Assembly: GCA_963806165.1 (NCBI GenBank)
Contig: CAWDWZ010000006.1
Location: 657,037-721,036 of the forward strand
Length of the DNA stretch: 64,000 nt
Direction of reading: 5' to 3'
Source of the DNA: Thermoanaerobaculia bacterium
GTDB lineage: Bacteria; Acidobacteriota; Thermoanaerobaculia; Multivoradales; JAGPDF01
Shown here: piece by piece, positions 1-64,000 of the stretch
Layout of the letters: every line of letters begins with the position of its first letter
How positions within the stretch are numbered: position 1 is the stretch's first letter
Translations under genes and position numbers: made by a program
The notes under the pieces: generated by a model
What the model was told of the DNA's origin: nothing
Database searches by the model: none
Seen by the model: only the letters and a program-made list of their open reading frames with translations

Positions 1-113
1 ATCGAGCCCGAGAGCACCAGGGCGTCGCCTGCCGTCGCGCGCTTGTGCCAGAAGTAGAACGCGACCGCGCCCGCGGCGAGCACGAAGAAGAGACGAACGA
101 GCGTGCGTTTCAT
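1..113 (-). CDS. N-terminal fragment of a membrane-anchored or secreted protein. The gene continues beyond the window start. Possibly a periplasmic adaptor-like protein.
   Basis: The reverse complement of 1-113 begins ATG (plus-strand 'cat' at 111-113) and reads MKRTLVRLFFVLAAGAVAFYFWHKRATAGDALVLSGS. That is a positively charged N-terminus followed by a hydrophobic helix. Only 37 codons are visible. Confidence 0.35.
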   Translation of the reverse strand, partial: MKRTLVRLFFVLAAGAVAFYFWHKRATAGDALVLSGS

Positions 114-296
114 GGCGACTCCTCAGTCGGTGGGACGCGGGACGCCCGGAGCCCCGGGCGTCCCGATCCCGCGGAGCGTATCGAGAAAGCGGGGGCGCTC
201 GGGAGGAGCCGGGCGTTTGGCCCGGAATCGGCCCTCCCTGGGCGCGCTCGGCCCCCACAGCGGTTACAATCGGCCTCCGATCAGAACGGAGGCATC

Positions 297-998
297 TTGA
301 CGGCCCTCAACGATCCGAATCTGCTGGGTGAGATCCCTCTCTTTCGCGGGATCTCCGCCGACCGCCTCAAGCGCCTGAACGAGGTCATGCACAAGAAGTC
401 CGTGCCGGCCGGCACCAACATGATCACCGCCGAGCAGCCGGGCGAGGTGGTCTACGTTCTGCTCGAGGGCACGGTCAAGATCCTCATCGAGCAGGTGGAC
501 GGCCGCGAAGTCATTCTCGCTTTCCTCGGCGCCGGCGACACGGTGGGCGAGATGAGCCTGGTCGATTCCGCCGGGCGCTCCGCCAACGTCATGACGATGG
601 AGAAGTGCACCTTCCTCTGGATGGACCGCGCCACCTTCCAGGACTGCCTGAAGAACGTCTCCGAGTTCACCCAGAACCTCGTCCGCCTCCTCTCCGGGAG
701 ACTGCGCATGGCGAACGAGCAGATCCAGTCGCTCTCTTCGCTCGACGTCGCGGGACGCCTGGCGCGCCAGCTGCTCGCCTTCACCGAGCGCTACGGCACC
801 CCCGACGAGTCCGACGGCGGCGGCGTGAGGATCAACCTCCGGCTCACCCAGACCGATCTCGCCGAGCTCGTCGGCGCTTCCCGCGAGCGCGTCAACCAGG
901 TGATGGTCGAGTTCCGCCAGAAGGGCTACCTCTCGGTCGATAGCGCCCATCACATCCAGGTCCATCAGCCCCCGGAGCTCGCGCGGCTCTGCCGCTAG
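297..998 (+). CDS. Crp/Fnr-family transcriptional regulator (cNMP-binding domain plus C-terminal HTH).
   Basis: The ORF 45..998 contains a cyclic-nucleotide-binding fold (LFRGISADRLKRLNE...GEMSLVD) and a Crp-type HTH (TQTDLAELVGASRERVNQVMVEFRQKGYL). The first 84 codons are low-complexity. I place the start at TTG 297, which has a GGAGG sequence 5 nt upstream. This avoids overlap with the divergent gene that starts at 113. Confidence 0.85.
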   Translation: MTALNDPNLLGEIPLFRGISADRLKRLNEVMHKKSVPAGTNMITAEQPGEVVYVLLEGTVKILIEQVDGREVILAFLGAGDTVGEMSLVDSAGRSANVMTMEKCTFLWMDRATFQDCLKNVSEFTQNLVRLLSGRLRMANEQIQSLSSLDVAGRLARQLLAFTERYGTPDESDGGGVRINLRLTQTDLAELVGASRERVNQVMVEFRQKGYLSVDSAHHIQVHQPPELARLCR

Positions 999-1032
999 CA
1001 GCTTCGGCTTCCCGATCGCCAACGAGGTATCC

Positions 1033-2578
1033 ATGCGCAACGGCTCCCGCCTCTGCTTCGTCTTCCTGCTGCTCTCAGCGGCGGCGGTCTTTCCCGCCGG
1101 TCCGGCCGCCGCGGCGAGCTGGGCCGGGAAGGTCGACCCTTGGGTGCTCGACCAGCTCGCCCTCGAGCCCTCGGGCGAGAGCGAGTTTCTGATCGTGCTC
1201 GCCGAGCAGGCCGATCTTTCCGGCGCCGCACACCTTTCGACGAAGCTCGCCAAGGGAAGCTATGTCTTCGCCAAGCTGCGGGAGACCGCGGCGCGCACCC
1301 AGGCGCCGCTCCTCGACGAGCTCTCGCGCGCCGGCGTCGTCCATCGCCCGTTCTGGATCGCCAACATGATCTGGGCCAAAGGGAACGCGACCGCGATCGC
1401 ATCCTTGGCCGCACGCGCGGACGTGGCGCGCATCGCCGCCAATCCGCGGGTACACCTGGACTCGCCGACCCGCGGGGAAGGCAACGAACCTGCGCTCCTT
1501 CCGGACACGATCGAGTGGAACATCACGCAGGTGAACGCCCCGGCGGTCTGGGCCCTGGGCTACACCGGTCAGGGCGCGGTCGTCGCCGGCCAGGACACCG
1601 GCTACCAGTGGGACCATCCGGCGCTCGAGGGCAAGTACCGCGGCTGGAACGGCGCCACCGCCGATCACAACTTCCACTGGCACGACGCGATTCACTCCGG
1701 CGGTGGCAGCTGCGGGTTCAACTCGCCGGTGCCCTGCGACGACTACGGCCACGGCACCCACACCATGGGCACCATGGTGGGGGACGACGGCGGAGTGAAT
1801 CAGATCGGCATGGCGCCGGGAGCGAGATGGATCGGCTGCCGCAACATGGACCAGGGCAACGGCACGCCCGGCGACCTACGCCGAGTGCTATCAGTGGTTC
1901 ATTGCGCCAACCGATCTCAATAACCTGAATCCCGATCCGGCGCTGGCGCCCGATGTGATCAACAACTCCTGGAGCTGCCCGACCTCCGAGGGCTGCACCG
2001 ATCCGAACGTTCTGCTGACGGTGGTCAACAACGTGCGAGCCGCCGGCATCGTCACCGTCCACTCTGCCGGCAATAGCGGCTCGGGCTGCTCGTCGGTCGA
2101 CACTCCGGCGGCGATCTACGACGCCTCGTTCACCGTCGGCTCGACCGACAGTTCCGACTCGCCTTCGGGTTTCTCCAGCCGCGGCCCGGTGACCATCGAT
2201 GGCAGCAACCGGATGAAGCCCGACATCGCGGCACCGGGGGATTGCGTGCGCTCGAGCATTCCCGGCAACAGCTACGGCAGCTGCTGGTCCGGCACCTCGA
2301 TGGCCGGCCCGCACGTCGCCGGGCTGGTGGCGCTGCTGCTCTCCGCCGATCCTCAGCTGCGGGGCGATGTCGACCGGATCGAGCTCCTCATCCGGCGCAG
2401 CGCCAACCACCCGACGACGAGCGCCCAGGTCTGCGGTGGCGTCGCGGCGAACGTCTTTCCGAACAATACTTTCGGCGCCGGCAGGATCGACGCGCTGGCG
2501 ATGATTCAGTCGTACATCCTGTTTCGCGACGGCTTCGAGACCGACACGACCAGCGCCTGGTCGGCCGTCGTCCCCTGA
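1033..2578 (+). CDS. Secreted S8 (subtilisin-like) serine peptidase with an N-terminal propeptide. It is split by a one-base frameshift near 1865-1875.
   Basis: There is a signal peptide (MRNGSRLCFVFLLLSAAAVFPAGPAAAA) and an I9-like propeptide. The catalytic Asp (VVAGQDTGY) and His (HGTHTMGT) lie in the ORF 1033..1923. The catalytic Ser (GTSMAGPHVAG) lies in the ORF 1955..2578, which is in a different frame. Deleting one C from the CCC run at about 1867-1869 restores ...GTPATYAECYQWFIAPTDLNNLNPDPALAPDVINNSW..., a typical subtilase sequence. Confidence 0.8.
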
Positions 2579-2610
2579 CGGGATCTCGACGGAGCTGACT
2601 CGGCGGCGCC

Positions 2611-4366
2611 TCAGGCGCGGCGCCGGCGCGAGCGCAGGCGCCGAAGACCGACGGCGGCGAGAGTGAGGGCGGCGAGCGCCAGGCCGGCGCCGGAGAGCGC
2701 CGGGATCTCCACGATCCCCCCGCCGCCCACCGCGAGCGTCGCCTCGTTGCGCGCCACCTCGATCTCGATCGGGTCCCCGTGCGTGGTCTCGGTCCAGCCC
2801 TTGGTCACCGCGAGCGCCCGCCAGGCGCGCCGGTAGAGGAGGACCGCGGTCACCTGCACCTCGCTGCCCTGCGGCGTGCCGGGCGGGAGCGCGAACTCGA
2901 CCGCGGTGGTGTCGACCGTGCCGGAGGGGATAGTGGTCTGCGAGTAGACATCCTCGGCGTCGATGAAGAGCACCGGCCGCACCACCGGGCCCTGGCCGTT
3001 GATCCGCCCCTCGAGCACCTTCGCGAATCCCTTGCCCGGCTGCCCGGCGAGATCCCCCGGCTGATCTCCCGGCACGTCGTCCGAGGCCCAGAACGGAATC
3101 GTCGAACCGGCGACCTGGGCGAGCGGCTGGCCGTCGAGCGTGGCGGTGATCCAGAGAATGGCGTTTCTCAGCGTGATGCCGGTCGGGAAGCTGTGCCCGG
3201 CGCCGAAGTTGTCGACCGAGCTCGTGACGAGGACATTGCCCGCACCGGTCTGGGCCACCGTGGTGTTGAGCGCGAGATTCGCCGAGAGCGTCTCGGCGGT
3301 CGCGCCGATGAAGGTGTGCTCGTGGCGCTCGTCGCTCTCGCCGGTCCGGGCCGCCGAACTCGCAGTTCTGGCCGATCCCCGGCATGGCCGGCATGTGGCA
3401 GTCCTGGCAGGCCTCGAAGTTCGGACCCGGGACGGCGTAGGGCGACGCCTGCCACTCGGTGTAGGTCGTCTGCCCGGGAGCGTCGGTCGTCGGGTTGTGG
3501 TACTGGTGGCAGGAGGCGCAGAGTTGAGCGCTCTCGTGGAGCGGCGACTTCGACGGCCGCATCAGGTTGAAAGTGACGTCATCCAGCGGGCCCCATTCGA
3601 ATTGCGAGGTCGTCTCGCCTTCGCCGGGCGCAGGGAAGCGATAGGTCGCCTTGCCGCGATGATGCAGGGCGTTGATCTGGCTTTCGTCGATCGAGTCCAG
3701 CTGGTGGCACGAGACGCAGATGACGCCCTGCGCACCGTTCAAGGCGGTCGCCTCGTCGAGCGGCACGCCCTCGGGGCGGGGATCCTGGAGGTCCTGCATC
3801 GGGGCGTGGCAGGTGGCGCAGAAGCCGGTCTCGCCCGGGTCGTGGGTGTTCTTGAAGACGTAGCCGGCGCCGCCGCCCGGCGTGCCGGTGCCGGAGAACA
3901 GGTCGAGCACCCAGTGGTTCTGCGCGCTGTAGGCGTGATGGGAGGTCGCCCACTGCGAATAGCGCTCGAAATGACAGGCGCCGCACTCCGAAACGTCCGG
4001 CGGATCGTAAGTCGGATTCTCCACCGTCGTCATGAGCTCCATGCGGATGTCGAGGCCGGTGTCGCCGTCGATCGCCGGAGTGCCACCGATGATGAAGTTC
4101 TCCGGCGCGCTGCGCAGATAGGGGATCGCGGCGGTGACGAGGACTTGGCCGATCGGATTGGCGACCACGGTGAAGCTGCCATCGGCCGCCGAGAAGGTGC
4201 CCGGGGTCTCGAGATCGGCCTGGAAATGCACATAGGCCCCCCCGATCGGCGTCCCCGGATCGCCGCTCCCCGCGACGCGCACGAAGCCGGAGATGTCGGC
4301 CGTTGCCGCGCGCGCGGCAAGAACGAACGCAGCGAGGAGAAGAGCGCTTGCGGGGCGACGGGCCAT
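2611..4366 (-). CDS. Secreted pentaheme c-type cytochrome with an N-terminal carboxypeptidase-regulatory-like domain and a C-terminal PEP-CTERM-like anchor. Frameshifted near 3341-3355.
   Basis: The start is at 4366, with GGAG upstream on the minus strand. The signal peptide is MARRPASALLLAAFVLAARAATA. There are five CxxCH motifs: CGACH, CATCH, CVSCH, CASCH and CQDCH. The C-terminal 215 residues sit in the adjacent frame (ORF 2611..3258). They end ...IVEIPALSGAGLALAALTLAAVGLRRLRSRRRRA, which is a hydrophobic helix plus an Arg cluster like a sorting signal. The frame break falls in a GGCGGCCCGGACC run. Confidence 0.75.
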
Positions 4367-4696
4367 CGGATGGACTCCAAGAGAAAGAAGCGTTGCCGCC
4401 ATTCTCCGCCAAGCCCCCGAGGAAGGCTAGAGCCTAAGCCGCTCCGCAAGGTGCCCCTCCCAGCCGCCGCGCCGCCACTTTCCTGATTCGATCCCGGCGT
4501 GCCGCGATCTAGCGGTCGCGCCCCTCGGCTTATCCGACCGATTTCGTCGCCTCCGCACCGCCCCAAGCCCGTGCGCGCCCGCCGCACCAACTGTGCGACA
4601 CTCTTATCCAGCCAATGTCACACGGACTAGCGATGTCACATTTGTCGACGAATCCTAGTCAGGCGATCGGGAAAGAAATGGAGAATTAGGGGCAAC

Positions 4697-5185
4697 GTGT
4701 TAAGGGAGATCGTTACCAACCTCTCGCTCCTTAGCGTGGGAGCACTGTTTGGCGGCTCGCTGTACGACGCCGTGGTCTTGGCCCCGAATTTTCGAGGCGG
4801 TCCCGGTGGGCTCGAGCATGCGCGACTCTTCATGGCTCGCGCAACGCCGGCAAACCTGTTCCGAGTTGTTGCACCCACTTCCCAAGTGTTTGTTCTCCTT
4901 TCAGTCGTTGCGAACTGGTCGAGCCCGCAATGTCGGTGGCCTCTCGCCGGCGCCTTTATCGCGCTAGTTGTCAATGACGTCATTACGTTCACGTACCACT
5001 ATCCGCGCAATGCCTTGTTCTTCACGGCGCCGCTCACGGTCGATCCGGAGCGCCTCGACATCGCAGCCCGTCAGTGGGCGTCAATGAATCTTGTTCGTGT
5101 GGCTCTGGCGCTTGGTGCGTGGGTCGGCGTGTGGATCGCCGTCGTTCGAACTGCGCACGAAGGTCGCTTGTGGCCGATCGCCTAA
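4697..5185 (+). CDS. DUF1772-family membrane protein (anthrone-oxygenase-like).
   Basis: It is 162 aa with four predicted TM helices. The sequence LYDAVVLAPNFRGGPGGLEHARLFMARATPANLF...NDVITFTYHYPRNALFF is typical of DUF1772. The start is GTG with AGGGG upstream. It lies in a lower-GC segment. Confidence 0.65.
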   Translation: MLREIVTNLSLLSVGALFGGSLYDAVVLAPNFRGGPGGLEHARLFMARATPANLFRVVAPTSQVFVLLSVVANWSSPQCRWPLAGAFIALVVNDVITFTYHYPRNALFFTAPLTVDPERLDIAARQWASMNLVRVALALGAWVGVWIAVVRTAHEGRLWPIA

Positions 5186-5298
5186 CCATTCGCCGCAGCC
5201 GACGCGCCTCTTGCGCCTCGGCTCGCTGCGCTCGGTGAACCTCGTGGGGCGCGCGGCTCGAGCTCAGGATTCGTTAGACAACCTGGCAGGAGCTGGCT

Positions 5299-5529
5299 GT
5301 GAGCAAGCAATCCGAGCGCAAGGCGATTTCTAAGTCCGGAGTCATTGTCCTCGTCGCTTGCGGAGTGGTGTTCTTGGTTGCTCAGTCGCTCATTTCCGCA
5401 GGCGTCGATCTGGGCTGGCTCGGCAGGGTCGTGAACTGGACATGCGGCGTAATCGCAATCCTTACTTTCCTGGACCCACTCTTTTGGCTCTTTCGGCACG
5501 CGCGTGGAGGTAGACCATGGGATGCGTAG
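5299..5529 (+). CDS. Small two-TM membrane protein (76 aa), hypothetical.
   Basis: GTG start with GGAGC upstream. The sequence is MSKQSERKAISKSG followed by two hydrophobic helices. No recognisable family. Lower-GC island. Confidence 0.4.
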   Translation: MSKQSERKAISKSGVIVLVACGVVFLVAQSLISAGVDLGWLGRVVNWTCGVIAILTFLDPLFWLFRHARGGRPWDA

Positions 5530-5706
5530 TATCTCGTCGCGTTCCACGGACATTGACTCCGCTCGGATCTGTGCCTTTCGTGCCGCGAGGCATAAGCTTT
5601 GGTGGCAGATTGTCTTACCAGTCGCTCGAGCGGACGCGTGTAGCAGCGACGGTCCGCTTCGTGGGTCGCCAACTATTGCGCACCGCTCAGCTCCAGATTC
5701 GTTAGG

Positions 5707-5733
5707 CCGCTCCGGAGCGGTATTCCTATTCTG
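5707..5733 (+). terminator. Putative intrinsic terminator: a 14-nt perfect palindrome CCGCTCCGGAGCGG followed by the T-rich tract TATTCCTATTCT.
   Basis: Seen directly in the sequence. It sits in the intergenic region between the small ORFs at 5299 and 5782 in the lower-GC island. The stem is GC-rich but the U-tract is imperfect. Confidence 0.3.
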
Positions 5734-5781
5734 CCGAGCTCAAATGTTGAAAGCTCGTGCAAACGCGAAAGAGGAGAAAAT

Positions 5782-5967
5782 ATGGAGCGTTCTAGATCGA
5801 ATCTGGCCGTTTTGGCGATGCTCGTAATTTTTGGCGTGGGCGCCATCGTGCGTTTCTCTCATGACGTGAGGGGTGTCCAAGTTGTCGGACTAACCGGAGG
5901 TGGCGCAGCATGCGGAGTCGCGCTCTGCGGTTTCCTTTGGGCGGTCATGACAAGAGGCAAGGCCTGA
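5782..5967 (+). CDS. Small two-TM membrane protein (61 aa), hypothetical.
   Basis: Strong RBS AAAGAGGAG 7 nt upstream of the ATG. The sequence is MERSRSN followed by two hydrophobic helices. It has the same architecture as the ORF at 5299. Confidence 0.5.
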   Translation: MERSRSNLAVLAMLVIFGVGAIVRFSHDVRGVQVVGLTGGGAACGVALCGFLWAVMTRGKA

Positions 5968-6187
5968 GCGCCAGCGCTGGTGCGGTTGCTCTGCGCACCG
6001 CTGCACGCTGTCCAAACGTGCATAGGGAATTCCTGAACCCGCGTGTTTCCGTCGCGGCATCGATCGTCGTACGAGCCTCGAGGTGCTTGTGCCTCGGAGC
6101 AGCAAGAGCGGCCTAACAAGGCGTTGCAGCGGACCGGCTGCGCCGTCCGCTGAATTTTTTCGTCAGGCGACACAGCTGATCAGCGGC

Positions 6188-6478
6188 ATGAAGACAATCG
6201 CGTTAGTGATCGCGTGGATCGCGGCTTGGGCGTGGGCGCTCCTGGCGGGTGTTGGTGGCCTGGTGCTTCTCATACACGAAGGGCCGCTACCCATCACGAA
6301 CGGCTGGTTCGCGATGTTCTCCGGAATCGCCGCCTGTCCCCTGACGGCCACGCTTCTGAAGAGGTATGCCGGTATCCCGGTCTCCGGCTGGATTCAGTTC
6401 GCGATTGCCCTGCTCATCTTCGTCGCGGGGCGAATTGCCGTCGTCGTGGTGCTCCATCGTCCCTTCGTACCGCAATGA
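6188..6478 (+). CDS. Small three-TM membrane protein (about 96 aa), hypothetical. An alternative GTG start at 6083 is possible.
   Basis: MKTIALVIAWIAAWAWALLAGVGGLVLL... is hydrophobic with three helices. It lies within the ORF 6083..6478. Which start is used is unresolved. Confidence 0.4.
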   Translation: MKTIALVIAWIAAWAWALLAGVGGLVLLIHEGPLPITNGWFAMFSGIAACPLTATLLKRYAGIPVSGWIQFAIALLIFVAGRIAVVVVLHRPFVPQ

Positions 6479-6662
6479 ACTCCATAGCCGCCAAGCGCGG
6501 CCCGGTAGGGAGACGTATTATCTTCAGGCGCGCGAAGGTCGCTGTCGCTCGCCGAAGATGCTTCAAGGAATGGCGCTCAATGCGTGGAGCGCCGGCGGCA
6601 ATCGTGGTGAGTCTTGTGATCCTTGGCATCTTCTGAATGCGCCACGAGAAAGGACGCGATCG

Positions 6663-6896
6663 ATGCGAACTGTCTTCTGGCTCCTCGGCTCGGCACTCCT
6701 CGCCTTGGGTGCCCTGCTCGTCTACTCGCTGCTCTACGACGCGACCGACCTCACCAAGCTCTTCGGCTTTGATCCCGCAGGGGCCGAGGCGATCGTGGTC
6801 CTGGTCGGCCTCGGTGTCGCCGCAACCGCGCTGACTCTCGGCATCCGTTTCGTCCGACGGTCGTCCCCGCCGCGACTTCGTGCCGATGCCGGCTGA
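6663..6896 (+). CDS. Small two-TM membrane protein (77 aa), hypothetical.
   Basis: ATG with AAAGGA 8 nt upstream. The sequence is MRTVFWLLGSALLALGALLVYSLL...GIRFVRRSS. The longer ORF 6366..6896 has an implausible N-terminal extension. Confidence 0.45.
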   Translation: MRTVFWLLGSALLALGALLVYSLLYDATDLTKLFGFDPAGAEAIVVLVGLGVAATALTLGIRFVRRSSPPRLRADAG

Positions 6897-6907
6897 CAAC
6901 GTCTGAG

Positions 6908-7471
6908 ATGCTCGGCGCTGCTTGGGTCCTCGTCGTGCTCTTTCCGGTCTCGGAGATCGTGCTCGGACTCGTCGAACGAGCCCAACCCGGCCTGGCTGCG
7001 GGCCAGGACAGGGGCTCTATGCGGCTCCTGTGGCTGGTCATCTCGGCCGGCGTCGCGGCGGCGATCTTCGCGCAACAGGTCGCGGTGACGCGCATGCACA
7101 TGGCGCCACAGGCCCGCTTGGCAGTGGCTGTCGGGCTTCTCGCCGTCGGTCTGGCCATTCGCTGGGCGGCAATCCTCACCCTTGGAAAGTTCTTCACGGT
7201 GGATGTGGCCGTCCGTCCAGACCACGCGCTCGTCGAGACGGGCCTGTACCGCTATGTGCGCCATCCCTCCTACGCCGGCCTGCTGCTCGCATTCGGCGGG
7301 CTCGGCACGTTCTTTGGCAACTGGCTCGGCCTGGTCGTGCTCTTGGTCCCTATCGCTCTCGCTCTCGCGCACCGGATCGCGGTCGAGGAGGCGGCTCTCG
7401 GCCGGGCACTGGGCGCGGAGTACACGAGCTACTGTGCTCGCACCAAGCGCCTTGTTCCAGGGGTCTACTAG
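6908..7471 (+). CDS. Membrane-embedded methyltransferase of the isoprenylcysteine carboxyl methyltransferase (ICMT) / phospholipid methyltransferase family.
   Basis: It has the multi-TM protein with the C-terminal signature ETGLYRYVRHPSYAGLLLAFGG...EEAALGRALGAEY, which is the SAM-binding motif shared by ICMT, PEMT and SrsB-type enzymes. Confidence 0.8.
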   Translation: MLGAAWVLVVLFPVSEIVLGLVERAQPGLAAGQDRGSMRLLWLVISAGVAAAIFAQQVAVTRMHMAPQARLAVAVGLLAVGLAIRWAAILTLGKFFTVDVAVRPDHALVETGLYRYVRHPSYAGLLLAFGGLGTFFGNWLGLVVLLVPIALALAHRIAVEEAALGRALGAEYTSYCARTKRLVPGVY

Positions 7472-7487
7472 TGAAGGCCGGTAGATC

Positions 7488-7997
7488 GTGAGCATGGGCG
7501 CGAACGACATCCTCGGTGCAATTGCCATTGGGGTTGGCGCCACTCTGGTCATGGACCTTTGGAATCTGTTCCTGAAGCGTGCGTTCGGCATTCCATCGCT
7601 CGACTACTGCTCGCTCGGACGCTGGCTTCGCCATATGCCGGGCGGCACCTTCAGGCATGCGAGCATCTCCACCGCGCCCCGGAAGACCTTTGAGTGCACG
7701 GTCGGCAGAATCGCCCACTACACTATTGGCGCCGCGCTCGGGCTTCTCTTCGTCGTTCTGGCATCAGGCGACTGGCTTGCGCGGCCTACCTTGCTGCCTG
7801 CGCTGCTTTTCGGCATCGGCACCGTAGTGTTCCCGTTCCTCATCCTGCAGCCGTCGTTCGGCCTCGGCATTGCTGCCTCCAGAACGCCCAAGCCAACCCA
7901 GGCCAGGCTGAAGAGCCTTGCGACGCATACCGTATTCGGAGTCGGGCTGTTTGTGTGCGCACTTGGCTTGAGCTTCCTGCTGCGGGCTCAAACCTGA
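7488..7997 (+). CDS. DUF2938-family membrane protein.
   Basis: A 169-aa polytopic protein. ILGAIAIGVGATLVMDLWNLFLKRAFGIPSLDYCSLGRWLRHMPGGTF is characteristic of DUF2938. GTG start. Confidence 0.65.
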   Translation: MSMGANDILGAIAIGVGATLVMDLWNLFLKRAFGIPSLDYCSLGRWLRHMPGGTFRHASISTAPRKTFECTVGRIAHYTIGAALGLLFVVLASGDWLARPTLLPALLFGIGTVVFPFLILQPSFGLGIAASRTPKPTQARLKSLATHTVFGVGLFVCALGLSFLLRAQT

Positions 7998-8098
7998 CGA
8001 CTGCATGCAGCCGACGCCGCAACGCGGCGCGGCCGATGGCGGGCATCTGCCCGCTTTCGATACTGTCCGCGCGAGGGTTCTCGAGAAGGCACTGGAAG

Positions 8099-8443
8099 AT
8101 GGACGTCCATTTCGACTGCGTCTTCTACTACGTCCGGGATCTGGCGACGGCTGTGCGCTTCTATTCGGATGTTCTGGGCCTCACGCTCTCCTCCACAGAC
8201 GCTGTCGCACGATTCGATCTCGACGGTGTCCTCCTCGAGCTCGTCCCTGCCGGGGATGAGACCGAGCTCTCGGGGGCCGGCAACGCGCGCCTCTGCCTGA
8301 AAGTCGACGACCTCGAAGAGGCAGCCACGGCGCTCCGCGCCAAGGGGGTCCGGGTTGGCAGCATCCGAACGGTCGAAAATGGAAGACTCGCCTCCTTCCA
8401 GGACCCTGACGGAAACGAGCTCGTCCTCTGGCAGTATTCCTGA
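8099..8443 (+). CDS. VOC-family protein (glyoxalase / bleomycin-resistance / dioxygenase fold).
   Basis: MDVHFDCVFYYVRDLATAVRFYSDVLGL...FQDPDGNELVLWQ is a typical single-module VOC fold. The start is the ATG at 8099, in frame within the ORF 7694..8443. The upstream part of that ORF overlaps the preceding gene. Confidence 0.75.
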   Translation: MDVHFDCVFYYVRDLATAVRFYSDVLGLTLSSTDAVARFDLDGVLLELVPAGDETELSGAGNARLCLKVDDLEEAATALRAKGVRVGSIRTVENGRLASFQDPDGNELVLWQYS

Positions 8444-8500
8444 GAGGCTGGCGGCAATTGGAAACGCTGGGCGACTAATCGCTCTCCCTGGAGCCATGAC

Positions 8501-8953
8501 ATGTATGCGAAGACTCTCTACGCGGGTTGGGCCGACATGGACTTCAACTCCCACATGAAGAACACGGCCTTCCTCGACAAGTCGGCCGATGTGCGACAGA
8601 TGTACCTGATCGAGAACGGATTTCCGGTGGAAGAGTTCTCGCGGCTCAGAATCGGCCCGGTGATGATGAAGGACGAGGTCGAGTACTTCAAGGAGGTCCG
8701 GCTGCAGCAAACGATCCGGGTGACCTATGCCCTTGCCGGCATCGCCTCGGACGGCAGCCGCTTTCTCCTCCGGCACGAGATCTACCGGCCGGATGGAGAA
8801 TTGAGCGCGCGCGTCACGAGCCTGGGAGGATGGCTGAACCTGGCCGAGCGCAAGCTGGTCGCGCCACCGCCGGCACTCCTGTCCGCGATGAATGCGCTCG
8901 AGAGAACGAGCGACTTCGTCGAACTGCCCTCGAGTATCAAGACGCGTGGCTGA
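8501..8953 (+). CDS. Hotdog-fold acyl-CoA thioesterase (YbgC/4HBT-like).
   Basis: 150 aa. MYAKTLYAGWADMDFNSHMKNTAFLD...RHEIYRPDGELSARVTSLGGWLNLAERK matches the 4HBT-type thioesterase pattern. Confidence 0.75.
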   Translation: MYAKTLYAGWADMDFNSHMKNTAFLDKSADVRQMYLIENGFPVEEFSRLRIGPVMMKDEVEYFKEVRLQQTIRVTYALAGIASDGSRFLLRHEIYRPDGELSARVTSLGGWLNLAERKLVAPPPALLSAMNALERTSDFVELPSSIKTRG

Positions 8954-8969
8954 CAGAAGGAGACAGACC

Positions 8970-9647
8970 ATGGAAACTCGCAAAGGCCTCTTGGCACTCT
9001 TGGCCGCGGCGACTTTTGCGGCTGGCGCTCTGGGCCAGGGACCCCCTCCGGGCGTTGCGCACCCGCCGATGGCGGCCGCGTCCGGCGTGACGCGAGCCGA
9101 CTTAGGCAAGGGGCTCGCGGACGCGCGGATCCTTCCGCTCAAGCCGATGGTGGGAGACGTCGAGATTCTCTACGGGGACCCGGAAGTCCCCGGCCAGCCG
9201 TTCGTCCTGCGGATTCACGAGCTTCCGGGTGCGATCGTTCCGCCGCACTCCCACCCCGTGGACGAGAACATCACCGTGGTCCAGGGAACCTGGTACTTCG
9301 CGCTCGGCGAGGAGTTCGACAAGAACAAGCTCCAGGAGCTCAACACCGGTGGTTTCGCCTTCGCGCCCAAGGGCAGCACGATGTTCGGCTTCTCGCCGGA
9401 GGGAGCGATCGTGCAGGTTCACGGCGTGGGACCGTTCATGATTCAGTGGCACGGCGGTCTGCATACGCTGGATGACACCGATGCCAGGACCGTGTTTCGC
9501 TACGCGCGCGACGTGCAGGTCGAGTCGCCTCGGGGCCCGGGCCGGGTGGTCCAGGGCTATGCATCCGGCACGATCGTTCAGTACGAGCTCGTCGCACCCA
9601 ATGGTGAGCACTTCATGGCGGACGAAAGCGCACTTCGAATCCAGTGA
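8970..9647 (+). CDS. Secreted cupin-domain protein.
   Basis: RBS GAAGGAG upstream of the ATG at 8970. The signal peptide is METRKGLLALLAAATFAAGALG. A cupin barrel is present (LRIHELPGAIVPPHSHPVDENITVVQGTWYFALGEEFD...FAFAPKGSTMFGF). Confidence 0.65.
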   Translation: METRKGLLALLAAATFAAGALGQGPPPGVAHPPMAAASGVTRADLGKGLADARILPLKPMVGDVEILYGDPEVPGQPFVLRIHELPGAIVPPHSHPVDENITVVQGTWYFALGEEFDKNKLQELNTGGFAFAPKGSTMFGFSPEGAIVQVHGVGPFMIQWHGGLHTLDDTDARTVFRYARDVQVESPRGPGRVVQGYASGTIVQYELVAPNGEHFMADESALRIQ

Positions 9648-9751
9648 GGCGGCCGGGAGACCGATCCGGCAGGGAACCGAAGCGCGGTTTTCTGCCTGTG
9701 GCCGGGTTCACTGACGCCGTCTCCGATTCGCGGCAGGCTTGCGTAGTCATC

Positions 9752-11489
9752 ATGAGGAAGCACCTTCTGGGCACGATTCTCGCTCTTGCGACGATCGCCT
9801 TTGCGCCGCCCCTCGCCGCCGACGTCGGGCTTTCGCTCTCCTACGTCGATCTGGGCTCGACGGCCTATCAGCGCTTCAAGGCGTACGTCGACCAGGCGGT
9901 CGACGGCAATCCCGGCTACGGCTTCTCGGCCACCGACGCGGTCTACATGTACCGGCTCACCGGCGAGCCGCAGTATGCGACGCTCGCGATCTCCTGGGTG
10001 GAGGATCAGGTGACCGCGGCCGAGGTGGCGATCGCCGCCGCCCAACGACCGGAGATCGCCAACGACTCGTATCTCTATGTCGGGCCGATGCTGCGCGACG
10101 TCGCGCTGGTCTACGACTGGTGTTCTCCGCTGCTCACCCCGCTGCAGCGCACCCGCTGGGAGGCCTACGCCGACCAGGCGGTGTGGAACGTCTGGAACTT
10201 TGCAGACGCGAGCTGGGGCGGCCATCCGTTCCCCTGGTCGGGCTGGTCGGTCGACAACCCGGGGAACAACTACCATTACAGCTTCCTCGAAGCGACGATG
10301 TACTGGGGCTTCGCCGCCGACCGCCAGAGCTGGATCGACTTCCTCGCCAACGTGAAGCTGCCGGCGCTGGTCGCCTACTTCCAGGGGCTTCCCGGCGGCG
10401 GCAGCCGCGAAGGGACCGGCTACGGCGTCTCTCTCGGGCGGCTCTTCGAGCTCTACCGGCTGTGGAAGGACTCGACGCCGACCCACGTCGATCTCGCCGC
10501 GCAGTCGACCCATCTCGCCGACACCATCGACTACTGGATCCACGCCACCGTCCCGACTCTCGACCGCTATGCGCCGGTCGGCGATCTCGCGCGCGAGTCG
10601 TACCCCTGGCTCTACGACTACCACCGCAATCTCGTTCTCGAGGCGCGCGCCATGGTGGCTGGAGCCTCGCCCCAGGCCGCGCGCGCCAGCTGGTGGCTGC
10701 ACCATATTTCGATCGACCAGATGACCGGGGGCTTCAACTTCCGCGACGACCTGCTGCCCGCGGGGACGACGCAGAGCCCAGCCGACGGCGCTCTACCACC
10801 ACGCGACCGGCACCGGCCATCTGTTCGCGCGTCGCGGCTGGACGGCCGATGCGCTCTGGTTGTCGTTCGTCGCCGGGCCGTACGTCGAGTCGCACGCCCA
10901 TCAGGATCAGGGGGCGTTTAACCTCTTCCGCAACGACTGGCTGGCGGTGACCGAGAACATCTTCACCCACAGCGGCATCGAGCAGGGGACCGAGATCCAC
11001 AACACGCTGCGCTTCGTCAACGGCGCGGCGACGATCCCGCAGGGGGAGAGCACCTCGTCGATGACCGTCGACGATGCCGGGGGCGTGCTGCACGTCGTCG
11101 CCAACCTGACGCCGGCGCTCGCGGGCTCCGGCGTGGTCAGCAACTGGCAGCGCACTCTCGACTTCGACGCCTTCGGGTTGACCGTGAGCGACGCCTGGAG
11201 CGCCGCGGGGGGCGTCACCGCCGTTTTTCAGGTCAACGTTCCGACCTTGCCGTCGATCTCCGGCGGCGTCGCCACCGCCGGCGCGCTGCGCATCCGTCCG
11301 CTCGTCCCCGCGAACCCCACGCTCTCCATCCTCAACTGGGCGAGCGTCGATCCGACCGAATTCAACTCGGGCTACAAGCTCGAGATCCGCGGCGGCACCG
11401 GCGATCTACGTCGTGCGCCTCGAGCTCGCTCGACGGCCTGTTCGCCGACGGCTTCGAGAGCGGCGACACCGTCGGCCTGGGTGCCCTGA
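9752..11489 (+). CDS. Secreted heparinase II/III-like (alginate-lyase superfamily) protein. Frameshifted near 10775-10792, and the C-terminal end is uncertain.
   Basis: Signal peptide MRKHLLGTILALATIAFAPPLAA. An N-terminal alpha/alpha-toroid-like region is present. The C-terminal Hepar_II_III signature SHAHQDQGAFNLFRNDWL... sits in the second ORF, 10860..11489. Shifting frame at about 10785 gives a continuous ...ALYHHATGTGHLFARRGWTADALWLSFVAGPYVESHAH.... A further frame ambiguity lies near 11400. Confidence 0.65.
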
Positions 11490-11515
11490 GCCGCAGCGGC
11501 TTGCCGCCGAAGCGG

Positions 11516-13830
11516 CTATTTGCCGCTTCTGCCGAACAGCGCCGGCACCAGGGTGAAGTCGGCCACCACCGCGATCACGATCGCCACCGCCGAGAGCAGG
11601 CCGAAGCGCGCCGTCGGCGCGAAGTCGGAGAGCGCGCAGACGCCGAAGCCGCAGGCCAGGATGATCCCGGTGAGCAGGTAGGCCGGCGCGGTCTTCTCCA
11701 TCCGGTCGGCGACCGCGGCGCGCGCGCCGAGCTCGACCCGGAGCGTCCGGTAGTGCGCCAGGGTGTGAATCGTGTCGTCGACCACCAGACCCGAGGGTGA
11801 TCGAAGCGACCATCACCGTCGCGATGTCGAGCGGCACGCCGCACCAGCCCATGCCGCCGAGGATCACCAGCACCGGCCAGAGATTCGGGCGCGAGGGCGT
11901 AGAACGTCCCCTTGGCATCGCGCAGCAGGATGTAGAAGGTCGCCGCGAGCACCGGCAGGGTGAGGAGCAGCGACCAGCGCGAGCGTCGACAGCAGATAGC
12001 GCTGCATCGCGAGGAGCAGCAGGTACTTGCCGGTGAGCTCGACGGTCGCGCCGGGCAGCGCCGCGCGCGCGCGCGCGAGGGCGCGTGCGGCGAGCGGGTC
12101 GAGGGTGGCGTAGCCCTGGGTGGCGACGAAGAGGGTGAGCCGCGCCGTGCTGCCGTCCGCCGTGAGAAAGCGCGCCGAGCGTCCGCCCGCCCGTGCGTCG
12201 GCCGCGACCAGCGGCACGAGGCGCGCACGCAGCTCCTCCGGCGCGAAGACGCGGGCGAGCGGCGACGCGCGCCCGATGTCGTCGAGCAGATCCGGCGCGG
12301 CGACCGCCGAGAGCACGCCCTGGCAGCTGGCGGAGCTCCTCGACGAGCCCGGCGAGCGCGGCGAGCCGCTCCGGTCCGCGAAAGTCGGGTCGCGGATGGA
12401 ACGGCCGCTGTGCCGGTCGACGAGGCGGCGCCATCCGCCGGGAGCTCCGCCACGATCTCGAGCGCCGAGAGGCCGATGCCGAGCCGCTCGACCGACTCGA
12501 TGCGAGACCCGGGCCGGATGGTCGGAAGCGAGGTAGTGCAGGACGTTGCTCGCGATCGGCGAGGCGCGGCAGGCCGAGCGCCGCGAGCGCGGCGAGGAGC
12601 GCAGTAGACGAGCGAGCATCCAGCCCCGCCGGTCGGCGGCGAACTCGGTCACCCGGCGGCCGAGCGCCTGCATCCGGCGCTCGAAGGCGCGCTCGGGAAG
12701 GCGTCGAGCGCCGGCCCATGGTCACGGGCGAGCAGGCAGGGGAAGAGCGTGAAGGCCGAAAGCCCGGCGAAGGCGAGACCGAGTCCCGCCCAGACGCCCA
12801 GCGTGCGGATCGGCGCCACCGGCGTCGCCGCGAGCGAAGCGAAGCCGGCGAGCGTCGAGAGCGAGGTCCAGACGAGCGCCCGTCCCTTGTCGCGATAGGT
12901 GGCGAGCGTGGCTGACTGAGACTGCCGCGATCTCGCTGCCGTTGCGCTCGCGTTCGCGGCGCTATCCGTCGCGACTCCCGCTCTCGGGTCGGCCTCGATG
13001 TCACGGCAGCGCAGCATGAGATGCACCGCCGAGGCGAGCGCGATGACGAACAGAATCGGCGGCAGGATGGCCACCACCAGATTGAACTTGACGCCGGCGT
13101 AGCCCATCGCCCCGAGCACCACCACCTCGACCACCGCGACGAAGGCGAGCGGCAGGACGACCGCCCCGACCTCGCGGAAGGTGGCGAAGAGCAGGAGCGC
13201 CGCGAAGGCGAGGAGGAGCGGAAAGTAGACGCTCGAGCACTTCGCGCCCCGAGGCGTCGAGCGCGCGATCGAGCATCGCGGAGCCGACGACCGTCGCGGT
13301 GACCCCGGGCGGCGCCGCCGCCGCGCGGCGCTCGAGCTCGGCGAGCAGGGCCTGCTGCCGCTTGGCGGCGCTCTCGGCGAAATCCACCAGGATTGAGACC
13401 TCGCTGCCGGCGGCGGTGACGAATCCGGCCGCCCGGTCGAGCGGATTGTCGACCAGGAGAGCGCGAAACGCCCCGCGGATCCGCCGGCGGAAAACTGCGC
13501 CGGGCCGCCCGGTGGTGGGCGACCGGGCCGTTCACGCTGCGTACGCCGTCGAGGCGGGCGGTCTCGGTCTCGAGACGGCCGAGGAAGTCGAGCCCCGCGG
13601 CGGAGAAGAGTTCCGGGCCGGCAAGGACGAGCCGCACCCCGGCGTCCGAGCCGAAGCGCGCGACGAATCGGTCGTAGCGCGCGACGTCGCTCGAGCCGGC
13701 GAGGAAGAAGACCTCGGGCGAGTTGTCGGTCTCGAGACGCGCGACGCCGGGGAGCATGGCGACGACGAGCAGCGCGAAGAGGCTCTGCACGGCGCGGCGG
13801 CGCGAGAGAACGGCGGCGACGAAGGCGTTC
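11516..13830 (-). CDS. MMPL/RND-superfamily exporter (HpnN-like lipid or glycolipid transporter). It is fragmented by several frameshifts, and the N-terminal boundary is approximate.
   Basis: Minus-strand pieces read as follows. 11516..11785 is the C-terminal TM bundle (...DDTIHTLAHYRTLRVELGARAAVADRMEKTAPAYLLTGIILACGFGVCALSDF...). 11864..12673 is a periplasmic loop. About 12650..13260 is TM region 1 (SVYFPLLLAFAALLLFATFREVGAVVLPLAFVAVVEVVVLGAMGYAGVKFNLVVAILPPILFVIALASAVHLMLRCRDIEADP). 13001..13387 is the periplasmic segment DFAESAAKRQQALLAELERRAAAAPPGVTATVVGSAMLDRALDASGREVLE. No single frame spans the whole gene. Confidence 0.55.
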
Positions 13831-15016
13831 AAGCGGCGGTCGCCGAGCCTTCCGGGGTCGCGGGCGCGAGCGGCCAGAGCAGGCGTCCGCAGAGCCGGAG
13901 CGCGCGTGCGAGGAGGAGCTCCGCGAGCGGACGCCGGGCGCCCAGGAGGCCGAGGCAGTTCGCGAACAGGAGCGGGTCGGCGGCGAGCGCGGCGACGAGG
14001 CGCCGGCGCAGCCATGGCCGCCGCGCCGCGGCAAGAAGCAGGCGGGTCAGCCCTAGCGGCACCGCGGCCAGCTTCGCGAGGCGCCGGGAGTAAATCGCGA
14101 GGTCGCCCTCGGCCAGCGCCTCGCCGAGCGCGAGGGCGGCTTCGAAGCCGAGTGAAAGACCTTCGCCGGTGAGGGCGTCGACGTAGCCGGCGGCGTCCCC
14201 GACCAGGGCCAGCCGCCCCCCCCAGGCGACGGCGCCCTTCGTCGGCTGGAGAAGCGGTCCGGCGCCGTGGTCGCGACCGAGAACCGTCGCCCCGGCGAGC
14301 CGCCGGGCGAGCTCCGCTGGAAACCGCGTTGCGAGCAGATCGTCGAACCCGCCCTTGCCGCCGCTCCACAGGATGGCGACTCCGATCTCGTCTCCGGCGA
14401 GCGGCGTGACATAGGCCTCGGCCGAGCTGCCGAAGGTCACCTCGACCCTCTCCGACCAGGGGGCGAGCGCCAAGTGTCGCGAGACGCCGAAGCGTGCGCG
14501 CGGACTCGAGCCCCCGGCGACGGCAACTTCTGGGCTCGCGGCCCCGAGGCCGGCAGAGCGCCGGACGTGCGAGTGCAGGCCGTCCGCGCCGACGACGTAG
14601 CGGCAAGGCCAGATCGCCCCGGTGGTGCGCACCGCGCCGGCTTTCGCCTCTTCGACGCGCTCGCCCCAGGAGAGCTCGACGCCGATCTCCGTGGCGCGCG
14701 CATGCAGGGCGGCATGGAGCTCCGTGCGCCGGATGCCGCGCCCGGCCTCGCCCCCGGGGAAGTCGGCCTCGGCGACGACGCCGTCGGAGACGTAGCGAAT
14801 GCCCCGAAAAGCCAGCGACCGCGCCGGCATCCGGACGCCGAGCGCCGCGAGCGCGCTGACGCCGGCCGGCAGCAGGCCCTCCCCGCAAGCCTTGTCGATC
14901 GGCGGTCGCTGGCGATCGATCAGCCGCACCGTGAGTCCCCGGGCGCGCGCCGCGATCGCCGTCGCGAGCCCCACCGGCCCGCCGCCAACCACCACGACAT
15001 CGTGCGCCGCGCTCAC
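13829..15016 (-). CDS. FAD-dependent oxidoreductase, geranylgeranyl-reductase-like family.
   Basis: MSAAHDVVVVGGGPVGLATAIAARARGLTVRLIDRQRPPIDKACGEGLL... gives the GxGxxG FAD fold and the DK(A)CGEGL motif seen in GGR-family reductases, with GADGLHSHVR following. The start overlaps the GT2 stop by 4 nt. Confidence 0.75.
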   Translation of the reverse strand: MSAAHDVVVVGGGPVGLATAIAARARGLTVRLIDRQRPPIDKACGEGLLPAGVSALAALGVRMPARSLAFRGIRYVSDGVVAEADFPGGEAGRGIRRTELHAALHARATEIGVELSWGERVEEAKAGAVRTTGAIWPCRYVVGADGLHSHVRRSAGLGAASPEVAVAGGSSPRARFGVSRHLALAPWSERVEVTFGSSAEAYVTPLAGDEIGVAILWSGGKGGFDDLLATRFPAELARRLAGATVLGRDHGAGPLLQPTKGAVAWGGRLALVGDAAGYVDALTGEGLSLGFEAALALGEALAEGDLAIYSRRLAKLAAVPLGLTRLLLAAARRPWLRRRLVAALAADPLLFANCLGLLGARRPLAELLLARALRLCGRLLWPLAPATPEGSATAA

Positions 15017-15861
15017 GGCGCAGATCGCCGGGAACCGGCTCCGTCCGCGGCCGCCGGAACCTGCGGGGTTGGCGGAGCGCTCGGAATGATCGGAACGCTC
15101 GGAGCGATCAGAACGCTCGGAGGGACGCGCAGAAACCGGGCGCGGAAGAGCCCGGCGCGGGCAAGGAAACCGGCGAGCGCGACCCGCAGCACTCCGAAGC
15201 CGTAACGCACCGAAGCCTCGAAGCGGATCGAGGAGGCCTCGGGAAAATAGCTCGCCGGGCAGGAGAGCTCGCCGACGCGGCAGCCGGCGGCGAAAGCCTG
15301 CGCGAGGATCTCGTTGTCGAAAACGAAGTCGTCCGAGTTGCGTTCCAGAGGCAGGCGCTCGAGAACTTCGCGCCGGTAGGCACGGAGACCCGTGTGGTAT
15401 TCGGAGAGCTTCTGTCCGAGCAGGAGGTTCTCCACCAGGGTGAGAAAGCGATTGGCGACGTACTTGTAGCGCGGCATGCCCCCGGCTAAAGCGCCGTTCC
15501 CGAGAATGCGCGAGCCGAGGACGATGTCGTAGTCGCCGTAGGCGATCATCGCCGCCATGGCCGGCACCAGGTGCGGCGTGTACTGATAGTCGGGATGGAG
15601 CAGGATGATGATCTCTTCGGGACCGGCGAGCGCCGCGGCATAGCAGCTCTTCTGGTTGCCGCCGTACCCCCGGTTCTTCGGATGCAGGTGGGTTTCGATG
15701 CCCAGCCGGCGGGCGATCGCGACCGTTTCATCCGCCGAGGCGTCGTCCACGAGCAGGACCCGGTCGACGACACCCCGATCGATGTCGCCGAAGGTCTTCT
15801 CGAGAGTCGCCGCGGCGTTGTAGGCCGGCATCACGACGCAGACGCGCTTTGCGAGCATCAT
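15013..15861 (-). CDS. Family 2 glycosyltransferase (polyprenyl-phosphate / dolichyl-phosphate sugar transferase-like).
   Basis: VCVVMPAYNAAATLEKTF...VLLVDDASADETVAIARRLG...HPKNRGYGGNQKSCYAAALA is the classic GT2 (DPM1/GtrB-like) N-terminal domain with the DxD region. Confidence 0.85.
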   Translation of the reverse strand: MMLAKRVCVVMPAYNAAATLEKTFGDIDRGVVDRVLLVDDASADETVAIARRLGIETHLHPKNRGYGGNQKSCYAAALAGPEEIIILLHPDYQYTPHLVPAMAAMIAYGDYDIVLGSRILGNGALAGGMPRYKYVANRFLTLVENLLLGQKLSEYHTGLRAYRREVLERLPLERNSDDFVFDNEILAQAFAAGCRVGELSCPASYFPEASSIRFEASVRYGFGVLRVALAGFLARAGLFRARFLRVPPSVLIAPSVPIIPSAPPTPQVPAAADGAGSRRSAP

Positions 15862-15966
15862 CGCCGGAGCATTCTAGAGGGGTTCGCGAGGGCTCGGCGC
15901 GCAAAGCGCCGTGTTACGCTCGAATCTCGCGTTGCCGAACGCAGGCGAAGGGCGGGGTGAGGCCTC

Positions 15967-18900
15967 TTGAGCACGATCGATCCGCGACTGGGGAGCCTCC
16001 TCGACCGGCGCTACCGGATCCTCGAGCGCGTCGGAGAGGGCGGGGCGGGCGTCGTCTACCGTGCCCTGCACGAGGAGATGGACCGGCCGGTCGCGATCAA
16101 GGTGCTGCATCCGGAGCTCTTCCCTTCCCCGGTCGCCCTGGCGCGCTTTCGCCGTGAAGCCCGGGCGGCCGGCGCCCTTGTCCATCCGCACGCCGTGACG
16201 GTTTTCGACTTCGGCCGCACCGAAGAGGGCGAGCCCTACCTCGCCATGGAGTACTGCGACGGTGGCGCGCTCTCGGACCGCATCGCCGTCCAGGGTGCGC
16301 TGCCTCCGGCGGCGGTCGCCCAGCTCCTCGAGGGGATCGCGGCGGCGGTCGATGCCGCGCACCGCCAGGGGATCGTGCACCGCGACTTGAAACCGGGCAA
16401 CATCCTGTTCGCCGGCGCGATCGCCAAAGTCGCCGACTTCGGACTCGCCCGCATGCTCGAGACCGACGATCCCGGACTCACCGGTGGACATGCCATCGGC
16501 TCCCCGTTCTACATGAGCCCCGAGCAGTGCCAGGGACGCTCGGCCGGGACGGCGAGCGACATCTACAGCCTGGGTGTCATCGTCTACACCCTGCTCACCG
16601 GCGAGGTGCCGTTCCCGCGCGGCACGGCGCAGGAGGTGCTCCTCGCGCATCTCACCGAGGAGCCGCGCTCGCCGCAGGAGATCGCGCCGCACCTCGGGCG
16701 GGCGGTGGCACTCGCCGTGCTGCGGGCGCTCGCCAAGAACCCGGACGCGAGACCGGGGAGCGCCGGCGAGCTTCATGCCGGACTGCTCGCGGCGCTCGAC
16801 CAGGAAGCCACCGCCGCGAGCCCGGTGCCGAGCCTCGCAGCGGCGGTCGCGCCGAGCGCGTCGTTCGAGGGTGCGGCGCCTCTCCCGGCACCGCCGGGTC
16901 CGCCGGCCGCCGCGCGCCTGCGCCGCGCGGTGCGCGACCGCTCGAGCGGCGCGCCCTCCGAACCGATCGGCCGCGGCGAGGAGCTGGCCCTCCTCACCGA
17001 GCTGCTCGAAGCCGCCAGCGCCGGAAGCGGGCAGCTGGTCACCATCGCCGGAGAGCCGGGGGCCGGCAAGTCGACGCTGGCGCATGCCTTCCTGCGCCGG
17101 GCGCGGCAGATCGCTCCCGGAGCGCAGCTCGCCCTGGGACGATCGCCCGAGCACTTCGGCTCGGCCGAGGCCTACTCGCCCTTTCTCGACGCGCTGGGCA
17201 ATCTCCTCGCTGGCGGCGGGCGCGAGCGCCTGGTTCCCCGCCTGCTCGAGCTCGCGCCGACCTGGGCGGTGCACTTTCCTGGGCTGGCGAACGAGGCCGA
17301 AGCGGGGGCGGGCGAAGCCCTCGCCGGCATGCGTTCGCGCGACCGCATGCCGCGCGAGCTCGCCGCGTTCGTCACCGCCATCACGGGCGGCGCCGCCGGG
17401 CGTCCGCTCGTGCTGCTGCTCGAAGACCTGCAGTGGGCCGACCCGGCGAGCATCGACCTGCTGGTCTATCTCGCGCCGCGCCTCGAGGGCCTGAAGCTCC
17501 TCCTGGTCGGGACCTATCGCCCGGCCGACGTCGAGTCGCAGCGTCACCCGCTGCGGGCCGCGCTCGCCAGCCTGGGGCGTGGCGACCTGCCGTGGAGCGA
17601 GATCGCGCCGGCGCCGTTCGCCGAAACGGAAGTCGCCGCTTTCCTCGCCCGCGAGCTCGGCGCGCCGCCGCCGCCCGAGCTCACCGCCTTCGCGCTCCGC
17701 CGCACCGAGGGCAATCCGCTCTTTCTCCTGAACGTCCTCAACCATCTCCTGCAGTCGGGCGCGGTGACCCGGGAGGGCAACCGCGTGCTGCTTCAGCGCT
17801 CGCTCGACTCGATGGAGCGCATCGTGCCCGAGGGGATCGTGGCGCTCATCCGCGACAAGGTCGAGCGGCTCGACGAAGCCGACAAGCGGCTGCTCTCGGT
17901 GGCGAGCATCGAGGGGCGCGAGTTCACCGCTGCGGTGGTGGCCGAGCTCACCGACCGCGACGAGATGGAGATCGAGGAGCGCCTGCGCACGCTCGAGGCG
18001 GCGCATCGCCTCGTCGAACCGATCGGCGACGTCGAGCTCGCCGGAGGTCTGGTGAGCCAGCGCTACCGCTTCGTGCACTCGCTCTACCAGCATGCCTTCT
18101 ACGACTCCCTGGCGCCCAAGCGCCGGGCCGCCAAGCACCTCCTGGCGGCGGAGGCGCTCACCCGCCTGCACGCCGGACGGCTCGACGCGCTGCGCGTCGC
18201 TCTCGCCCTGCATTTCGAGAAGGGCCGCGACGCCGGGCGCGCCATCGAGCAGCATCTGGCCGCCGCCGAGCTCGCCGCGGCGCGCAATCCGCGCGACGCC
18301 CGGCCGCTCCTGGCCAAGGCACTCGAGCTCACCGGCAAGCTCCCGCCGGAGGAGTCGGCCGCGAGGCGCGCGGAGCTGCTCATCCGCCTCGGCCGCCACG
18401 ACGCCGAGACCGCGGAGTTCGCCGGCGACGTCGAGCTTTACAGCCGCGCCGAGCAGGCGGTCTCGGAGGCGCTCGTGCTCGAGCCGGGCTCGGTCGAGGC
18501 GCGCACGGTCCTCGGCCTCATCCATCTCGAGCGCGGCGAGAACGAGCGCGCCCTGCTCGATTTCGCGCGCGCTCTCGAGCGTGTGCCGGGACATGCCGCA
18601 GCCTGGGACGGCCTGTCGTACCTGTTCAAGAACACCGGGCTGTGGGCGGCGTCGCTCGCCGCGCAACAGCAGGCTGCGGCGCTCGACGACCGCTTCGCGC
18701 ATTCGATCCGGCGCCTCTCGGTACTGATCTACGAAGGCCGGCTCGACGAGGCGCGGGCCGAAGCGACGGCGCTCGTCCAGAGACGGCCGAAGTTCGCGCA
18801 CTACAATTACTGGCGGGGGATCACCGAATGGTACGCCGGCGAGCGCGGCGAGGCCCGGCGCTGGATCGAACAGGCCTACGCTCTCGATCCCGCCGACCCG

Positions 18901-19296
18901 ATCGCGCAGGGAGTCCTCGCCTTCGTTCTCGCCGCTTCCGACCGTCCAGAGGGTGCCGAGTCCGCCGAGACCGCCGAATCTGGTAGTTCGGCGACCGCGC
19001 GGGCGCGCGCGCTGCTTGCGACCGCCGAGCCCGGCGCCGCCGCCGACGGCACTTTCACTTACTGGATCGCCAAGGTCCACGCTCTGTTGGGGGACACCGA
19101 GGCCGCGCTCGACTGGCTCCGCAAGGCCGCGAAGCTCGGCTACTGGGACGCCCCCTGGATGAGACGAGACAGCGCCCTCGCCGCTCTTCACCCCCTCCCC
19201 GAGTTTGCTGCCCTCGCGCACGAGATCGAAGCCCGGCAAGAGCTCTTCCGCGCCTTCGTCCACAAAGAGGCCCCGGCGAGCCTGCCGCTCGCTTGA
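15967..19296 (+). CDS. Multidomain Ser/Thr protein kinase: Hanks-type kinase, then an AAA/STAND-like P-loop NTPase, then C-terminal TPR repeats (1109 aa).
   Basis: Kinase motifs: RYRILERVGEGGAGVVYRA, AIKVL, HRDLKPGNILF, DFGLA, SPFYMSPEQ. Walker A: TIAGEPGAGKSTLAH. The C-terminal half has repeated TPR-like helices (...EARTVLGLIHLERGENERALLDFARALERVP...). TTG start. It is divergent from the GT2 operon. Confidence 0.85.
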   Translation: MSTIDPRLGSLLDRRYRILERVGEGGAGVVYRALHEEMDRPVAIKVLHPELFPSPVALARFRREARAAGALVHPHAVTVFDFGRTEEGEPYLAMEYCDGGALSDRIAVQGALPPAAVAQLLEGIAAAVDAAHRQGIVHRDLKPGNILFAGAIAKVADFGLARMLETDDPGLTGGHAIGSPFYMSPEQCQGRSAGTASDIYSLGVIVYTLLTGEVPFPRGTAQEVLLAHLTEEPRSPQEIAPHLGRAVALAVLRALAKNPDARPGSAGELHAGLLAALDQEATAASPVPSLAAAVAPSASFEGAAPLPAPPGPPAAARLRRAVRDRSSGAPSEPIGRGEELALLTELLEAASAGSGQLVTIAGEPGAGKSTLAHAFLRRARQIAPGAQLALGRSPEHFGSAEAYSPFLDALGNLLAGGGRERLVPRLLELAPTWAVHFPGLANEAEAGAGEALAGMRSRDRMPRELAAFVTAITGGAAGRPLVLLLEDLQWADPASIDLLVYLAPRLEGLKLLLVGTYRPADVESQRHPLRAALASLGRGDLPWSEIAPAPFAETEVAAFLARELGAPPPPELTAFALRRTEGNPLFLLNVLNHLLQSGAVTREGNRVLLQRSLDSMERIVPEGIVALIRDKVERLDEADKRLLSVASIEGREFTAAVVAELTDRDEMEIEERLRTLEAAHRLVEPIGDVELAGGLVSQRYRFVHSLYQHAFYDSLAPKRRAAKHLLAAEALTRLHAGRLDALRVALALHFEKGRDAGRAIEQHLAAAELAAARNPRDARPLLAKALELTGKLPPEESAARRAELLIRLGRHDAETAEFAGDVELYSRAEQAVSEALVLEPGSVEARTVLGLIHLERGENERALLDFARALERVPGHAAAWDGLSYLFKNTGLWAASLAAQQQAAALDDRFAHSIRRLSVLIYEGRLDEARAEATALVQRRPKFAHYNYWRGITEWYAGERGEARRWIEQAYALDPADPIAQGVLAFVLAASDRPEGAESAETAESGSSATARARALLATAEPGAAADGTFTYWIAKVHALLGDTEAALDWLRKAAKLGYWDAPWMRRDSALAALHPLPEFAALAHEIEARQELFRAFVHKEAPASLPLA

Positions 19297-19345
19297 GTCC
19301 CGGGCGCATTCGCGCATCGTCGCCGCGAGACCTCCGCAGTCCGGA

Positions 19346-22324
19346 CTAGAACTCCCCCTTCTTCTCCAGCAGCTCGAGCGCGCGTTTCGACGCCATCCAG
19401 TCGCTTTCGATCTTCCACGACCAGGCGTGTGGAGGCTGCTGCTCCTGGCCCGACTCGAGGGCGACCTGGAACCAGCCGTCGGCGTCGACGAAGCGCCTCT
19501 CGCTCGCCGCCTTGACGCCCATCACCCAGCCGACGCTGGCTAAGTTGTCCAGGTGCGGTTCCGGATCCCACACGGAGTCGGCGTCGCCCTGGCCTACGAG
19601 GTAGAGAGCTGCCCGAACGAAAAAGTCGCTGCTCCCCTGGTCCAATGCGACCTCGGCCGCCAGAGCCTGCCAGCGTGTCCCGCCGACTTCCTTGAGGTGC
19701 AGCAAGGCAGCGATCTTCAGCACCCGAACGACGCCCGGTCCGGTTGGCTTGTCATGGCTCGGAAAGAGTGCGAAGAGCAGCTCGTACTTGCGGAATTGGT
19801 AGAGAATCAAAGCGTCCTGCACTGTGGGAAGGTGCTTCGCTCGGTACCAGGCCGTTGCTGCGGCCTCTCCGGACTTCTCGACAATGAGGTCGTAGGTGTC
19901 GAGACGAATCTTGACCGCCCACTCCGGCGCTGGTGCCGGGAGGCTCTCGAGCAACGGAAGGGCGGCCTCGAGGCCATCCTTCTTGCCCAGGGCGATCGCC
20001 GCGTCCGCCAGGACATAGGAGGGAATTCCGGCGGCGACCAACTCTCCGAACGCCCGCTTTGTCTGCTCAAGTGGCCGCCCTCCGAAGGTGGCGACGAAAG
20101 CCTCCGGCAGGATCCGGCTCCAGGCCCCTACGATGCCGGTAGGACTCGATGCGAGCTCCTTGGCCGCGACCGTGAAGTCATCGAGACTCCACCTGGCGCG
20201 CGCGACAAGCGCGGCCGCCTCGAAGCTCTCTGGATAGCGCTCCAGGCACGCTTGCGCAAGCTCGAGCGCGCTCTTGAAGCGCCCGCGCGCCAGCTCGATC
20301 TCGGCGCCCTCGAGGAGTGCGTCCTCCTTGAACGTCGCTATCGCCGGCTCGACGAGCTTCCAGGCGGCCTTCGGATCTCCCATACGCAGCTTCAGGCGCG
20401 CCGCTTCGCTCCGCAGGTAGGCCCAGCGGATGGAACCCGGATCAGGATTGCGGGCGATCGCCGCCGCGACCGCCGTGTAGGCGCCTGCGAAATCGCCTCG
20501 CTTTTCCAGGAAGTCCACCAGCGGCGAGACTCCACCATCCGGATCGCGGGCGATCACCTCGTAGCGTGAGCGCACGAAGGCGTCGTCGACCTTGCCGAGT
20601 TTCGAGAGCGCATCGAGCGCCACGGTCTGGGTGTAGGTCGGCATCGCTAGGTCGTCAACCATCTCGCGAAGACGCCCGGTCTCCTCGCGCATCTCGGCGA
20701 CAAGCGCAGGGAGCTCCTCGCTTCGGTGCGGCGCCACCTCCGCGGCGGAGTGCGAGAACGTCTCGAAGAGCCAGGGACTCGTCAGGTTGCGGTGCGCGAC
20801 CCGGGCGGCGACGACCCGATGCGACGGCCGCGTATCGAGCTGCACGAAGAGCGCCGGGATCGGACGGCGACGAAACGGATCCGTGCTCACACTGTGTTCG
20901 GCGATGGCCTTGCTCAGGTCGAGAAGCACGCTGCTCCCGAGCGAGTGCGACGACTCGATGAGCTCGGCCAAGGGCCGGACCTCCCGCTCGCCCCCAACCA
21001 CCGCACCACTTACCGTAAGCCAGCGTTGGAGCTCGCTTGCTGCTCCCTCCGCTGGCTCGACAATCGCGGACGCGAGCCTGAGCGCGGCGGGCTTCGACGA
21101 GAGCTGGCGCAGGACGAATTGCGCTTCGCCGTAAAGACCCGAATAGAAGGCACTGCGGTAGAAAGCTTCGACCGCAGGGGCGCCCAGCGCCGTGCCGCTG
21201 AACTGGGCCGCACACTTCGCGACGGCGACTTCGAAGTCGCGCGTTCGAGACTCGGCTCCAATCGGGTCCTGGGCCACTCCACCCACGTCCGGGAATCCAC
21301 ATGAACGCGCAGAGCGGAACGCCGCTTCGGCCAGGTGGCGACCTGCGCCGATGCCGCTCTCGAACTCTCGCAGCTGCACTTCGAAACCCAGCTCTGCAAG
21401 ACCGCCCTGATCGTCATACGTGCTTCCTTCTTGCGCGGCGCGGAAACGTTTGATGTCGCCGCGCTCGGCGAGCAGGGCGAGTCGGAGGAGGTGGGCGGAA
21501 CTCTCCGTGGGATTACGAGCGCACAACGTATCCAGCCTCTTCTCCTGTCCCGCGACGAACAGCCGAATCGGCTCGTCTTCGGGGAGGGTGGCGCTCGCGC
21601 GAGCCGCGGCAGCTTCGTAGCCGAGAGCCCAGGTGAGGAGCGCTTCGCTTCCTTCGTTGCCGCGGATCTCGAGAGCTTTTTCAAGGGCGAGCCAGGCCCA
21701 GGCCTGTGCGAGCAGAGCGTCGGACAATTCGAGTTTGTCGGTGCTCAAGACTGAAAGCCACGCCAGGCTCGAGACCGTCGTGCGAATCGTCTCGCTGTCG
21801 GATTTCGTGATGGGTACGGCAGGATCGAGCGCCAAGATTGCGCTCAGGATCTTTTGCGGATCGGGCTCGTCCAGAGTTCTCCGGAGCCGTTCGAGTGCTT
21901 CCGGATCGCGGACGGGAGGGCGCTTAGCGACGGATGGCCCGTTGCTGGCGCCGAGTTGCCGCGCGTAACGCACGAGCAGATCGGTCGACTCCTCGAAGCC
22001 GGGATAGGCGGAGAGATCGCCGAGCTCGTCGCTTCCGCCAGAGATTCGCCATTGGTTCGCCCGGAACTGCGCCGTCGCAGCCCGCGACTCGGTGCCGGAG
22101 AGCAGCCGCTCGATGGCGCCCACGGCCGCGAGAAGGCGTCGATCGGGCTGGAGACGGTAGCGCTTGCGAACCGCTTCTGGCAGAGCGCTTGGCGTGACCG
22201 CGAGCAGAGCCTCCGGGGCAAACGATCGCGGCGCAGGCGTTGAATCCGCGGAGCCTCGCTGATTGCAGGCTATCGACAAGACAGCAACGATCGCGCCCAG
22301 AGCGCGCCTCGATTGAGGAATCAA
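19346..22324 (-). CDS. Large probable lipoprotein of unknown function (992 aa, alpha-helical / TPR-like). It is the last gene of the type III PKS operon.
   Basis: TTG start at 22324 overlaps the DUF2277 stop (TTGA). The N-terminus MIPQSRRALGAIVAVLSIACNQ has a signal peptide and a lipobox-like SIAC. The uninterrupted 992-codon frame has normal protein-like composition, which is unusual in this indel-rich assembly. I do not recognise a catalytic motif. Confidence 0.7.
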   Translation of the reverse strand: MIPQSRRALGAIVAVLSIACNQRGSADSTPAPRSFAPEALLAVTPSALPEAVRKRYRLQPDRRLLAAVGAIERLLSGTESRAATAQFRANQWRISGGSDELGDLSAYPGFEESTDLLVRYARQLGASNGPSVAKRPPVRDPEALERLRRTLDEPDPQKILSAILALDPAVPITKSDSETIRTTVSSLAWLSVLSTDKLELSDALLAQAWAWLALEKALEIRGNEGSEALLTWALGYEAAAARASATLPEDEPIRLFVAGQEKRLDTLCARNPTESSAHLLRLALLAERGDIKRFRAAQEGSTYDDQGGLAELGFEVQLREFESGIGAGRHLAEAAFRSARSCGFPDVGGVAQDPIGAESRTRDFEVAVAKCAAQFSGTALGAPAVEAFYRSAFYSGLYGEAQFVLRQLSSKPAALRLASAIVEPAEGAASELQRWLTVSGAVVGGEREVRPLAELIESSHSLGSSVLLDLSKAIAEHSVSTDPFRRRPIPALFVQLDTRPSHRVVAARVAHRNLTSPWLFETFSHSAAEVAPHRSEELPALVAEMREETGRLREMVDDLAMPTYTQTVALDALSKLGKVDDAFVRSRYEVIARDPDGGVSPLVDFLEKRGDFAGAYTAVAAAIARNPDPGSIRWAYLRSEAARLKLRMGDPKAAWKLVEPAIATFKEDALLEGAEIELARGRFKSALELAQACLERYPESFEAAALVARARWSLDDFTVAAKELASSPTGIVGAWSRILPEAFVATFGGRPLEQTKRAFGELVAAGIPSYVLADAAIALGKKDGLEAALPLLESLPAPAPEWAVKIRLDTYDLIVEKSGEAAATAWYRAKHLPTVQDALILYQFRKYELLFALFPSHDKPTGPGVVRVLKIAALLHLKEVGGTRWQALAAEVALDQGSSDFFVRAALYLVGQGDADSVWDPEPHLDNLASVGWVMGVKAASERRFVDADGWFQVALESGQEQQPPHAWSWKIESDWMASKRALELLEKKGEF

Positions 22325-22596
22325 AGCGGGGCTCCAAATCTCGCGGCGGATCTGGCTTTCGCGCGCTGGGCTTCGATCTCACGGTCGCGCGGCTCAGCGG
22401 TCGTGACCAGCGATTGGATGAGCGTGCTTGCCGCAGCAGCGATCTCCTCGACAGCACGGTTGAAGGCGTTCGTGTTGCTCTTGGAGGGCGCGTTGAAACC
22501 GCTCACCTTGCGAACGAATTGCAGCGCCGCATCCCGTATCTCCGGCTCCGTGGCCGGGGGCTCGAAGTTGAAGAGAGTCTTGATGTTCCTGCACAT
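22321..22596 (-). CDS. DUF2277-family small protein.
   Basis: 91 aa. MCRNIKTLFNFEPPATEPEIRDAALQFVRKVSGFNAPSKSNTNAFNRAVEEIAAAASTLIQSLV is a conserved small cytosolic family. Its stop overlaps the start of the downstream lipoprotein. Confidence 0.6.
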   Translation of the reverse strand: MCRNIKTLFNFEPPATEPEIRDAALQFVRKVSGFNAPSKSNTNAFNRAVEEIAAAASTLIQSLVTTAEPRDREIEAQRAKARSAARFGAPL

Positions 22597-22634
22597 GGCG
22601 ACTCCGTTAAGGTCTGACTGCCCGGGTGATGCAG

Positions 22635-23558
22635 CTACTGGCGCCGGTAGACGTCGGTGCTCAGGTACTTCAAGCCGGAGTCGCCGAGGAGGGTGACCAC
22701 CGTGGCGTTCGGCCCCAGGCGTTCCGCCACCCGCAGCGCGGCGACGACGTTGGCTCCGGACGAGGTCCCCGCGAAGAGGGCCTCCTCCCGCGCCAGGCGC
22801 CGCGCCATCTCCTTCGCGTCGTCGGTCGGAACCGGCAGGATCTCATCCACGAGGGTCGGGTCCCACAGCGGCGGAGTGAAGCCGATCCCGACGCCTTCGA
22901 TCTTGTGGGGCCCGGCTTCGCCTCCCAGCAGGACCGAAGATTCTGCGGGTTCGACGACGACGATCCGGATACCCGGCTGGTGTCGCTTGAGCACGGTGGC
23001 GACGCCGCGCGAAGAGGCCGCCGTACCCACGCAGTGGACGAAGGCATCGACCGTGCCTTGCGTCTGTCTCCAGATCTCCTCGCCCAACGGGTAGTAGCCA
23101 GCGATGCTGTCGTGGTTGTTGAGCTGGTCCGTCCAGTAGGTGTGCGGCTCCCGGCTCAGCCCACGGGCGACCTCGATCATCTCGAGGATCAGTTTCCGGG
23201 TGGTGCGGCCATCCGCGCTCGCGACGAGCGTCAGCTCGGCGCCCAGCGCCGCCATCTGATCCAGCTTCTCCTGGCTGAACGCATCGGAGCTGACGATCCG
23301 GAGGCGGTAGCCTTTGGCGGCGCAGACCAGTGCGAGCGAGGTCCCGGTGCTCCCGCCGGTGTACTCGAGGACGCTGTCTCCGGGCCGGAGCCGGCCGTCC
23401 TCCTCCGCCCGTGAGATCACGGTTTGCGCCATCCGGTCTTTGAAGCTGCCGGTGGGGTTCTCCCACTCGAGCTTCACGAAGACTCTCGCGGAGCGGGCTG
23501 GAACGATCTTGCGCAGTTGAACCAACGACGTGTTGCCAATCGCGTCGAGGACATCCAT
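22635..23558 (-). CDS. cysK: Cysteine synthase / O-acetylserine sulfhydrylase family PLP enzyme (CysK/CysM-like).
   Basis: MDVLDAIGNTSLVQLRKI...VFVKLEWENPTGSFKDRMAQ contains the PLP-lysine motif and then GSTGTSLALVCAAKGY. It is 307 aa. The ORF 22635..24095 extends upstream out of frame with the GNAT gene. The start is the ATG at 23558. Confidence 0.85.
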   Translation of the reverse strand: MDVLDAIGNTSLVQLRKIVPARSARVFVKLEWENPTGSFKDRMAQTVISRAEEDGRLRPGDSVLEYTGGSTGTSLALVCAAKGYRLRIVSSDAFSQEKLDQMAALGAELTLVASADGRTTRKLILEMIEVARGLSREPHTYWTDQLNNHDSIAGYYPLGEEIWRQTQGTVDAFVHCVGTAASSRGVATVLKRHQPGIRIVVVEPAESSVLLGGEAGPHKIEGVGIGFTPPLWDPTLVDEILPVPTDDAKEMARRLAREEALFAGTSSGANVVAALRVAERLGPNATVVTLLGDSGLKYLSTDVYRRQ

Positions 23559-23580
23559 CGGTCGAGCTCTCCTTTCTGCT

Positions 23581-24105
23581 CTACCCGAGCTCCCGCCGCA
23601 TGATGACCCGCAGGTGCATCGGGAAGCCGCCGGCGGCTTCGCGCTGTTGCAGCCGGACGAGGCCGGGGGTGAGCTCCTGGGGCGCGAGGATGCGGAAGCC
23701 GCGCTTGGCGTAGAACGGCGCGTTCCACGGCACGTCGGAGAGCGTCGACAGGGTGATCGCCTCGTAGCCACTGACGCGGGCGATCTCCGCCACGACTTCG
23801 AGGAGCTCGCTCCCCACGCCTTTGCCGGCGACGTCCGGGTGGACGTCGATCTCCTCGAGGTGGGCGAGACCGTCGATCTCGCTCGTGAACGCCATGCCGA
23901 CCGGCGGCGAGTCTTCGATCGTCGCCACCCAGAGCGTTCGGGTGCGCACGTGGTGGGCGAAGAGCGCGTGCGGGAAGTGCTGCGCCCAGAACGCGTCGAA
24001 GGCGGCGTGACCGCGAAAGCGCCCGGTCGCCGCGCGCTCGATCCCCGGCAACCAGGGGATATCGTCCATCTCTCCCCGACGGATGAAGACCTCACCGCGC
24101 ATCAT
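23581..24105 (-). CDS. GNAT-family N-acetyltransferase.
   Basis: 174 aa. The acetyl-CoA-binding region ...IDVHPDVAGKGVGSELLEVVAEIARVSGYEAITLST...FYAKRGF is present. The start overlaps the FAAL stop by 4 nt. Confidence 0.75.
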   Translation of the reverse strand: MMRGEVFIRRGEMDDIPWLPGIERAATGRFRGHAAFDAFWAQHFPHALFAHHVRTRTLWVATIEDSPPVGMAFTSEIDGLAHLEEIDVHPDVAGKGVGSELLEVVAEIARVSGYEAITLSTLSDVPWNAPFYAKRGFRILAPQELTPGLVRLQQREAAGGFPMHLRVIMRRELG

Positions 24106-25904
24106 CCACCTGTTCTCCCGAGCCTCCAGAATGCGATTCGCGAACGCACGAGCGCCCCGAACATGCGCAGCGGACCGACCGCGGCCGGCGGCGCCAGCGT
24201 GCCGGAGAGATGGCGTCGCAGCGCTTCGCCGCGCCGGATCTTGCCCGACGAAGTGCGCGGGAGCGTCCCCGGCGCGAGCAGTTCCACCCGGTCGACCGCC
24301 AGACCGACGCGCGTCAGCACGGCTTCGCGGGCGCGCGTCCGGAGCCGTTCGCGGCGCTCCGCCGGGACGCCGTGCCGGTGCTCGATGAACAGCACCACCG
24401 CCTCGGTCTCCCGCCCCGCCGGCAGATAGCTCGCCGCCGCGACGCAGCCACGCCGCACGTCGGCGAGCTCGGTCACCGCGAGCTCGAGATCGGCGGGCGC
24501 GTAGTTGCGGCCGCGCACCAGGAGAATCTCTTTCGCACGGCCGGTGAGAAAGAGCTCACCCTCGTGCAGGAAGCCGAGATCGCCGGTATCGAGCCAACCG
24601 TCCTGGAGGGCGGCGGCGGTCGCCGCCGGCTGATCGAGATAGCCGCGCATCAGGGACGGGCCGGTGACGAAGAGATGCCCGACGCGATCTTCGGGGACCA
24701 CCTCGCCGCGGTCGTCGCGCAGCTCGAGGCGGAAGCCGGCGAGCGGCCTGCCGACCGACGCGATCTCGACGAGAGGACCCCCGTAGAGCGCGGGCTCGTC
24801 GAGCAGCATCGTATCCGGCGGGATCGCGACCGCTTCGCCGCGTTCTGCGAGCGCCGCGCGCTCGAACTGCCGGGAGACGAACGGCCGTTCGAGATCCGCG
24901 AAGGTCACCGCGAGGGCCGCTTCGGAGAGACCGTAGACCGGAGTCAAGGCCGCGGCGTCGAAGCCCCAGCGCGCGAAGCGCGCGGCGAAGGCCCGCAGCA
25001 CCTCCGGCACCACGGTCTCCGCGCCGCAGAGCGCGATCCGCCAGTCGGAAAGATCGACCCCCTCCATCTCCTCGTCCCGTATGCGCTCGGTGGCGAGCGC
25101 GTAGGCGAAATTCGGCGCCGGAGAGATCGTACCGCGATGCCGGCCGAGGGCACGCAGCCAGAGCGCCGGCCGCGCCACGAACGCCTCCGGCGGCACGAGC
25201 GTCAGCACCGACGGCCGTTCGAGCGCCGGGAAGACGCAGCCGATGAGCCCCATGTCGTGGTAGAGCGGCAACCACGAGACGCCGCTGATCGCGGTCGGGT
25301 CATCGCCGGGGTCGGCGACCGGCCAGAGCGCGTTCAGGGCCTCGACCTGAGCGAGAACTGCCGCCTGCGACAGGGCGACCGGCTTCGGTTCGACCGTGGT
25401 GCCGGAGGAGAACTGCACCAGCGCGAGGTCGGAGGCACCGCCGTCGCTCGCGAGCTCGGCGCCGCGCGGCAGCTCGGCGAGTGTCCGCCCGCCCAGCGCG
25501 GGCCGCGCTTTCGCCAGAGTCTCCCCGAGGAGCGCGCGCACCCGGCCGTCCGCGAGCAGCAGACGCGCGCCGGAAGCGCCGAGCATCGCCGCGGTGCGCA
25601 GGTGATATTCGGCGAGCCGGCCGAGGCGCACCGGCGGATAGAGCGGCACCGGCACCGCGCCAGCGAGCAGAGTGCCGAAGAAAGCGAAGAAGAAGTCGGC
25701 GCCGGTCGGATAGATGAGCGCCACGCGCTCTCCGGGCCGGATGCCCATCTCCGCGAGAGCGCCGGCGACGAGCGCGCTCTCCTGCTCGACCGCCGCCCAG
25801 GAGAGAAAAGTCTCGCGCTCGGCGCGATCGACCAGGCGCAGCCCGGTCTGCGGAAAGTCCTTGGCGCGCTGGAGGAGGCGCTGCAGCGTGTCGAGTCTCA
25901 TCAC
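24102..25904 (-). CDS. Fatty acyl-AMP ligase (FAAL) / adenylate-forming enzyme.
   Basis: 600 aa. AMP-binding motifs are present: LVQFSSGTTVEPKPVALS, WLPLYHDMGL, TGDLGFLHEGELFLTGRAKE, and PRTSSGKIRRGEAL at the C-terminus. An FAAL-type insertion is present. It is adjacent to an ACP. Confidence 0.85.
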   Translation of the reverse strand: MMRLDTLQRLLQRAKDFPQTGLRLVDRAERETFLSWAAVEQESALVAGALAEMGIRPGERVALIYPTGADFFFAFFGTLLAGAVPVPLYPPVRLGRLAEYHLRTAAMLGASGARLLLADGRVRALLGETLAKARPALGGRTLAELPRGAELASDGGASDLALVQFSSGTTVEPKPVALSQAAVLAQVEALNALWPVADPGDDPTAISGVSWLPLYHDMGLIGCVFPALERPSVLTLVPPEAFVARPALWLRALGRHRGTISPAPNFAYALATERIRDEEMEGVDLSDWRIALCGAETVVPEVLRAFAARFARWGFDAAALTPVYGLSEAALAVTFADLERPFVSRQFERAALAERGEAVAIPPDTMLLDEPALYGGPLVEIASVGRPLAGFRLELRDDRGEVVPEDRVGHLFVTGPSLMRGYLDQPAATAAALQDGWLDTGDLGFLHEGELFLTGRAKEILLVRGRNYAPADLELAVTELADVRRGCVAAASYLPAGRETEAVVLFIEHRHGVPAERRERLRTRAREAVLTRVGLAVDRVELLAPGTLPRTSSGKIRRGEALRRHLSGTLAPPAAVGPLRMFGALVRSRIAFWRLGRTGG

Positions 25905-25910
25905 GGGGGA

Positions 25911-26153
25911 TCAGCCGGGCAACTTGGTCTCGAGGAGCGCGACGAGATCGCCGAGCGTCGCGATTCTGGCCTCTTCGTCCGGATCCAGCGTGATCCGGAA
26001 CCGGTTCTCGACCTCCGCCGCGAGCGTCAGGAGCTTCAGCGAATCGAATCCGAGATCTTCCACCAAACGCAGCCGCGGATCGAAGGCACCGGCGAAGCCG
26101 AGATGCTGCCGCGCCACGGTGACGATGCCGTCCACGATCTCCTCGCGCGTCAC
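25911..26153 (-). CDS. Acyl carrier protein (phosphopantetheine-binding).
   Basis: 80 aa. The DLGFDSL Ser-attachment motif is present. The start overlaps the ICMT stop. Confidence 0.8.
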   Translation of the reverse strand: MTREEIVDGIVTVARQHLGFAGAFDPRLRLVEDLGFDSLKLLTLAAEVENRFRITLDPDEEARIATLGDLVALLETKLPG

Positions 26154-26734
26154 GGTTCACCCCACGGCAGGAGCCGCGCACGGCCCGCGAGACGCTGCCG
26201 GTAGTCGCCCGCCGCCACGAGCGCCCGTTCCTCGTGCCGGATGCGGGCCGCGAGCAGCAGGGCGTTGCCCGCGGTGGCGACGAGCGCCGTCACCCAGGCG
26301 CAGTGGACGAGCGGCAGTGCCGCGACCTCGATGGCCACGGCGACGTAGTTCGGATGGCGCACGAAACGATATGGGCCCGTGGCCACCGCCGGCAGGCCCG
26401 CGATGACGATGACCCGGGTGTTCCAGCGCTCGCCGAGGGTGAAGATCGCCCAGTAGCGCAGCGCCATCGCGAGCAGCACGATCCAGGTGGCGACGATCGC
26501 GACCGGCGGCACGAACGGGCGCCGGAAGAGGAGCACTTCGAGTGGACCCGCGGCCAGGAAGGCGGCGTGGGCGACTACCAGCAGCCAGTAGAAGCCGCGC
26601 GACTCCGCTTCGATGCCGCCCCGGGCGAACGATCGGCGCGCGTTGCGCAGCGAGAGACCCATCTCGAGGAGGCGCTCGACCGCCACCGCGGCGACGAGAA
26701 GAAGGAAGAAGAGCGTGCCGGGTGGAAGGCTCAC
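26150..26734 (-). CDS. ICMT-family membrane methyltransferase (SrsB-like O-methyltransferase partner of type III PKSs).
   Basis: 194 aa with multiple TM helices. ...ATGPYRFVRHPNYVAVAIEVAALPL...RIRHEERALVAAGDYRQ carries the same SAM-motif architecture as the gene at 6908 and as the Streptomyces SrsB class. Confidence 0.8.
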   Translation of the reverse strand: MSLPPGTLFFLLLVAAVAVERLLEMGLSLRNARRSFARGGIEAESRGFYWLLVVAHAAFLAAGPLEVLLFRRPFVPPVAIVATWIVLLAMALRYWAIFTLGERWNTRVIVIAGLPAVATGPYRFVRHPNYVAVAIEVAALPLVHCAWVTALVATAGNALLLAARIRHEERALVAAGDYRQRLAGRARLLPWGEP

Positions 26735-26744
26735 GCGGCAAAAG

Positions 26745-27870
26745 CTACCATCGCAGCAGGATTAGCTCGCTGCAGAAGCCGGGGCCGAGCGCGAGCAGCA
26801 TGCCGAGGCTGCCGGCCGGCGGCCGGCGCTCGGCGAGGGTCGCCTCGAGGACGAGCAGGACCGAGGTCGAAGAGAGATTTCCCACTTCGCGGAGACTCTT
26901 CCAGGTGAGCGCGAGCGCCCCGTCCGGCACCTCGAGCGCCTGCTCCATCGCCGTAAGCACCTTTGGTCCCCCGGGGTGACAGACCCAGGAGGCGATGTCG
27001 CGGCGCGCGAGTCCGCGCGCGGCGAGGAAGGCGTCGACGTCGGATCGCAGGTGCTCTTCGACCACCTTGGGGACGTCCGCGGAGAGCACGAGCTGAAAGC
27101 CGCTCTCCGAGATGTCCCAGCCCATCACGCGCTCGGAGTGCGGATAGAAGATCGAGCGCGTGGCCACGATCTCCGGACCCGGTGCCGCCCCGGAAGGGGC
27201 GGTTGCCCGCGCCTCGAGCGCGCGGGCGCGCTTGGCTCCGACCACCACGGCCGCCGCCGCGCCGTCGCCGAACAGGCCCGAGGCGATGAGGTTGGGGATC
27301 GAGAGGTCCTGGCGTTGGAGGGTCAGGGAGCAGAGCTCGACCGAAAGCAGAACCGCGACCTCCTCGGGAAAGCCGCGCACATAGTCGGCGGCGCGTGCGA
27401 TGCCCGCGGCGCCCGCGACGCAGCCCAGTCCGAAGATCGGAATGCGCTTCAAGTCGCTGCGTAGCCCCAGGCGATTGATCAGCCGCGCGTCGATCGAGGG
27501 CGTCGCGACGCCGGTGACGGTGACGAAGAAGAGCGCGTCGACGTCGGTCACCACCAGGCCGCACTTCCCGAGCGCCGCCTTGACCGCTTCGCCCCCGATC
27601 TCCTCGGCGATCCGGATCCAGGCGTCGTTGGAGGCGCCGAAAGTGGTGAGCGCCGGATAGTCCTCGATCGCGAGCGCGAGGTGGCGCCCGCCCACCAAGA
27701 CGTTCTTGTGCAGCTGCTCGATGCGCTCGAGATTGAAGTAGCGCTGCTCCCAGTAGCCGCGCAACGCGGCGAGCAGGGTCTCCTGATCGTAGTAGTGCCG
27801 CGGAAAGGCCGAACCGACCCCGGCGATCGACCGCGTTCGCCGCGTTCGCCGCGCTCGCCCCGCCGGTCAT
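26745..27870 (-). CDS. Type III polyketide synthase (chalcone/stilbene synthase superfamily). There is a one-base frameshift near 27818-27832, just after the start codon.
   Basis: The ORF 26745..27764 holds the active-site Cys (GLGCVAGAAGIARA), the catalytic His region (HPGGPKVLTAMEQAL) and the C-terminal GFCSELILLRW. The ATG at 27870 (MTGGASAANAANAV) is one frame off. Shifting once restores ...SIAGVGSAFPRHYYDQETLLAALRGYWEQ..., the canonical N-terminus. The shift site is a GCGAACGCG direct repeat. Confidence 0.85.
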
Positions 27871-28289
27871 CGCTCGTCCCCGAGGGTCGCGCGCGCGAGC
27901 GCCGCTAAAGCCAGTGCCGCGACGAGGTCGAGGATCAGGGCCCCGCGCGCCAGTTGCCAAAAGGGCGCGACCGGGAGGCGCGTCATGCCGGCCACGGCCA
28001 GGACGAGGAGCGGCCCGCGAAAGGTCCAGGCGGAGGCGCCGACCGCGATGCCGTCCAGCCACCAGCGCGGTGTCCGCCCCCAGACGAGGAGGAAGAGCGC
28101 CAGCAAGGCCAGGGCCTCGAGTCCCCAGGAGGCGAAGAGGATCGCGCCGGGCAGACCCTCGGGACGCGCCACGCCGCGGGCCGCGAGCGGCCCCAGGTCG
28201 GGAGCGAGACCGGCGGCGTCCAGGGCGAGCGTGCCCAGCGCAAGGCTGACCAGGAGGAGGGGTGCGGCGAGGGCGAGAAAGCGCAGCAA
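27867..28289 (-). CDS. Hypothetical four-TM membrane protein. It is the first gene of the type III PKS operon, and its stop overlaps the PKS start (ATGA).
   Basis: The most protein-like frame across 27867-28290 reads (TTG)LRFLALAAPLLLVSLALGTLALDAAG...WGLEALALLALFLLVWGRTPRWWLDGIAVGASAWTFRGPLLVLAVAGMTRLPVAPFWQLARGALILDLVAALALAALARA. The start codon is uncertain. The ORF can extend to 28733, but that would overlap arsR. Confidence 0.3.
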   Translation of the reverse strand: MLRFLALAAPLLLVSLALGTLALDAAGLAPDLGPLAARGVARPEGLPGAILFASWGLEALALLALFLLVWGRTPRWWLDGIAVGASAWTFRGPLLVLAVAGMTRLPVAPFWQLARGALILDLVAALALAALARATLGDER

Positions 28290-28433
28290 GGGAGCGAAAT
28301 GATACCCCGCCGGGCCAGGGTGACCGGCGAGCCGACTCTCCCGGCGGACCGACTCTCCCGACGGTGTGGCAGATCGAAGCCGCTGAAAGGCAGCCTCTTG
28401 ACAAAGGCGCCAACCTTCGATATTTTTGGAACT

Positions 28434-28787
28434 ATGGAATCCAAATCCGCGCTCGAACGTCTCTCGGCCCTCGCCCAGGAAACCCGTCTGGCGCTCTTCC
28501 GCCGCCTCGTGCAGCAGGGCCCGGAGGGGCTTGCCGCGGGCGAGATCGGCGAAGCGCTCGAGGTCCCCGCGCCGACCCTGTCGTTCCATCTCGCGCAACT
28601 CGAGCATGCCGGTCTCGTGGTCTCGCGGCGCGAGGGGCGCTCGATCCGTTACACCACGAATTTTCGCGCGATGGAGGAGCTTCTGACCTACCTCTACGAA
28701 AACTGCTGTCAGGCCGGTACCTGCCGCTCCCAAAACACCCCCCTCGTGGCGCTCGCGGGCGCCCGGAAAGGAAAGGTCGCAAAATGA
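28434..28787 (+). CDS. arsR: ArsR/SmtB-family metalloregulator.
   Basis: 117 aa. Winged HTH (...LFRRLVQQGPEGLAAGEIGEALEVPAPTLSFHLAQLEHAGLVVSRREGRSIRY...) with a Cys-rich C-terminus, ENCCQAGTC. The stop overlaps the arsM start (ATGA). Confidence 0.85.
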   Translation: MESKSALERLSALAQETRLALFRRLVQQGPEGLAAGEIGEALEVPAPTLSFHLAQLEHAGLVVSRREGRSIRYTTNFRAMEELLTYLYENCCQAGTCRSQNTPLVALAGARKGKVAK

Positions 28788-29668
28788 ACCGCGCAGAAAC
28801 GAAAGACGAGAAGCTGGTCGGTGAAGTGCGCAATCGCTATGGACGAATCGCCGCGGGCGAAATCTCCGGCTGTGGCTGCAACGTGGGTGCCGGGGCCGGA
28901 TGCGAAACCGCGGTGGCGGTCGGCATCGGCTACGGCGCCGACGAGCTCGCCCAGCTCCCCGACGAAGCCAACCTCGGCCTCGGGTGCGGCGCGCCGATCG
29001 GCTTCCTCGCGCTCGAGCCGGGCGAAACCGTGCTCGATCTCGGCTCGGGCGCCGGCATCGACGCCTTCCTCGCTGCCCGCCGCGTCGGACCCGAGGGACA
29101 TGTCATCGGTGTCGACATGACCCCCGAAATGCTCGACAAGGCACGCGCCGGAGCGCGGCGCATGGGCTTCGCGCAGGTCGAGTTCCGCGCCGGGCGGCTC
29201 GAGGCGCTGCCGGTCGAGGACGCCTCGATCGATGCCGTGACCAGCAACTGCGTGATCAACCTGGTGCCCGACAAGCCTGCCGTCTTCCGCGAGATCGCCC
29301 GGGTCCTGAAGCCGGGTGGCCGGGTGGTAGTCTCGGACATCGTGCTCGATCGCCCGCTGCCTCCGGCGCTCGCGGCCGATCTCCTGGGCTACGTCGGCTG
29401 TATCTCCGGCGCCGAGCAGAAGGCGCGCTACTTCTCCGAGCTCGCCGCCGCCGGTCTCGGAGAGATCGAGGTGCTGCGCGAGGTCGACTACTTGGAGACG
29501 GTCCTGCAGACAGTGCCGGAGGAGGTCGCGGCGCTCCTTGCGCGCACCGGCGTCAAGCTCGACGAAGTGCGCGGAACCGTGCGTTCGGTGACTTATCGCG
29601 CGCGGCCGACCGGCGCCGGAAAGGCGGCGGAGTGCTGCGGCACCGACTGCTGCGGGGGCGCGCGGTAG
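28784..29668 (+). CDS. arsM: Arsenite S-adenosylmethionine methyltransferase.
   Basis: 294 aa. A SAM-MT fold (VLDLGSGAGIDAFLAA) is present. Conserved Cys residues are at GCGCNVGAGAGCE, GCGAP and GCISG. A C-terminal Cys cluster ECCGTDCCGG is present. These are all typical of ArsM. Confidence 0.85.
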   Translation: MNRAETKDEKLVGEVRNRYGRIAAGEISGCGCNVGAGAGCETAVAVGIGYGADELAQLPDEANLGLGCGAPIGFLALEPGETVLDLGSGAGIDAFLAARRVGPEGHVIGVDMTPEMLDKARAGARRMGFAQVEFRAGRLEALPVEDASIDAVTSNCVINLVPDKPAVFREIARVLKPGGRVVVSDIVLDRPLPPALAADLLGYVGCISGAEQKARYFSELAAAGLGEIEVLREVDYLETVLQTVPEEVAALLARTGVKLDEVRGTVRSVTYRARPTGAGKAAECCGTDCCGGAR

Positions 29669-29673
29669 AGCGC

Positions 29674-30903
29674 ATGGGTCAGCCGCACATCGCGATTCTC
29701 GGCGCCGGACCGATCGGCCTCGATGCCGCACTTTGCGCCCTCGACGAGGGCTTCACGGTAACGCTCTACGAAGCCGCCGCGCACGTCGCCGGAAACGTCC
29801 GGCGTTGGGGACACGTCCGGCTCTTCACTCCCTGGGAGATGAACCTCTCGCAGCGCATGCGGCAGCATCTTGCCGCGCTCGGCGTGACGCTTCCCGAGCG
29901 CGGCGCGATCCTGACCGGAGCGGAGTTCTGCGACTTGGCGCTCGAGCCTCTCGCCCGATTGCCGCAGCTCGCGCCCTGCCTGCGCCTCGGGACGCGCGTG
30001 ATCGAGATCGGCCGCGAAGGAGTCCCCGCGCCCGAAGCGCTCGCCTCCCCGGTGCACGCCCGAAGGCCCTTTCGCCTGCGGGTGTCGGACGAGAGGGAGG
30101 AGGGCGAGGCCGCCGCGGCCGCGCGTGAACGCATCGAACGCGCCGATCTGGTCATCGACGCGACCGGTCTCTTCGGCCACCCGAACACGCTCGGCGACGG
30201 CGGCATTCCGGCGCCCGGCGAGCGCGCCCTCGGGGGCCGCATCGATCGCTTCCTGCCCGACTTCGAGCGTGATGCCGGCGCCTGGGGCGGGCGGGCGATC
30301 CTCCTCGCCGGCGCCGGGCACTCGGCGCAGACGGCGGCCTGTGCTCTCGCCCGTCTCGCGGCCGAGCATCCGGGGACGCGGGTCTTCTGGGTCCTGCGCT
30401 CGCCGAATCCGGACTTCGGCGTCCGCGCCGACGATCCCCTGCCGGAGCGCTCGGCACTCGCGGCGCGGGCCCGCGACCTCGTCGCTTTCGCTTCCGACGC
30501 GCTAGTGCCCTACACCGGCTCGGTTGTCCAAGGGCTCGCGGAGAAGGGCAGCCGGATCGAGGTCACGTTGCGGCGTACGACCGGCGAGGAGCGCCTCGAA
30601 GTCGACCGGGTTCTGTCGCTCACCGGCGGCGTCGGGGACTTTCGGCTCTACCGCGAGCTCGACATGCACGAGAGCGACGCCAGCGCGGCGCCGCTGGCGG
30701 TCCCTCCGGCGCTGGTCGACGACGGCGCCGGCGATGGCCCGGAGAGCGCGGGCCCTGGTGGGCGCGCGATCATGAACCCCGAGCCGAACTTCTTCGTCCT
30801 GGGCGCCAAGTCCTACGGCCGCGGTGCGACCTTTCTGCTGCGTACCGGCTATGCCCAGGTCGACGAGCTCTTCGCTGAGCTCAGCGGCGTTGCCGCCATC
30901 TGA
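29674..30903 (+). CDS. NAD(P)/FAD-binding oxidoreductase of unassigned function. Third gene of the arsR-arsM operon.
   Basis: 409 aa. The N-terminal Rossmann sequence MGQPHIAILGAGPIGLDAALCALDEGFTVTLYE is followed by a second dinucleotide-binding region, GRAILLAGAGHSAQTAA. The start is 6 nt after the arsM stop. It is not ArsH, ArsC or ArsO-like in size or motif, as far as I can judge. Confidence 0.65.
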   Translation: MGQPHIAILGAGPIGLDAALCALDEGFTVTLYEAAAHVAGNVRRWGHVRLFTPWEMNLSQRMRQHLAALGVTLPERGAILTGAEFCDLALEPLARLPQLAPCLRLGTRVIEIGREGVPAPEALASPVHARRPFRLRVSDEREEGEAAAAARERIERADLVIDATGLFGHPNTLGDGGIPAPGERALGGRIDRFLPDFERDAGAWGGRAILLAGAGHSAQTAACALARLAAEHPGTRVFWVLRSPNPDFGVRADDPLPERSALAARARDLVAFASDALVPYTGSVVQGLAEKGSRIEVTLRRTTGEERLEVDRVLSLTGGVGDFRLYRELDMHESDASAAPLAVPPALVDDGAGDGPESAGPGGRAIMNPEPNFFVLGAKSYGRGATFLLRTGYAQVDELFAELSGVAAI

Positions 30904-30928
30904 ACGACCCCCTCGCCCGCGTTCCGGC

Positions 30929-33346
30929 TCACGGAACCGAGCTGCTCCAGTGCGCGAGGTCGCCGTGCCCGAAGCTCGAGGAGAAGATGTAGTTGGCGCC
31001 GCATTGGGCGGGGAGGAGGAAGCTCTCCGTCACGACGCGATCGTTCGAGGAGGCGCCGGTCGAGGCCGCGGTGCCCAGTCCGCGCTCCGCGAACGCCCGC
31101 CAGAGCGCGCACTCGTGGTCCCCATCGTAGTCGGCGGCGTCGGCGGCGAGGATCGCATCGCGGGCCTGCACGAAGCTGGGCGAGCAGGCCTGGAGCTTCA
31201 GGCCGTCGATGACGAGCTGGAAGGCGACGTTGTTGCCGCCGGTGCCGTTGTAGATGTCCGGATCGTAGCCGTCGATATCGACGAGGTTCCAGTACGCCTC
31301 CCACAACGCCGTCGCCCAGATGGTGCCGATGCCGTGTGGCTGTGAGTTGGCGGTATCGCCCACGCCGGCGTAGGTCAGCGGATTCACCGTGTTGTCCGTG
31401 GTGTAGGGGTAGCGGCGGATGCCGATGTAGCCCGCTGTATTGACCGGCTCGAAAGTGACATAGCCGCCGACACTCCTCTCGGTGGTCCGCGTGTCACCCG
31501 GCTCGGCGTGGAGGACGAGCGTCATCCAGTCGCTCCATCCCTCGCCGGCCTGCTCGACGTTCTGCAGACAGGAGACGTTGCCCGGTCCGCCGGTCAGGCG
31601 ATTCGATACGCCATGGCCGTACTCGTGCGCGATCACGCCGGCGTCGAGGTCGCTGTCGCGGTCGGGCAGCGCCGCGACCGAGCTCATGGTGACGTTGACC
31701 GTCGCCGGGAGCCCGATCTCGGCCACCAGCAGATTGCCGTTGTCCTTGCCGATCATCTGGGTCGGCGTGGTGACACCCGTGCCGTAGACGCCGCCGCCCA
31801 TGCCGGCGACGCCGTTGCTGCCGTTGTTGATGATGATCGTGCCGATCGCGCCGGCATCCTGGGCGTTGCGCGCCTTGGCGCCGAACTCGCAGTTGCCGCG
31901 CCGCAGCAGGGCGATCTTGCCGGTGACTCCCCAGGCCTGTGCCGTGGCGCAGCGCCCGTCGGCGGTCGCGCAGCAACCGTCGTTCGGGTCGGCGCCCTGT
32001 CCGTCGAGGATGTAGACCAGATCGTTGGTGACCGAGAACGGCGGCGCGAAGCCCCAGCTCCCGTCCGTGGCCGCCGCGCCAGCCGCGAAATCGCGCACCG
32101 TCGGCGAGCTCTCGTGGATATTCTGCGGCGCGTTCCAGACGTACATCTGCATGCGCGGCTGTTGGCCGTCGGCCGGCGTTGCAAAGTTGGCGTTGTTGGT
32201 GCCGGAGTTGTCCTGCGCGTCGGCGTTGACCGCGTCGCCGCCGAGGCCGCCGCGGCCGTAGTTGTTGACCTGAAAGTTGCCCGCCGGCTCGTCGAAACCG
32301 TACTGATAGAGCACGTCGTGCATGATGTTGTTCCAGTAGAAGAGATTGAGCACCGCGGCGAGCTCGTAGCTCTGCGGCGGATCGCCGAGGCTCAAGGGCG
32401 CCACGGTCGTGAAGTCGAGCGCCGCGCCACCGTCGGGCTGACTGCCGGGGTCACAGGAGTTGGCCGGCAGGTCGAAGTCGGAGCAGGCGGTGACGTTGTT
32501 GCCGACCGTGAAGTTCGACTCCGCACCGGCGATGCCGTTCGTGTCGTGCCAGCCGAAGGGCGAGGCGATGCCGCCGTCGGTATAGGGATCGACCAGATCG
32601 CTGCGCAGCCCCGACGAGTTGTCGGGTGACTCGTTGGGCGATGGAAAGACGCGGTAGGTCGCTTCGGCCGTCCAGTTCGCCTGGCCGACGAGGTCACCGT
32701 TGCCGGCGTCGACCCAGAGCTCCCACCAGTCGGCGCCATAGGGGCTCTTGATCGAGAGATTCCACACCAGGTGAAGCTCGTCGGTGCCCGGAATCCGGTA
32801 GTAGCGCAGACGCACCGGGATCGGCTGCTCGGAGACGGCCGGATTGGCAAACAGCGCCCGTTGATCGACCGCGCCGAGCTCGGCCTCCACGAGATCGAGC
32901 GCGTCGACGGCGCCGAGGCCGAGACGGGCGGCGGCCGCGATCACCGCCGCATCGGCGTTGATCCGCGGCTTCTCGCCGGCCGCGTCGGCGCGCTGCGCCA
33001 GATCGCGAACGAACGAGCCGTCAGCGAAGAGCACGCGGCCGTGGCGATCGAGGTGGACGCCGTACTCGGTGCCGTCGACCTCGAGTCCATGGATTCTTTG
33101 CCGCAGATAGAGATGCGTCACGCCGTTGTGCCGGGTTTGGTACTGATCGGTTACCGCGAGATCCGCGAGATCCGCGGGCTGGGCGCCGAGAGCGCCGGAG
33201 GAGGCACGCGCGCCGAGATAGTCGAGCGCGATCCTCCGGGCTGCGGCGTCGCTTCCGGCTTGGGCTGCAAAGGCTCCCGTCGCGGTGGCGCAGAGGAGCA
33301 CAGCGGCGGTCGCGAGACCGTTGCGAAACGAGAAGACTGGACCCAT
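30929..33346 (-). CDS. Secreted M36 (fungalysin-type) zinc metallopeptidase with an FTP propeptide and a PA-domain insertion.
   Basis: 805 aa. Signal peptide. Zinc motif VIAHEYGHGVSNRLTGG with a downstream EGWSD glutamate. The PA domain is GKIALLRRGNCEFGAKARNAQDAGAIGTIIINNGS. Confidence 0.85.
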   Translation of the reverse strand: MGPVFSFRNGLATAAVLLCATATGAFAAQAGSDAAARRIALDYLGARASSGALGAQPADLADLAVTDQYQTRHNGVTHLYLRQRIHGLEVDGTEYGVHLDRHGRVLFADGSFVRDLAQRADAAGEKPRINADAAVIAAAARLGLGAVDALDLVEAELGAVDQRALFANPAVSEQPIPVRLRYYRIPGTDELHLVWNLSIKSPYGADWWELWVDAGNGDLVGQANWTAEATYRVFPSPNESPDNSSGLRSDLVDPYTDGGIASPFGWHDTNGIAGAESNFTVGNNVTACSDFDLPANSCDPGSQPDGGAALDFTTVAPLSLGDPPQSYELAAVLNLFYWNNIMHDVLYQYGFDEPAGNFQVNNYGRGGLGGDAVNADAQDNSGTNNANFATPADGQQPRMQMYVWNAPQNIHESSPTVRDFAAGAAATDGSWGFAPPFSVTNDLVYILDGQGADPNDGCCATADGRCATAQAWGVTGKIALLRRGNCEFGAKARNAQDAGAIGTIIINNGSNGVAGMGGGVYGTGVTTPTQMIGKDNGNLLVAEIGLPATVNVTMSSVAALPDRDSDLDAGVIAHEYGHGVSNRLTGGPGNVSCLQNVEQAGEGWSDWMTLVLHAEPGDTRTTERSVGGYVTFEPVNTAGYIGIRRYPYTTDNTVNPLTYAGVGDTANSQPHGIGTIWATALWEAYWNLVDIDGYDPDIYNGTGGNNVAFQLVIDGLKLQACSPSFVQARDAILAADAADYDGDHECALWRAFAERGLGTAASTGASSNDRVVTESFLLPAQCGANYIFSSSFGHGDLAHWSSSVP

Positions 33347-33387
33347 GTTGCCTCCCGAAAAGCCGGACCTGGAGTGGATTACAAACT

Positions 33388-34116
33388 CTACTCCGCGGCC
33401 GGCAGCATGTGCAATTCAGGCACTGCCGGTGGCGCCGATTCGCCGAGCCAGGCCGGGAGCTCGCGGACGCTCGGGAGGACCGCGATCGGGCGGTGCGGCG
33501 CGAGATGCTCCAGGCGCTGGCCACCCGAGAGCACGCCGAGACTCCGGCAGCCGGCGTTTCGAGCCATCTCGAGATCGAACGAGGTGTCGCCGATCATCAG
33601 CGCCTCGCCCGGGGCGACGCCGAGCTCCGCGAAGAGTCCGAGGAGCATCCCGGGCGACGGCTTCGAGGGTGCTTCGTCGATCGTCCGCGTGGCGTGGAAG
33701 AACGGGCGCAGGCCCGTCTTGTCGAGCTCCCGTTCGAGCCCCGCCCGCCCTTTCGCCGTCGCCACCCCGAGAAGATAGCCGGCCTCGGAGAGCGCGCGGA
33801 CGGTCTCGTACGAACCCGCGAAGAGCTCCACCCGGTCCTTGTAGTCGGAGCGCCAGAGCCGGCGGTAGTTGGCGATCAGGCGCTCGGAGAGCGACTCGTC
33901 CCAGTCCGGAAAGTGGCGCTGCATCGTCTCGACGAGGCCGAGACCGACCGACTCCCGGATGCTTTCGGCCGCCGGCCGCTCGACCTCGTCGATGCCCTCG
34001 AACGCCGCCAGCGTGCAGTCGACGATCGTGCCGATCGAGTCCATGAGCGTGCCGTCCCAGTCGAAAACGAGCAGACGGAAGGAGGGCGCGCGCATCGGAG
34101 CCGCGTATCGTATCAA
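33388..34116 (-). CDS. HAD-superfamily hydrolase (phosphoglycolate-phosphatase-like).
   Basis: Motif I LVFDWDGTLMDS. Motif III and IV region MIGDTSFDLEMARNAGCRSLGV. Confidence 0.8.
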   Translation of the reverse strand: MIRYAAPMRAPSFRLLVFDWDGTLMDSIGTIVDCTLAAFEGIDEVERPAAESIRESVGLGLVETMQRHFPDWDESLSERLIANYRRLWRSDYKDRVELFAGSYETVRALSEAGYLLGVATAKGRAGLERELDKTGLRPFFHATRTIDEAPSKPSPGMLLGLFAELGVAPGEALMIGDTSFDLEMARNAGCRSLGVLSGGQRLEHLAPHRPIAVLPSVRELPAWLGESAPPAVPELHMLPAAE

Positions 34117-34183
34117 TCGAGGGGCGCGGGGCGCGGGTCACGGGCGAGCTCCTCCCGGGCAGCGCATTCCATAGACTCGTGCG

Positions 34184-35848
34184 ATGGCAACCCGCCGCCG
34201 CCTTCCCCGCTGGCTGCGCTTCGTCGGCTACGGCCTGCTCGCGCTCCTCCTGCTCGCGGTCGGCGCGGGCCTCTTCCTGCGCTGGTACTACTCGACCGAC
34301 GATCTCGACTCGGGTGGGCCGCTGCGGCCGCGGCAGGCGGCCTACGACGTGCGGCGCTACGACCTCGAGATCGCGATCGATCCGGCGACCCGGACGATCC
34401 GCGGCTCGAACCGCGCCACGGTCGTCGCCACGGGCCCGCTCGACCGCTTCGAGATCCAGCTCGACGACCGCCTCGGGGTGGCGCGCGCCAGGGTGGACGG
34501 CGCCGCCGCCACGTTCGCGCACAGCGACGGACTCGTGACGGTCGCGCTCTCGTCACCCTGGACGGCCGGCGACCGCCACAGCGTGGAGCTCGACTACGGC
34601 GGCGCGCCGAAAGTCTCGCGCCATCCGCCATGGAACGACGGCTTCGTCTGGAAGAAGACCGCGGACGGGCGGCCCTGGGTCGGCGTCACCGGCCAGGGCG
34701 ACGGCGGCGACGATTGGTGGCCGTGCAAGGATCACCCCTCGGACGAACCCGACGAGGGGATGTCGATCGCCCTCACCGCGCCCTCCGATCTCGTCGGCCT
34801 CACGAACGGCAAGCGGATCTCCGAGGTGAAGAGCGCCGACGGCACGACGACGAGCCGTTGGGAGGTCTCCTACCCGATCAACAATTACCTGGTGACGGTG
34901 AACCTCGCGCCCTACGTGCCGATCGAAGCCATCTACAAGGGGATCGACGGCACGCGCGACGAGAAGATCCTCTTCTGGGCCCTTCCCGAGCACGTCGAGC
35001 GAGCCCGCGTGCTGTGGAAGAAGGCGCCCAAGATGCTCGAAGTGCTGGGCAAGCGCTTCGGCGAGTATCCGTTCCTGCGCGATAAATACTGGGTCGCCGA
35101 AGCGCCCTTCCTCGGCATGGAGCATCAGACGCTCATCGCTTACGGCGCCGACTTCGAGGACAACAAGTTCGGCTTCGACTCCCTGCTTCTCCACGAGACC
35201 GCGCACGAATGGTGGGGCAACAAGGTGACTGCCGGCGACTGGGGCGACTTCTGGCTGCACGAGGGCTTCGCCACCTACGCCGAGGCTCTCTACGTCAACG
35301 ACACCCTGGGAGTCGAGAAGTATCTCGAGTACATGCAGCGCCCGCGGCGGCATCTTTCCAACCGCAAGCCGATCGTGCAGGGCCGCGACCTGACCGCCGG
35401 CGCGGCCTACATCGGAGACATTTACGGCAAGGGCGCTCTCGTCCTGCACACCCTGCGCTACCTCGCCGGCGACGAGCTCTTCTTTCGCATCCTTCACCGT
35501 TTCGCGACCGACGAACGTTACGCCTACAAACTGGTGTCGACCGCCGACTTCGAGGCCCTGGTCGCCGAGGAGCTCGGGGAGGAGATCCCCTGGTTCTGGC
35601 AGCGCTACCTCTTCACCGCCGCTCTGCCGCGTTATCGCGTCGATCGCGTCGCGAGCGACGACGGCCGCGAGAACGTCGCTGTCGCCTGGGACGATCCGCA
35701 GTTCGAGATGCCTCTGCCGGTCGTGGTTGGCGGCGAGACCCGCCGCCTCGAGATGAAAGGCGGCCAGGGGAGCTTCGCGGTCGCCACGGGAACCGACGTC
35801 GAGGTCGATCCCGCCGGCTGGGTGCTCGCGGAACCGGCGGAGAGGTAG
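34184..35848 (+). CDS. M1-family zinc aminopeptidase (membrane-anchored or secreted).
   Basis: 554 aa. The N-terminal TM/signal is LLALLLLAVGAGLFL. HExxH is present as LLHETAHEWWGN, with the downstream glutamate in LHEGFATYAE. Confidence 0.85.
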   Translation: MATRRRLPRWLRFVGYGLLALLLLAVGAGLFLRWYYSTDDLDSGGPLRPRQAAYDVRRYDLEIAIDPATRTIRGSNRATVVATGPLDRFEIQLDDRLGVARARVDGAAATFAHSDGLVTVALSSPWTAGDRHSVELDYGGAPKVSRHPPWNDGFVWKKTADGRPWVGVTGQGDGGDDWWPCKDHPSDEPDEGMSIALTAPSDLVGLTNGKRISEVKSADGTTTSRWEVSYPINNYLVTVNLAPYVPIEAIYKGIDGTRDEKILFWALPEHVERARVLWKKAPKMLEVLGKRFGEYPFLRDKYWVAEAPFLGMEHQTLIAYGADFEDNKFGFDSLLLHETAHEWWGNKVTAGDWGDFWLHEGFATYAEALYVNDTLGVEKYLEYMQRPRRHLSNRKPIVQGRDLTAGAAYIGDIYGKGALVLHTLRYLAGDELFFRILHRFATDERYAYKLVSTADFEALVAEELGEEIPWFWQRYLFTAALPRYRVDRVASDDGRENVAVAWDDPQFEMPLPVVVGGETRRLEMKGGQGSFAVATGTDVEVDPAGWVLAEPAER

Positions 35849-35918
35849 CCGGCATCCCGCGGCAGTTTCGAGAACTGCGGCGCGAAAGGACCGGTAAGGG
35901 GAAAAGTGCTCCGCGGCG

Positions 35919-36917
35919 CTAGCGCTCGATCGTCGTTCTTGTCGTTTCGCCGCTTGTCGAGTCGCTGGTGAAGAGCGTCGCCTCGGCCTGGATTCCTGCC
36001 GCCACCTCGGCGCCAGGACCGACGATACTCTGGCCCAACCGCGCCCCCTTACCGATCTTTCCGCCGCGCATCACGACGCAGCTGCGCAGATCGGCGTCGG
36101 CCTCGACGCGCGCGCCCGCTTCGACGATCGTGCGGCGGAGCCGGGCGCTGCCATCGACTTCGGCGCCCTTGACGATCCTCGCGGCCGCCCGCGAGCCGCG
36201 GAAGGTCCAGTCGAGGACGCCTTCGAGATAGCGCCGCGGCGTACCGAGATCGTGCCAGAGACGTGTGGTGGTCAGCGCGGCGATCGGCGCGCCCGCGGCG
36301 AGCAGCGGCTCGTAGAGCGCACTCACGACGTCGCTCGGCCCCTCCGGCAGGCGCTGCAGCAACTCCGGCTCGAGAATCTGCGCCCCCGCGAAAACGCAGT
36401 GCCGCCGCGCCGCACGGTACGCGAGCTGGCCGTCCCGAAAGGCGACGATCGCATCGCCTTCGAGCGCCACGCCGCCGCCGAACTCCCGTGCGTCGGCCTT
36501 GCGGTGCACCAGCAGCGTCGCCGCGGGCCGGCGGCGGCGGTGCGCGGCGAGGAGAGCTTCGACCGGCCAGCGGCAGAGGGTGTCGCCGTTGACCACCAGC
36601 ACCAGATCCGCCTGCTGAAGAAAGTCCCGGACCGGCGGCAGGGCGCCGCCCGTGCCGAGGAGCGTGGCCTCTTCCGAATAGCTGATCGGCAGGCCACGGA
36701 AGCTCGTGCCGAAGAGCTCTCGAATCTGGCTCCCCAGGTGGTGGAGATTGAGCGCCACCGCTTCGCAGCCGGCGGCGCGCAGGCGCTCGAGCGTCCAGGC
36801 GAGGAGCGGGCGACCGGCAACCGGCAGGAGGGGCTTGGGGAGCGCCGCGGTCAGCGGGCGCAGGCGCTCGCCGCGCCCGGCGGCGAGGACGAGCGCGCGC
36901 AGGCGGGGGCGGGGCAC
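35919..36917 (-). CDS. Sugar-1-phosphate nucleotidyltransferase (NTP-transferase domain plus C-terminal left-handed beta-helix).
   Basis: ALVLAAGRGERLRPLTAALPKPLLPV is the classic G-x-G-x-R-L nucleotidyltransferase start. The C-terminal hexapeptide-repeat region is IVGPGAEVAAGIQAEATLF. Confidence 0.75.
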   Translation of the reverse strand: MPRPRLRALVLAAGRGERLRPLTAALPKPLLPVAGRPLLAWTLERLRAAGCEAVALNLHHLGSQIRELFGTSFRGLPISYSEEATLLGTGGALPPVRDFLQQADLVLVVNGDTLCRWPVEALLAAHRRRRPAATLLVHRKADAREFGGGVALEGDAIVAFRDGQLAYRAARRHCVFAGAQILEPELLQRLPEGPSDVVSALYEPLLAAGAPIAALTTTRLWHDLGTPRRYLEGVLDWTFRGSRAAARIVKGAEVDGSARLRRTIVEAGARVEADADLRSCVVMRGGKIGKGARLGQSIVGPGAEVAAGIQAEATLFTSDSTSGETTRTTIER

Positions 36918-36942
36918 GGTTCGGGCGTCGCCGGTCGAACGA

Positions 36943-37512
36943 CTAGGGAGCGTCGCGGAAGATCATGTCGCGCGGCGCGTCGGGGTGCTCGGCGACGTAC
37001 TCCTCGTAGAGCATCAGATAGCTCTTGCGCAGCGACGTCTCGATGTCGAAGCCGCACCGCTTGGCGACCGCCTCGGCTTTCGAGCCCTCGAACTCGACGA
37101 AGTCCCCGATCGGAGTGTGATCGAGACAGATGGTTTCGGAACCGAGCCGCCATTCCTCGCGGATCTTCTGGTAGCGCCGCACGACCTCGTAGCCGAGCGC
37201 GGTGAACAGGGCGAGCGCGCTTTCCGAATTCTGCACCTCGATCTCGAGCTCGCGGCGGAGCTTCGCCGGACCGTCGAACGACGCCGGCCCCTTGAAGGTG
37301 ATGAGCGCGCCACGCCCGTCCTGGCGGATGCGCAGCACGCCTCCGGTCCGCACCAGCTCCCCCTTGCGATCGAGCAGCCAGTTGTCCTCGTTCGACGGCG
37401 GGCCGACCCGTTCGCATTCGAGCTCGAGCAGCCGCGAGCGCAACTGGTCGAGATCGACGCCGGCGAACTTGAGCTCGCGCTCGATCTGCGGCTTCTTGTG
37501 GGTGGCGCTCAT
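36943..37512 (-). CDS. CYTH-domain protein (class IV adenylate cyclase / triphosphatase fold).
   Basis: 189 aa. MSATHKKPQIERELKFAGVDLDQLRSRL... carries the ExExK motif. The ATG at 37512 overlaps the M20 stop (ATGA). The longer ORF to 38001 would overlap the M20 gene. Confidence 0.75.
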   Translation of the reverse strand: MSATHKKPQIERELKFAGVDLDQLRSRLLELECERVGPPSNEDNWLLDRKGELVRTGGVLRIRQDGRGALITFKGPASFDGPAKLRRELEIEVQNSESALALFTALGYEVVRRYQKIREEWRLGSETICLDHTPIGDFVEFEGSKAEAVAKRCGFDIETSLRKSYLMLYEEYVAEHPDAPRDMIFRDAP

Positions 37513-38939
37513 CCGCCCGACCTCTGCGCTCCCGAAGGCGTTGCCGGCATGGCGGCGAGTCGATCGAGAAAGCGCGCCACGGCGCGAATCCCGGAGTGGA
37601 AGTGGCTGATGTTGAATTTCTCGTTCGGGGAATGCAGGCGGTCGTCCTCGAGGCCGAAGCCCATGAGGAGCACCGGCACGCCGAGCACGCCGGAGAAGGT
37701 CCCGACGATCGGAATCGAGCCCCCGGTGCGGATCCGCAAGGCGCGGTTTCCCCACACCTCGGCGAGCGCTGCGAGCGCCTGCTGGGCGATCGGGCCGGTC
37801 GCGTCGACGGTGACCGGATCGGCGCCGTGGAGAAACTCGACCTCGACCGTCACTCCCGGCGGGGTGAACTTCGCGACGTGCGCCTTCACCAGCTCGGCGA
37901 TCCGGGCCGGTCGCTGATCTGCGACCAGGCGGAACGACACCTTGCACCCGGCCTTGGCCGGCAGCACCGTCTTCGCCCCCTTGCCCTGGTAGCCGCTCCA
38001 CAGACCGTTGACATCACAGGTCGGACGGGCCCAGGTACGTTCGACGTAGCTGTACCCCGCCTCTCCGGAGAGCGCGGCGACCGCGATATCCGTCTTCGTC
38101 TCGTTGTCGTCGAAGTCGAGGGCCGCGAACTCCTTGCGCTCCCAGTCGGCGAGCGGCCGCACCTCGTCGTAGAAGCCCGCGACCTGGATCTTCCCGGTGC
38201 GGCAGTCGCGCAAGCTCGCGATGATCTCGGCCAGGGCGTTCGCCGGGTTGGTCACCCCGCCGCCGTAGACCCCGGAGTGCAGATCGCGATTCGGACCCTG
38301 GACGCGGATCTCGAAATAGGCAAGCCCTTTCAGGCCGTAGGTGAGCGCCGGAACGCCGGGCGCCCAGAGCGAGGTGTCGGAGACGACCACCACGTCGCAG
38401 GCCAGCTGCTTGCCGGCGTCGGCGCGGACGAATTTCTCGATCGACTCGCCGCCCGACTCTTCCTCCCCTTCGACCAGGAACTTGACGTTCACCGGCAGCT
38501 TGCCGCGCTCGGCGAGGAGCGCTTCGACCGCCTTGACGTGGGTGTAGGACTGTCCTTTGTCGTCGGTCGAACCGCGGCCTACCAGGCAATCGCCCTCCTC
38601 GGTCGGCTCGAAGGGCGGGTTCCGCCACTCCTCGAGCGGGTCGGGAGGTTGGACGTCGTAGTGGCCGTAGAACAGCACTGTCGGCTTGTCCGCGCCCGCA
38701 TCCAGCCTCTCGGCATAGACCAGCGGATGCCCGGCGGTGGCGATCTTTCGGGTGGTGAGCCCGGCGGCCTCGAGCTTGGCGATCAGCCAGTCGGCGCAGC
38801 GACCGATCTCGTCCTTGTAGGCGGGATCGGTCGAGATCGACGGGATCCGCAAGTACTCCTTGAGCTCTGCGAGGTAGCGCCGCTGCTCGCGCGCGATGCG
38901 GGCGAAGACGTCGTCGGAAGAGGTGGCGTTGGTGGTCAT
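37509..38939 (-). CDS. M20-family metallopeptidase (dipeptidase / ArgE-DapE-CPG2-like).
   Basis: 476 aa. Metal-binding motifs: VLFYGHYDVQPP, GRGSTDDKG, EGEEESGG. The ATG is at 38939. Confidence 0.85.
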   Translation of the reverse strand: MTTNATSSDDVFARIAREQRRYLAELKEYLRIPSISTDPAYKDEIGRCADWLIAKLEAAGLTTRKIATAGHPLVYAERLDAGADKPTVLFYGHYDVQPPDPLEEWRNPPFEPTEEGDCLVGRGSTDDKGQSYTHVKAVEALLAERGKLPVNVKFLVEGEEESGGESIEKFVRADAGKQLACDVVVVSDTSLWAPGVPALTYGLKGLAYFEIRVQGPNRDLHSGVYGGGVTNPANALAEIIASLRDCRTGKIQVAGFYDEVRPLADWERKEFAALDFDDNETKTDIAVAALSGEAGYSYVERTWARPTCDVNGLWSGYQGKGAKTVLPAKAGCKVSFRLVADQRPARIAELVKAHVAKFTPPGVTVEVEFLHGADPVTVDATGPIAQQALAALAEVWGNRALRIRTGGSIPIVGTFSGVLGVPVLLMGFGLEDDRLHSPNEKFNISHFHSGIRAVARFLDRLAAMPATPSGAQRSGG

Positions 38940-39034
38940 GAGTCTCTTTGAGTAACCCCGGCAGATCCAACCCAGCGGGTCGTTCAGTTTACCAGAGGGC
39001 GCCCTCCCCGGAATGAAATCCGCAGTGAGCGGCG

Positions 39035-39649
39035 TCACCAACCTCGGCGCAGCGTTTCGCTCGCGGTCACGACCGCCGTCATCGGCACGTCGTGCGCCGC
39101 GACCGGAAGCCGATCGACGAGCTGGGTCTCGAATGCGAGTCCAATCGCCGGAAAGGGCCGGCCGGCCCCGTCTCCAATCAGAAAACGATCGAAGTAGCCG
39201 CTGCCGTAGCCGAGCCGGTACGCCCGGCGATCGAAACCGAGCCCGAGGACGATCGCGACGTCGAGCGTGGTGTCGATCTCGGCTTCCGCGACTTCCGACG
39301 CCGGCCGCTCTCCGCGTTTGGGATGCGGCGGCTGGCGCAACCCGAAGGCGAGCGTCGTGAGCTCGCACGGATAGCGGTGCACGTGGATCCTGCGGTCGCG
39401 CGGATCGGCGCGCGGCACGTAGATCTCGCGCCCGGCGGCGCGCCAGCCGTCGACTAAGTCCCACGTGTCGAGCTCGTCACCGAACGAGAGACAGGCGAAG
39501 ATCCGCCGCGCACCGGCCACTTCGGGCAGCGCGAGCAGCCTCTCGCCGGCGGCGCGCGCCGACCGCGCCCGCTCGTCCGGCGCGAGCGCCGCGAGACGAG
39601 CCGCGAGCCTCTTGCGCAGAGCGGCCTTTTCGAGCGCCACGGGGTCCAT
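39035..39649 (-). CDS. 5-formyltetrahydrofolate cyclo-ligase (MTHFS).
   Basis: 204 aa. MDPVALEKAALRKRLAARL...RIFACLSFGDELDTWDL...GYGSGYFDR has the conserved GxGxGYYD-like motif. Confidence 0.8.
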   Translation of the reverse strand: MDPVALEKAALRKRLAARLAALAPDERARSARAAGERLLALPEVAGARRIFACLSFGDELDTWDLVDGWRAAGREIYVPRADPRDRRIHVHRYPCELTTLAFGLRQPPHPKRGERPASEVAEAEIDTTLDVAIVLGLGFDRRAYRLGYGSGYFDRFLIGDGAGRPFPAIGLAFETQLVDRLPVAAHDVPMTAVVTASETLRRGW

Positions 39650-39705
39650 GGATCCGCCTCCGCGCCGATTCTCCCACCGCCACGTCGGTCCCGCACGAGC
39701 CCGCT

Positions 39706-40290
39706 TCAATCTGGGCCCGGACCGGCTCCCTCGGCGAGCGGCGGCGGCGCACGGCGCGCCAGACGCACCAGACGCACCAGATTCACCCCGTTGACCAGGA
39801 AGTGGGCGACGATCGCGCCGCCCAGCGGCCCGCGCAAGGCCACCAGTGCACCGAGCGCGAGGCCTCCGGCGAGAGCGAACAGGCTCCAGATCCGGAAGCC
39901 CTTGCCGGGTCCGGCGTGGAGGAGGGCGAAGAGCACCGCCGCCGGCAGAGCTCCGATCGCCCCCTGGAGGGCGCCGCGGAAGAAGAGCTCTTCGGCGAGC
40001 GCCGAGATGAGAGCGAGCGCCACCGCCTCGGTGACCGTGAGTGGGGCGAGCAGGAGCGTGAGCTCGTCCTCCAGGGCGCGCGCCGCGACGAACGAACGGC
40101 GTAAGGTCCACCAGAACAGGAGCAGTGCGCCACCGATCACGATCCCGGCGCCGAGATCGATCCACCAGCCTTCCGGATCGACGAACAGCTCCATCCCGAG
40201 CCGCCCGCGCTCGAAGCCGAGCCAGAGAAGCGCGACGATGGCGAGGACGAGATAGAACAGCCAGGCGATGCGATAGAAGTTTCGGCCCAC
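39706..40290 (-). CDS. CPBP-family intramembrane metalloprotease (CAAX protease / Abi).
   Basis: Polytopic membrane protein with motif 1 EELFFRG and motif 2 LFALLHAG.... Confidence 0.8.
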   Translation of the reverse strand: MGRNFYRIAWLFYLVLAIVALLWLGFERGRLGMELFVDPEGWWIDLGAGIVIGGALLLFWWTLRRSFVAARALEDELTLLLAPLTVTEAVALALISALAEELFFRGALQGAIGALPAAVLFALLHAGPGKGFRIWSLFALAGGLALGALVALRGPLGGAIVAHFLVNGVNLVRLVRLARRAPPPLAEGAGPGPD

Positions 40291-40369
40291 CAGCGAATCC
40301 TCGCACGGCGCCGCCGGCGCGCGAACGCCCGGGCGCGCCGGCCCCGGAGCGCTGCTAGAGTTCGCGCCG

Positions 40370-41485
40370 ATGTTCTCCGGTCTCGCTCAGCCCGGCACCT
40401 TCGACCACGCTCGCGCGCCGCGCATCGGCGTTCTGCTCTCGAATCTCGGCACGCCGGAGGAGCCGACGCCGGCCGCCTTGCGCACCTACCTCCGCGAGTT
40501 CCTCTCCGATCCGCGGGTCATCGAGCTGCCGCGTTGGAAGTGGCTGCCGATTCTCCACCTCTTCGTCCTGCCCCGCCGACCGCGTACCTCGGCGGCGCTC
40601 TACCGCCAGGTGTGGACCGCAGAGGGCTCGCCGCTGTTCGTGACTTCGCGCCGGCAGCGCGCCGGCGTTGCGGCGCGCCTCGGCGAGCGTTTCGGCGACC
40701 GGGTCGCGGTCGCCCTTGGCATGCGCTATGGCAAGCCCGCGATCGCTTCCGCGCTCGCCGAGCTCGCCGCTCTCGATTGCCGCCGCCTCCTCGTCCTGCC
40801 GCTCTATCCCCAGTACGCCGCCGCCACGACCGGCTCGACCTTCGACGCGGTCTTCACCGCACTCATGCGGGCCCGTTGGGTGCCGGCCCTGCGCACCGTC
40901 GCGAGCTACCACGACGAGCCGGGCTACATCGCTGCGCTCGCCGCGAGCGTGCGCGAGCTCTGGCGCCGCGACGGCGAGCCCGACAAGCTCCTGATCTCTT
41001 TTCACGGCATGCCGGTGCGCTACTTCGAGAGCGGCGATCCGTACTTCTGCTGCTGCCAGAAAACGGCGCGCCTGCTGGCCGAGGCCCTCGCGCTGCCGGC
41101 CGATCGCTGGCAGGTGAGCTTCCAGTCGCTCTTCGGCAAAGAGGAGTGGCTGCAGCCGTACACCGATCGTACCGTCGCTGCGCTCGCCCGCGACGGCGTG
41201 CGCGCGCTCGACGTCGTCTGTCCGGGCTTCTCCGCCGACTGCCTCGAGACGCTCGAGGAGATCGACGTCCTCAACCGCGGCATCTTCGCGCGCCACGGCG
41301 GCGAGCGCTTTCGTTTCGTGCCCTGCCTCAACGCTCGCGCCGACCATCTCGACTTTCTCGCCGACCTCGTCGCCCGTCATCTCGCCGGGTGGGACACCGA
41401 CCCGAACGACAGCGCGGCCGACGACGCGCGCGCCGCCGCGACCGCCCGCCGGGCCGGGGCGATGCAGGAACGCTCCGCCGGCTGA
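40370..41485 (+). CDS. hemH: Ferrochelatase.
   Basis: 371 aa. IGVLLSNLGTPEEPTPAALRTYLREFLSDPRVIE...LPLYPQYAAATTGS...SFHGMP is the canonical HemH sequence. Confidence 0.9.
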   Translation: MFSGLAQPGTFDHARAPRIGVLLSNLGTPEEPTPAALRTYLREFLSDPRVIELPRWKWLPILHLFVLPRRPRTSAALYRQVWTAEGSPLFVTSRRQRAGVAARLGERFGDRVAVALGMRYGKPAIASALAELAALDCRRLLVLPLYPQYAAATTGSTFDAVFTALMRARWVPALRTVASYHDEPGYIAALAASVRELWRRDGEPDKLLISFHGMPVRYFESGDPYFCCCQKTARLLAEALALPADRWQVSFQSLFGKEEWLQPYTDRTVAALARDGVRALDVVCPGFSADCLETLEEIDVLNRGIFARHGGERFRFVPCLNARADHLDFLADLVARHLAGWDTDPNDSAADDARAAATARRAGAMQERSAG

Positions 41486-41575
41486 GCGGTGGCGCTCCCA
41501 CCCGGCCGGGCAGTCTTTGCGAACCGTGACAGTTCCATGACAATTCGCTCGCCAGGCGCTGGTAGAACCCTCGGC

Positions 41576-42940
41576 ATGGACGCCATCGGACTCGTCGGAC
41601 TGACTTTTCGCAGCTCGGGCTCGGAGGCGATCGCGCGCTTCACGGTCGCCCGCGAGCAGCGCGCCGCGGTGACTGCGACCCTCGCCGCCGAGCTGGGCGT
41701 CAGCGAGCTCGTCTATCTCGCGACCTGCAATCGGGTCGAGGTCCTCTACCGCGAGCGCGACGGCCGCCGTACCGCCGATCGCCGGCGCGACGTCTTTCGC
41801 GTGCTCACCGGCTGCGAGCCGCAGCCCGGCGAAGCCGAGCACCAGATGCGCGGCTGGCACGGAGAAGGTGCAGTCGAACATCTCTTCGTCGTCGCCGCCG
41901 GTCTCGATTCGGCCCAGCTCGGTGAACGCGAGATCCAGGGCCAGCTCCGGGACGCGCTCGCCACGGCGCGCGACGCCGGCACCGCTGGCTCCGGCACCGC
42001 CGGCCAGGGTTTGCTCGGCCGTCTCGTCGAGGAGGCGCTGCGCGTCGCGCATCAGGTGCACCGCGCTTCGGGCGTCGGCGAGGGCCGCCTGTCGCTCGCC
42101 GAGATCGCCGCCGATCATCTGCTCGAGCGCGTGCGGCGTTCGCCCGGCCGCGTGGCTCTGGTCGGCGTTTCGCCGATGACCGAGAAGTGCGGCGCGGCGC
42201 TGGCGCGCGAAGGCGTGGCGCTCGTCGTCGTCAATCGCACGCTCGAGCACGCGCGCCTTCTGGCGGCGAAGCTCGGGGGCGCCGAGGCGATGAGTCTCGA
42301 CGACTTTCGCTCGCGCCCGCCGCGCATCGAGGCGCTGGTCGCCGCCACCGGCGCTTCCGAGGCCGTGCTCGACCGCGCCTGCCTCGAGCGGCTCGCGGCG
42401 CGGAGCGCAAGCGGCGAGCCACCGCTCGCGGTCGACCTGGCGGTACCGCCGGACGTCGATCCCGCCGCGGCGCGCGCCGTCGGCATTCAGCGCCTCGGCA
42501 TGGACGAGATCAACCGCGAGGCCGACGAGCAGCTGGGTCGCCGGCGGAGCGAGGCGGCGGCGTCGCGCGAGCTGGTCGACGAGGCGCTCGAGGAGCTGCG
42601 CCATCGCCTGGCCGAGCGCGTGCTGTCGCCGGTCCTGGCGCGCATCAATCAGCGCTACCGGCAGACCGCGGCCGAAGGAGTCGAGCGCCTTCTCGCCAAG
42701 GAGGGCGCCGGCTTCGATGAACGCCAGCGCGAGGCCTTGGGGCGCTGGGCCGAGACCCTTGCCAAGCGCCTGGCCCACCTGCCGACGCTCGGCCTGAGGG
42801 GCCTGGCGAGCGAGCTCGGCGTCGAGGCGGTGGCGAGCTTCCTCGCCGCCGGCGACCAGGAGCTCTTCCGCGAGTTCACCGACATCGCCAGGGCGCTCGA
42901 CCCGCTGGCCCCGAATCCCGAGATGGAGAGCCGCCGATGA
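41576..42940 (+). CDS. hemA: Glutamyl-tRNA reductase.
   Basis: [24 protein letters not shown]...[11 protein letters not shown] has the catalytic Cys in TCNR. The NADPH-binding region is [12 protein letters not shown]. The longer upstream extension to 41489 is unlikely. Confidence 0.85.
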
Positions 42941-44288
42941 GCAAGACTCTGGTTCCGAGCCCGAAAGCCTCTCCGGCCCCTGTGCCGGCCGACTCCGCCG
43001 GCCCGCGCTCGCGCGCGCTGTTCGCGCGCGCCAAGGCGGTGACCCCCGGCGGTGTTCATTCCCCGGTGCGCGCCTTTCGCGCCGTCGGCGGCACGCCGCT
43101 CTTCCTGGCACGCGGCGAAGGCGCCGAGATCGAGGACGCCGACGGCCACCGCTATCTCGACTTCGTCGGCTCCTGGGGCCCGCTCATCCTCGGACACGCG
43201 CACCCGGAAGTGCTGGTGGCGGTCGCCGCGGCCGCGCGCCAGGGCATGACGTTCGGTGCCCCGTGTGCCGGCGAGGTCGAGCTCGCCGAGGCCGTGGTGG
43301 CGCGCTATCCCGGGCTCGAGCAGGTGCGCTTCGTCTCCTCGGGCACCGAGGCCACGATGAGTGCCATCCGGTTGGCGCGTGGCGCCACCGGCCGCGATCT
43401 GATCGTCAAGTTCGCCGGCTGCTACCACGGCCACGCCGACCACCTGCTGGTCGCCGCCGGATCGGGGCTGGTGACGTTCGGACGGCCGAGCTCGGCCGGA
43501 GTTCCGGCGCCCTTCGCCGCGCTCACCCGCGTCCTGCCGCTCGACGACGAGGCGGCGCTCGACGAGCTCTTTAGCGTCGAGGGCGAGCGCATTGCGGCGG
43601 TGATCATCGAGCCGGTGCCGGCCAACAACGGCCTTCTGCTCCAGCGCGTCGAATTCCTGCGCCACCTGCGCGCGGTGACGGCGCGCGCCGGCGCCCTGCT
43701 CATCTTCGACGAAGTGATCAGCGGCTTCCGCGTCGCCAGAGGGGGCGCGGCGGAGCTTTACGGCCTCACCCCCGACCTCGCCACCTTCGGCAAGATTCTC
43801 GGCGGCGGCATGCCGGTCGGAGCGTTCGGCGGGCGACGGGACCTGATGCAGCACCTGGCGCCCGAGGGCGACGTCTATCAGGCCGGGACGCTCTCCGGCA
43901 ATCCGGTGGCGATGGCCGCCGGCCTCGCGACGCTCGCGCATCCTCGACCGCGAGTCCGCCTGGTCGCGACTCGAGGAGCTCGGCGCCGAGCTCGAGCGCG
44001 CTCTCGCGCCGGTTCTCGCTGCGGCGCCCTGGCCGATCAGCCTGGTGCGCCAGGGCTCGCTCTTCTGGCTGAGCCTCCAGGCCGGCGCCGCGCCGCGCGC
44101 GCGCCGACGCCATCGCTGCCGACGGCGCGGCGCGCTACAGGACGATCTTCCACGGCCTGCTCGCGCGCGGCGTGGCGCTCGCGCCCTCGGCTTACGAAGT
44201 GGGATTTCTCTCCCTCGCGCACCGCGCCGAGCACCTCGAGCGCCTGGCTGCGGCGCTCGTCGCGACTCTTGCCGAGGCCCGCGGCTGA
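42937..44288 (+). CDS. hemL: Glutamate-1-semialdehyde 2,1-aminomutase. At least two frameshifts lie in the 3' quarter, near 43925-43945 and 44090-44110.
   Basis: Class III aminotransferase with PLP-lysine in [16 protein letters not shown]. The C-terminus ...[49 protein letters not shown]...[50 protein letters not shown] can be read only by switching frames. The stop overlaps the HK start region. Confidence 0.85.
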
Positions 44289-44291
44289 ACC

Positions 44292-45398
44292 ATGACGATG
44301 CGGCTCGAGCGCACCCGCGCGCTGCGCATCGCCTTTCTGGCGATCCTGGTCTTTTCCGCCGGTGAGGTGATCTGGTGGATGCTCGACCAGCGCCGCCTGG
44401 TGGCCTGGGAGTCGGCGCGGCTCGCCGCGCTGCACGAGACGAATCGGCAGGCCGCCGCGACGCTTCTCGCCGAAGGGACCGGCCCCGACAAGCTCGCCCG
44501 GCTCTTTCCGGACCTCGACTTCGCCGGCGCCGCCATCAGGGTCTCGCCGCGGGCATTCGAGCTGGTCGAGCGTGAGCACACGCGGCGCCTGCGGCAGTAT
44601 GCCTGGGAGGGCGGCTTCTTTCTCGTCGTCCTCGGAGCCTGCATGGCGGTCATCGGCCGGACGCTGCGCGAAGAGGCCGAGCTCCGCCTGCGCCAGCAGA
44701 ACTTCATCGCCGCGGTGACGCACGAGCTCAAGAGCCCGATCGCCAGCCTGCAGCTCGCCGCGGAAACGATCACGCTGCGCCGCCCCGAGCCGGCGCGGCT
44801 CGACGAGCTGGTCAAGCGGATGCGCGGCGACATCCGCCGGCTCGAGGAGATGGTGGGCCGGATCCTCGACACCGCGATGCTCGAAACCGGCCGGCCGCAC
44901 TTGCGCAAGGAGCGCCTGCCGCTCGCACGCCTGGTGGCGACGGTCGCCGAGGAGTTCGCCGAGCGCGCCGCGGAGCACAACGTACGACTGGCCGCGACCG
45001 TCCCCGCCGGGCTCGCGATCGCGGCCGATCCGGCGGCGGCCGCAACCGTGCTGCGCAATCTGATCGAAAACGCGCTGCGCGCCTCGATCGCGGCCGGCGG
45101 CCGGGAGATCCGCCTCTCCGGCCGGGCCCGCGGCGGATTCGTCGAGCTCGAGGTCGCCGACGACGGCGTCGGCTTCAATCCTGCCGAGGCCGAGCGCCTG
45201 TTCGAAAAGTTCTACCGCCCGGGCGACGAGCTACGGCGCACCAGCAAGGGCACCGGCCTCGGCCTTTACGTCGTCCGCCGCTTCGTCGAGCTCGAGCGCG
45301 GTCACGTGCGCGCGGCGAGCCCCGGCCCGGGCTGCGGCGCGAGCTTCACCGTCGCCTGGCCGGCCGCTACCCCGGAAGATGGCGAGGAGGCCTCGTGA
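44292..45398 (+). CDS. Membrane sensor histidine kinase (two TM helices, periplasmic loop, HisKA, HATPase_c), embedded in the heme operon.
   Basis: TM1 [17 protein letters not shown] periplasmic loop of about 90 aa. TM2 [17 protein letters not shown]-box [16 protein letters not shown]1 and G2 boxes: [22 protein letters not shown]. The 3' end overlaps the RR start. Confidence 0.85.
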
Positions 45399-46114
45399 AC
45401 GAGCCGCGCTCCATTCTGGTGGTCGAGGACGAAGAGCATCTCGCCCAGGGCATCGCCGAAAATCTCGAGGCGGAGGGTTACCGGGTCGCGATCGTCGGCG
45501 AAGGACGAGCGGCGCTCGCGGCGATCCGGCGCGGCGGACAGGACCTCGTTCTGCTCGACGTCATGCTTCCCGGGCTCGACGGTTTCACGATCTGCGAGAC
45601 CGCGCGCCAGGAAGGGATCCAGACGCCGGTGCTCTTCCTGACCGCGAAGTCGAGCGTCGACGATCGTGTGCAGGGTTTCGAAGCTGGCGGCGACGACTAC
45701 CTGCCGAAGCCGTTCCACCTGCAGGAACTACTGGCGCGCGTCAAGGTCATCCTGAAACGCTGGAGCTGGTACGAGCGCGCCACCGCGACCGCTGCGCAGG
45801 TGCTCCGTTTCGGCGACAACGAGTTCGACTTCGCGAGCCTCCAGGGACGCTCGTGGGACGGCACTCCCCAGCCGCTGACCCAGAAAGAGGCGGTGATCCT
45901 GAAAGTCCTCGCCGAGCGCGAAGGCGAGGTCGTCTCGCGCGAGGAGCTGCTCGACAAGGCGTGGGGCTACGAGCTCTTTCCTTCCACCCGGACGGTCGAC
46001 AATTTCATCGTCCGGCTGCGCAAACGCTTCGAGCGCGACGCGCAGCAGCCGCAGCACTTCCACACCGTGCGCGGCGTCGGCTATCGCTTCACCGTCCAGG
46101 GGGAATCCTCGTGA
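45395..46114 (+). CDS. OmpR-family response regulator (REC plus winged-helix).
   Basis: ILVVEDEEHL...LVLLDVMLPGLDG...LFLTAKS is the receiver. TVRGVGYRF is the trans_reg_C domain. The stop overlaps the hemC GTG start. Confidence 0.9.
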   Translation: MNEPRSILVVEDEEHLAQGIAENLEAEGYRVAIVGEGRAALAAIRRGGQDLVLLDVMLPGLDGFTICETARQEGIQTPVLFLTAKSSVDDRVQGFEAGGDDYLPKPFHLQELLARVKVILKRWSWYERATATAAQVLRFGDNEFDFASLQGRSWDGTPQPLTQKEAVILKVLAEREGEVVSREELLDKAWGYELFPSTRTVDNFIVRLRKRFERDAQQPQHFHTVRGVGYRFTVQGESS

Positions 46115-47091
46115 GCCGAACGCTCCGCATCGGCACCCGCGGCTCGGAGCTCGCGCTCTGGCAGGCGCGCCACGTCGCGGGCCTCCTCGCCCACCTCCCC
46201 GGCGCGCCCGGGCAGCTCCTCGTCGAGATCGTCGAGATCCGCACCGCAGGCGACCATGTGCTCGACCGGCCGCTCTCCGAGATCCCCGGCAAAGCGTTCT
46301 TCACCAAGGAGATCGAGGAGGCGCTCGCCGCCGGCACGGTCGACCTCGCGGTGCACAGCCTGAAGGACCTGCCGACCGAGCTTCCTGACGCTCTCGCGCT
46401 CGCCGCGGTGCTCGAGCGTGAGGATCCGCGCGACGTCTGGCTGGCGCGCGGCGGCCCCGCCGGGCCCGGCTTCGACGCTCTCCCGGCCGGCGCGCGCGTC
46501 GGCACCAGCAGTCTCCGGCGGCGCGCCCTCGTCGCCCGCTTCCGCGCCGACCTCGAGCTCGTCGATCTGCGCGGCAACGTGCCGACCCGGGTGCGCCGGC
46601 TCGAGGAGGGGCGCTACGACGCCATCGTGCTCGCCGCCGCCGGCGTCAAACGGCTCGGGCTCGAACGCCATGTCACCGAGTACCTGCCGCTCGCGCGCTT
46701 TCTGCCGGCGGTGGCGCAGGGTGCGGTCGCGGTCGAGATTCGCGCCGCCGACGAAGCGACCGGAGCCTGGGTGCGCCAGCTCGACCACCCGCCGACCCGC
46801 CTCGCGACCGCGGCCGAGCGCGCGCTCCTCGCGCGGCTCGAGGGCGGCTGCCAAGTGCCGGTCGGCGCGCTGGCGTCGATCGATACGCTCGACGGCGAAA
46901 GGCTCAACCTCGCCGCCGAGGTCACCTCGATCGACGGCAGCCGCCATGTCGCCGGCCGGCGGCGCGGTGCCGCGAGCCGCCCAGAGGAGCTCGGACGGGG
47001 ACTCGCAGAAGAGCTGATCGCCGGCGGCGCGGCCGGCATCCTCGCCTCGATCCGCGCCTTGACCCGACCGCCCGAAAGCGGGCACTCGTGA
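46111..47091 (+). CDS. hemC: Hydroxymethylbilane synthase (porphobilinogen deaminase).
   Basis: [22 protein letters not shown]...[13 protein letters not shown]...GGCQVPVGA contains the cofactor-binding Cys. GTG start. Confidence 0.85.
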
Positions 47092-48863
47092 ACGGGACCG
47101 GCGCGCTCCTTGGCGTCGGTGTCGTGGTGACGCGCGACGAGCCGGCGCGCGGTGCGCTCGGCGAACGCCTGGCGCGCGCCGGTGCGCGCGTCCTCCACTG
47201 GCCGGCGATGACGATCGAGCCGCCCGTCGATCCGAGGCCGCTCGCGCGCGCCCTCGAAGAGCTCGAGAGCTTCGACTGGCTCCTGCTCGCGAGCCCCCAC
47301 GCCGTCGAAGCCGTGGCCCGCTTCCGCGCCGCGCTCCCCTCCCGCCTGCGCGTCGCCGCGGTCGGCGCCGCGACCGCCGCTGCCGCCGAGGAGCGCGGCT
47401 GGCGAGTCGACCGCGTACCGCGCGCCTTCAACGCCGCTGAGTTGGTGGGTAGCTTCGCCGCCGCCGGAGACGCTCCGGGAGTACGCCTGCTCTACCCGGC
47501 CAGCGATCGCGCCGAGGAAACACTGGAGAACGGCCTCGGCGAGCTCGGCGCGTGGGTGCTGCGCGTGGAGGCCTACCGCACGACCAACGCGCCCCTCGAC
47601 CGCGAGCGCTGCCTGGCGGCGGTCGAGCGCGGTGAGGTCGACGTCGTCACGTTCGCCTCGGCGTCGGCGGTGGACGGCCTCGCCGCGGCATTCGGAGAGC
47701 CGGCTTTCACGCGCCTGCTCGACCGCGTCGCCGCCGCCGTCATCGGCCCCACCACCGCCGGCGCGCTCCTGCGCCGGGGCCGTACCCCCGACGCCGTCGC
47801 CGAGCCCAGCACCCTCGACGGCCTGGTCGAGGCCGTAGCTTCCGCCCGCAGCCGATACTCCGAAAGGACGCTCCCCATGTCGTTCCCCCGTCAACGCCCC
47901 CGCCGGCTGCGCGCCAACGCCGCCTGGCGTGCCATGGTCGCCGAGACTGCGCTCTCCGCCCGCGACTTCGTCTATCCGCTCTTCGTAGTCGGCGGCGAGC
48001 GGGTCGTAAATCCGATCGCCAGCATGCCCGGCGCCGCGCAGCTGTCGATCGACCGATTGGTCGAAGAGTCGCGTCGCGCCCACGCCCTCGGCGTGCCGGC
48101 GGTGATCCTGTTCGGTATCCCCGACCACAAGGACCCCACGGGGAGCTCGGGCTACGACTCCGATGGCATCGTGCCGCGCGCCATCCGCGCCCTGAAGCAG
48201 GAGCTCCCGACCCTCCTCGTCTGGGCCGACGTCTGCCTGTGCGAGTACACCAGCCACGGCCACTGCGGCCTCCTCGCCGCGAGCGGCGAGGTCGACAACG
48301 ACGCGACGCTGCCGCTGCTCGCTCGCGCTGCGCTCGCCTACGCCCGCGCCGGCGCCGACGCGGTGGCGCCCTCCGACATGATGGACGGCCGGGTGGCGGC
48401 GATCCGGGCCGCGCTCGACAGCGGCGGCTTCTCCGGTTTGCCGATCGTCGCCTATGCCGCGAAGTACGCCTCGGGCTTCTACGGCCCGTTCCGCGATGCC
48501 GCGCAGTCGGCGCCGGCGTTCGGCGACCGGCGCGGCTACCAGATGGATCCGCCCAACGCCGACGAGGCGCTGCGCGAGGTCGCGCTCGACATCGAAGAGG
48601 GCGCCGACATCGTCATGGTGAAGCCGGCGGGACCCTATCTCGACATCGTGCGGCGGGTGAAAGAGACCTTCCACATGCCGACTGCGGCCTACCAGGTTTC
48701 GGGGGAGTACAGCATGATCAAGGCGGCCGCCGAGCGCGGCTGGATCGACGAACGGCGCGTCGCGCTCGAAAGCCTGCTCGGCATCAAGCGCGCCGGCGCC
48801 GACATCATCCTGACCTACTATGCCCCGCAAGCGGCGAGCTGGCTCGCCGAGGAGAGCAAGTGA
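47088..48863 (+). CDS. hemD-hemB: Apparent in-frame fusion of uroporphyrinogen-III synthase (N-terminal, about 250 aa) with porphobilinogen synthase (C-terminal).
   Basis: The N-terminal HemD fold is [38 protein letters not shown]...[13 protein letters not shown].... From M at 47877 onward the sequence is canonical HemB: [38 protein letters not shown] with active-site lysines in ...PSDMMDGRV... and ...VKPAGPYLD.... HemB keeps its own RBS (AAAGGA) before the internal ATG. There is no stop between the two domains. Confidence 0.8.
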
Positions 48864-48887
48864 CTGCGAGCTGGCTCGCCGAGGAGA
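48834..48887 (+). repeat. 22-nt perfect direct repeat (GCGAGCTGGCTCGCCGAGGAGA) with 32-nt period across the hemB 3' end and the hemB-hemE spacer.
   Basis: Copy 1 is at 48834-48855 and encodes the HemB C-terminus ASWLAEE. Copy 2 is at 48866-48887, just before the hemE ATG at 48892. Both copies are identical at all 22 positions. Confidence 0.7.
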
Positions 48888-48891
48888 AGGC

Positions 48892-49926
48892 ATGAGCTTG
48901 CCGCCCTTCCTCGCCGCTTGCCGGCGAGAGGCCGCCGCGCACACGCCGATCTGGATCATGCGCCAGGCCGGGCGCTATCTCCCCGAGTACCGGGCGCTGC
49001 GCGCCAAGCACGACTTCCTGACCCTGGTGCGCACGCCGGAGCTCGCGCTCGAGGTCACGCTGCAGCCGGTGCGCCGCTTCGCGCTCGACGCGGCCATTCT
49101 GTTCAGCGACATCCTCGCGCCGCTCGACGGGCTCGGCCTCGGGCTCGAGTTCCTCCCGGCGCCGGTCTTCAGCCAGCCGCTGCGCACACCCGCGGCGATC
49201 GACGCGCTGCAATTGCCGCCGCCCGAGGAGAACGCCGGCCACGTCTTTGCGGCGGTCCGCGCAGTGCGCGCGGCACTGCCACCGGAGACGCCGCTCATCG
49301 GCTTCGCCGGGGCGCCGTTCACGCTCTTCTGCTATCTCGTCGAGGGGCGGGGCTCCAAGGGCTTCTTCACGGCCAGGAGCTTCCTCTTCTCCGAGCCCGC
49401 GGCCGCCGACCGGTTGCTCGACAAGCTCGCCACCCAGACCATCCAGTATCTTCGCGGCCAGGCCGCTGCCGGTGCGCAGGCGCTGATGCTGTTCGACTCG
49501 TGGGCGGGGCTGCTCGGCCCCGAGACCTTCGCGCGCTACGCGCTGCCGCCGGTTCGCCGCGTGCTCACGGAGCTTGCGCCGCTCGCTCTGCCGCTGCTCT
49601 ACTTTCCCAACCAGGGGGCGACGCTCCTCGATCAATTGCGCGGCCTGCCGCTGGACGTCGCCGGCATCGATTGGCGGCTGCCGCTCGCGCGCGCCCGCGC
49701 CCTTCTCGGGCCCGAGATCGCGGTGCAGGGAAACCTCGATCCCGCCGCGCTCCTGGCTCCGCCGGCGGAGCTGCTCCGCCTCGCCGACCGGGTGCTCGCG
49801 GAGGCCGGACCGGCGCCGGGACATATCTTCAATCTCGGCCACGGCGTCGAGCCGGTGACCGATCCCGACCAGATCGCGCGGCTCGTCGACCATGTCCACG
49901 CGCGCACCGCAGGAGGACCGAAATGA
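48892..49926 (+). CDS. hemE: Uroporphyrinogen decarboxylase.
   Basis: PIWIMRQAGRYLPEYRALRAKHDFLTLVRTPELALEVTLQPVRRF is the canonical HemE N-terminus. Confidence 0.9.
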   Translation: MSLPPFLAACRREAAAHTPIWIMRQAGRYLPEYRALRAKHDFLTLVRTPELALEVTLQPVRRFALDAAILFSDILAPLDGLGLGLEFLPAPVFSQPLRTPAAIDALQLPPPEENAGHVFAAVRAVRAALPPETPLIGFAGAPFTLFCYLVEGRGSKGFFTARSFLFSEPAAADRLLDKLATQTIQYLRGQAAAGAQALMLFDSWAGLLGPETFARYALPPVRRVLTELAPLALPLLYFPNQGATLLDQLRGLPLDVAGIDWRLPLARARALLGPEIAVQGNLDPAALLAPPAELLRLADRVLAEAGPAPGHIFNLGHGVEPVTDPDQIARLVDHVHARTAGGPK

Positions 49927-51320
49927 GCATGCGCCTCGCGCTTCCCGACCCGCAGGTGGTCGCGCGGATGGACCGCCCCGGCCCGCGTTACACCTCCTAT
50001 CCGACCGCGGTCGAGTTCCACGCCGGCGTCGGCGAGAACGAGTACCGCGAGCGCCTGCGGCTCGCGGACCGCGACCACGCCGGCGAGCCGCTCAGCCTCT
50101 ACGTTCACATCCCGTTCTGCGCCAAGCACTGCAGCTATTGCGGCTGCCATGTCATCGCGACCTCGCGGCGCGACGTCGCGGCGCGCTATCTCGACTACCT
50201 CGGGCGCGAGCTCGAGCTCGTCGCAGCCTGCCTGCCGGAACGCCGCCGGCTGATCCAGATGCACTGGGGGGGCGGGACGCCGACCTACCTCGAGCCGGCG
50301 CAGCTCGAGGAGCTCTGCGCTCTCGTCACGCGTCATTTCGAGCTCCTTCCCGACTCCGAACGCGCCATCGAAGTCGATCCAAGGGTCACCGACGCTGCGC
50401 ACCTTACGGCCCTCGCTGGACTCGGCTTCAACCGCTTGAGCTTCGGCGTGCAGGACTTCACGCCCGCGGTGCAGGAGGCGATCGAGCGTGGCCAGACTTT
50501 CGCGCAGACGAAGACGCTCATGGAGACCGCGCGCCATCTCGGCTTCGCCGACGGCATCAACTTCGACCTGGTCTACGGCCTGCCGCTGCAGACGGAGGAG
50601 AGCTTTCGACGGAGCCTCGACCAGGTGATCGAGCTCCGCCCCGACCGCCTGGCGATCTACTCCTTCGCCTTCGTGCCCTGGATCCGGCCCAACCAGAAGC
50701 GGATCGACGAGGGCGCCCTGCCGCTCGGTGACGTGAAAATGGCGCTCTACTTCGCGGCGCTCGAGAAGCTCCTCGACGCCGGCTACGAGCCGATCGGCAT
50801 GGACCACTTCGCACTGCCCGGCGACGAGCTGGCGCGCGCGGCGCGCGCCGGCCGGCTGGATCGCAACTTCATGGGCTACACCGTGAAGCCCTCGAACGCC
50901 ATGATCGCCTTCGGGGTCTCGGGGATAGGCGAGGTCGAAGGCGGTTTCTTCGCCAACGAGAAGAAGCTGTCGCGATACTACGCCGCGCTCGACGCCGGCC
51001 GGCTGCCGATCGAGCGCGGCTACCTGCTCGACGCCGACGACCGCATCCGGCAGTACGTCATCCGCCAGCTGATGTGCAATTTCCGGGTCACGAAGGCCGA
51101 CGTCGCGGCGCGCTTCGGGATCGACTTCGACGCCTACTTCGCGAGCGCGCTCGACGAGCTCGCGGAGGTACGGGCCGAAGGATTCGTCGAAGTCGGCGCG
51201 GAGGCGCTCACGGTGGCCCCGGCGGGGCGCCTCTTCGTGCGCAACGTCTGCATGGCGTTCGATCGCTACCTCGCGGCCAAGCGCGAGGCGAGTCGGCCGG
51301 TCTTCTCGCGCACGGTCTAA
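49923..51320 (+). CDS. hemN: Oxygen-independent coproporphyrinogen-III oxidase (radical SAM).
   Basis: The radical-SAM motif is CAKHCSYCGC. The YxxP region is RYTSYPTAVEF. The C-terminal HemN domain is present. ATG overlaps the hemE stop. Confidence 0.9.
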   Translation: MSMRLALPDPQVVARMDRPGPRYTSYPTAVEFHAGVGENEYRERLRLADRDHAGEPLSLYVHIPFCAKHCSYCGCHVIATSRRDVAARYLDYLGRELELVAACLPERRRLIQMHWGGGTPTYLEPAQLEELCALVTRHFELLPDSERAIEVDPRVTDAAHLTALAGLGFNRLSFGVQDFTPAVQEAIERGQTFAQTKTLMETARHLGFADGINFDLVYGLPLQTEESFRRSLDQVIELRPDRLAIYSFAFVPWIRPNQKRIDEGALPLGDVKMALYFAALEKLLDAGYEPIGMDHFALPGDELARAARAGRLDRNFMGYTVKPSNAMIAFGVSGIGEVEGGFFANEKKLSRYYAALDAGRLPIERGYLLDADDRIRQYVIRQLMCNFRVTKADVAARFGIDFDAYFASALDELAEVRAEGFVEVGAEALTVAPAGRLFVRNVCMAFDRYLAAKREASRPVFSRTV

Positions 51321-51336
51321 AGCCGGCGCACGCGGG

Positions 51337-52818
51337 GTGGCCAAGATGAAGCGCATCGCCGTCGTCGGCGGGGGAATCGCCGGGCTCGCCACGGCCTACG
51401 AGCTCATTCAGCGGGCTCCGCGCGTACCGGGCGGCCTGGAGGTTCGCCTCGTGGAAGCCGCGCCGCGCTTCGGCGGGAACCTGCAGAGCGCGCACGACGG
51501 CGGCTACTGCGTCGAATGGGGACCGAACGGCTTTCTCGACAACGTTCCCGCGACCCTCGACCTCGTCCGCCGGCTCGGACTCGAGGGTGAGCTCCTCTCT
51601 TCGGATGCCGCAGCCGCGCGCCGGTTTCTCTTCCGCCACGGCCGGCTCCACCTTCTGCCGTCAGGTCCGGGGAGCTTCCTCTCCTGCCCGGTGTTGAGCG
51701 TTCGCGGCCGCCTGCGCGTGCTCGGCGAACCGTTCGCGGCGCGACCGCCCGGCGGCGACGAGACGGTTTACGATTTCGCGCGCCGGCGGATCGGAGCGGA
51801 GGCCGCGCACGTGCTGGTGGGCGCGATGGTCTCCGGTGTCTTCGCCGGCGACGCTCGCCAACTTTCGCTCGCCAGCTGCTTCCCGAAGATGGCCGAGATG
51901 GAGGCCGAGTACGGCGGGCTGGTGAAGGCGATGCTCGCCCAGCAGCGGGCGCGCGGCGCCGCTAAACGGAAGCTCGCTGAGCTCCGGGCGCGCGGCGAGG
52001 ACGCGCCCGAGCTCGAGCGCCCGGGCGGTCCGGCCGGGCCTTCGGGCCGGCTGACCTCGTTCCGGCGTGGCGTCGAGACATTCACCGCCGCGCTCGCCGC
52101 GCGACTTGGCGGCGCGGCCGAGAGCAGCCGCCCGGCGCGGCGCCTCTGCCGGGAGGGCGGCTCGTGGCGACTCGAGCTCGCGACCGGCGAAGCGCTCAGC
52201 GCCGACGAGGTCGTGCTCGCTCTGCCGGCGGCGCAGGCCGCCCCGCTCCTCGCGCCGCTCGATGAAGAGCTGGCGGCGACCGTGCGCGCCATTCCCGCAG
52301 CGGCCCTCGCCGTCGTCGCGCTCGCCTACGACGCGGCGGCGATCGGTGGCGCGCCAGACGGCTTCGGCTTTCTGGTGCCGCGCGGCGAGGGACCGCGCAT
52401 CCTCGGAGTGCTCTGGGACTCGAGCATCTTTCCGGGCGAACGCGCGCCGGCCGGCAAGGTCCTCCTGCGGGTGATGGTCGGCGGGGCTCTCGACGCCGAC
52501 GCGGCCGGCCTGCCGGAGGACGAGCTCCTGCGCCTCGTGCTCGCCGACCTCGCGCGCACGATGGGGCTCACCGCCCAGCCTGACCGCCATTGGCTCTTCC
52601 GCCACCGCCTCGGCATCAGCCAGTACACGGTCGGGCATGCGGCCCGCCTGGCGCGCATCGCGGAACGCCTGCGTCTTTTCCCAGGGCTCCAGGTCGCTGG
52701 TCAGTCTTACTTCGGCGTCAGCATGAACAGCTGCTGCGAGCGGGCCGCGAGCTTCGCCGAGGAGAGAATCGCCGCGCTGCAGTCGGCGCGCGTTCCCAGC
52801 GGTCCCTGCGGTCCCTGA
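51337..52818 (+). CDS. hemY: Protoporphyrinogen/coproporphyrinogen oxidase (HemY/PPOX family, FAD amine oxidase fold).
   Basis: RIAVVGGGIAGLATAYEL is the GxGxxG FAD motif. The protein is 493 aa and sits at the end of the heme operon. Confidence 0.8.
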   Translation: MAKMKRIAVVGGGIAGLATAYELIQRAPRVPGGLEVRLVEAAPRFGGNLQSAHDGGYCVEWGPNGFLDNVPATLDLVRRLGLEGELLSSDAAAARRFLFRHGRLHLLPSGPGSFLSCPVLSVRGRLRVLGEPFAARPPGGDETVYDFARRRIGAEAAHVLVGAMVSGVFAGDARQLSLASCFPKMAEMEAEYGGLVKAMLAQQRARGAAKRKLAELRARGEDAPELERPGGPAGPSGRLTSFRRGVETFTAALAARLGGAAESSRPARRLCREGGSWRLELATGEALSADEVVLALPAAQAAPLLAPLDEELAATVRAIPAAALAVVALAYDAAAIGGAPDGFGFLVPRGEGPRILGVLWDSSIFPGERAPAGKVLLRVMVGGALDADAAGLPEDELLRLVLADLARTMGLTAQPDRHWLFRHRLGISQYTVGHAARLARIAERLRLFPGLQVAGQSYFGVSMNSCCERAASFAEERIAALQSARVPSGPCGP

Positions 52819-52921
52819 TTGACGACGGAGATCGTCCACTCGCGATGACGCACGCCGGTCACCTTCGCGGTCGTTTCGTGCGCGCGCCTCTGGCACAGCT
52901 GTTGCGTCCAGCCGAGGCACC

Positions 52922-53488
52922 GTGCGCAAATCGTCGCCCGCAGACGTTCACAAGTTCTTCATAACCGCATCGGTTCGCCCTCTCCGCTGGACTGCGCCAA
53001 TCCTGTTGGCGCTCGCGTTCTTCGTTCCGTCCTGGTCGGCGGCGGCTCGCGACGCGGTCTCCGCGCCGGCGACGGCGCCTGCGGCCGACTTCACCCTGCC
53101 GACCGCAGGCGGCGAAGTGGCGTTGCGCACCTTGCGCGGCAAGGTCGTCCTGGTCGATTTCTGGGCCTCGTGGTGTGCGCCCTGCCGACAGTCGTTCCCC
53201 TGGCTGAACACGATCGCCGCCCGTTACGCGGCGAGCGATTTCGTGGTCGTCGCGATCGATCTCGACAAGAGCCGCGAGCCGGCCGAGAAGTTTCTGCGCG
53301 AGTTCGCTCCGGGCTTCACCGTCGCATTCGATCCCGCGGGCCGCTCGGCTGAGGCCTATGAAGTTGCCGCCATGCCGTCGAGCTTTCTCGTCGGGCGCGA
53401 TGGACAGCTGCTCTTCGCGCACGCCGGCTTCGACCCGCGCGACGCGTCGGCGATCGAAAGCAGGATCCAGGAGGCGATCGCGAGATGA
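52922..53488 (+). CDS. TlpA-like periplasmic thiol:disulfide oxidoreductase (thioredoxin fold).
   Basis: Signal/anchor ILLALAFFVPSWSAAA. The CxxC is LVDFWASWCAPCRQSFPW. GTG start. Confidence 0.8.
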   Translation: MRKSSPADVHKFFITASVRPLRWTAPILLALAFFVPSWSAAARDAVSAPATAPAADFTLPTAGGEVALRTLRGKVVLVDFWASWCAPCRQSFPWLNTIAARYAASDFVVVAIDLDKSREPAEKFLREFAPGFTVAFDPAGRSAEAYEVAAMPSSFLVGRDGQLLFAHAGFDPRDASAIESRIQEAIAR

Positions 53489-53506
53489 ACAGGAGATGAA
53501 CGGAAG

Positions 53507-53737
53507 ATGAAGATCTCCGCGAAAAATCTGCTGCGCTTGGGGCTCGCGATCGCCTTGCCCGGCCTCCTCGCCGGCTGTGCGACCGTCCATCCATGGGACC
53601 GCGATCTCCTGGCGGAGAAAGGGATGCAGCTCAACCCCACTCCGATGCTGCGTGCCATCGACGATCATGTCTACTTCAGCAAAGAGGCCTCGATGGGCGG
53701 ACAGGACGCCGGCGGCGGAGGCTGCGGGTGCAACTAG
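53507..53737 (+). CDS. DUF4266-family small lipoprotein.
   Basis: 76 aa. Lipobox LLAGC. The family-typical end is ...SKEASMGGQDAGGGGCGCN. Confidence 0.75.
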   Translation: MKISAKNLLRLGLAIALPGLLAGCATVHPWDRDLLAEKGMQLNPTPMLRAIDDHVYFSKEASMGGQDAGGGGCGCN

Positions 53738-53787
53738 AGCCGCTGCCATCCGTCCCGCCGGTCGCTGCCGTCGCTTGCAATATTGCG

Positions 53788-55014
53788 CTGCGTGAGCGGC
53801 TGAGCCGGGCGGCGCTCGCCCTCCTCCTGGTGCCCGCGGCGGCGGCGGCCGCGGACAGCCCGGCGACGACTCAGCTCGACATCACGACGCTGCTCTACGG
53901 CGAACAGGGTCGAGCCCAGGTCTGCGAGCCGGTCGTTCGCGCCACGCGCCTCTTCGCCGGCGGCCGGTCGCTCTCCGGGCAGCTCACGGTCGACGTCATC
54001 ACCGGCGCCTCGCCGAGCGGCGCGCTGCCGTCGGGCACCGTTCAGACGACCACGACCCCGTCGGGGAACGTCAAGACCGTCGCCGCGGGCGAGATCCCGT
54101 TGACCAGCTTCACGGACCGCCGGGTGGGGCTGGACGGGGAGTGGAAAATGCCGTTCGGGAAGCTCGTCACCTCGACGTTCGGCCTGCATGCGTCGCGCGA
54201 GAAGGACTACGAATCGCTGGGCGCTACCGGCAAGCTCTCGCTGGATCTCATGCAGCGGCTGTTCACCGTCACCGTGGGCGGCGGCGTCAACGACGACAGC
54301 GTCTTCCCGATCGGCGGCACGCCCGCCGGACTCTCCGACGGGACGGTCACTTTCGCTGGCAAGAACTCCAAGCGCTCGACGAGTCTCCTCCTGGGCGTTT
54401 CGCGGGTGCTCACGCGGCGCTGGGTCATGGCACTCGACGGCACCCGGACCGACGAGAGCGGCTATCTCACCGAGCCCTACAAGGTCCTCAGTCTGATGGA
54501 TCCCGAGAGCGGAATACCGCTCGGGCAATTGACGGACAAGCGGCCGTCGACCCGTTCGCGCTCGTCGCTCCTCGCGAGCTCGGTCTATCACCTCTCGCAG
54601 GACATCTTCTACACCTCCTACCGCTACTACTGGGACTCGTGGAAGATCCGCTCGAACACACTCGACCTGAAGTACCGCCACGACCTGGGCGACGACTGGT
54701 ACCTCGAGCCGCACCTGCGCTTCTACCAACAGACGGCGGCGAGCTTCTTCACCGCCGGCCTGGTCGATGGCGCACCGTTGCCCGCTTTCGCCACCAGCGA
54801 CTATCGTCTCGGCGACTTGACGACTCTGACGCTCGGCACGACTTTCGCCTTTCGCGTCGCGGACGCTCCATCCCTGTGGAGCGTGCGCGCCGAGTACATC
54901 CGGCAGGCCGGGGACAGCTCTCCGCCGAGCGCCATCGGCGTGCAGCGCGGTTTCAACTTGGCGCCCGCGATCAACACGGTCACGCTGGTGGTCGGGTACT
55001 CGCTGCCGTTCTGA
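53788..55014 (+). CDS. DUF3570-family outer-membrane protein (predicted beta-barrel). The start codon is unresolved; I give the first in-frame CTG before the signal peptide.
   Basis: The ORF 53593..55014 has the signal peptide RERLSRAALALLLVPAAAAAADS. The body alternates Y, T, S and G residues (YTSYRYYWDSWKIRSNTLDLKYRHDLGDDWYLEPHLRFYQQ...) and ends in an aromatic, as outer-membrane barrels do. No canonical ATG, GTG or TTG lies in frame just upstream of the signal peptide. Confidence 0.65.
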   Translation: MRERLSRAALALLLVPAAAAAADSPATTQLDITTLLYGEQGRAQVCEPVVRATRLFAGGRSLSGQLTVDVITGASPSGALPSGTVQTTTTPSGNVKTVAAGEIPLTSFTDRRVGLDGEWKMPFGKLVTSTFGLHASREKDYESLGATGKLSLDLMQRLFTVTVGGGVNDDSVFPIGGTPAGLSDGTVTFAGKNSKRSTSLLLGVSRVLTRRWVMALDGTRTDESGYLTEPYKVLSLMDPESGIPLGQLTDKRPSTRSRSSLLASSVYHLSQDIFYTSYRYYWDSWKIRSNTLDLKYRHDLGDDWYLEPHLRFYQQTAASFFTAGLVDGAPLPAFATSDYRLGDLTTLTLGTTFAFRVADAPSLWSVRAEYIRQAGDSSPPSAIGVQRGFNLAPAINTVTLVVGYSLPF

Positions 55015-55117
55015 GGAGCGCACGCTGCCTCTCCGTGCCCAGCCCGCCGAACCGCCGACGAAGTCCGAGCCGACGATCGAACGCGTCGAGGACTACTTCG
55101 TCGGTCGGTTCTCCGCC

Positions 55118-56002
55118 ATGGCGGGACCGTGCACGGTGCTCATCGACGGCAATGATCTGGCCGACCCAGCCGACCCGGCCGACCCCGCTGACCCCTCTGA
55201 CCCCTCTGGTTACCACGAGGCGGAAAGGCTGGTCGCGGTCGCGGCGCATGAGGCCTGGCGCATCGAGCGCAAGTTCAGTCGCTACCTTTCCGACAACCCG
55301 GTCCACGAGATCAACCACGCGGCCGGCCGGAGCGTCCAAGTCGACGACGAGACGGCGCTTCTGATCGATTACGCAGTTACGTGCTGGGAGATCTCCGGCG
55401 GGCTCTTCGACATCACCTCGGGCGTTCTGCGGCAGGTCTGGCGATTCGACGGCGGCGACAGGGTTCCGACCCGCGCTGCGGTCGAGGCTTGTCGCGCGCG
55501 GGTCGGCTGGGGGCGCGTCACCTGGCAGGACCGGACGCTCACGATGCCCGCGGGGATGGAGATCGACCTCGGCGGAATCGGCAAGGAGTACGCGGTGGAT
55601 CGCGCGGCCGGACTCGTCGCCGCGCGGACGAAGCACTCGTACCTGGTGAATTTCGGCGGCGATCTCTATGCCGGCGGCCTGCGGCGAGGCGGCCGCCCCT
55701 GGGCGGCCGGCATCGACGACCCGGCGCGCACGGGGCAGGCGGCCCTCTATCGACTCGAGATCGCCGGCGCGGGTCTCGCGACGAGCGGCGACGCCCGGCG
55801 GTTCGTGCGCTGGCGCGGCAAGCGCCTCGGTCATATCCTGAATCCCACGACCGGCTGGCCGGTCGTCGACGCGCCGCGCTCGGTGACGGTCGTCGCGCCC
55901 ACCTGCCTCGAGGCCGGAACGCTCTCGACGCTCGCCTATCTCCAGGGAGCGCGCGCCCGGAGCTTCCTCGAGCAGCAGCAGGTCCGGTTCTGGATTCTGT
56001 GA
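55118..56002 (+). CDS. apbE: FAD:protein FMN transferase (ApbE family).
   Basis: ...VLIDGNDLAD...(DPA)n...GYHEAERLVAVAAHEAWRIERKFSRY...GGIGKEYAVD...NFGGDLYAGG...ATSGDARR matches ApbE motifs throughout. The N-terminus carries a (DPA/DPS)x5 repeat. Confidence 0.8.
   Translation: MAGPCTVLIDGNDLADPADPADPADPSDPSGYHEAERLVAVAAHEAWRIERKFSRYLSDNPVHEINHAAGRSVQVDDETALLIDYAVTCWEISGGLFDITSGVLRQVWRFDGGDRVPTRAAVEACRARVGWGRVTWQDRTLTMPAGMEIDLGGIGKEYAVDRAAGLVAARTKHSYLVNFGGDLYAGGLRRGGRPWAAGIDDPARTGQAALYRLEIAGAGLATSGDARRFVRWRGKRLGHILNPTTGWPVVDAPRSVTVVAPTCLEAGTLSTLAYLQGARARSFLEQQQVRFWIL
55163..55207 (+). repeat. 5 x 9-nt tandem repeat (GACCCNGCC / GACCCCTCT) encoding (DPA)3(DPS)2 inside the apbE 5' region.
   Basis: gacccagcc, gacccggcc, gaccccgct, gacccctct and gacccctct are read directly. 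They are preceded by the related unit gatctggcc. The repeat is in frame. Confidence 0.7.
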
Positions 56003-56021
56003 GCTTGGCGGCGCTCTCCGG

Positions 56022-58541
<2,520 letters not shown>

Positions 58542-58584
58542 TCCGTCCTCATTGCTTCAAGACTCCATCGCCTCGTCGTCGTCA

Positions 58585-61064
<2,480 letters not shown>

Positions 61065-61234
61065 TCAAACCCTATCACACGGCGGCCCTGTCAAACAAGC
61101 AACAAAGTATTGAAAATAAAGCACTTAGAGAGCAAGAAGTGGCGTGCCGGCGGGCCCGGCCAAAGGGATCTCGCCGGACGCGGCGCGGCGCCCTAGAACG
61201 TGCACTCTCTGCGGCTGTTTTCGGGGGATGAGCT

Positions 61235-62350
61235 TCAGATGCGCATCGGCATGATGACGCAGAGATAGCGTTCGCCCGCCACCTCTTTGCCCTCTTCCGG
61301 CTGCGGCGAACCGACACACTGGCTGTTCTCGTCCTTGAGCTCGAGCAGCACTTTGTCGGTCTCGACGGCGTCGAGAAAATGCCCCAGATAGTCGGGGTTG
61401 AGGCCGATCTTGATCTCGCCGCCCACGAGCTCGCAGCCGAGGCTTTCGCTGGCGTCACCGAGATCGGGATTGGCGGCGGCAATCGCAACTTCGCCGTCGG
61501 CGAACTCGAGGCGGACGCCGCGATTCCTCTCGCCGGTCATGATCGCGACCCGGCGCACCGCTTCCGCGAGCGCCTTGCGGCCGAGGATCGCCTTCTTGTC
61601 GTTGCCGCGCGAGATCACCCGATCGTAGTCCGGAAAGCTCCCCTCGAGCACCCGGCAGGTCATCTCGCGCGCCCCGACGGTGAACGACAGATGGTGCTCG
61701 CTGCGTCGGAAGACGACGTTGCCGTCGCCCTCCATGCGCAAGAGCTCCTGCAGCGCCTTGCGCGGCACCAGGACCGAATCCTCCACGGCTCCCTTGAAGG
61801 CGTGCGGTGACTCGATGAGCGCCAGGCGATGTCCATCGGTGGCCACGAGCTCCAGGCTCTTGCCCTTGACCTTCAGCAGCGCACCGGAGAGTTGAAATCG
61901 CGAATCCTCGCCGGAGACCGCGAACAGGATCTTTCCCACCAGCCGCCGCAGCGCGACGAGCGGCAGCTCCATCTTCGCTTTACCCTCGACGCTCGGCAAG
62001 GAAGGAAAATCGGCCGCCGGCAGACCGTGCATGCGAAAGCGCGCTTTGCCCGCCGAAACGAGGAGCGCACGATCGTCCTCCACTTTCAGGCGGACCTCGT
62101 CGGCCACCACCGAGCGCACGATCTCGATGAACTTCTTCGCCTGAACGGCAATCGATCCCTCGCTCTCGACCTCGGCGGGAACGGCGCTGGTGAGCGACAC
62201 GTCGAGGTCGGTGGCCGAGAGCTGCAGGCTCTTGCCGGTGGTCTTGAGCAGAATGTGCGACAGCACCGGAATCGTCGTGCGACGTTCGACGATTCCCTGC
62301 ATCGGACTGAGCTCTGCGAGGAAGGCGTCACGCCGGAGGCGTAGTTCCAT
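61235..62350 (-). CDS. dnaN: DNA polymerase III beta sliding clamp.
   Basis: MELRLRRDAFLAELSPMQGIVERRTTIPVLSHILLK... is canonical DnaN. It is 371 aa and intact. Confidence 0.9.
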   Translation of the reverse strand: MELRLRRDAFLAELSPMQGIVERRTTIPVLSHILLKTTGKSLQLSATDLDVSLTSAVPAEVESEGSIAVQAKKFIEIVRSVVADEVRLKVEDDRALLVSAGKARFRMHGLPAADFPSLPSVEGKAKMELPLVALRRLVGKILFAVSGEDSRFQLSGALLKVKGKSLELVATDGHRLALIESPHAFKGAVEDSVLVPRKALQELLRMEGDGNVVFRRSEHHLSFTVGAREMTCRVLEGSFPDYDRVISRGNDKKAILGRKALAEAVRRVAIMTGERNRGVRLEFADGEVAIAAANPDLGDASESLGCELVGGEIKIGLNPDYLGHFLDAVETDKVLLELKDENSQCVGSPQPEEGKEVAGERYLCVIMPMRI

Positions 62351-62572
62351 GGCTTCTGATCTCCAGGCCCTAGAGAGAGGAAAACATAACATAGCCGTAG
62401 TCGATCGTAGATCCCGGCGGAACTGCGGAATGCCGTTGCGAGGCGCGCCGGGAAAGGGGCCCGGCGGGGAGCGCCTGTGGAAGAGACGCTGTGGAGAGAG
62501 CTCGAGCGGATGCGGAAAAAAGAACCGGCGGCCGAATTGAACAAACTCTGCGCAGGAAATCCGCAGGTTTTC

Positions 62573-63895
62573 TCAGACGAAATGGCGCGTCATGCCGTCG
62601 AGCGTGCGCTCGAGCTCCGCGTCGGTGGCGCGCAACTTGAGGATCTTGTCGACCGAGTACATGACGGTCGAATGATGTTTGTCGTTGAACTGCCGGCCGA
62701 TCTCCGGATAGGAGAGGTCGGTGAGCTCTTTGCAGAGGAACATCGCGACCTGGCGGGGGAATGCGATCTGCTTGGAATTCGATTTCGACTTGATCTCGCT
62801 CACCTTGAGACCGTAGTGGCGGGCCACGAACTTGATGATGTCGGCGGCGGTCGCGCGGCGCCCCTCCTCGGGAAGGATGTCCTTCAGGGTCTCCTTGGCG
62901 AGCTCGAGCGAGAGCGGCTTCGCGGTCAGCGAGGAGAATGCGACGACGCGGTTCAGCATGCCCTCGAGCTCGCGCACGTTGGACTTGACCTGATAGGCGA
63001 TGAACAGGGCGACGTCGTCCGGCAGGACGACGCCGTCCTGGTCGGCCTTGCGGCGCAGGATGGCCACTTTCGTTTCGAGATCCGGCGCCTGGATGTCGGC
63101 GATCAGTCCCCACTCGAAACGCGAGCGCAAGCGCTCCTCGATCGCGGGCATGTTCCGCGGCGAGGAATCAGAGGAGAGGATGATCTGGCGCTGGCTCGTG
63201 TAGAGCGTGTTGAAGGTGTGAAAGAACTCTTCCTGGGTGCGTTCCTTGTTCGCCAGAAACTGGATGTCGTCGACCAGCAGGACGTCGATGGAGCGGTAGC
63301 GCTCGCGGAAAGCGTTCATCGACTTGAAGCGCAGGGAGTTGATCAGTTGGTTGACGAAGTGCTCGGCGGTGAAATAGAGCACTTTGATCTCGGGCCGCCG
63401 CTTCAAGACCTGGTGGCCGATGGCGTGCAGGAGATGGGTCTTTCCGAGACCTACGCCGCCGTAGAGGAAAAGCGGGTTATAGCTGTGCGCCGGGCTCTCG
63501 GCGACGGCGCGGGCGGCGGCGTGAGCGAACTGGTTCGAGCTCCCGACCACGAAGGTCTCGAAGAGGTACTTCGGGTTGAGCCGGTCGCCCGTCGGACCCG
63601 TCGGGCCGGTCGCCGGGGATGCGCTGCGGTCCGCGCGTTCGAGCTCGCCCTCTTCGGCGACCACGGAGACGGAGAACAGCTCGTCGAAGAGCTTCCCGGC
63701 TTCGCGGTCGAGGGTCTCGCGATAGCTCTCCTCGAGAGTGTGCACGAAGCGCGCGTTGGGCGCCGAGAGCACGAGCCCGCTCTCGCTGTCGCTCTTCGCC
63801 TTCAAGGGGGCGAACCAGGTGGCGTACTCCTCAGGCTCGAGAATCGCCCGCAAACGCTCCTGAAGGCGCGACCAGGAATTGAAGTTGGCGGTCAC
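62573..63895 (-). CDS. dnaA: Chromosomal replication initiator protein.
   Basis: Walker A is LFLYGGVGLGKTHLLHAIG. The sensor and DnaA-box-binding region is ...IGRQFNDKHHSTVMYSVDKI.... It is 440 aa with a GTG start. Confidence 0.9.
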   Translation of the reverse strand: MTANFNSWSRLQERLRAILEPEEYATWFAPLKAKSDSESGLVLSAPNARFVHTLEESYRETLDREAGKLFDELFSVSVVAEEGELERADRSASPATGPTGPTGDRLNPKYLFETFVVGSSNQFAHAAARAVAESPAHSYNPLFLYGGVGLGKTHLLHAIGHQVLKRRPEIKVLYFTAEHFVNQLINSLRFKSMNAFRERYRSIDVLLVDDIQFLANKERTQEEFFHTFNTLYTSQRQIILSSDSSPRNMPAIEERLRSRFEWGLIADIQAPDLETKVAILRRKADQDGVVLPDDVALFIAYQVKSNVRELEGMLNRVVAFSSLTAKPLSLELAKETLKDILPEEGRRATAADIIKFVARHYGLKVSEIKSKSNSKQIAFPRQVAMFLCKELTDLSYPEIGRQFNDKHHSTVMYSVDKILKLRATDAELERTLDGMTRHFV

Positions 63896-63918
63896 GGGAC
63901 CAACAGGATATCAACAGT

Positions 63919-63927
63919 TTTTCCACA
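63919..63927. promoter_or_regulatory. Candidate DnaA box (TTTTCCACA, one mismatch from TTATCCACA) just upstream of dnaA.
   Basis: The 9-mer is seen directly at 63919-63927. The window ends 70 nt further on, so any cluster cannot be assessed. Weaker TGTGGA-type half-matches lie at about 62476-62498, between dnaN and dnaA. Confidence 0.3.
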
Positions 63928-64000
63928 GTTTGCGGAAATCCTCATAGGCCTTGCGCCAGCTGTTGCCAGGCAGCGTCGAGCTCGAGCTCGAGTTGCGGAT

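Follow-up and report, generated by a model that had tools for sequence, protein, structure and literature searches.

Positions 19346-28289 of the window, the 64,000-nucleotide stretch of Thermoanaerobaculia DNA analysed here, contain nine co-directional genes on the minus strand, which are separated by gaps of at most 38 nt or overlap by 4 nt. This layout raises the question of whether all nine genes serve one new pathway built round a type III polyketide synthase (PKS), as an earlier note on this DNA had proposed. The genes are as follows:

28289-27867, minus strand: TM4, first gene of the run
27870-26745, minus strand: type III PKS (Pfam Chal_sti_synt_N and Chal_sti_synt_C), with its body at 27866-26745 and an ATG at 27870 overlapping the TM4 stop (ATGA)
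26734-26150, minus strand: ICMT-family integral membrane methyltransferase (Pfam ICMT, 94 bits), 10-nt gap after the PKS
26153-25911, minus strand: stand-alone acyl carrier protein (ACP; Pfam PP-binding), GTGA overlap with the methyltransferase gene
25904-24102, minus strand: fatty acyl-AMP ligase (FAAL; Pfam AMP-binding, the best NCBIfam match being to a fatty acyl-AMP ligase model), 6-nt gap after ACP
24105-23581, minus strand: GNAT acetyltransferase (Pfam Acetyltransf_1), start overlapping the FAAL stop (ATGA)
23558-22635, minus strand: CysK-like PLP enzyme (Pfam PALP, 233 bits), 22-nt gap after GNAT, with its own AAAGGAG ribosome-binding site
22596-22321, minus strand: DUF2277 protein (Pfam DUF2277, 125 bits), 38-nt gap after the CysK-like gene
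22324-19346, minus strand: 992-aa helical (TPR-like) protein (weak Pfam TPR matches only), TTGA overlap with the DUF2277 gene

The mapped coordinates agree with the nine-gene run described in the earlier note, and the domain identities given there were all recovered with Pfam and NCBIfam. We found, however, that the nine genes are not a single conserved unit: the pathway consists of the first five or six genes, and it is of an already described kind, that of fatty phenolic lipids.

Conservation of the core genes

The window was compared with 80 related PKS loci (numbered with the prefix L), almost all labelled Thermoanaerobaculia or Acidobacteriota; the denominators of the co-occurrence counts vary by gene, 62 loci, for example, having enough downstream sequence. 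The block conserved across these loci comprises TM4, type III PKS, ICMT methyltransferase, ACP and FAAL, as a rule with an FAD-dependent oxidoreductase next. TM4 lies upstream of the PKS in 52/75 loci, and the methyltransferase, ACP and FAAL are present in 70/77, 67/76 and 61/70, respectively. Gene order is kept from TM4 to FAAL; it is not kept for the CysK-like and DUF2277 genes (each 0/62) or for the gene of the 992-aa protein (0/57), which was found after the cluster elsewhere only in L081 and L083. Reading frames are open in the PKS body and in five further core genes, with identities of 73-89% to their relatives.

The proposal of a type III PKS cluster whose starter is loaded by FAAL and ACP, with a methyltransferase of the ICMT family, is borne out by Pfam, NCBIfam and solved relatives. 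The PKS, 82-86% identical to those of L001-L007, has M. tuberculosis PKS11 (4JAO) as its best solved relative (355 bits), aligning end to end; the catalytic Cys (GLGCVAG), His (HPGGPKV) and Asn (GNLSS) motifs align with those of PKS11, and the triad is intact. The methyltransferase is of the family to which SrsB also belongs, and ACP carries the DSL phosphopantetheine-attachment motif (GFDSLKL in translation). FAAL matches PRK09192 best among NCBIfam models, at 415 bits against a cut-off of 600, and the solved structures closest to it are those of FAALs (3PBK of E. coli, 3KXW of Legionella, and FadD23). GNAT, with the uncharacterised PA2271 as best solved relative, was found only in L001-L004, L006, L007, L081 and L083, with a tally of 4/67 loci having enough room; it is an accessory gene restricted to the nearest clade.

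TM4 is the only undescribed element of the cluster. This 140-aa protein has no Pfam or NCBIfam match, and a PDB search with its confident AlphaFold model (pLDDT 93) turned up no specific fold; the model comprises four long helices, in agreement with the four-TM membrane protein claimed previously. A profile search returned 626 homologues; among the 120 matches listed, those with names of organisms are Thermoanaerobaculia, and the protein is unnamed or called hypothetical in all 120. Where TM4 and the PKS share a strand (46 cases), they overlap by NTGA in the PKS frame in 19, among them 10 of the 11 closest. TM4 is a four-helix membrane protein of unknown family which opens the conserved block.

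The PKS start and the divergent arsR-arsM region

A problem with the PKS start frame had been flagged, and it is real: relative to the conserved body, the ATG at 27870 is out of frame by one base. The body (26745-27866, 1122 nt) is open and conserved, its conserved part starting SIAGVGSAFPRHYY at 27830, and the frame break is located somewhere within 27831-27867. There is no in-frame ATG, GTG or TTG upstream of a TTG at 27764, and a start at that TTG would remove a conserved N-terminal segment which aligns to PKS11 residues 4-25; the gene as assembled has no usable start codon. In the closest relatives the PKS starts with ATGA or GTGA, in frame in all, and in L083, a short-read assembly, it is intact (374 aa). 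Next to the break are a run of GGGG and a tandem repeat of 9 nt, and frame switches abound in L081, a related long-read assembly. An error of assembly is the most likely source of the 1-nt break, or else a mutation that happened very recently.

Upstream of TM4 lie the following features:

28290-28433, no strand: divergent TM4/arsR intergenic region, examined by alignment with five close relatives and by promoter scan
28434-28787, plus strand: arsR (NCBIfam ArsR/SmtB model, 66.8 bits, cut-off 55)
28784-29668, plus strand: arsM (NCBIfam arsenite methyltransferase model, 288 bits, cut-off 263)

Both genes score above the NCBIfam cut-offs, and the reported divergence of the operon from arsR-arsM is confirmed. 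ArsR is found in 11/80 loci; in the closest relatives it lies divergently, on the upstream side of the cluster. The intergenic region has a conserved TATCAT box, which precedes the TTG start of TM4 by 9 nt, and a TTGACA-17-TATTTT site facing arsR. About 70 nt of the region (about 28314-28390) are extra here, being absent from the five aligned relatives, and contain a 17-nt tandem duplication (28360-28327).

The variable interval and the displaced downstream genes

The core is followed by an interval which runs from GNAT to a convergent kinase gene, and beyond which a further minus-strand unit is found:

15967-19296, plus strand: Ser/Thr kinase-AAA-TPR gene (Pfam Pkinase, AAA_16, TPR), convergent, bounding the variable interval
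15861-15013, minus strand: family 2 glycosyltransferase (GT2; Pfam Glycos_transf_2), first gene of the displaced downstream unit
15016-13829, minus strand: FAD-dependent oxidoreductase (Pfam FAD_binding_3), about 9 kb from the cluster
13832-11519, minus strand: MMPL/RND-type transporter gene (Pfam MMPL on one fragment)

The gene content of the interval differs from genome to genome. GNAT leads straight to the convergent kinase, about 400-600 nt away, in L001 and L006, and a different kinase gene follows it in L007; the interval holds the gene of the 992-aa protein alone, directly after GNAT, in L083, and this gene together with others in L081. The FAD oxidoreductase resembles a class A flavoprotein hydroxylase or a geranylgeranyl reductase, its NCBIfam matches to the geranylgeranyl reductase and UbiH families scoring equally well and all under cut-off. 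A homologue occurs in 50/64 loci and lies directly after FAAL in 46/56; the gene is the usual sixth member of the cluster, displaced in the window. FAAL, GT2, the oxidoreductase and MMPL are contiguous in L029, GT2 being present in just 3/62 loci. At least three frame switches are needed to read through the MMPL gene, to which the L029 homologue aligns (tblastn) in frames -3, -1, -2 and -1.

The CysK-like enzyme scores under all NCBIfam cysteine-synthase cut-offs and has TGGSTG in place of TSGNTG and GTAAS in place of GTGGT; the altered substrate loop may mean that it is no ordinary cysteine synthase. Neither it nor the DUF2277 gene lies beside the PKS in any of the 62 related loci whose sequence extends far enough downstream, or in the maps of L083 and L081. 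Its 80 closest relatives, at 79-85% identity, are stand-alone genes, with no cluster gene within 8 kb and no conserved neighbour, and DUF2277 is at none of these 80 loci. Gene neighbourhoods thus place both genes outside the conserved cluster, with either gene in such a position seen only in the window.

The 992-aa protein carries a signal peptide with LSIAC as its last residues, and a clear lipobox is seen in about half of the homologues; the claim that it is a lipoprotein is plausible, and the protein is probably anchored in the envelope. There are about 50 homologues, the named ones being Thermoanaerobaculia or Acidobacteriota. With the window included, three genomes carry the gene downstream of GNAT; it is not at the cluster in the equally close L001, L006 and L007. 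More distant homologues lie in unrelated contexts (L082, L084 and L085); those at 50-55% identity have no PKS-cluster gene within 10 kb, the neighbours being a protein kinase or a TPR protein, each convergent, or a histidine kinase upstream. The lipoprotein is probably a lineage-specific neighbour, not a conserved cluster member, although its position in three related genomes could reflect function rather than shared ancestry.

GC3 is 0.76 for DUF2277 and 0.78 for the lipoprotein gene, as against 0.84-0.92 for the core genes. A scan of the sequence predicted no terminator-like site from GNAT to the end of the lipoprotein gene. Given this and the short gaps, the last three genes may well share a transcript with the cluster, so that a lineage-specific tailoring role is conceivable.

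Known clusters and competing readings

The combination had been put forward as a new pathway; its core, however, has already been matched to a known one. A cluster of Acidobacteria bacterium Mor1 was matched in 2016 to the M. xanthus alkylresorcylic-acid (ftp) cluster, with identities of 58% for the PKS, 54% for the methyltransferase, 54% for the ligase and 47% for the monooxygenase (PMC5006271). Mor1 is L066 of our set, and the window's proteins are 49-69% identical to their Mor1 counterparts. The ftp enzymes (FtpA, a type III PKS; a methyltransferase; FtpC, an ACP; FtpD, a FAAL; a monooxygenase) are the window's enzyme set, in the shared order PKS-methyltransferase-ACP-FAAL(-oxidoreductase), a likeness drawn via Mor1. 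The window differs in having a GNAT added in its clade, arsR-arsM divergent upstream, and the oxidoreductase displaced by 9 kb, and may differ in having TM4 ahead of the PKS and overlapping its start.

Like the window, the S. griseus srsABC and M. smegmatis pks10 operons combine a type III PKS, an ICMT-family methyltransferase and a flavoprotein oxidoreductase. To our knowledge they have no dedicated FAAL/ACP for starter loading and, unlike the window, neither TM4 nor GNAT. Although PKS11 of M. tuberculosis is the closest solved homologue, with Cys, His and Asn conserved, its genomic context differs; it makes methyl-branched alkylpyrones, and its cluster includes type I PKS genes. The products of srsABC and pks10 (alkylresorcinol, methyl ether, alkylquinone) are membrane phenolic lipids or polyketide quinones, and in Streptomyces, Mycobacterium smegmatis, cyanobacteria and planctomycetes operons of PKS, methyltransferase and FAD-oxidoreductase lead to alkylresorcinols and quinones (PMC10896814, PMC5916927). 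Cyanobacterial hidABC and the planctomycetal operons, with alkylresorcinol products by heterologous expression (PMC10896814), have the same three enzyme types, in the order methyltransferase, oxidoreductase, PKS and, unlike the window, without a FAAL/ACP pair.

We consider it quite probable that the locus is a copy of an ftp/srs-type phenolic-lipid cluster, with the CysK-like and DUF2277 genes, and probably the lipoprotein gene, as neighbours outside the pathway. By homology, FAAL would adenylate a long-chain fatty acid and load it onto ACP; the PKS would take the acyl-ACP as starter, add malonyl units and cyclise the chain to an alkylresorcinol or alkylresorcylic acid, alternatively an alkylpyrone. 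The membrane ICMT enzyme would methylate the ring, and the FAD enzyme would oxidise it towards an alkyl-methoxy-quinone, the product likely serving as membrane lipid or electron carrier. A methylated alkylresorcinol, alkylquinone or alkylpyrone lipid is the likely product. TM4 would be a membrane partner, translationally coupled to the PKS; the genes of the variable interval would probably be co-transcribed by read-through, and the same set of insertions would have moved the oxidoreductase 9 kb, into the GT2/FAD/MMPL unit.

That all nine genes form one pathway, in which a methylated phenolic lipid receives thiol or amino-acid decoration from the CysK-like, GNAT and DUF2277 proteins and is delivered to the envelope by the lipoprotein, we regard as very improbable. 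Co-directionality, the 22- and 38-nt gaps, the TTGA overlap, the unbroken run without a predicted terminator, the altered CysK-like loop and the lipoprotein gene of L081 and L083 all fit it; against it stand the absence of CysK-like and DUF2277 genes from 62/62 loci and from L083 and L081, close CysK relatives that are never near PKS genes, lipoprotein homologues in unrelated contexts, the changing interval and the GC3 of the DUF2277 and lipoprotein genes. It is also unlikely, if less so, that the cluster is decaying and makes no polyketide, the separated oxidoreductase and frame-broken MMPL gene being further losses. The out-of-frame ATG with no alternative start ahead of the conserved segment, the MMPL frame switches and the 70-nt promoter-region insertion would agree with decay, but an open PKS body and five other open core genes would be unexpected of an old pseudogene, and single-base indels are common in the long-read metagenome assemblies of this group (many in L081), the break itself adjoining two repeats. 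Somewhat more plausible, though still doubtful, is different chemistry from the same cluster: the PKS might lactonise its chain to alkylpyrones, as do PKS11 and M. xanthus in vivo, the methyltransferase and FAD enzyme acting on pyrones or otherwise. The match to PKS11 points that way, as does a homologous Myxococcota cluster filed as an alkylpyrone cluster (BGC0001831; PMC12766979). However, FtpA given acyl-ACP starters yields alkylresorcylic acid (Hayashi et al. 2011, as cited in PMC5006271 and PMC10896814), and in S. griseus and M. smegmatis the association of PKS, ICMT and FAD oxidoreductase belongs to pathways that lead from alkylresorcinols to quinones (PMC10896814, PMC5916927).

Gene array and its conservation across polyketide synthase loci

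The window has a G+C content of about 69% and long spurious open reading frames are common in it; we therefore relied on domain matches and conservation. An earlier note had described nine co-directional minus-strand genes, running from 28289 to 19346, as an operon and the best candidate for a new pathway. The array and its junctions were borne out, and every domain assignment was supported by Pfam and NCBIfam. The observation of a nine-gene array is confirmed, and its interpretation is partly supported.

Junctions of the nine-gene array, minus strand
TM4 (140-aa four-helix membrane protein, 28289-27867) / PKS (type III polyketide synthase): ATGA overlap
PKS / ICMT-family methyltransferase: 10-nt gap
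ICMT / ACP: GTGA overlap
ACP / FAAL (fatty acyl-AMP ligase): 6-nt gap
FAAL / GNAT (24105-23581): ATGA overlap
GNAT / CysK-like enzyme (23558-22635): 22-nt gap
CysK-like enzyme / DUF2277 (22596-22321): 38-nt gap
DUF2277 / probable TPR lipoprotein (992 aa, 22324-19346): TTGA overlap

A scan of the operon strand for promoters and terminators, of a kind that cannot settle co-transcription, returned none above shuffled expectation. GC3 is 0.76-0.78 in the genes encoding DUF2277 and the lipoprotein, below the 0.84-0.92 of the core genes.

A scan of the genome collection with the PKS returned at least 543 relatives, and the best 80 are nearly all labelled Thermoanaerobaculia or Acidobacteriota. The window proteins were searched against the best 80 PKS loci (L001 onwards) over at most 10 kb on each side, and only loci with enough flanking sequence were counted.

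Homologues of window proteins at the best 80 PKS loci (loci with a homologue / loci with room)
TM4: 52/75
ICMT: 70/77
ACP: 67/76
FAAL: 61/70
FAD oxidoreductase (window 13829-15016): 50/64; directly after FAAL in 46/56
GNAT: 4/67
GT2: 3/62
CysK-like: 0/62
DUF2277: 0/62
TPR lipoprotein: 0/57

On these counts the conserved unit consists of six genes, encoding TM4, PKS, ICMT, ACP, FAAL and the FAD oxidoreductase, without the last three genes of the array. The nine genes are not co-conserved as one unit: the CysK-like, DUF2277 and lipoprotein genes have no homologue at any PKS locus with room, and GNAT has one at only four. Among the relatives, the lipoprotein gene follows the cluster only in L081 and L083, both of which were recovered through homologues of the lipoprotein itself. 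In the nearest clade the GNAT gene starts within the FAAL stop; its protein resembles only the uncharacterised PA2271. The actual sixth gene, that of the FAD oxidoreductase, falls outside the array; its homologue in the window is not in the same operon, since five genes, including a convergent one, intervene between it and FAAL.

This FAD oxidoreductase gene (13829-15016, minus strand) overlaps by 4 nt (ATGA) with a GT2 glycosyltransferase gene (15013-15861, minus strand), and an MMPL gene comes next. The latter, which encodes an MMPL/RND-type transporter (11519-13832, minus strand), is spread over frames -3, -1, -2 and -1 (at least three switches) and is a single ORF in L029; the split gene is either a pseudogene or the product of a run of assembly indels. 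In L029, FAAL, GT2, FAD oxidoreductase and MMPL genes stand side by side, and a few lineages may thus have a product that is glycosylated and exported.

Reading frame of the polyketide synthase and the predicted pathway

The PKS matches the N-terminal and C-terminal domains of chalcone and stilbene synthases (PF00195, 65.8 bits; PF02797, 73 bits), in both cases exceeding the Pfam cut-off. Its closest solved relative is M. tuberculosis PKS11, with whose corresponding motifs its GLGCVAG, HPGGPKV and GNLSS align; in PKS11 these are the positions of the Cys-His-Asn catalytic triad. The conserved body of the gene is open from 27866 to the stop at 26745. The sole start codon that fits the operon layout, ATG 27870, overlaps the TM4 stop and is one base out of frame with this body. 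No in-frame start was found in the window sequence 5' of the conserved N-terminal segment, and use of the next one, TTG 27764, would cost the protein a stretch that matches PKS11 structure residues 4-25 in the alignment.

Among the 11 closest relatives, ten have an ATGA or GTGA overlap with the start codon in frame with the PKS, and the eleventh is in frame too; L083, a short-read assembly, has an intact PKS of 374 aa. The start region in the window carries 19 extra bases, including a 9-nt tandem repeat beside a GGGG run (27858-27861); one base fewer, such as GGG in place of this run, would restore MTGGRARRTRRTRSIAGVG... The remainder of the gene is 82-86% identical to its relatives. A related long-read assembly, L081, is riddled with frame switches. 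Our preferred explanation of the frame break is an error of assembly or else a mutation that arose very recently, because the relatives are in frame, the rest of the PKS is conserved with its motifs intact, and frame switches are found both in the MMPL gene and in L081. A programmed frameshift at the PKS start was rejected, as no change of frame is needed to arrive at this conserved N-terminus in any of the 11 closest relatives.

The top six PDB matches of the ligase are all FAALs or FAAL domains (3PBK, 7R7E-G, 3KXW and FadD23), and of the NCBIfam models 'fatty acyl-AMP ligase' fits it best (415 bits; cut-off, 600 bits). It aligns without deletion to residues 338-380 of the E. coli FAAL and is about 10 residues longer there; this region presumably holds the FAAL-specific insertion in the N-terminal domain. 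Acyl transfer to ACP rather than to CoA would be consistent with the stand-alone ACP, which carries a DSL serine and has a homologue in 67 of 76 relatives. The methyltransferase belongs to the ICMT family, and the FAD enzyme falls in the class A flavoprotein and geranylgeranyl-reductase group.

The core is a further example of an already published kind of cluster. The type III PKS cluster of Acidobacteria bacterium Mor1 (L066) was matched in 2016 to the M. xanthus alkylresorcylic-acid cluster (ftp) in gene order and sequence (PMC5006271), and starter loading dependent on FAAL and ACP is attributed there to Hayashi et al. 2011. In Streptomyces, M. smegmatis, cyanobacteria and planctomycetes, alkylresorcinols and alkylquinones are made by clusters in which a PKS occurs together with a methyltransferase and an FAD oxidoreductase (PMC10896814, PMC5916927), and the Myxococcota homologue is catalogued as an alkylpyrone BGC (BGC0001831; PMC12766979). 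The cluster in the window resembles ftp- and srs-type clusters in that the PKS gene lies 10 nt from an ICMT-family methyltransferase gene, with the two genes side by side in 70 of 77 relatives as well, but differs from them in that the FAD oxidoreductase is absent from the operon, its homologue being at 13829-15016. We infer a pathway in which FAAL would load a fatty acid onto ACP, the PKS would build an alkylresorcinol, alkylresorcylic acid or alkylpyrone, the ICMT enzyme would methylate this product and the FAD enzyme would oxidise the methylated product.

Thermoanaerobaculia are abundant in soils and sediments and have hardly been cultured. Hundreds of their genomes carry a phenolic-lipid or polyketide-quinone cluster, and this suggests a conserved lipid of the membrane or of respiration which could be searched for in environmental lipidomes.

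Variable interval downstream of the GNAT gene

In the synteny map, L001 and L006 have arsM-arsR and, divergently, TM4-PKS-ICMT-ACP-FAAL-GNAT, with a convergent Ser/Thr kinase-AAA-TPR gene about 400-600 nt past GNAT, followed by GT2, FAD oxidoreductase and MMPL genes. The same Ser/Thr kinase-AAA-TPR gene is found at 15967-19296 in the window. In L007 a small gene and another kinase-TPR gene, of a different kind, separate GNAT from the convergent kinase; the interval in L083 holds the TPR lipoprotein gene alone; that in L081 holds four other genes, then the lipoprotein gene and about 7 kb more; and that in the window holds the CysK-like, DUF2277 and lipoprotein genes. The distance to the window is much the same for all of L001-L007, L081 and L083 (about 85% PKS identity). 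The features that gave the array its novel look are neighbours within a variable interval. This is a caution for genome mining: close packing on one strand, in a high-GC genome, gave unrelated genes the appearance of tailoring enzymes, and the true sixth gene stood 9 kb off.

A metagenome scan with the CysK-like protein returned at least 561 relatives, the best 80 of which are 79-85% identical to it; three long contigs that were checked have 55-69% G+C. Within 8 kb of these best 80 we found no DUF2277, PKS, FAAL, GNAT or lipoprotein gene, nor, among them, any conserved neighbouring ORF. On this distribution, the protein appears to be a strongly conserved stand-alone enzyme and not the product of a dedicated tailoring gene. 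The PLP-binding lysine motif SFKDR is present. The protein falls below the cut-off of all NCBIfam cysteine-synthase models (e.g. cysKM, 289 versus 344), and TGGSTG and GTAAS take the place of the canonical substrate loop (TSGNTG) and phosphate loop (GTGGT). Its activity is uncertain because of these scores and altered loops, and may differ from that of an ordinary cysteine synthase.

The first metagenome scan with the lipoprotein returned no relatives, and homologues were obtained by protein search. The family has about 50 members, of which those named are from Thermoanaerobaculia or Acidobacteriota. The signal peptide of the window protein ends in ...AIVAVLSIAC, with a non-canonical residue at -3; AVSC, AVAC or ALGC occurs in about half of the homologues, and the rest have an uncleaved-looking anchor without Cys. 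Around three more distant relatives (50-55% identity), no gene of the PKS cluster lies within 10 kb; the neighbours there are a convergent protein kinase, a histidine kinase or a convergent TPR protein.

Both the large TPR envelope family and the variable interval repeatedly adjoin Ser/Thr kinase genes with TPR, AAA or LanC-like domains, a hint that the lipoprotein is to be grouped with signalling genes and not with the PKS.

Ser/Thr kinase-type neighbours
Window: 15967-19296, plus strand
L007: 14296-16953
L082 (locus of a more distant lipoprotein homologue): 13210-15693
L085 (likewise): 4784-7081

TM4 and the divergent arsR-arsM region

TM4 is the sole conserved component without a known family. 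It has no Pfam match, and a scan of 25 family members at E up to 1 gave scattered noise only. Its AlphaFold model is confident (pLDDT 93) and consists of four long helices, for which no specific structural match was found. A profile search returned 626 homologues; the best 120 of these are all unnamed or 'hypothetical', the named ones being all from Thermoanaerobaculia. Among the residues that do not vary are R3, E58, D79 and those of an FRGP motif.

In the closest relatives the overlap indicates that TM4 translation is coupled to that of the PKS. In a subset of loci (L021 5000-9766 and about 40 similar), TM4 and PKS lie on opposite strands; the link between them is therefore positional and not strictly operonic. 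TM4 there leads a divergent run encoding a radical-SAM protein, an unknown protein, an NAD-binding oxidoreductase and a ferrochelatase-like protein, a run that seems connected with haem synthesis. Of these four, only the last two have homologues in the window, which lie apart from each other (29680-30903 and 40382-41404).

We regard it as possible, if rather doubtful, that TM4 is a dedicated, undescribed membrane partner of FAAL/ACP-fed type III PKS systems, with methylated alkylresorcinol or quinone lipids as a near-universal membrane or respiratory component of Thermoanaerobaculia and GNAT as a clade-specific modifier. TM4 could tether the soluble PKS to the membrane, or take the lipid product and pass it to the ICMT methyltransferase. 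The value of the locus rests mainly on TM4, which is the only element worth new experiments, and on the breadth of cluster conservation in a poorly cultured class.

The arsR (28434-28787) and arsM (28784-29668) genes do lie divergently upstream, where the earlier note had placed them, and both score above curated cut-offs. The arsR family is found at 11 of the 80 loci, and in the closest relatives arsR and the cluster are divergent. Close relatives have an imperfect palindrome, TTCnAnAATTnTnGAA, immediately 5' of the arsR start (alignment A3); the window copy (28394-28433), TTCCAAAAATATCGAA, is more degenerate. The palindrome may be a putative ArsR operator common to the divergent arsR-arsM and TM4-PKS units. 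Between TM4 and arsR, at 28314-28390, the window has about 70 nt that are lacking in five close relatives, including a 17-nt tandem duplication at 28327-28360 (CGGGAGAGTCGG...). The insertion stands between the conserved TATCAT box, close to where TM4 starts, and the remaining promoter sequence that is shared. Further along, at 30929-33346 on the minus strand, the window encodes an 805-aa fungalysin-type (M36) metallopeptidase with a PA domain and an FTP propeptide, and the same gene is also found near the cluster in L003, L004, L008, L011 and L083.
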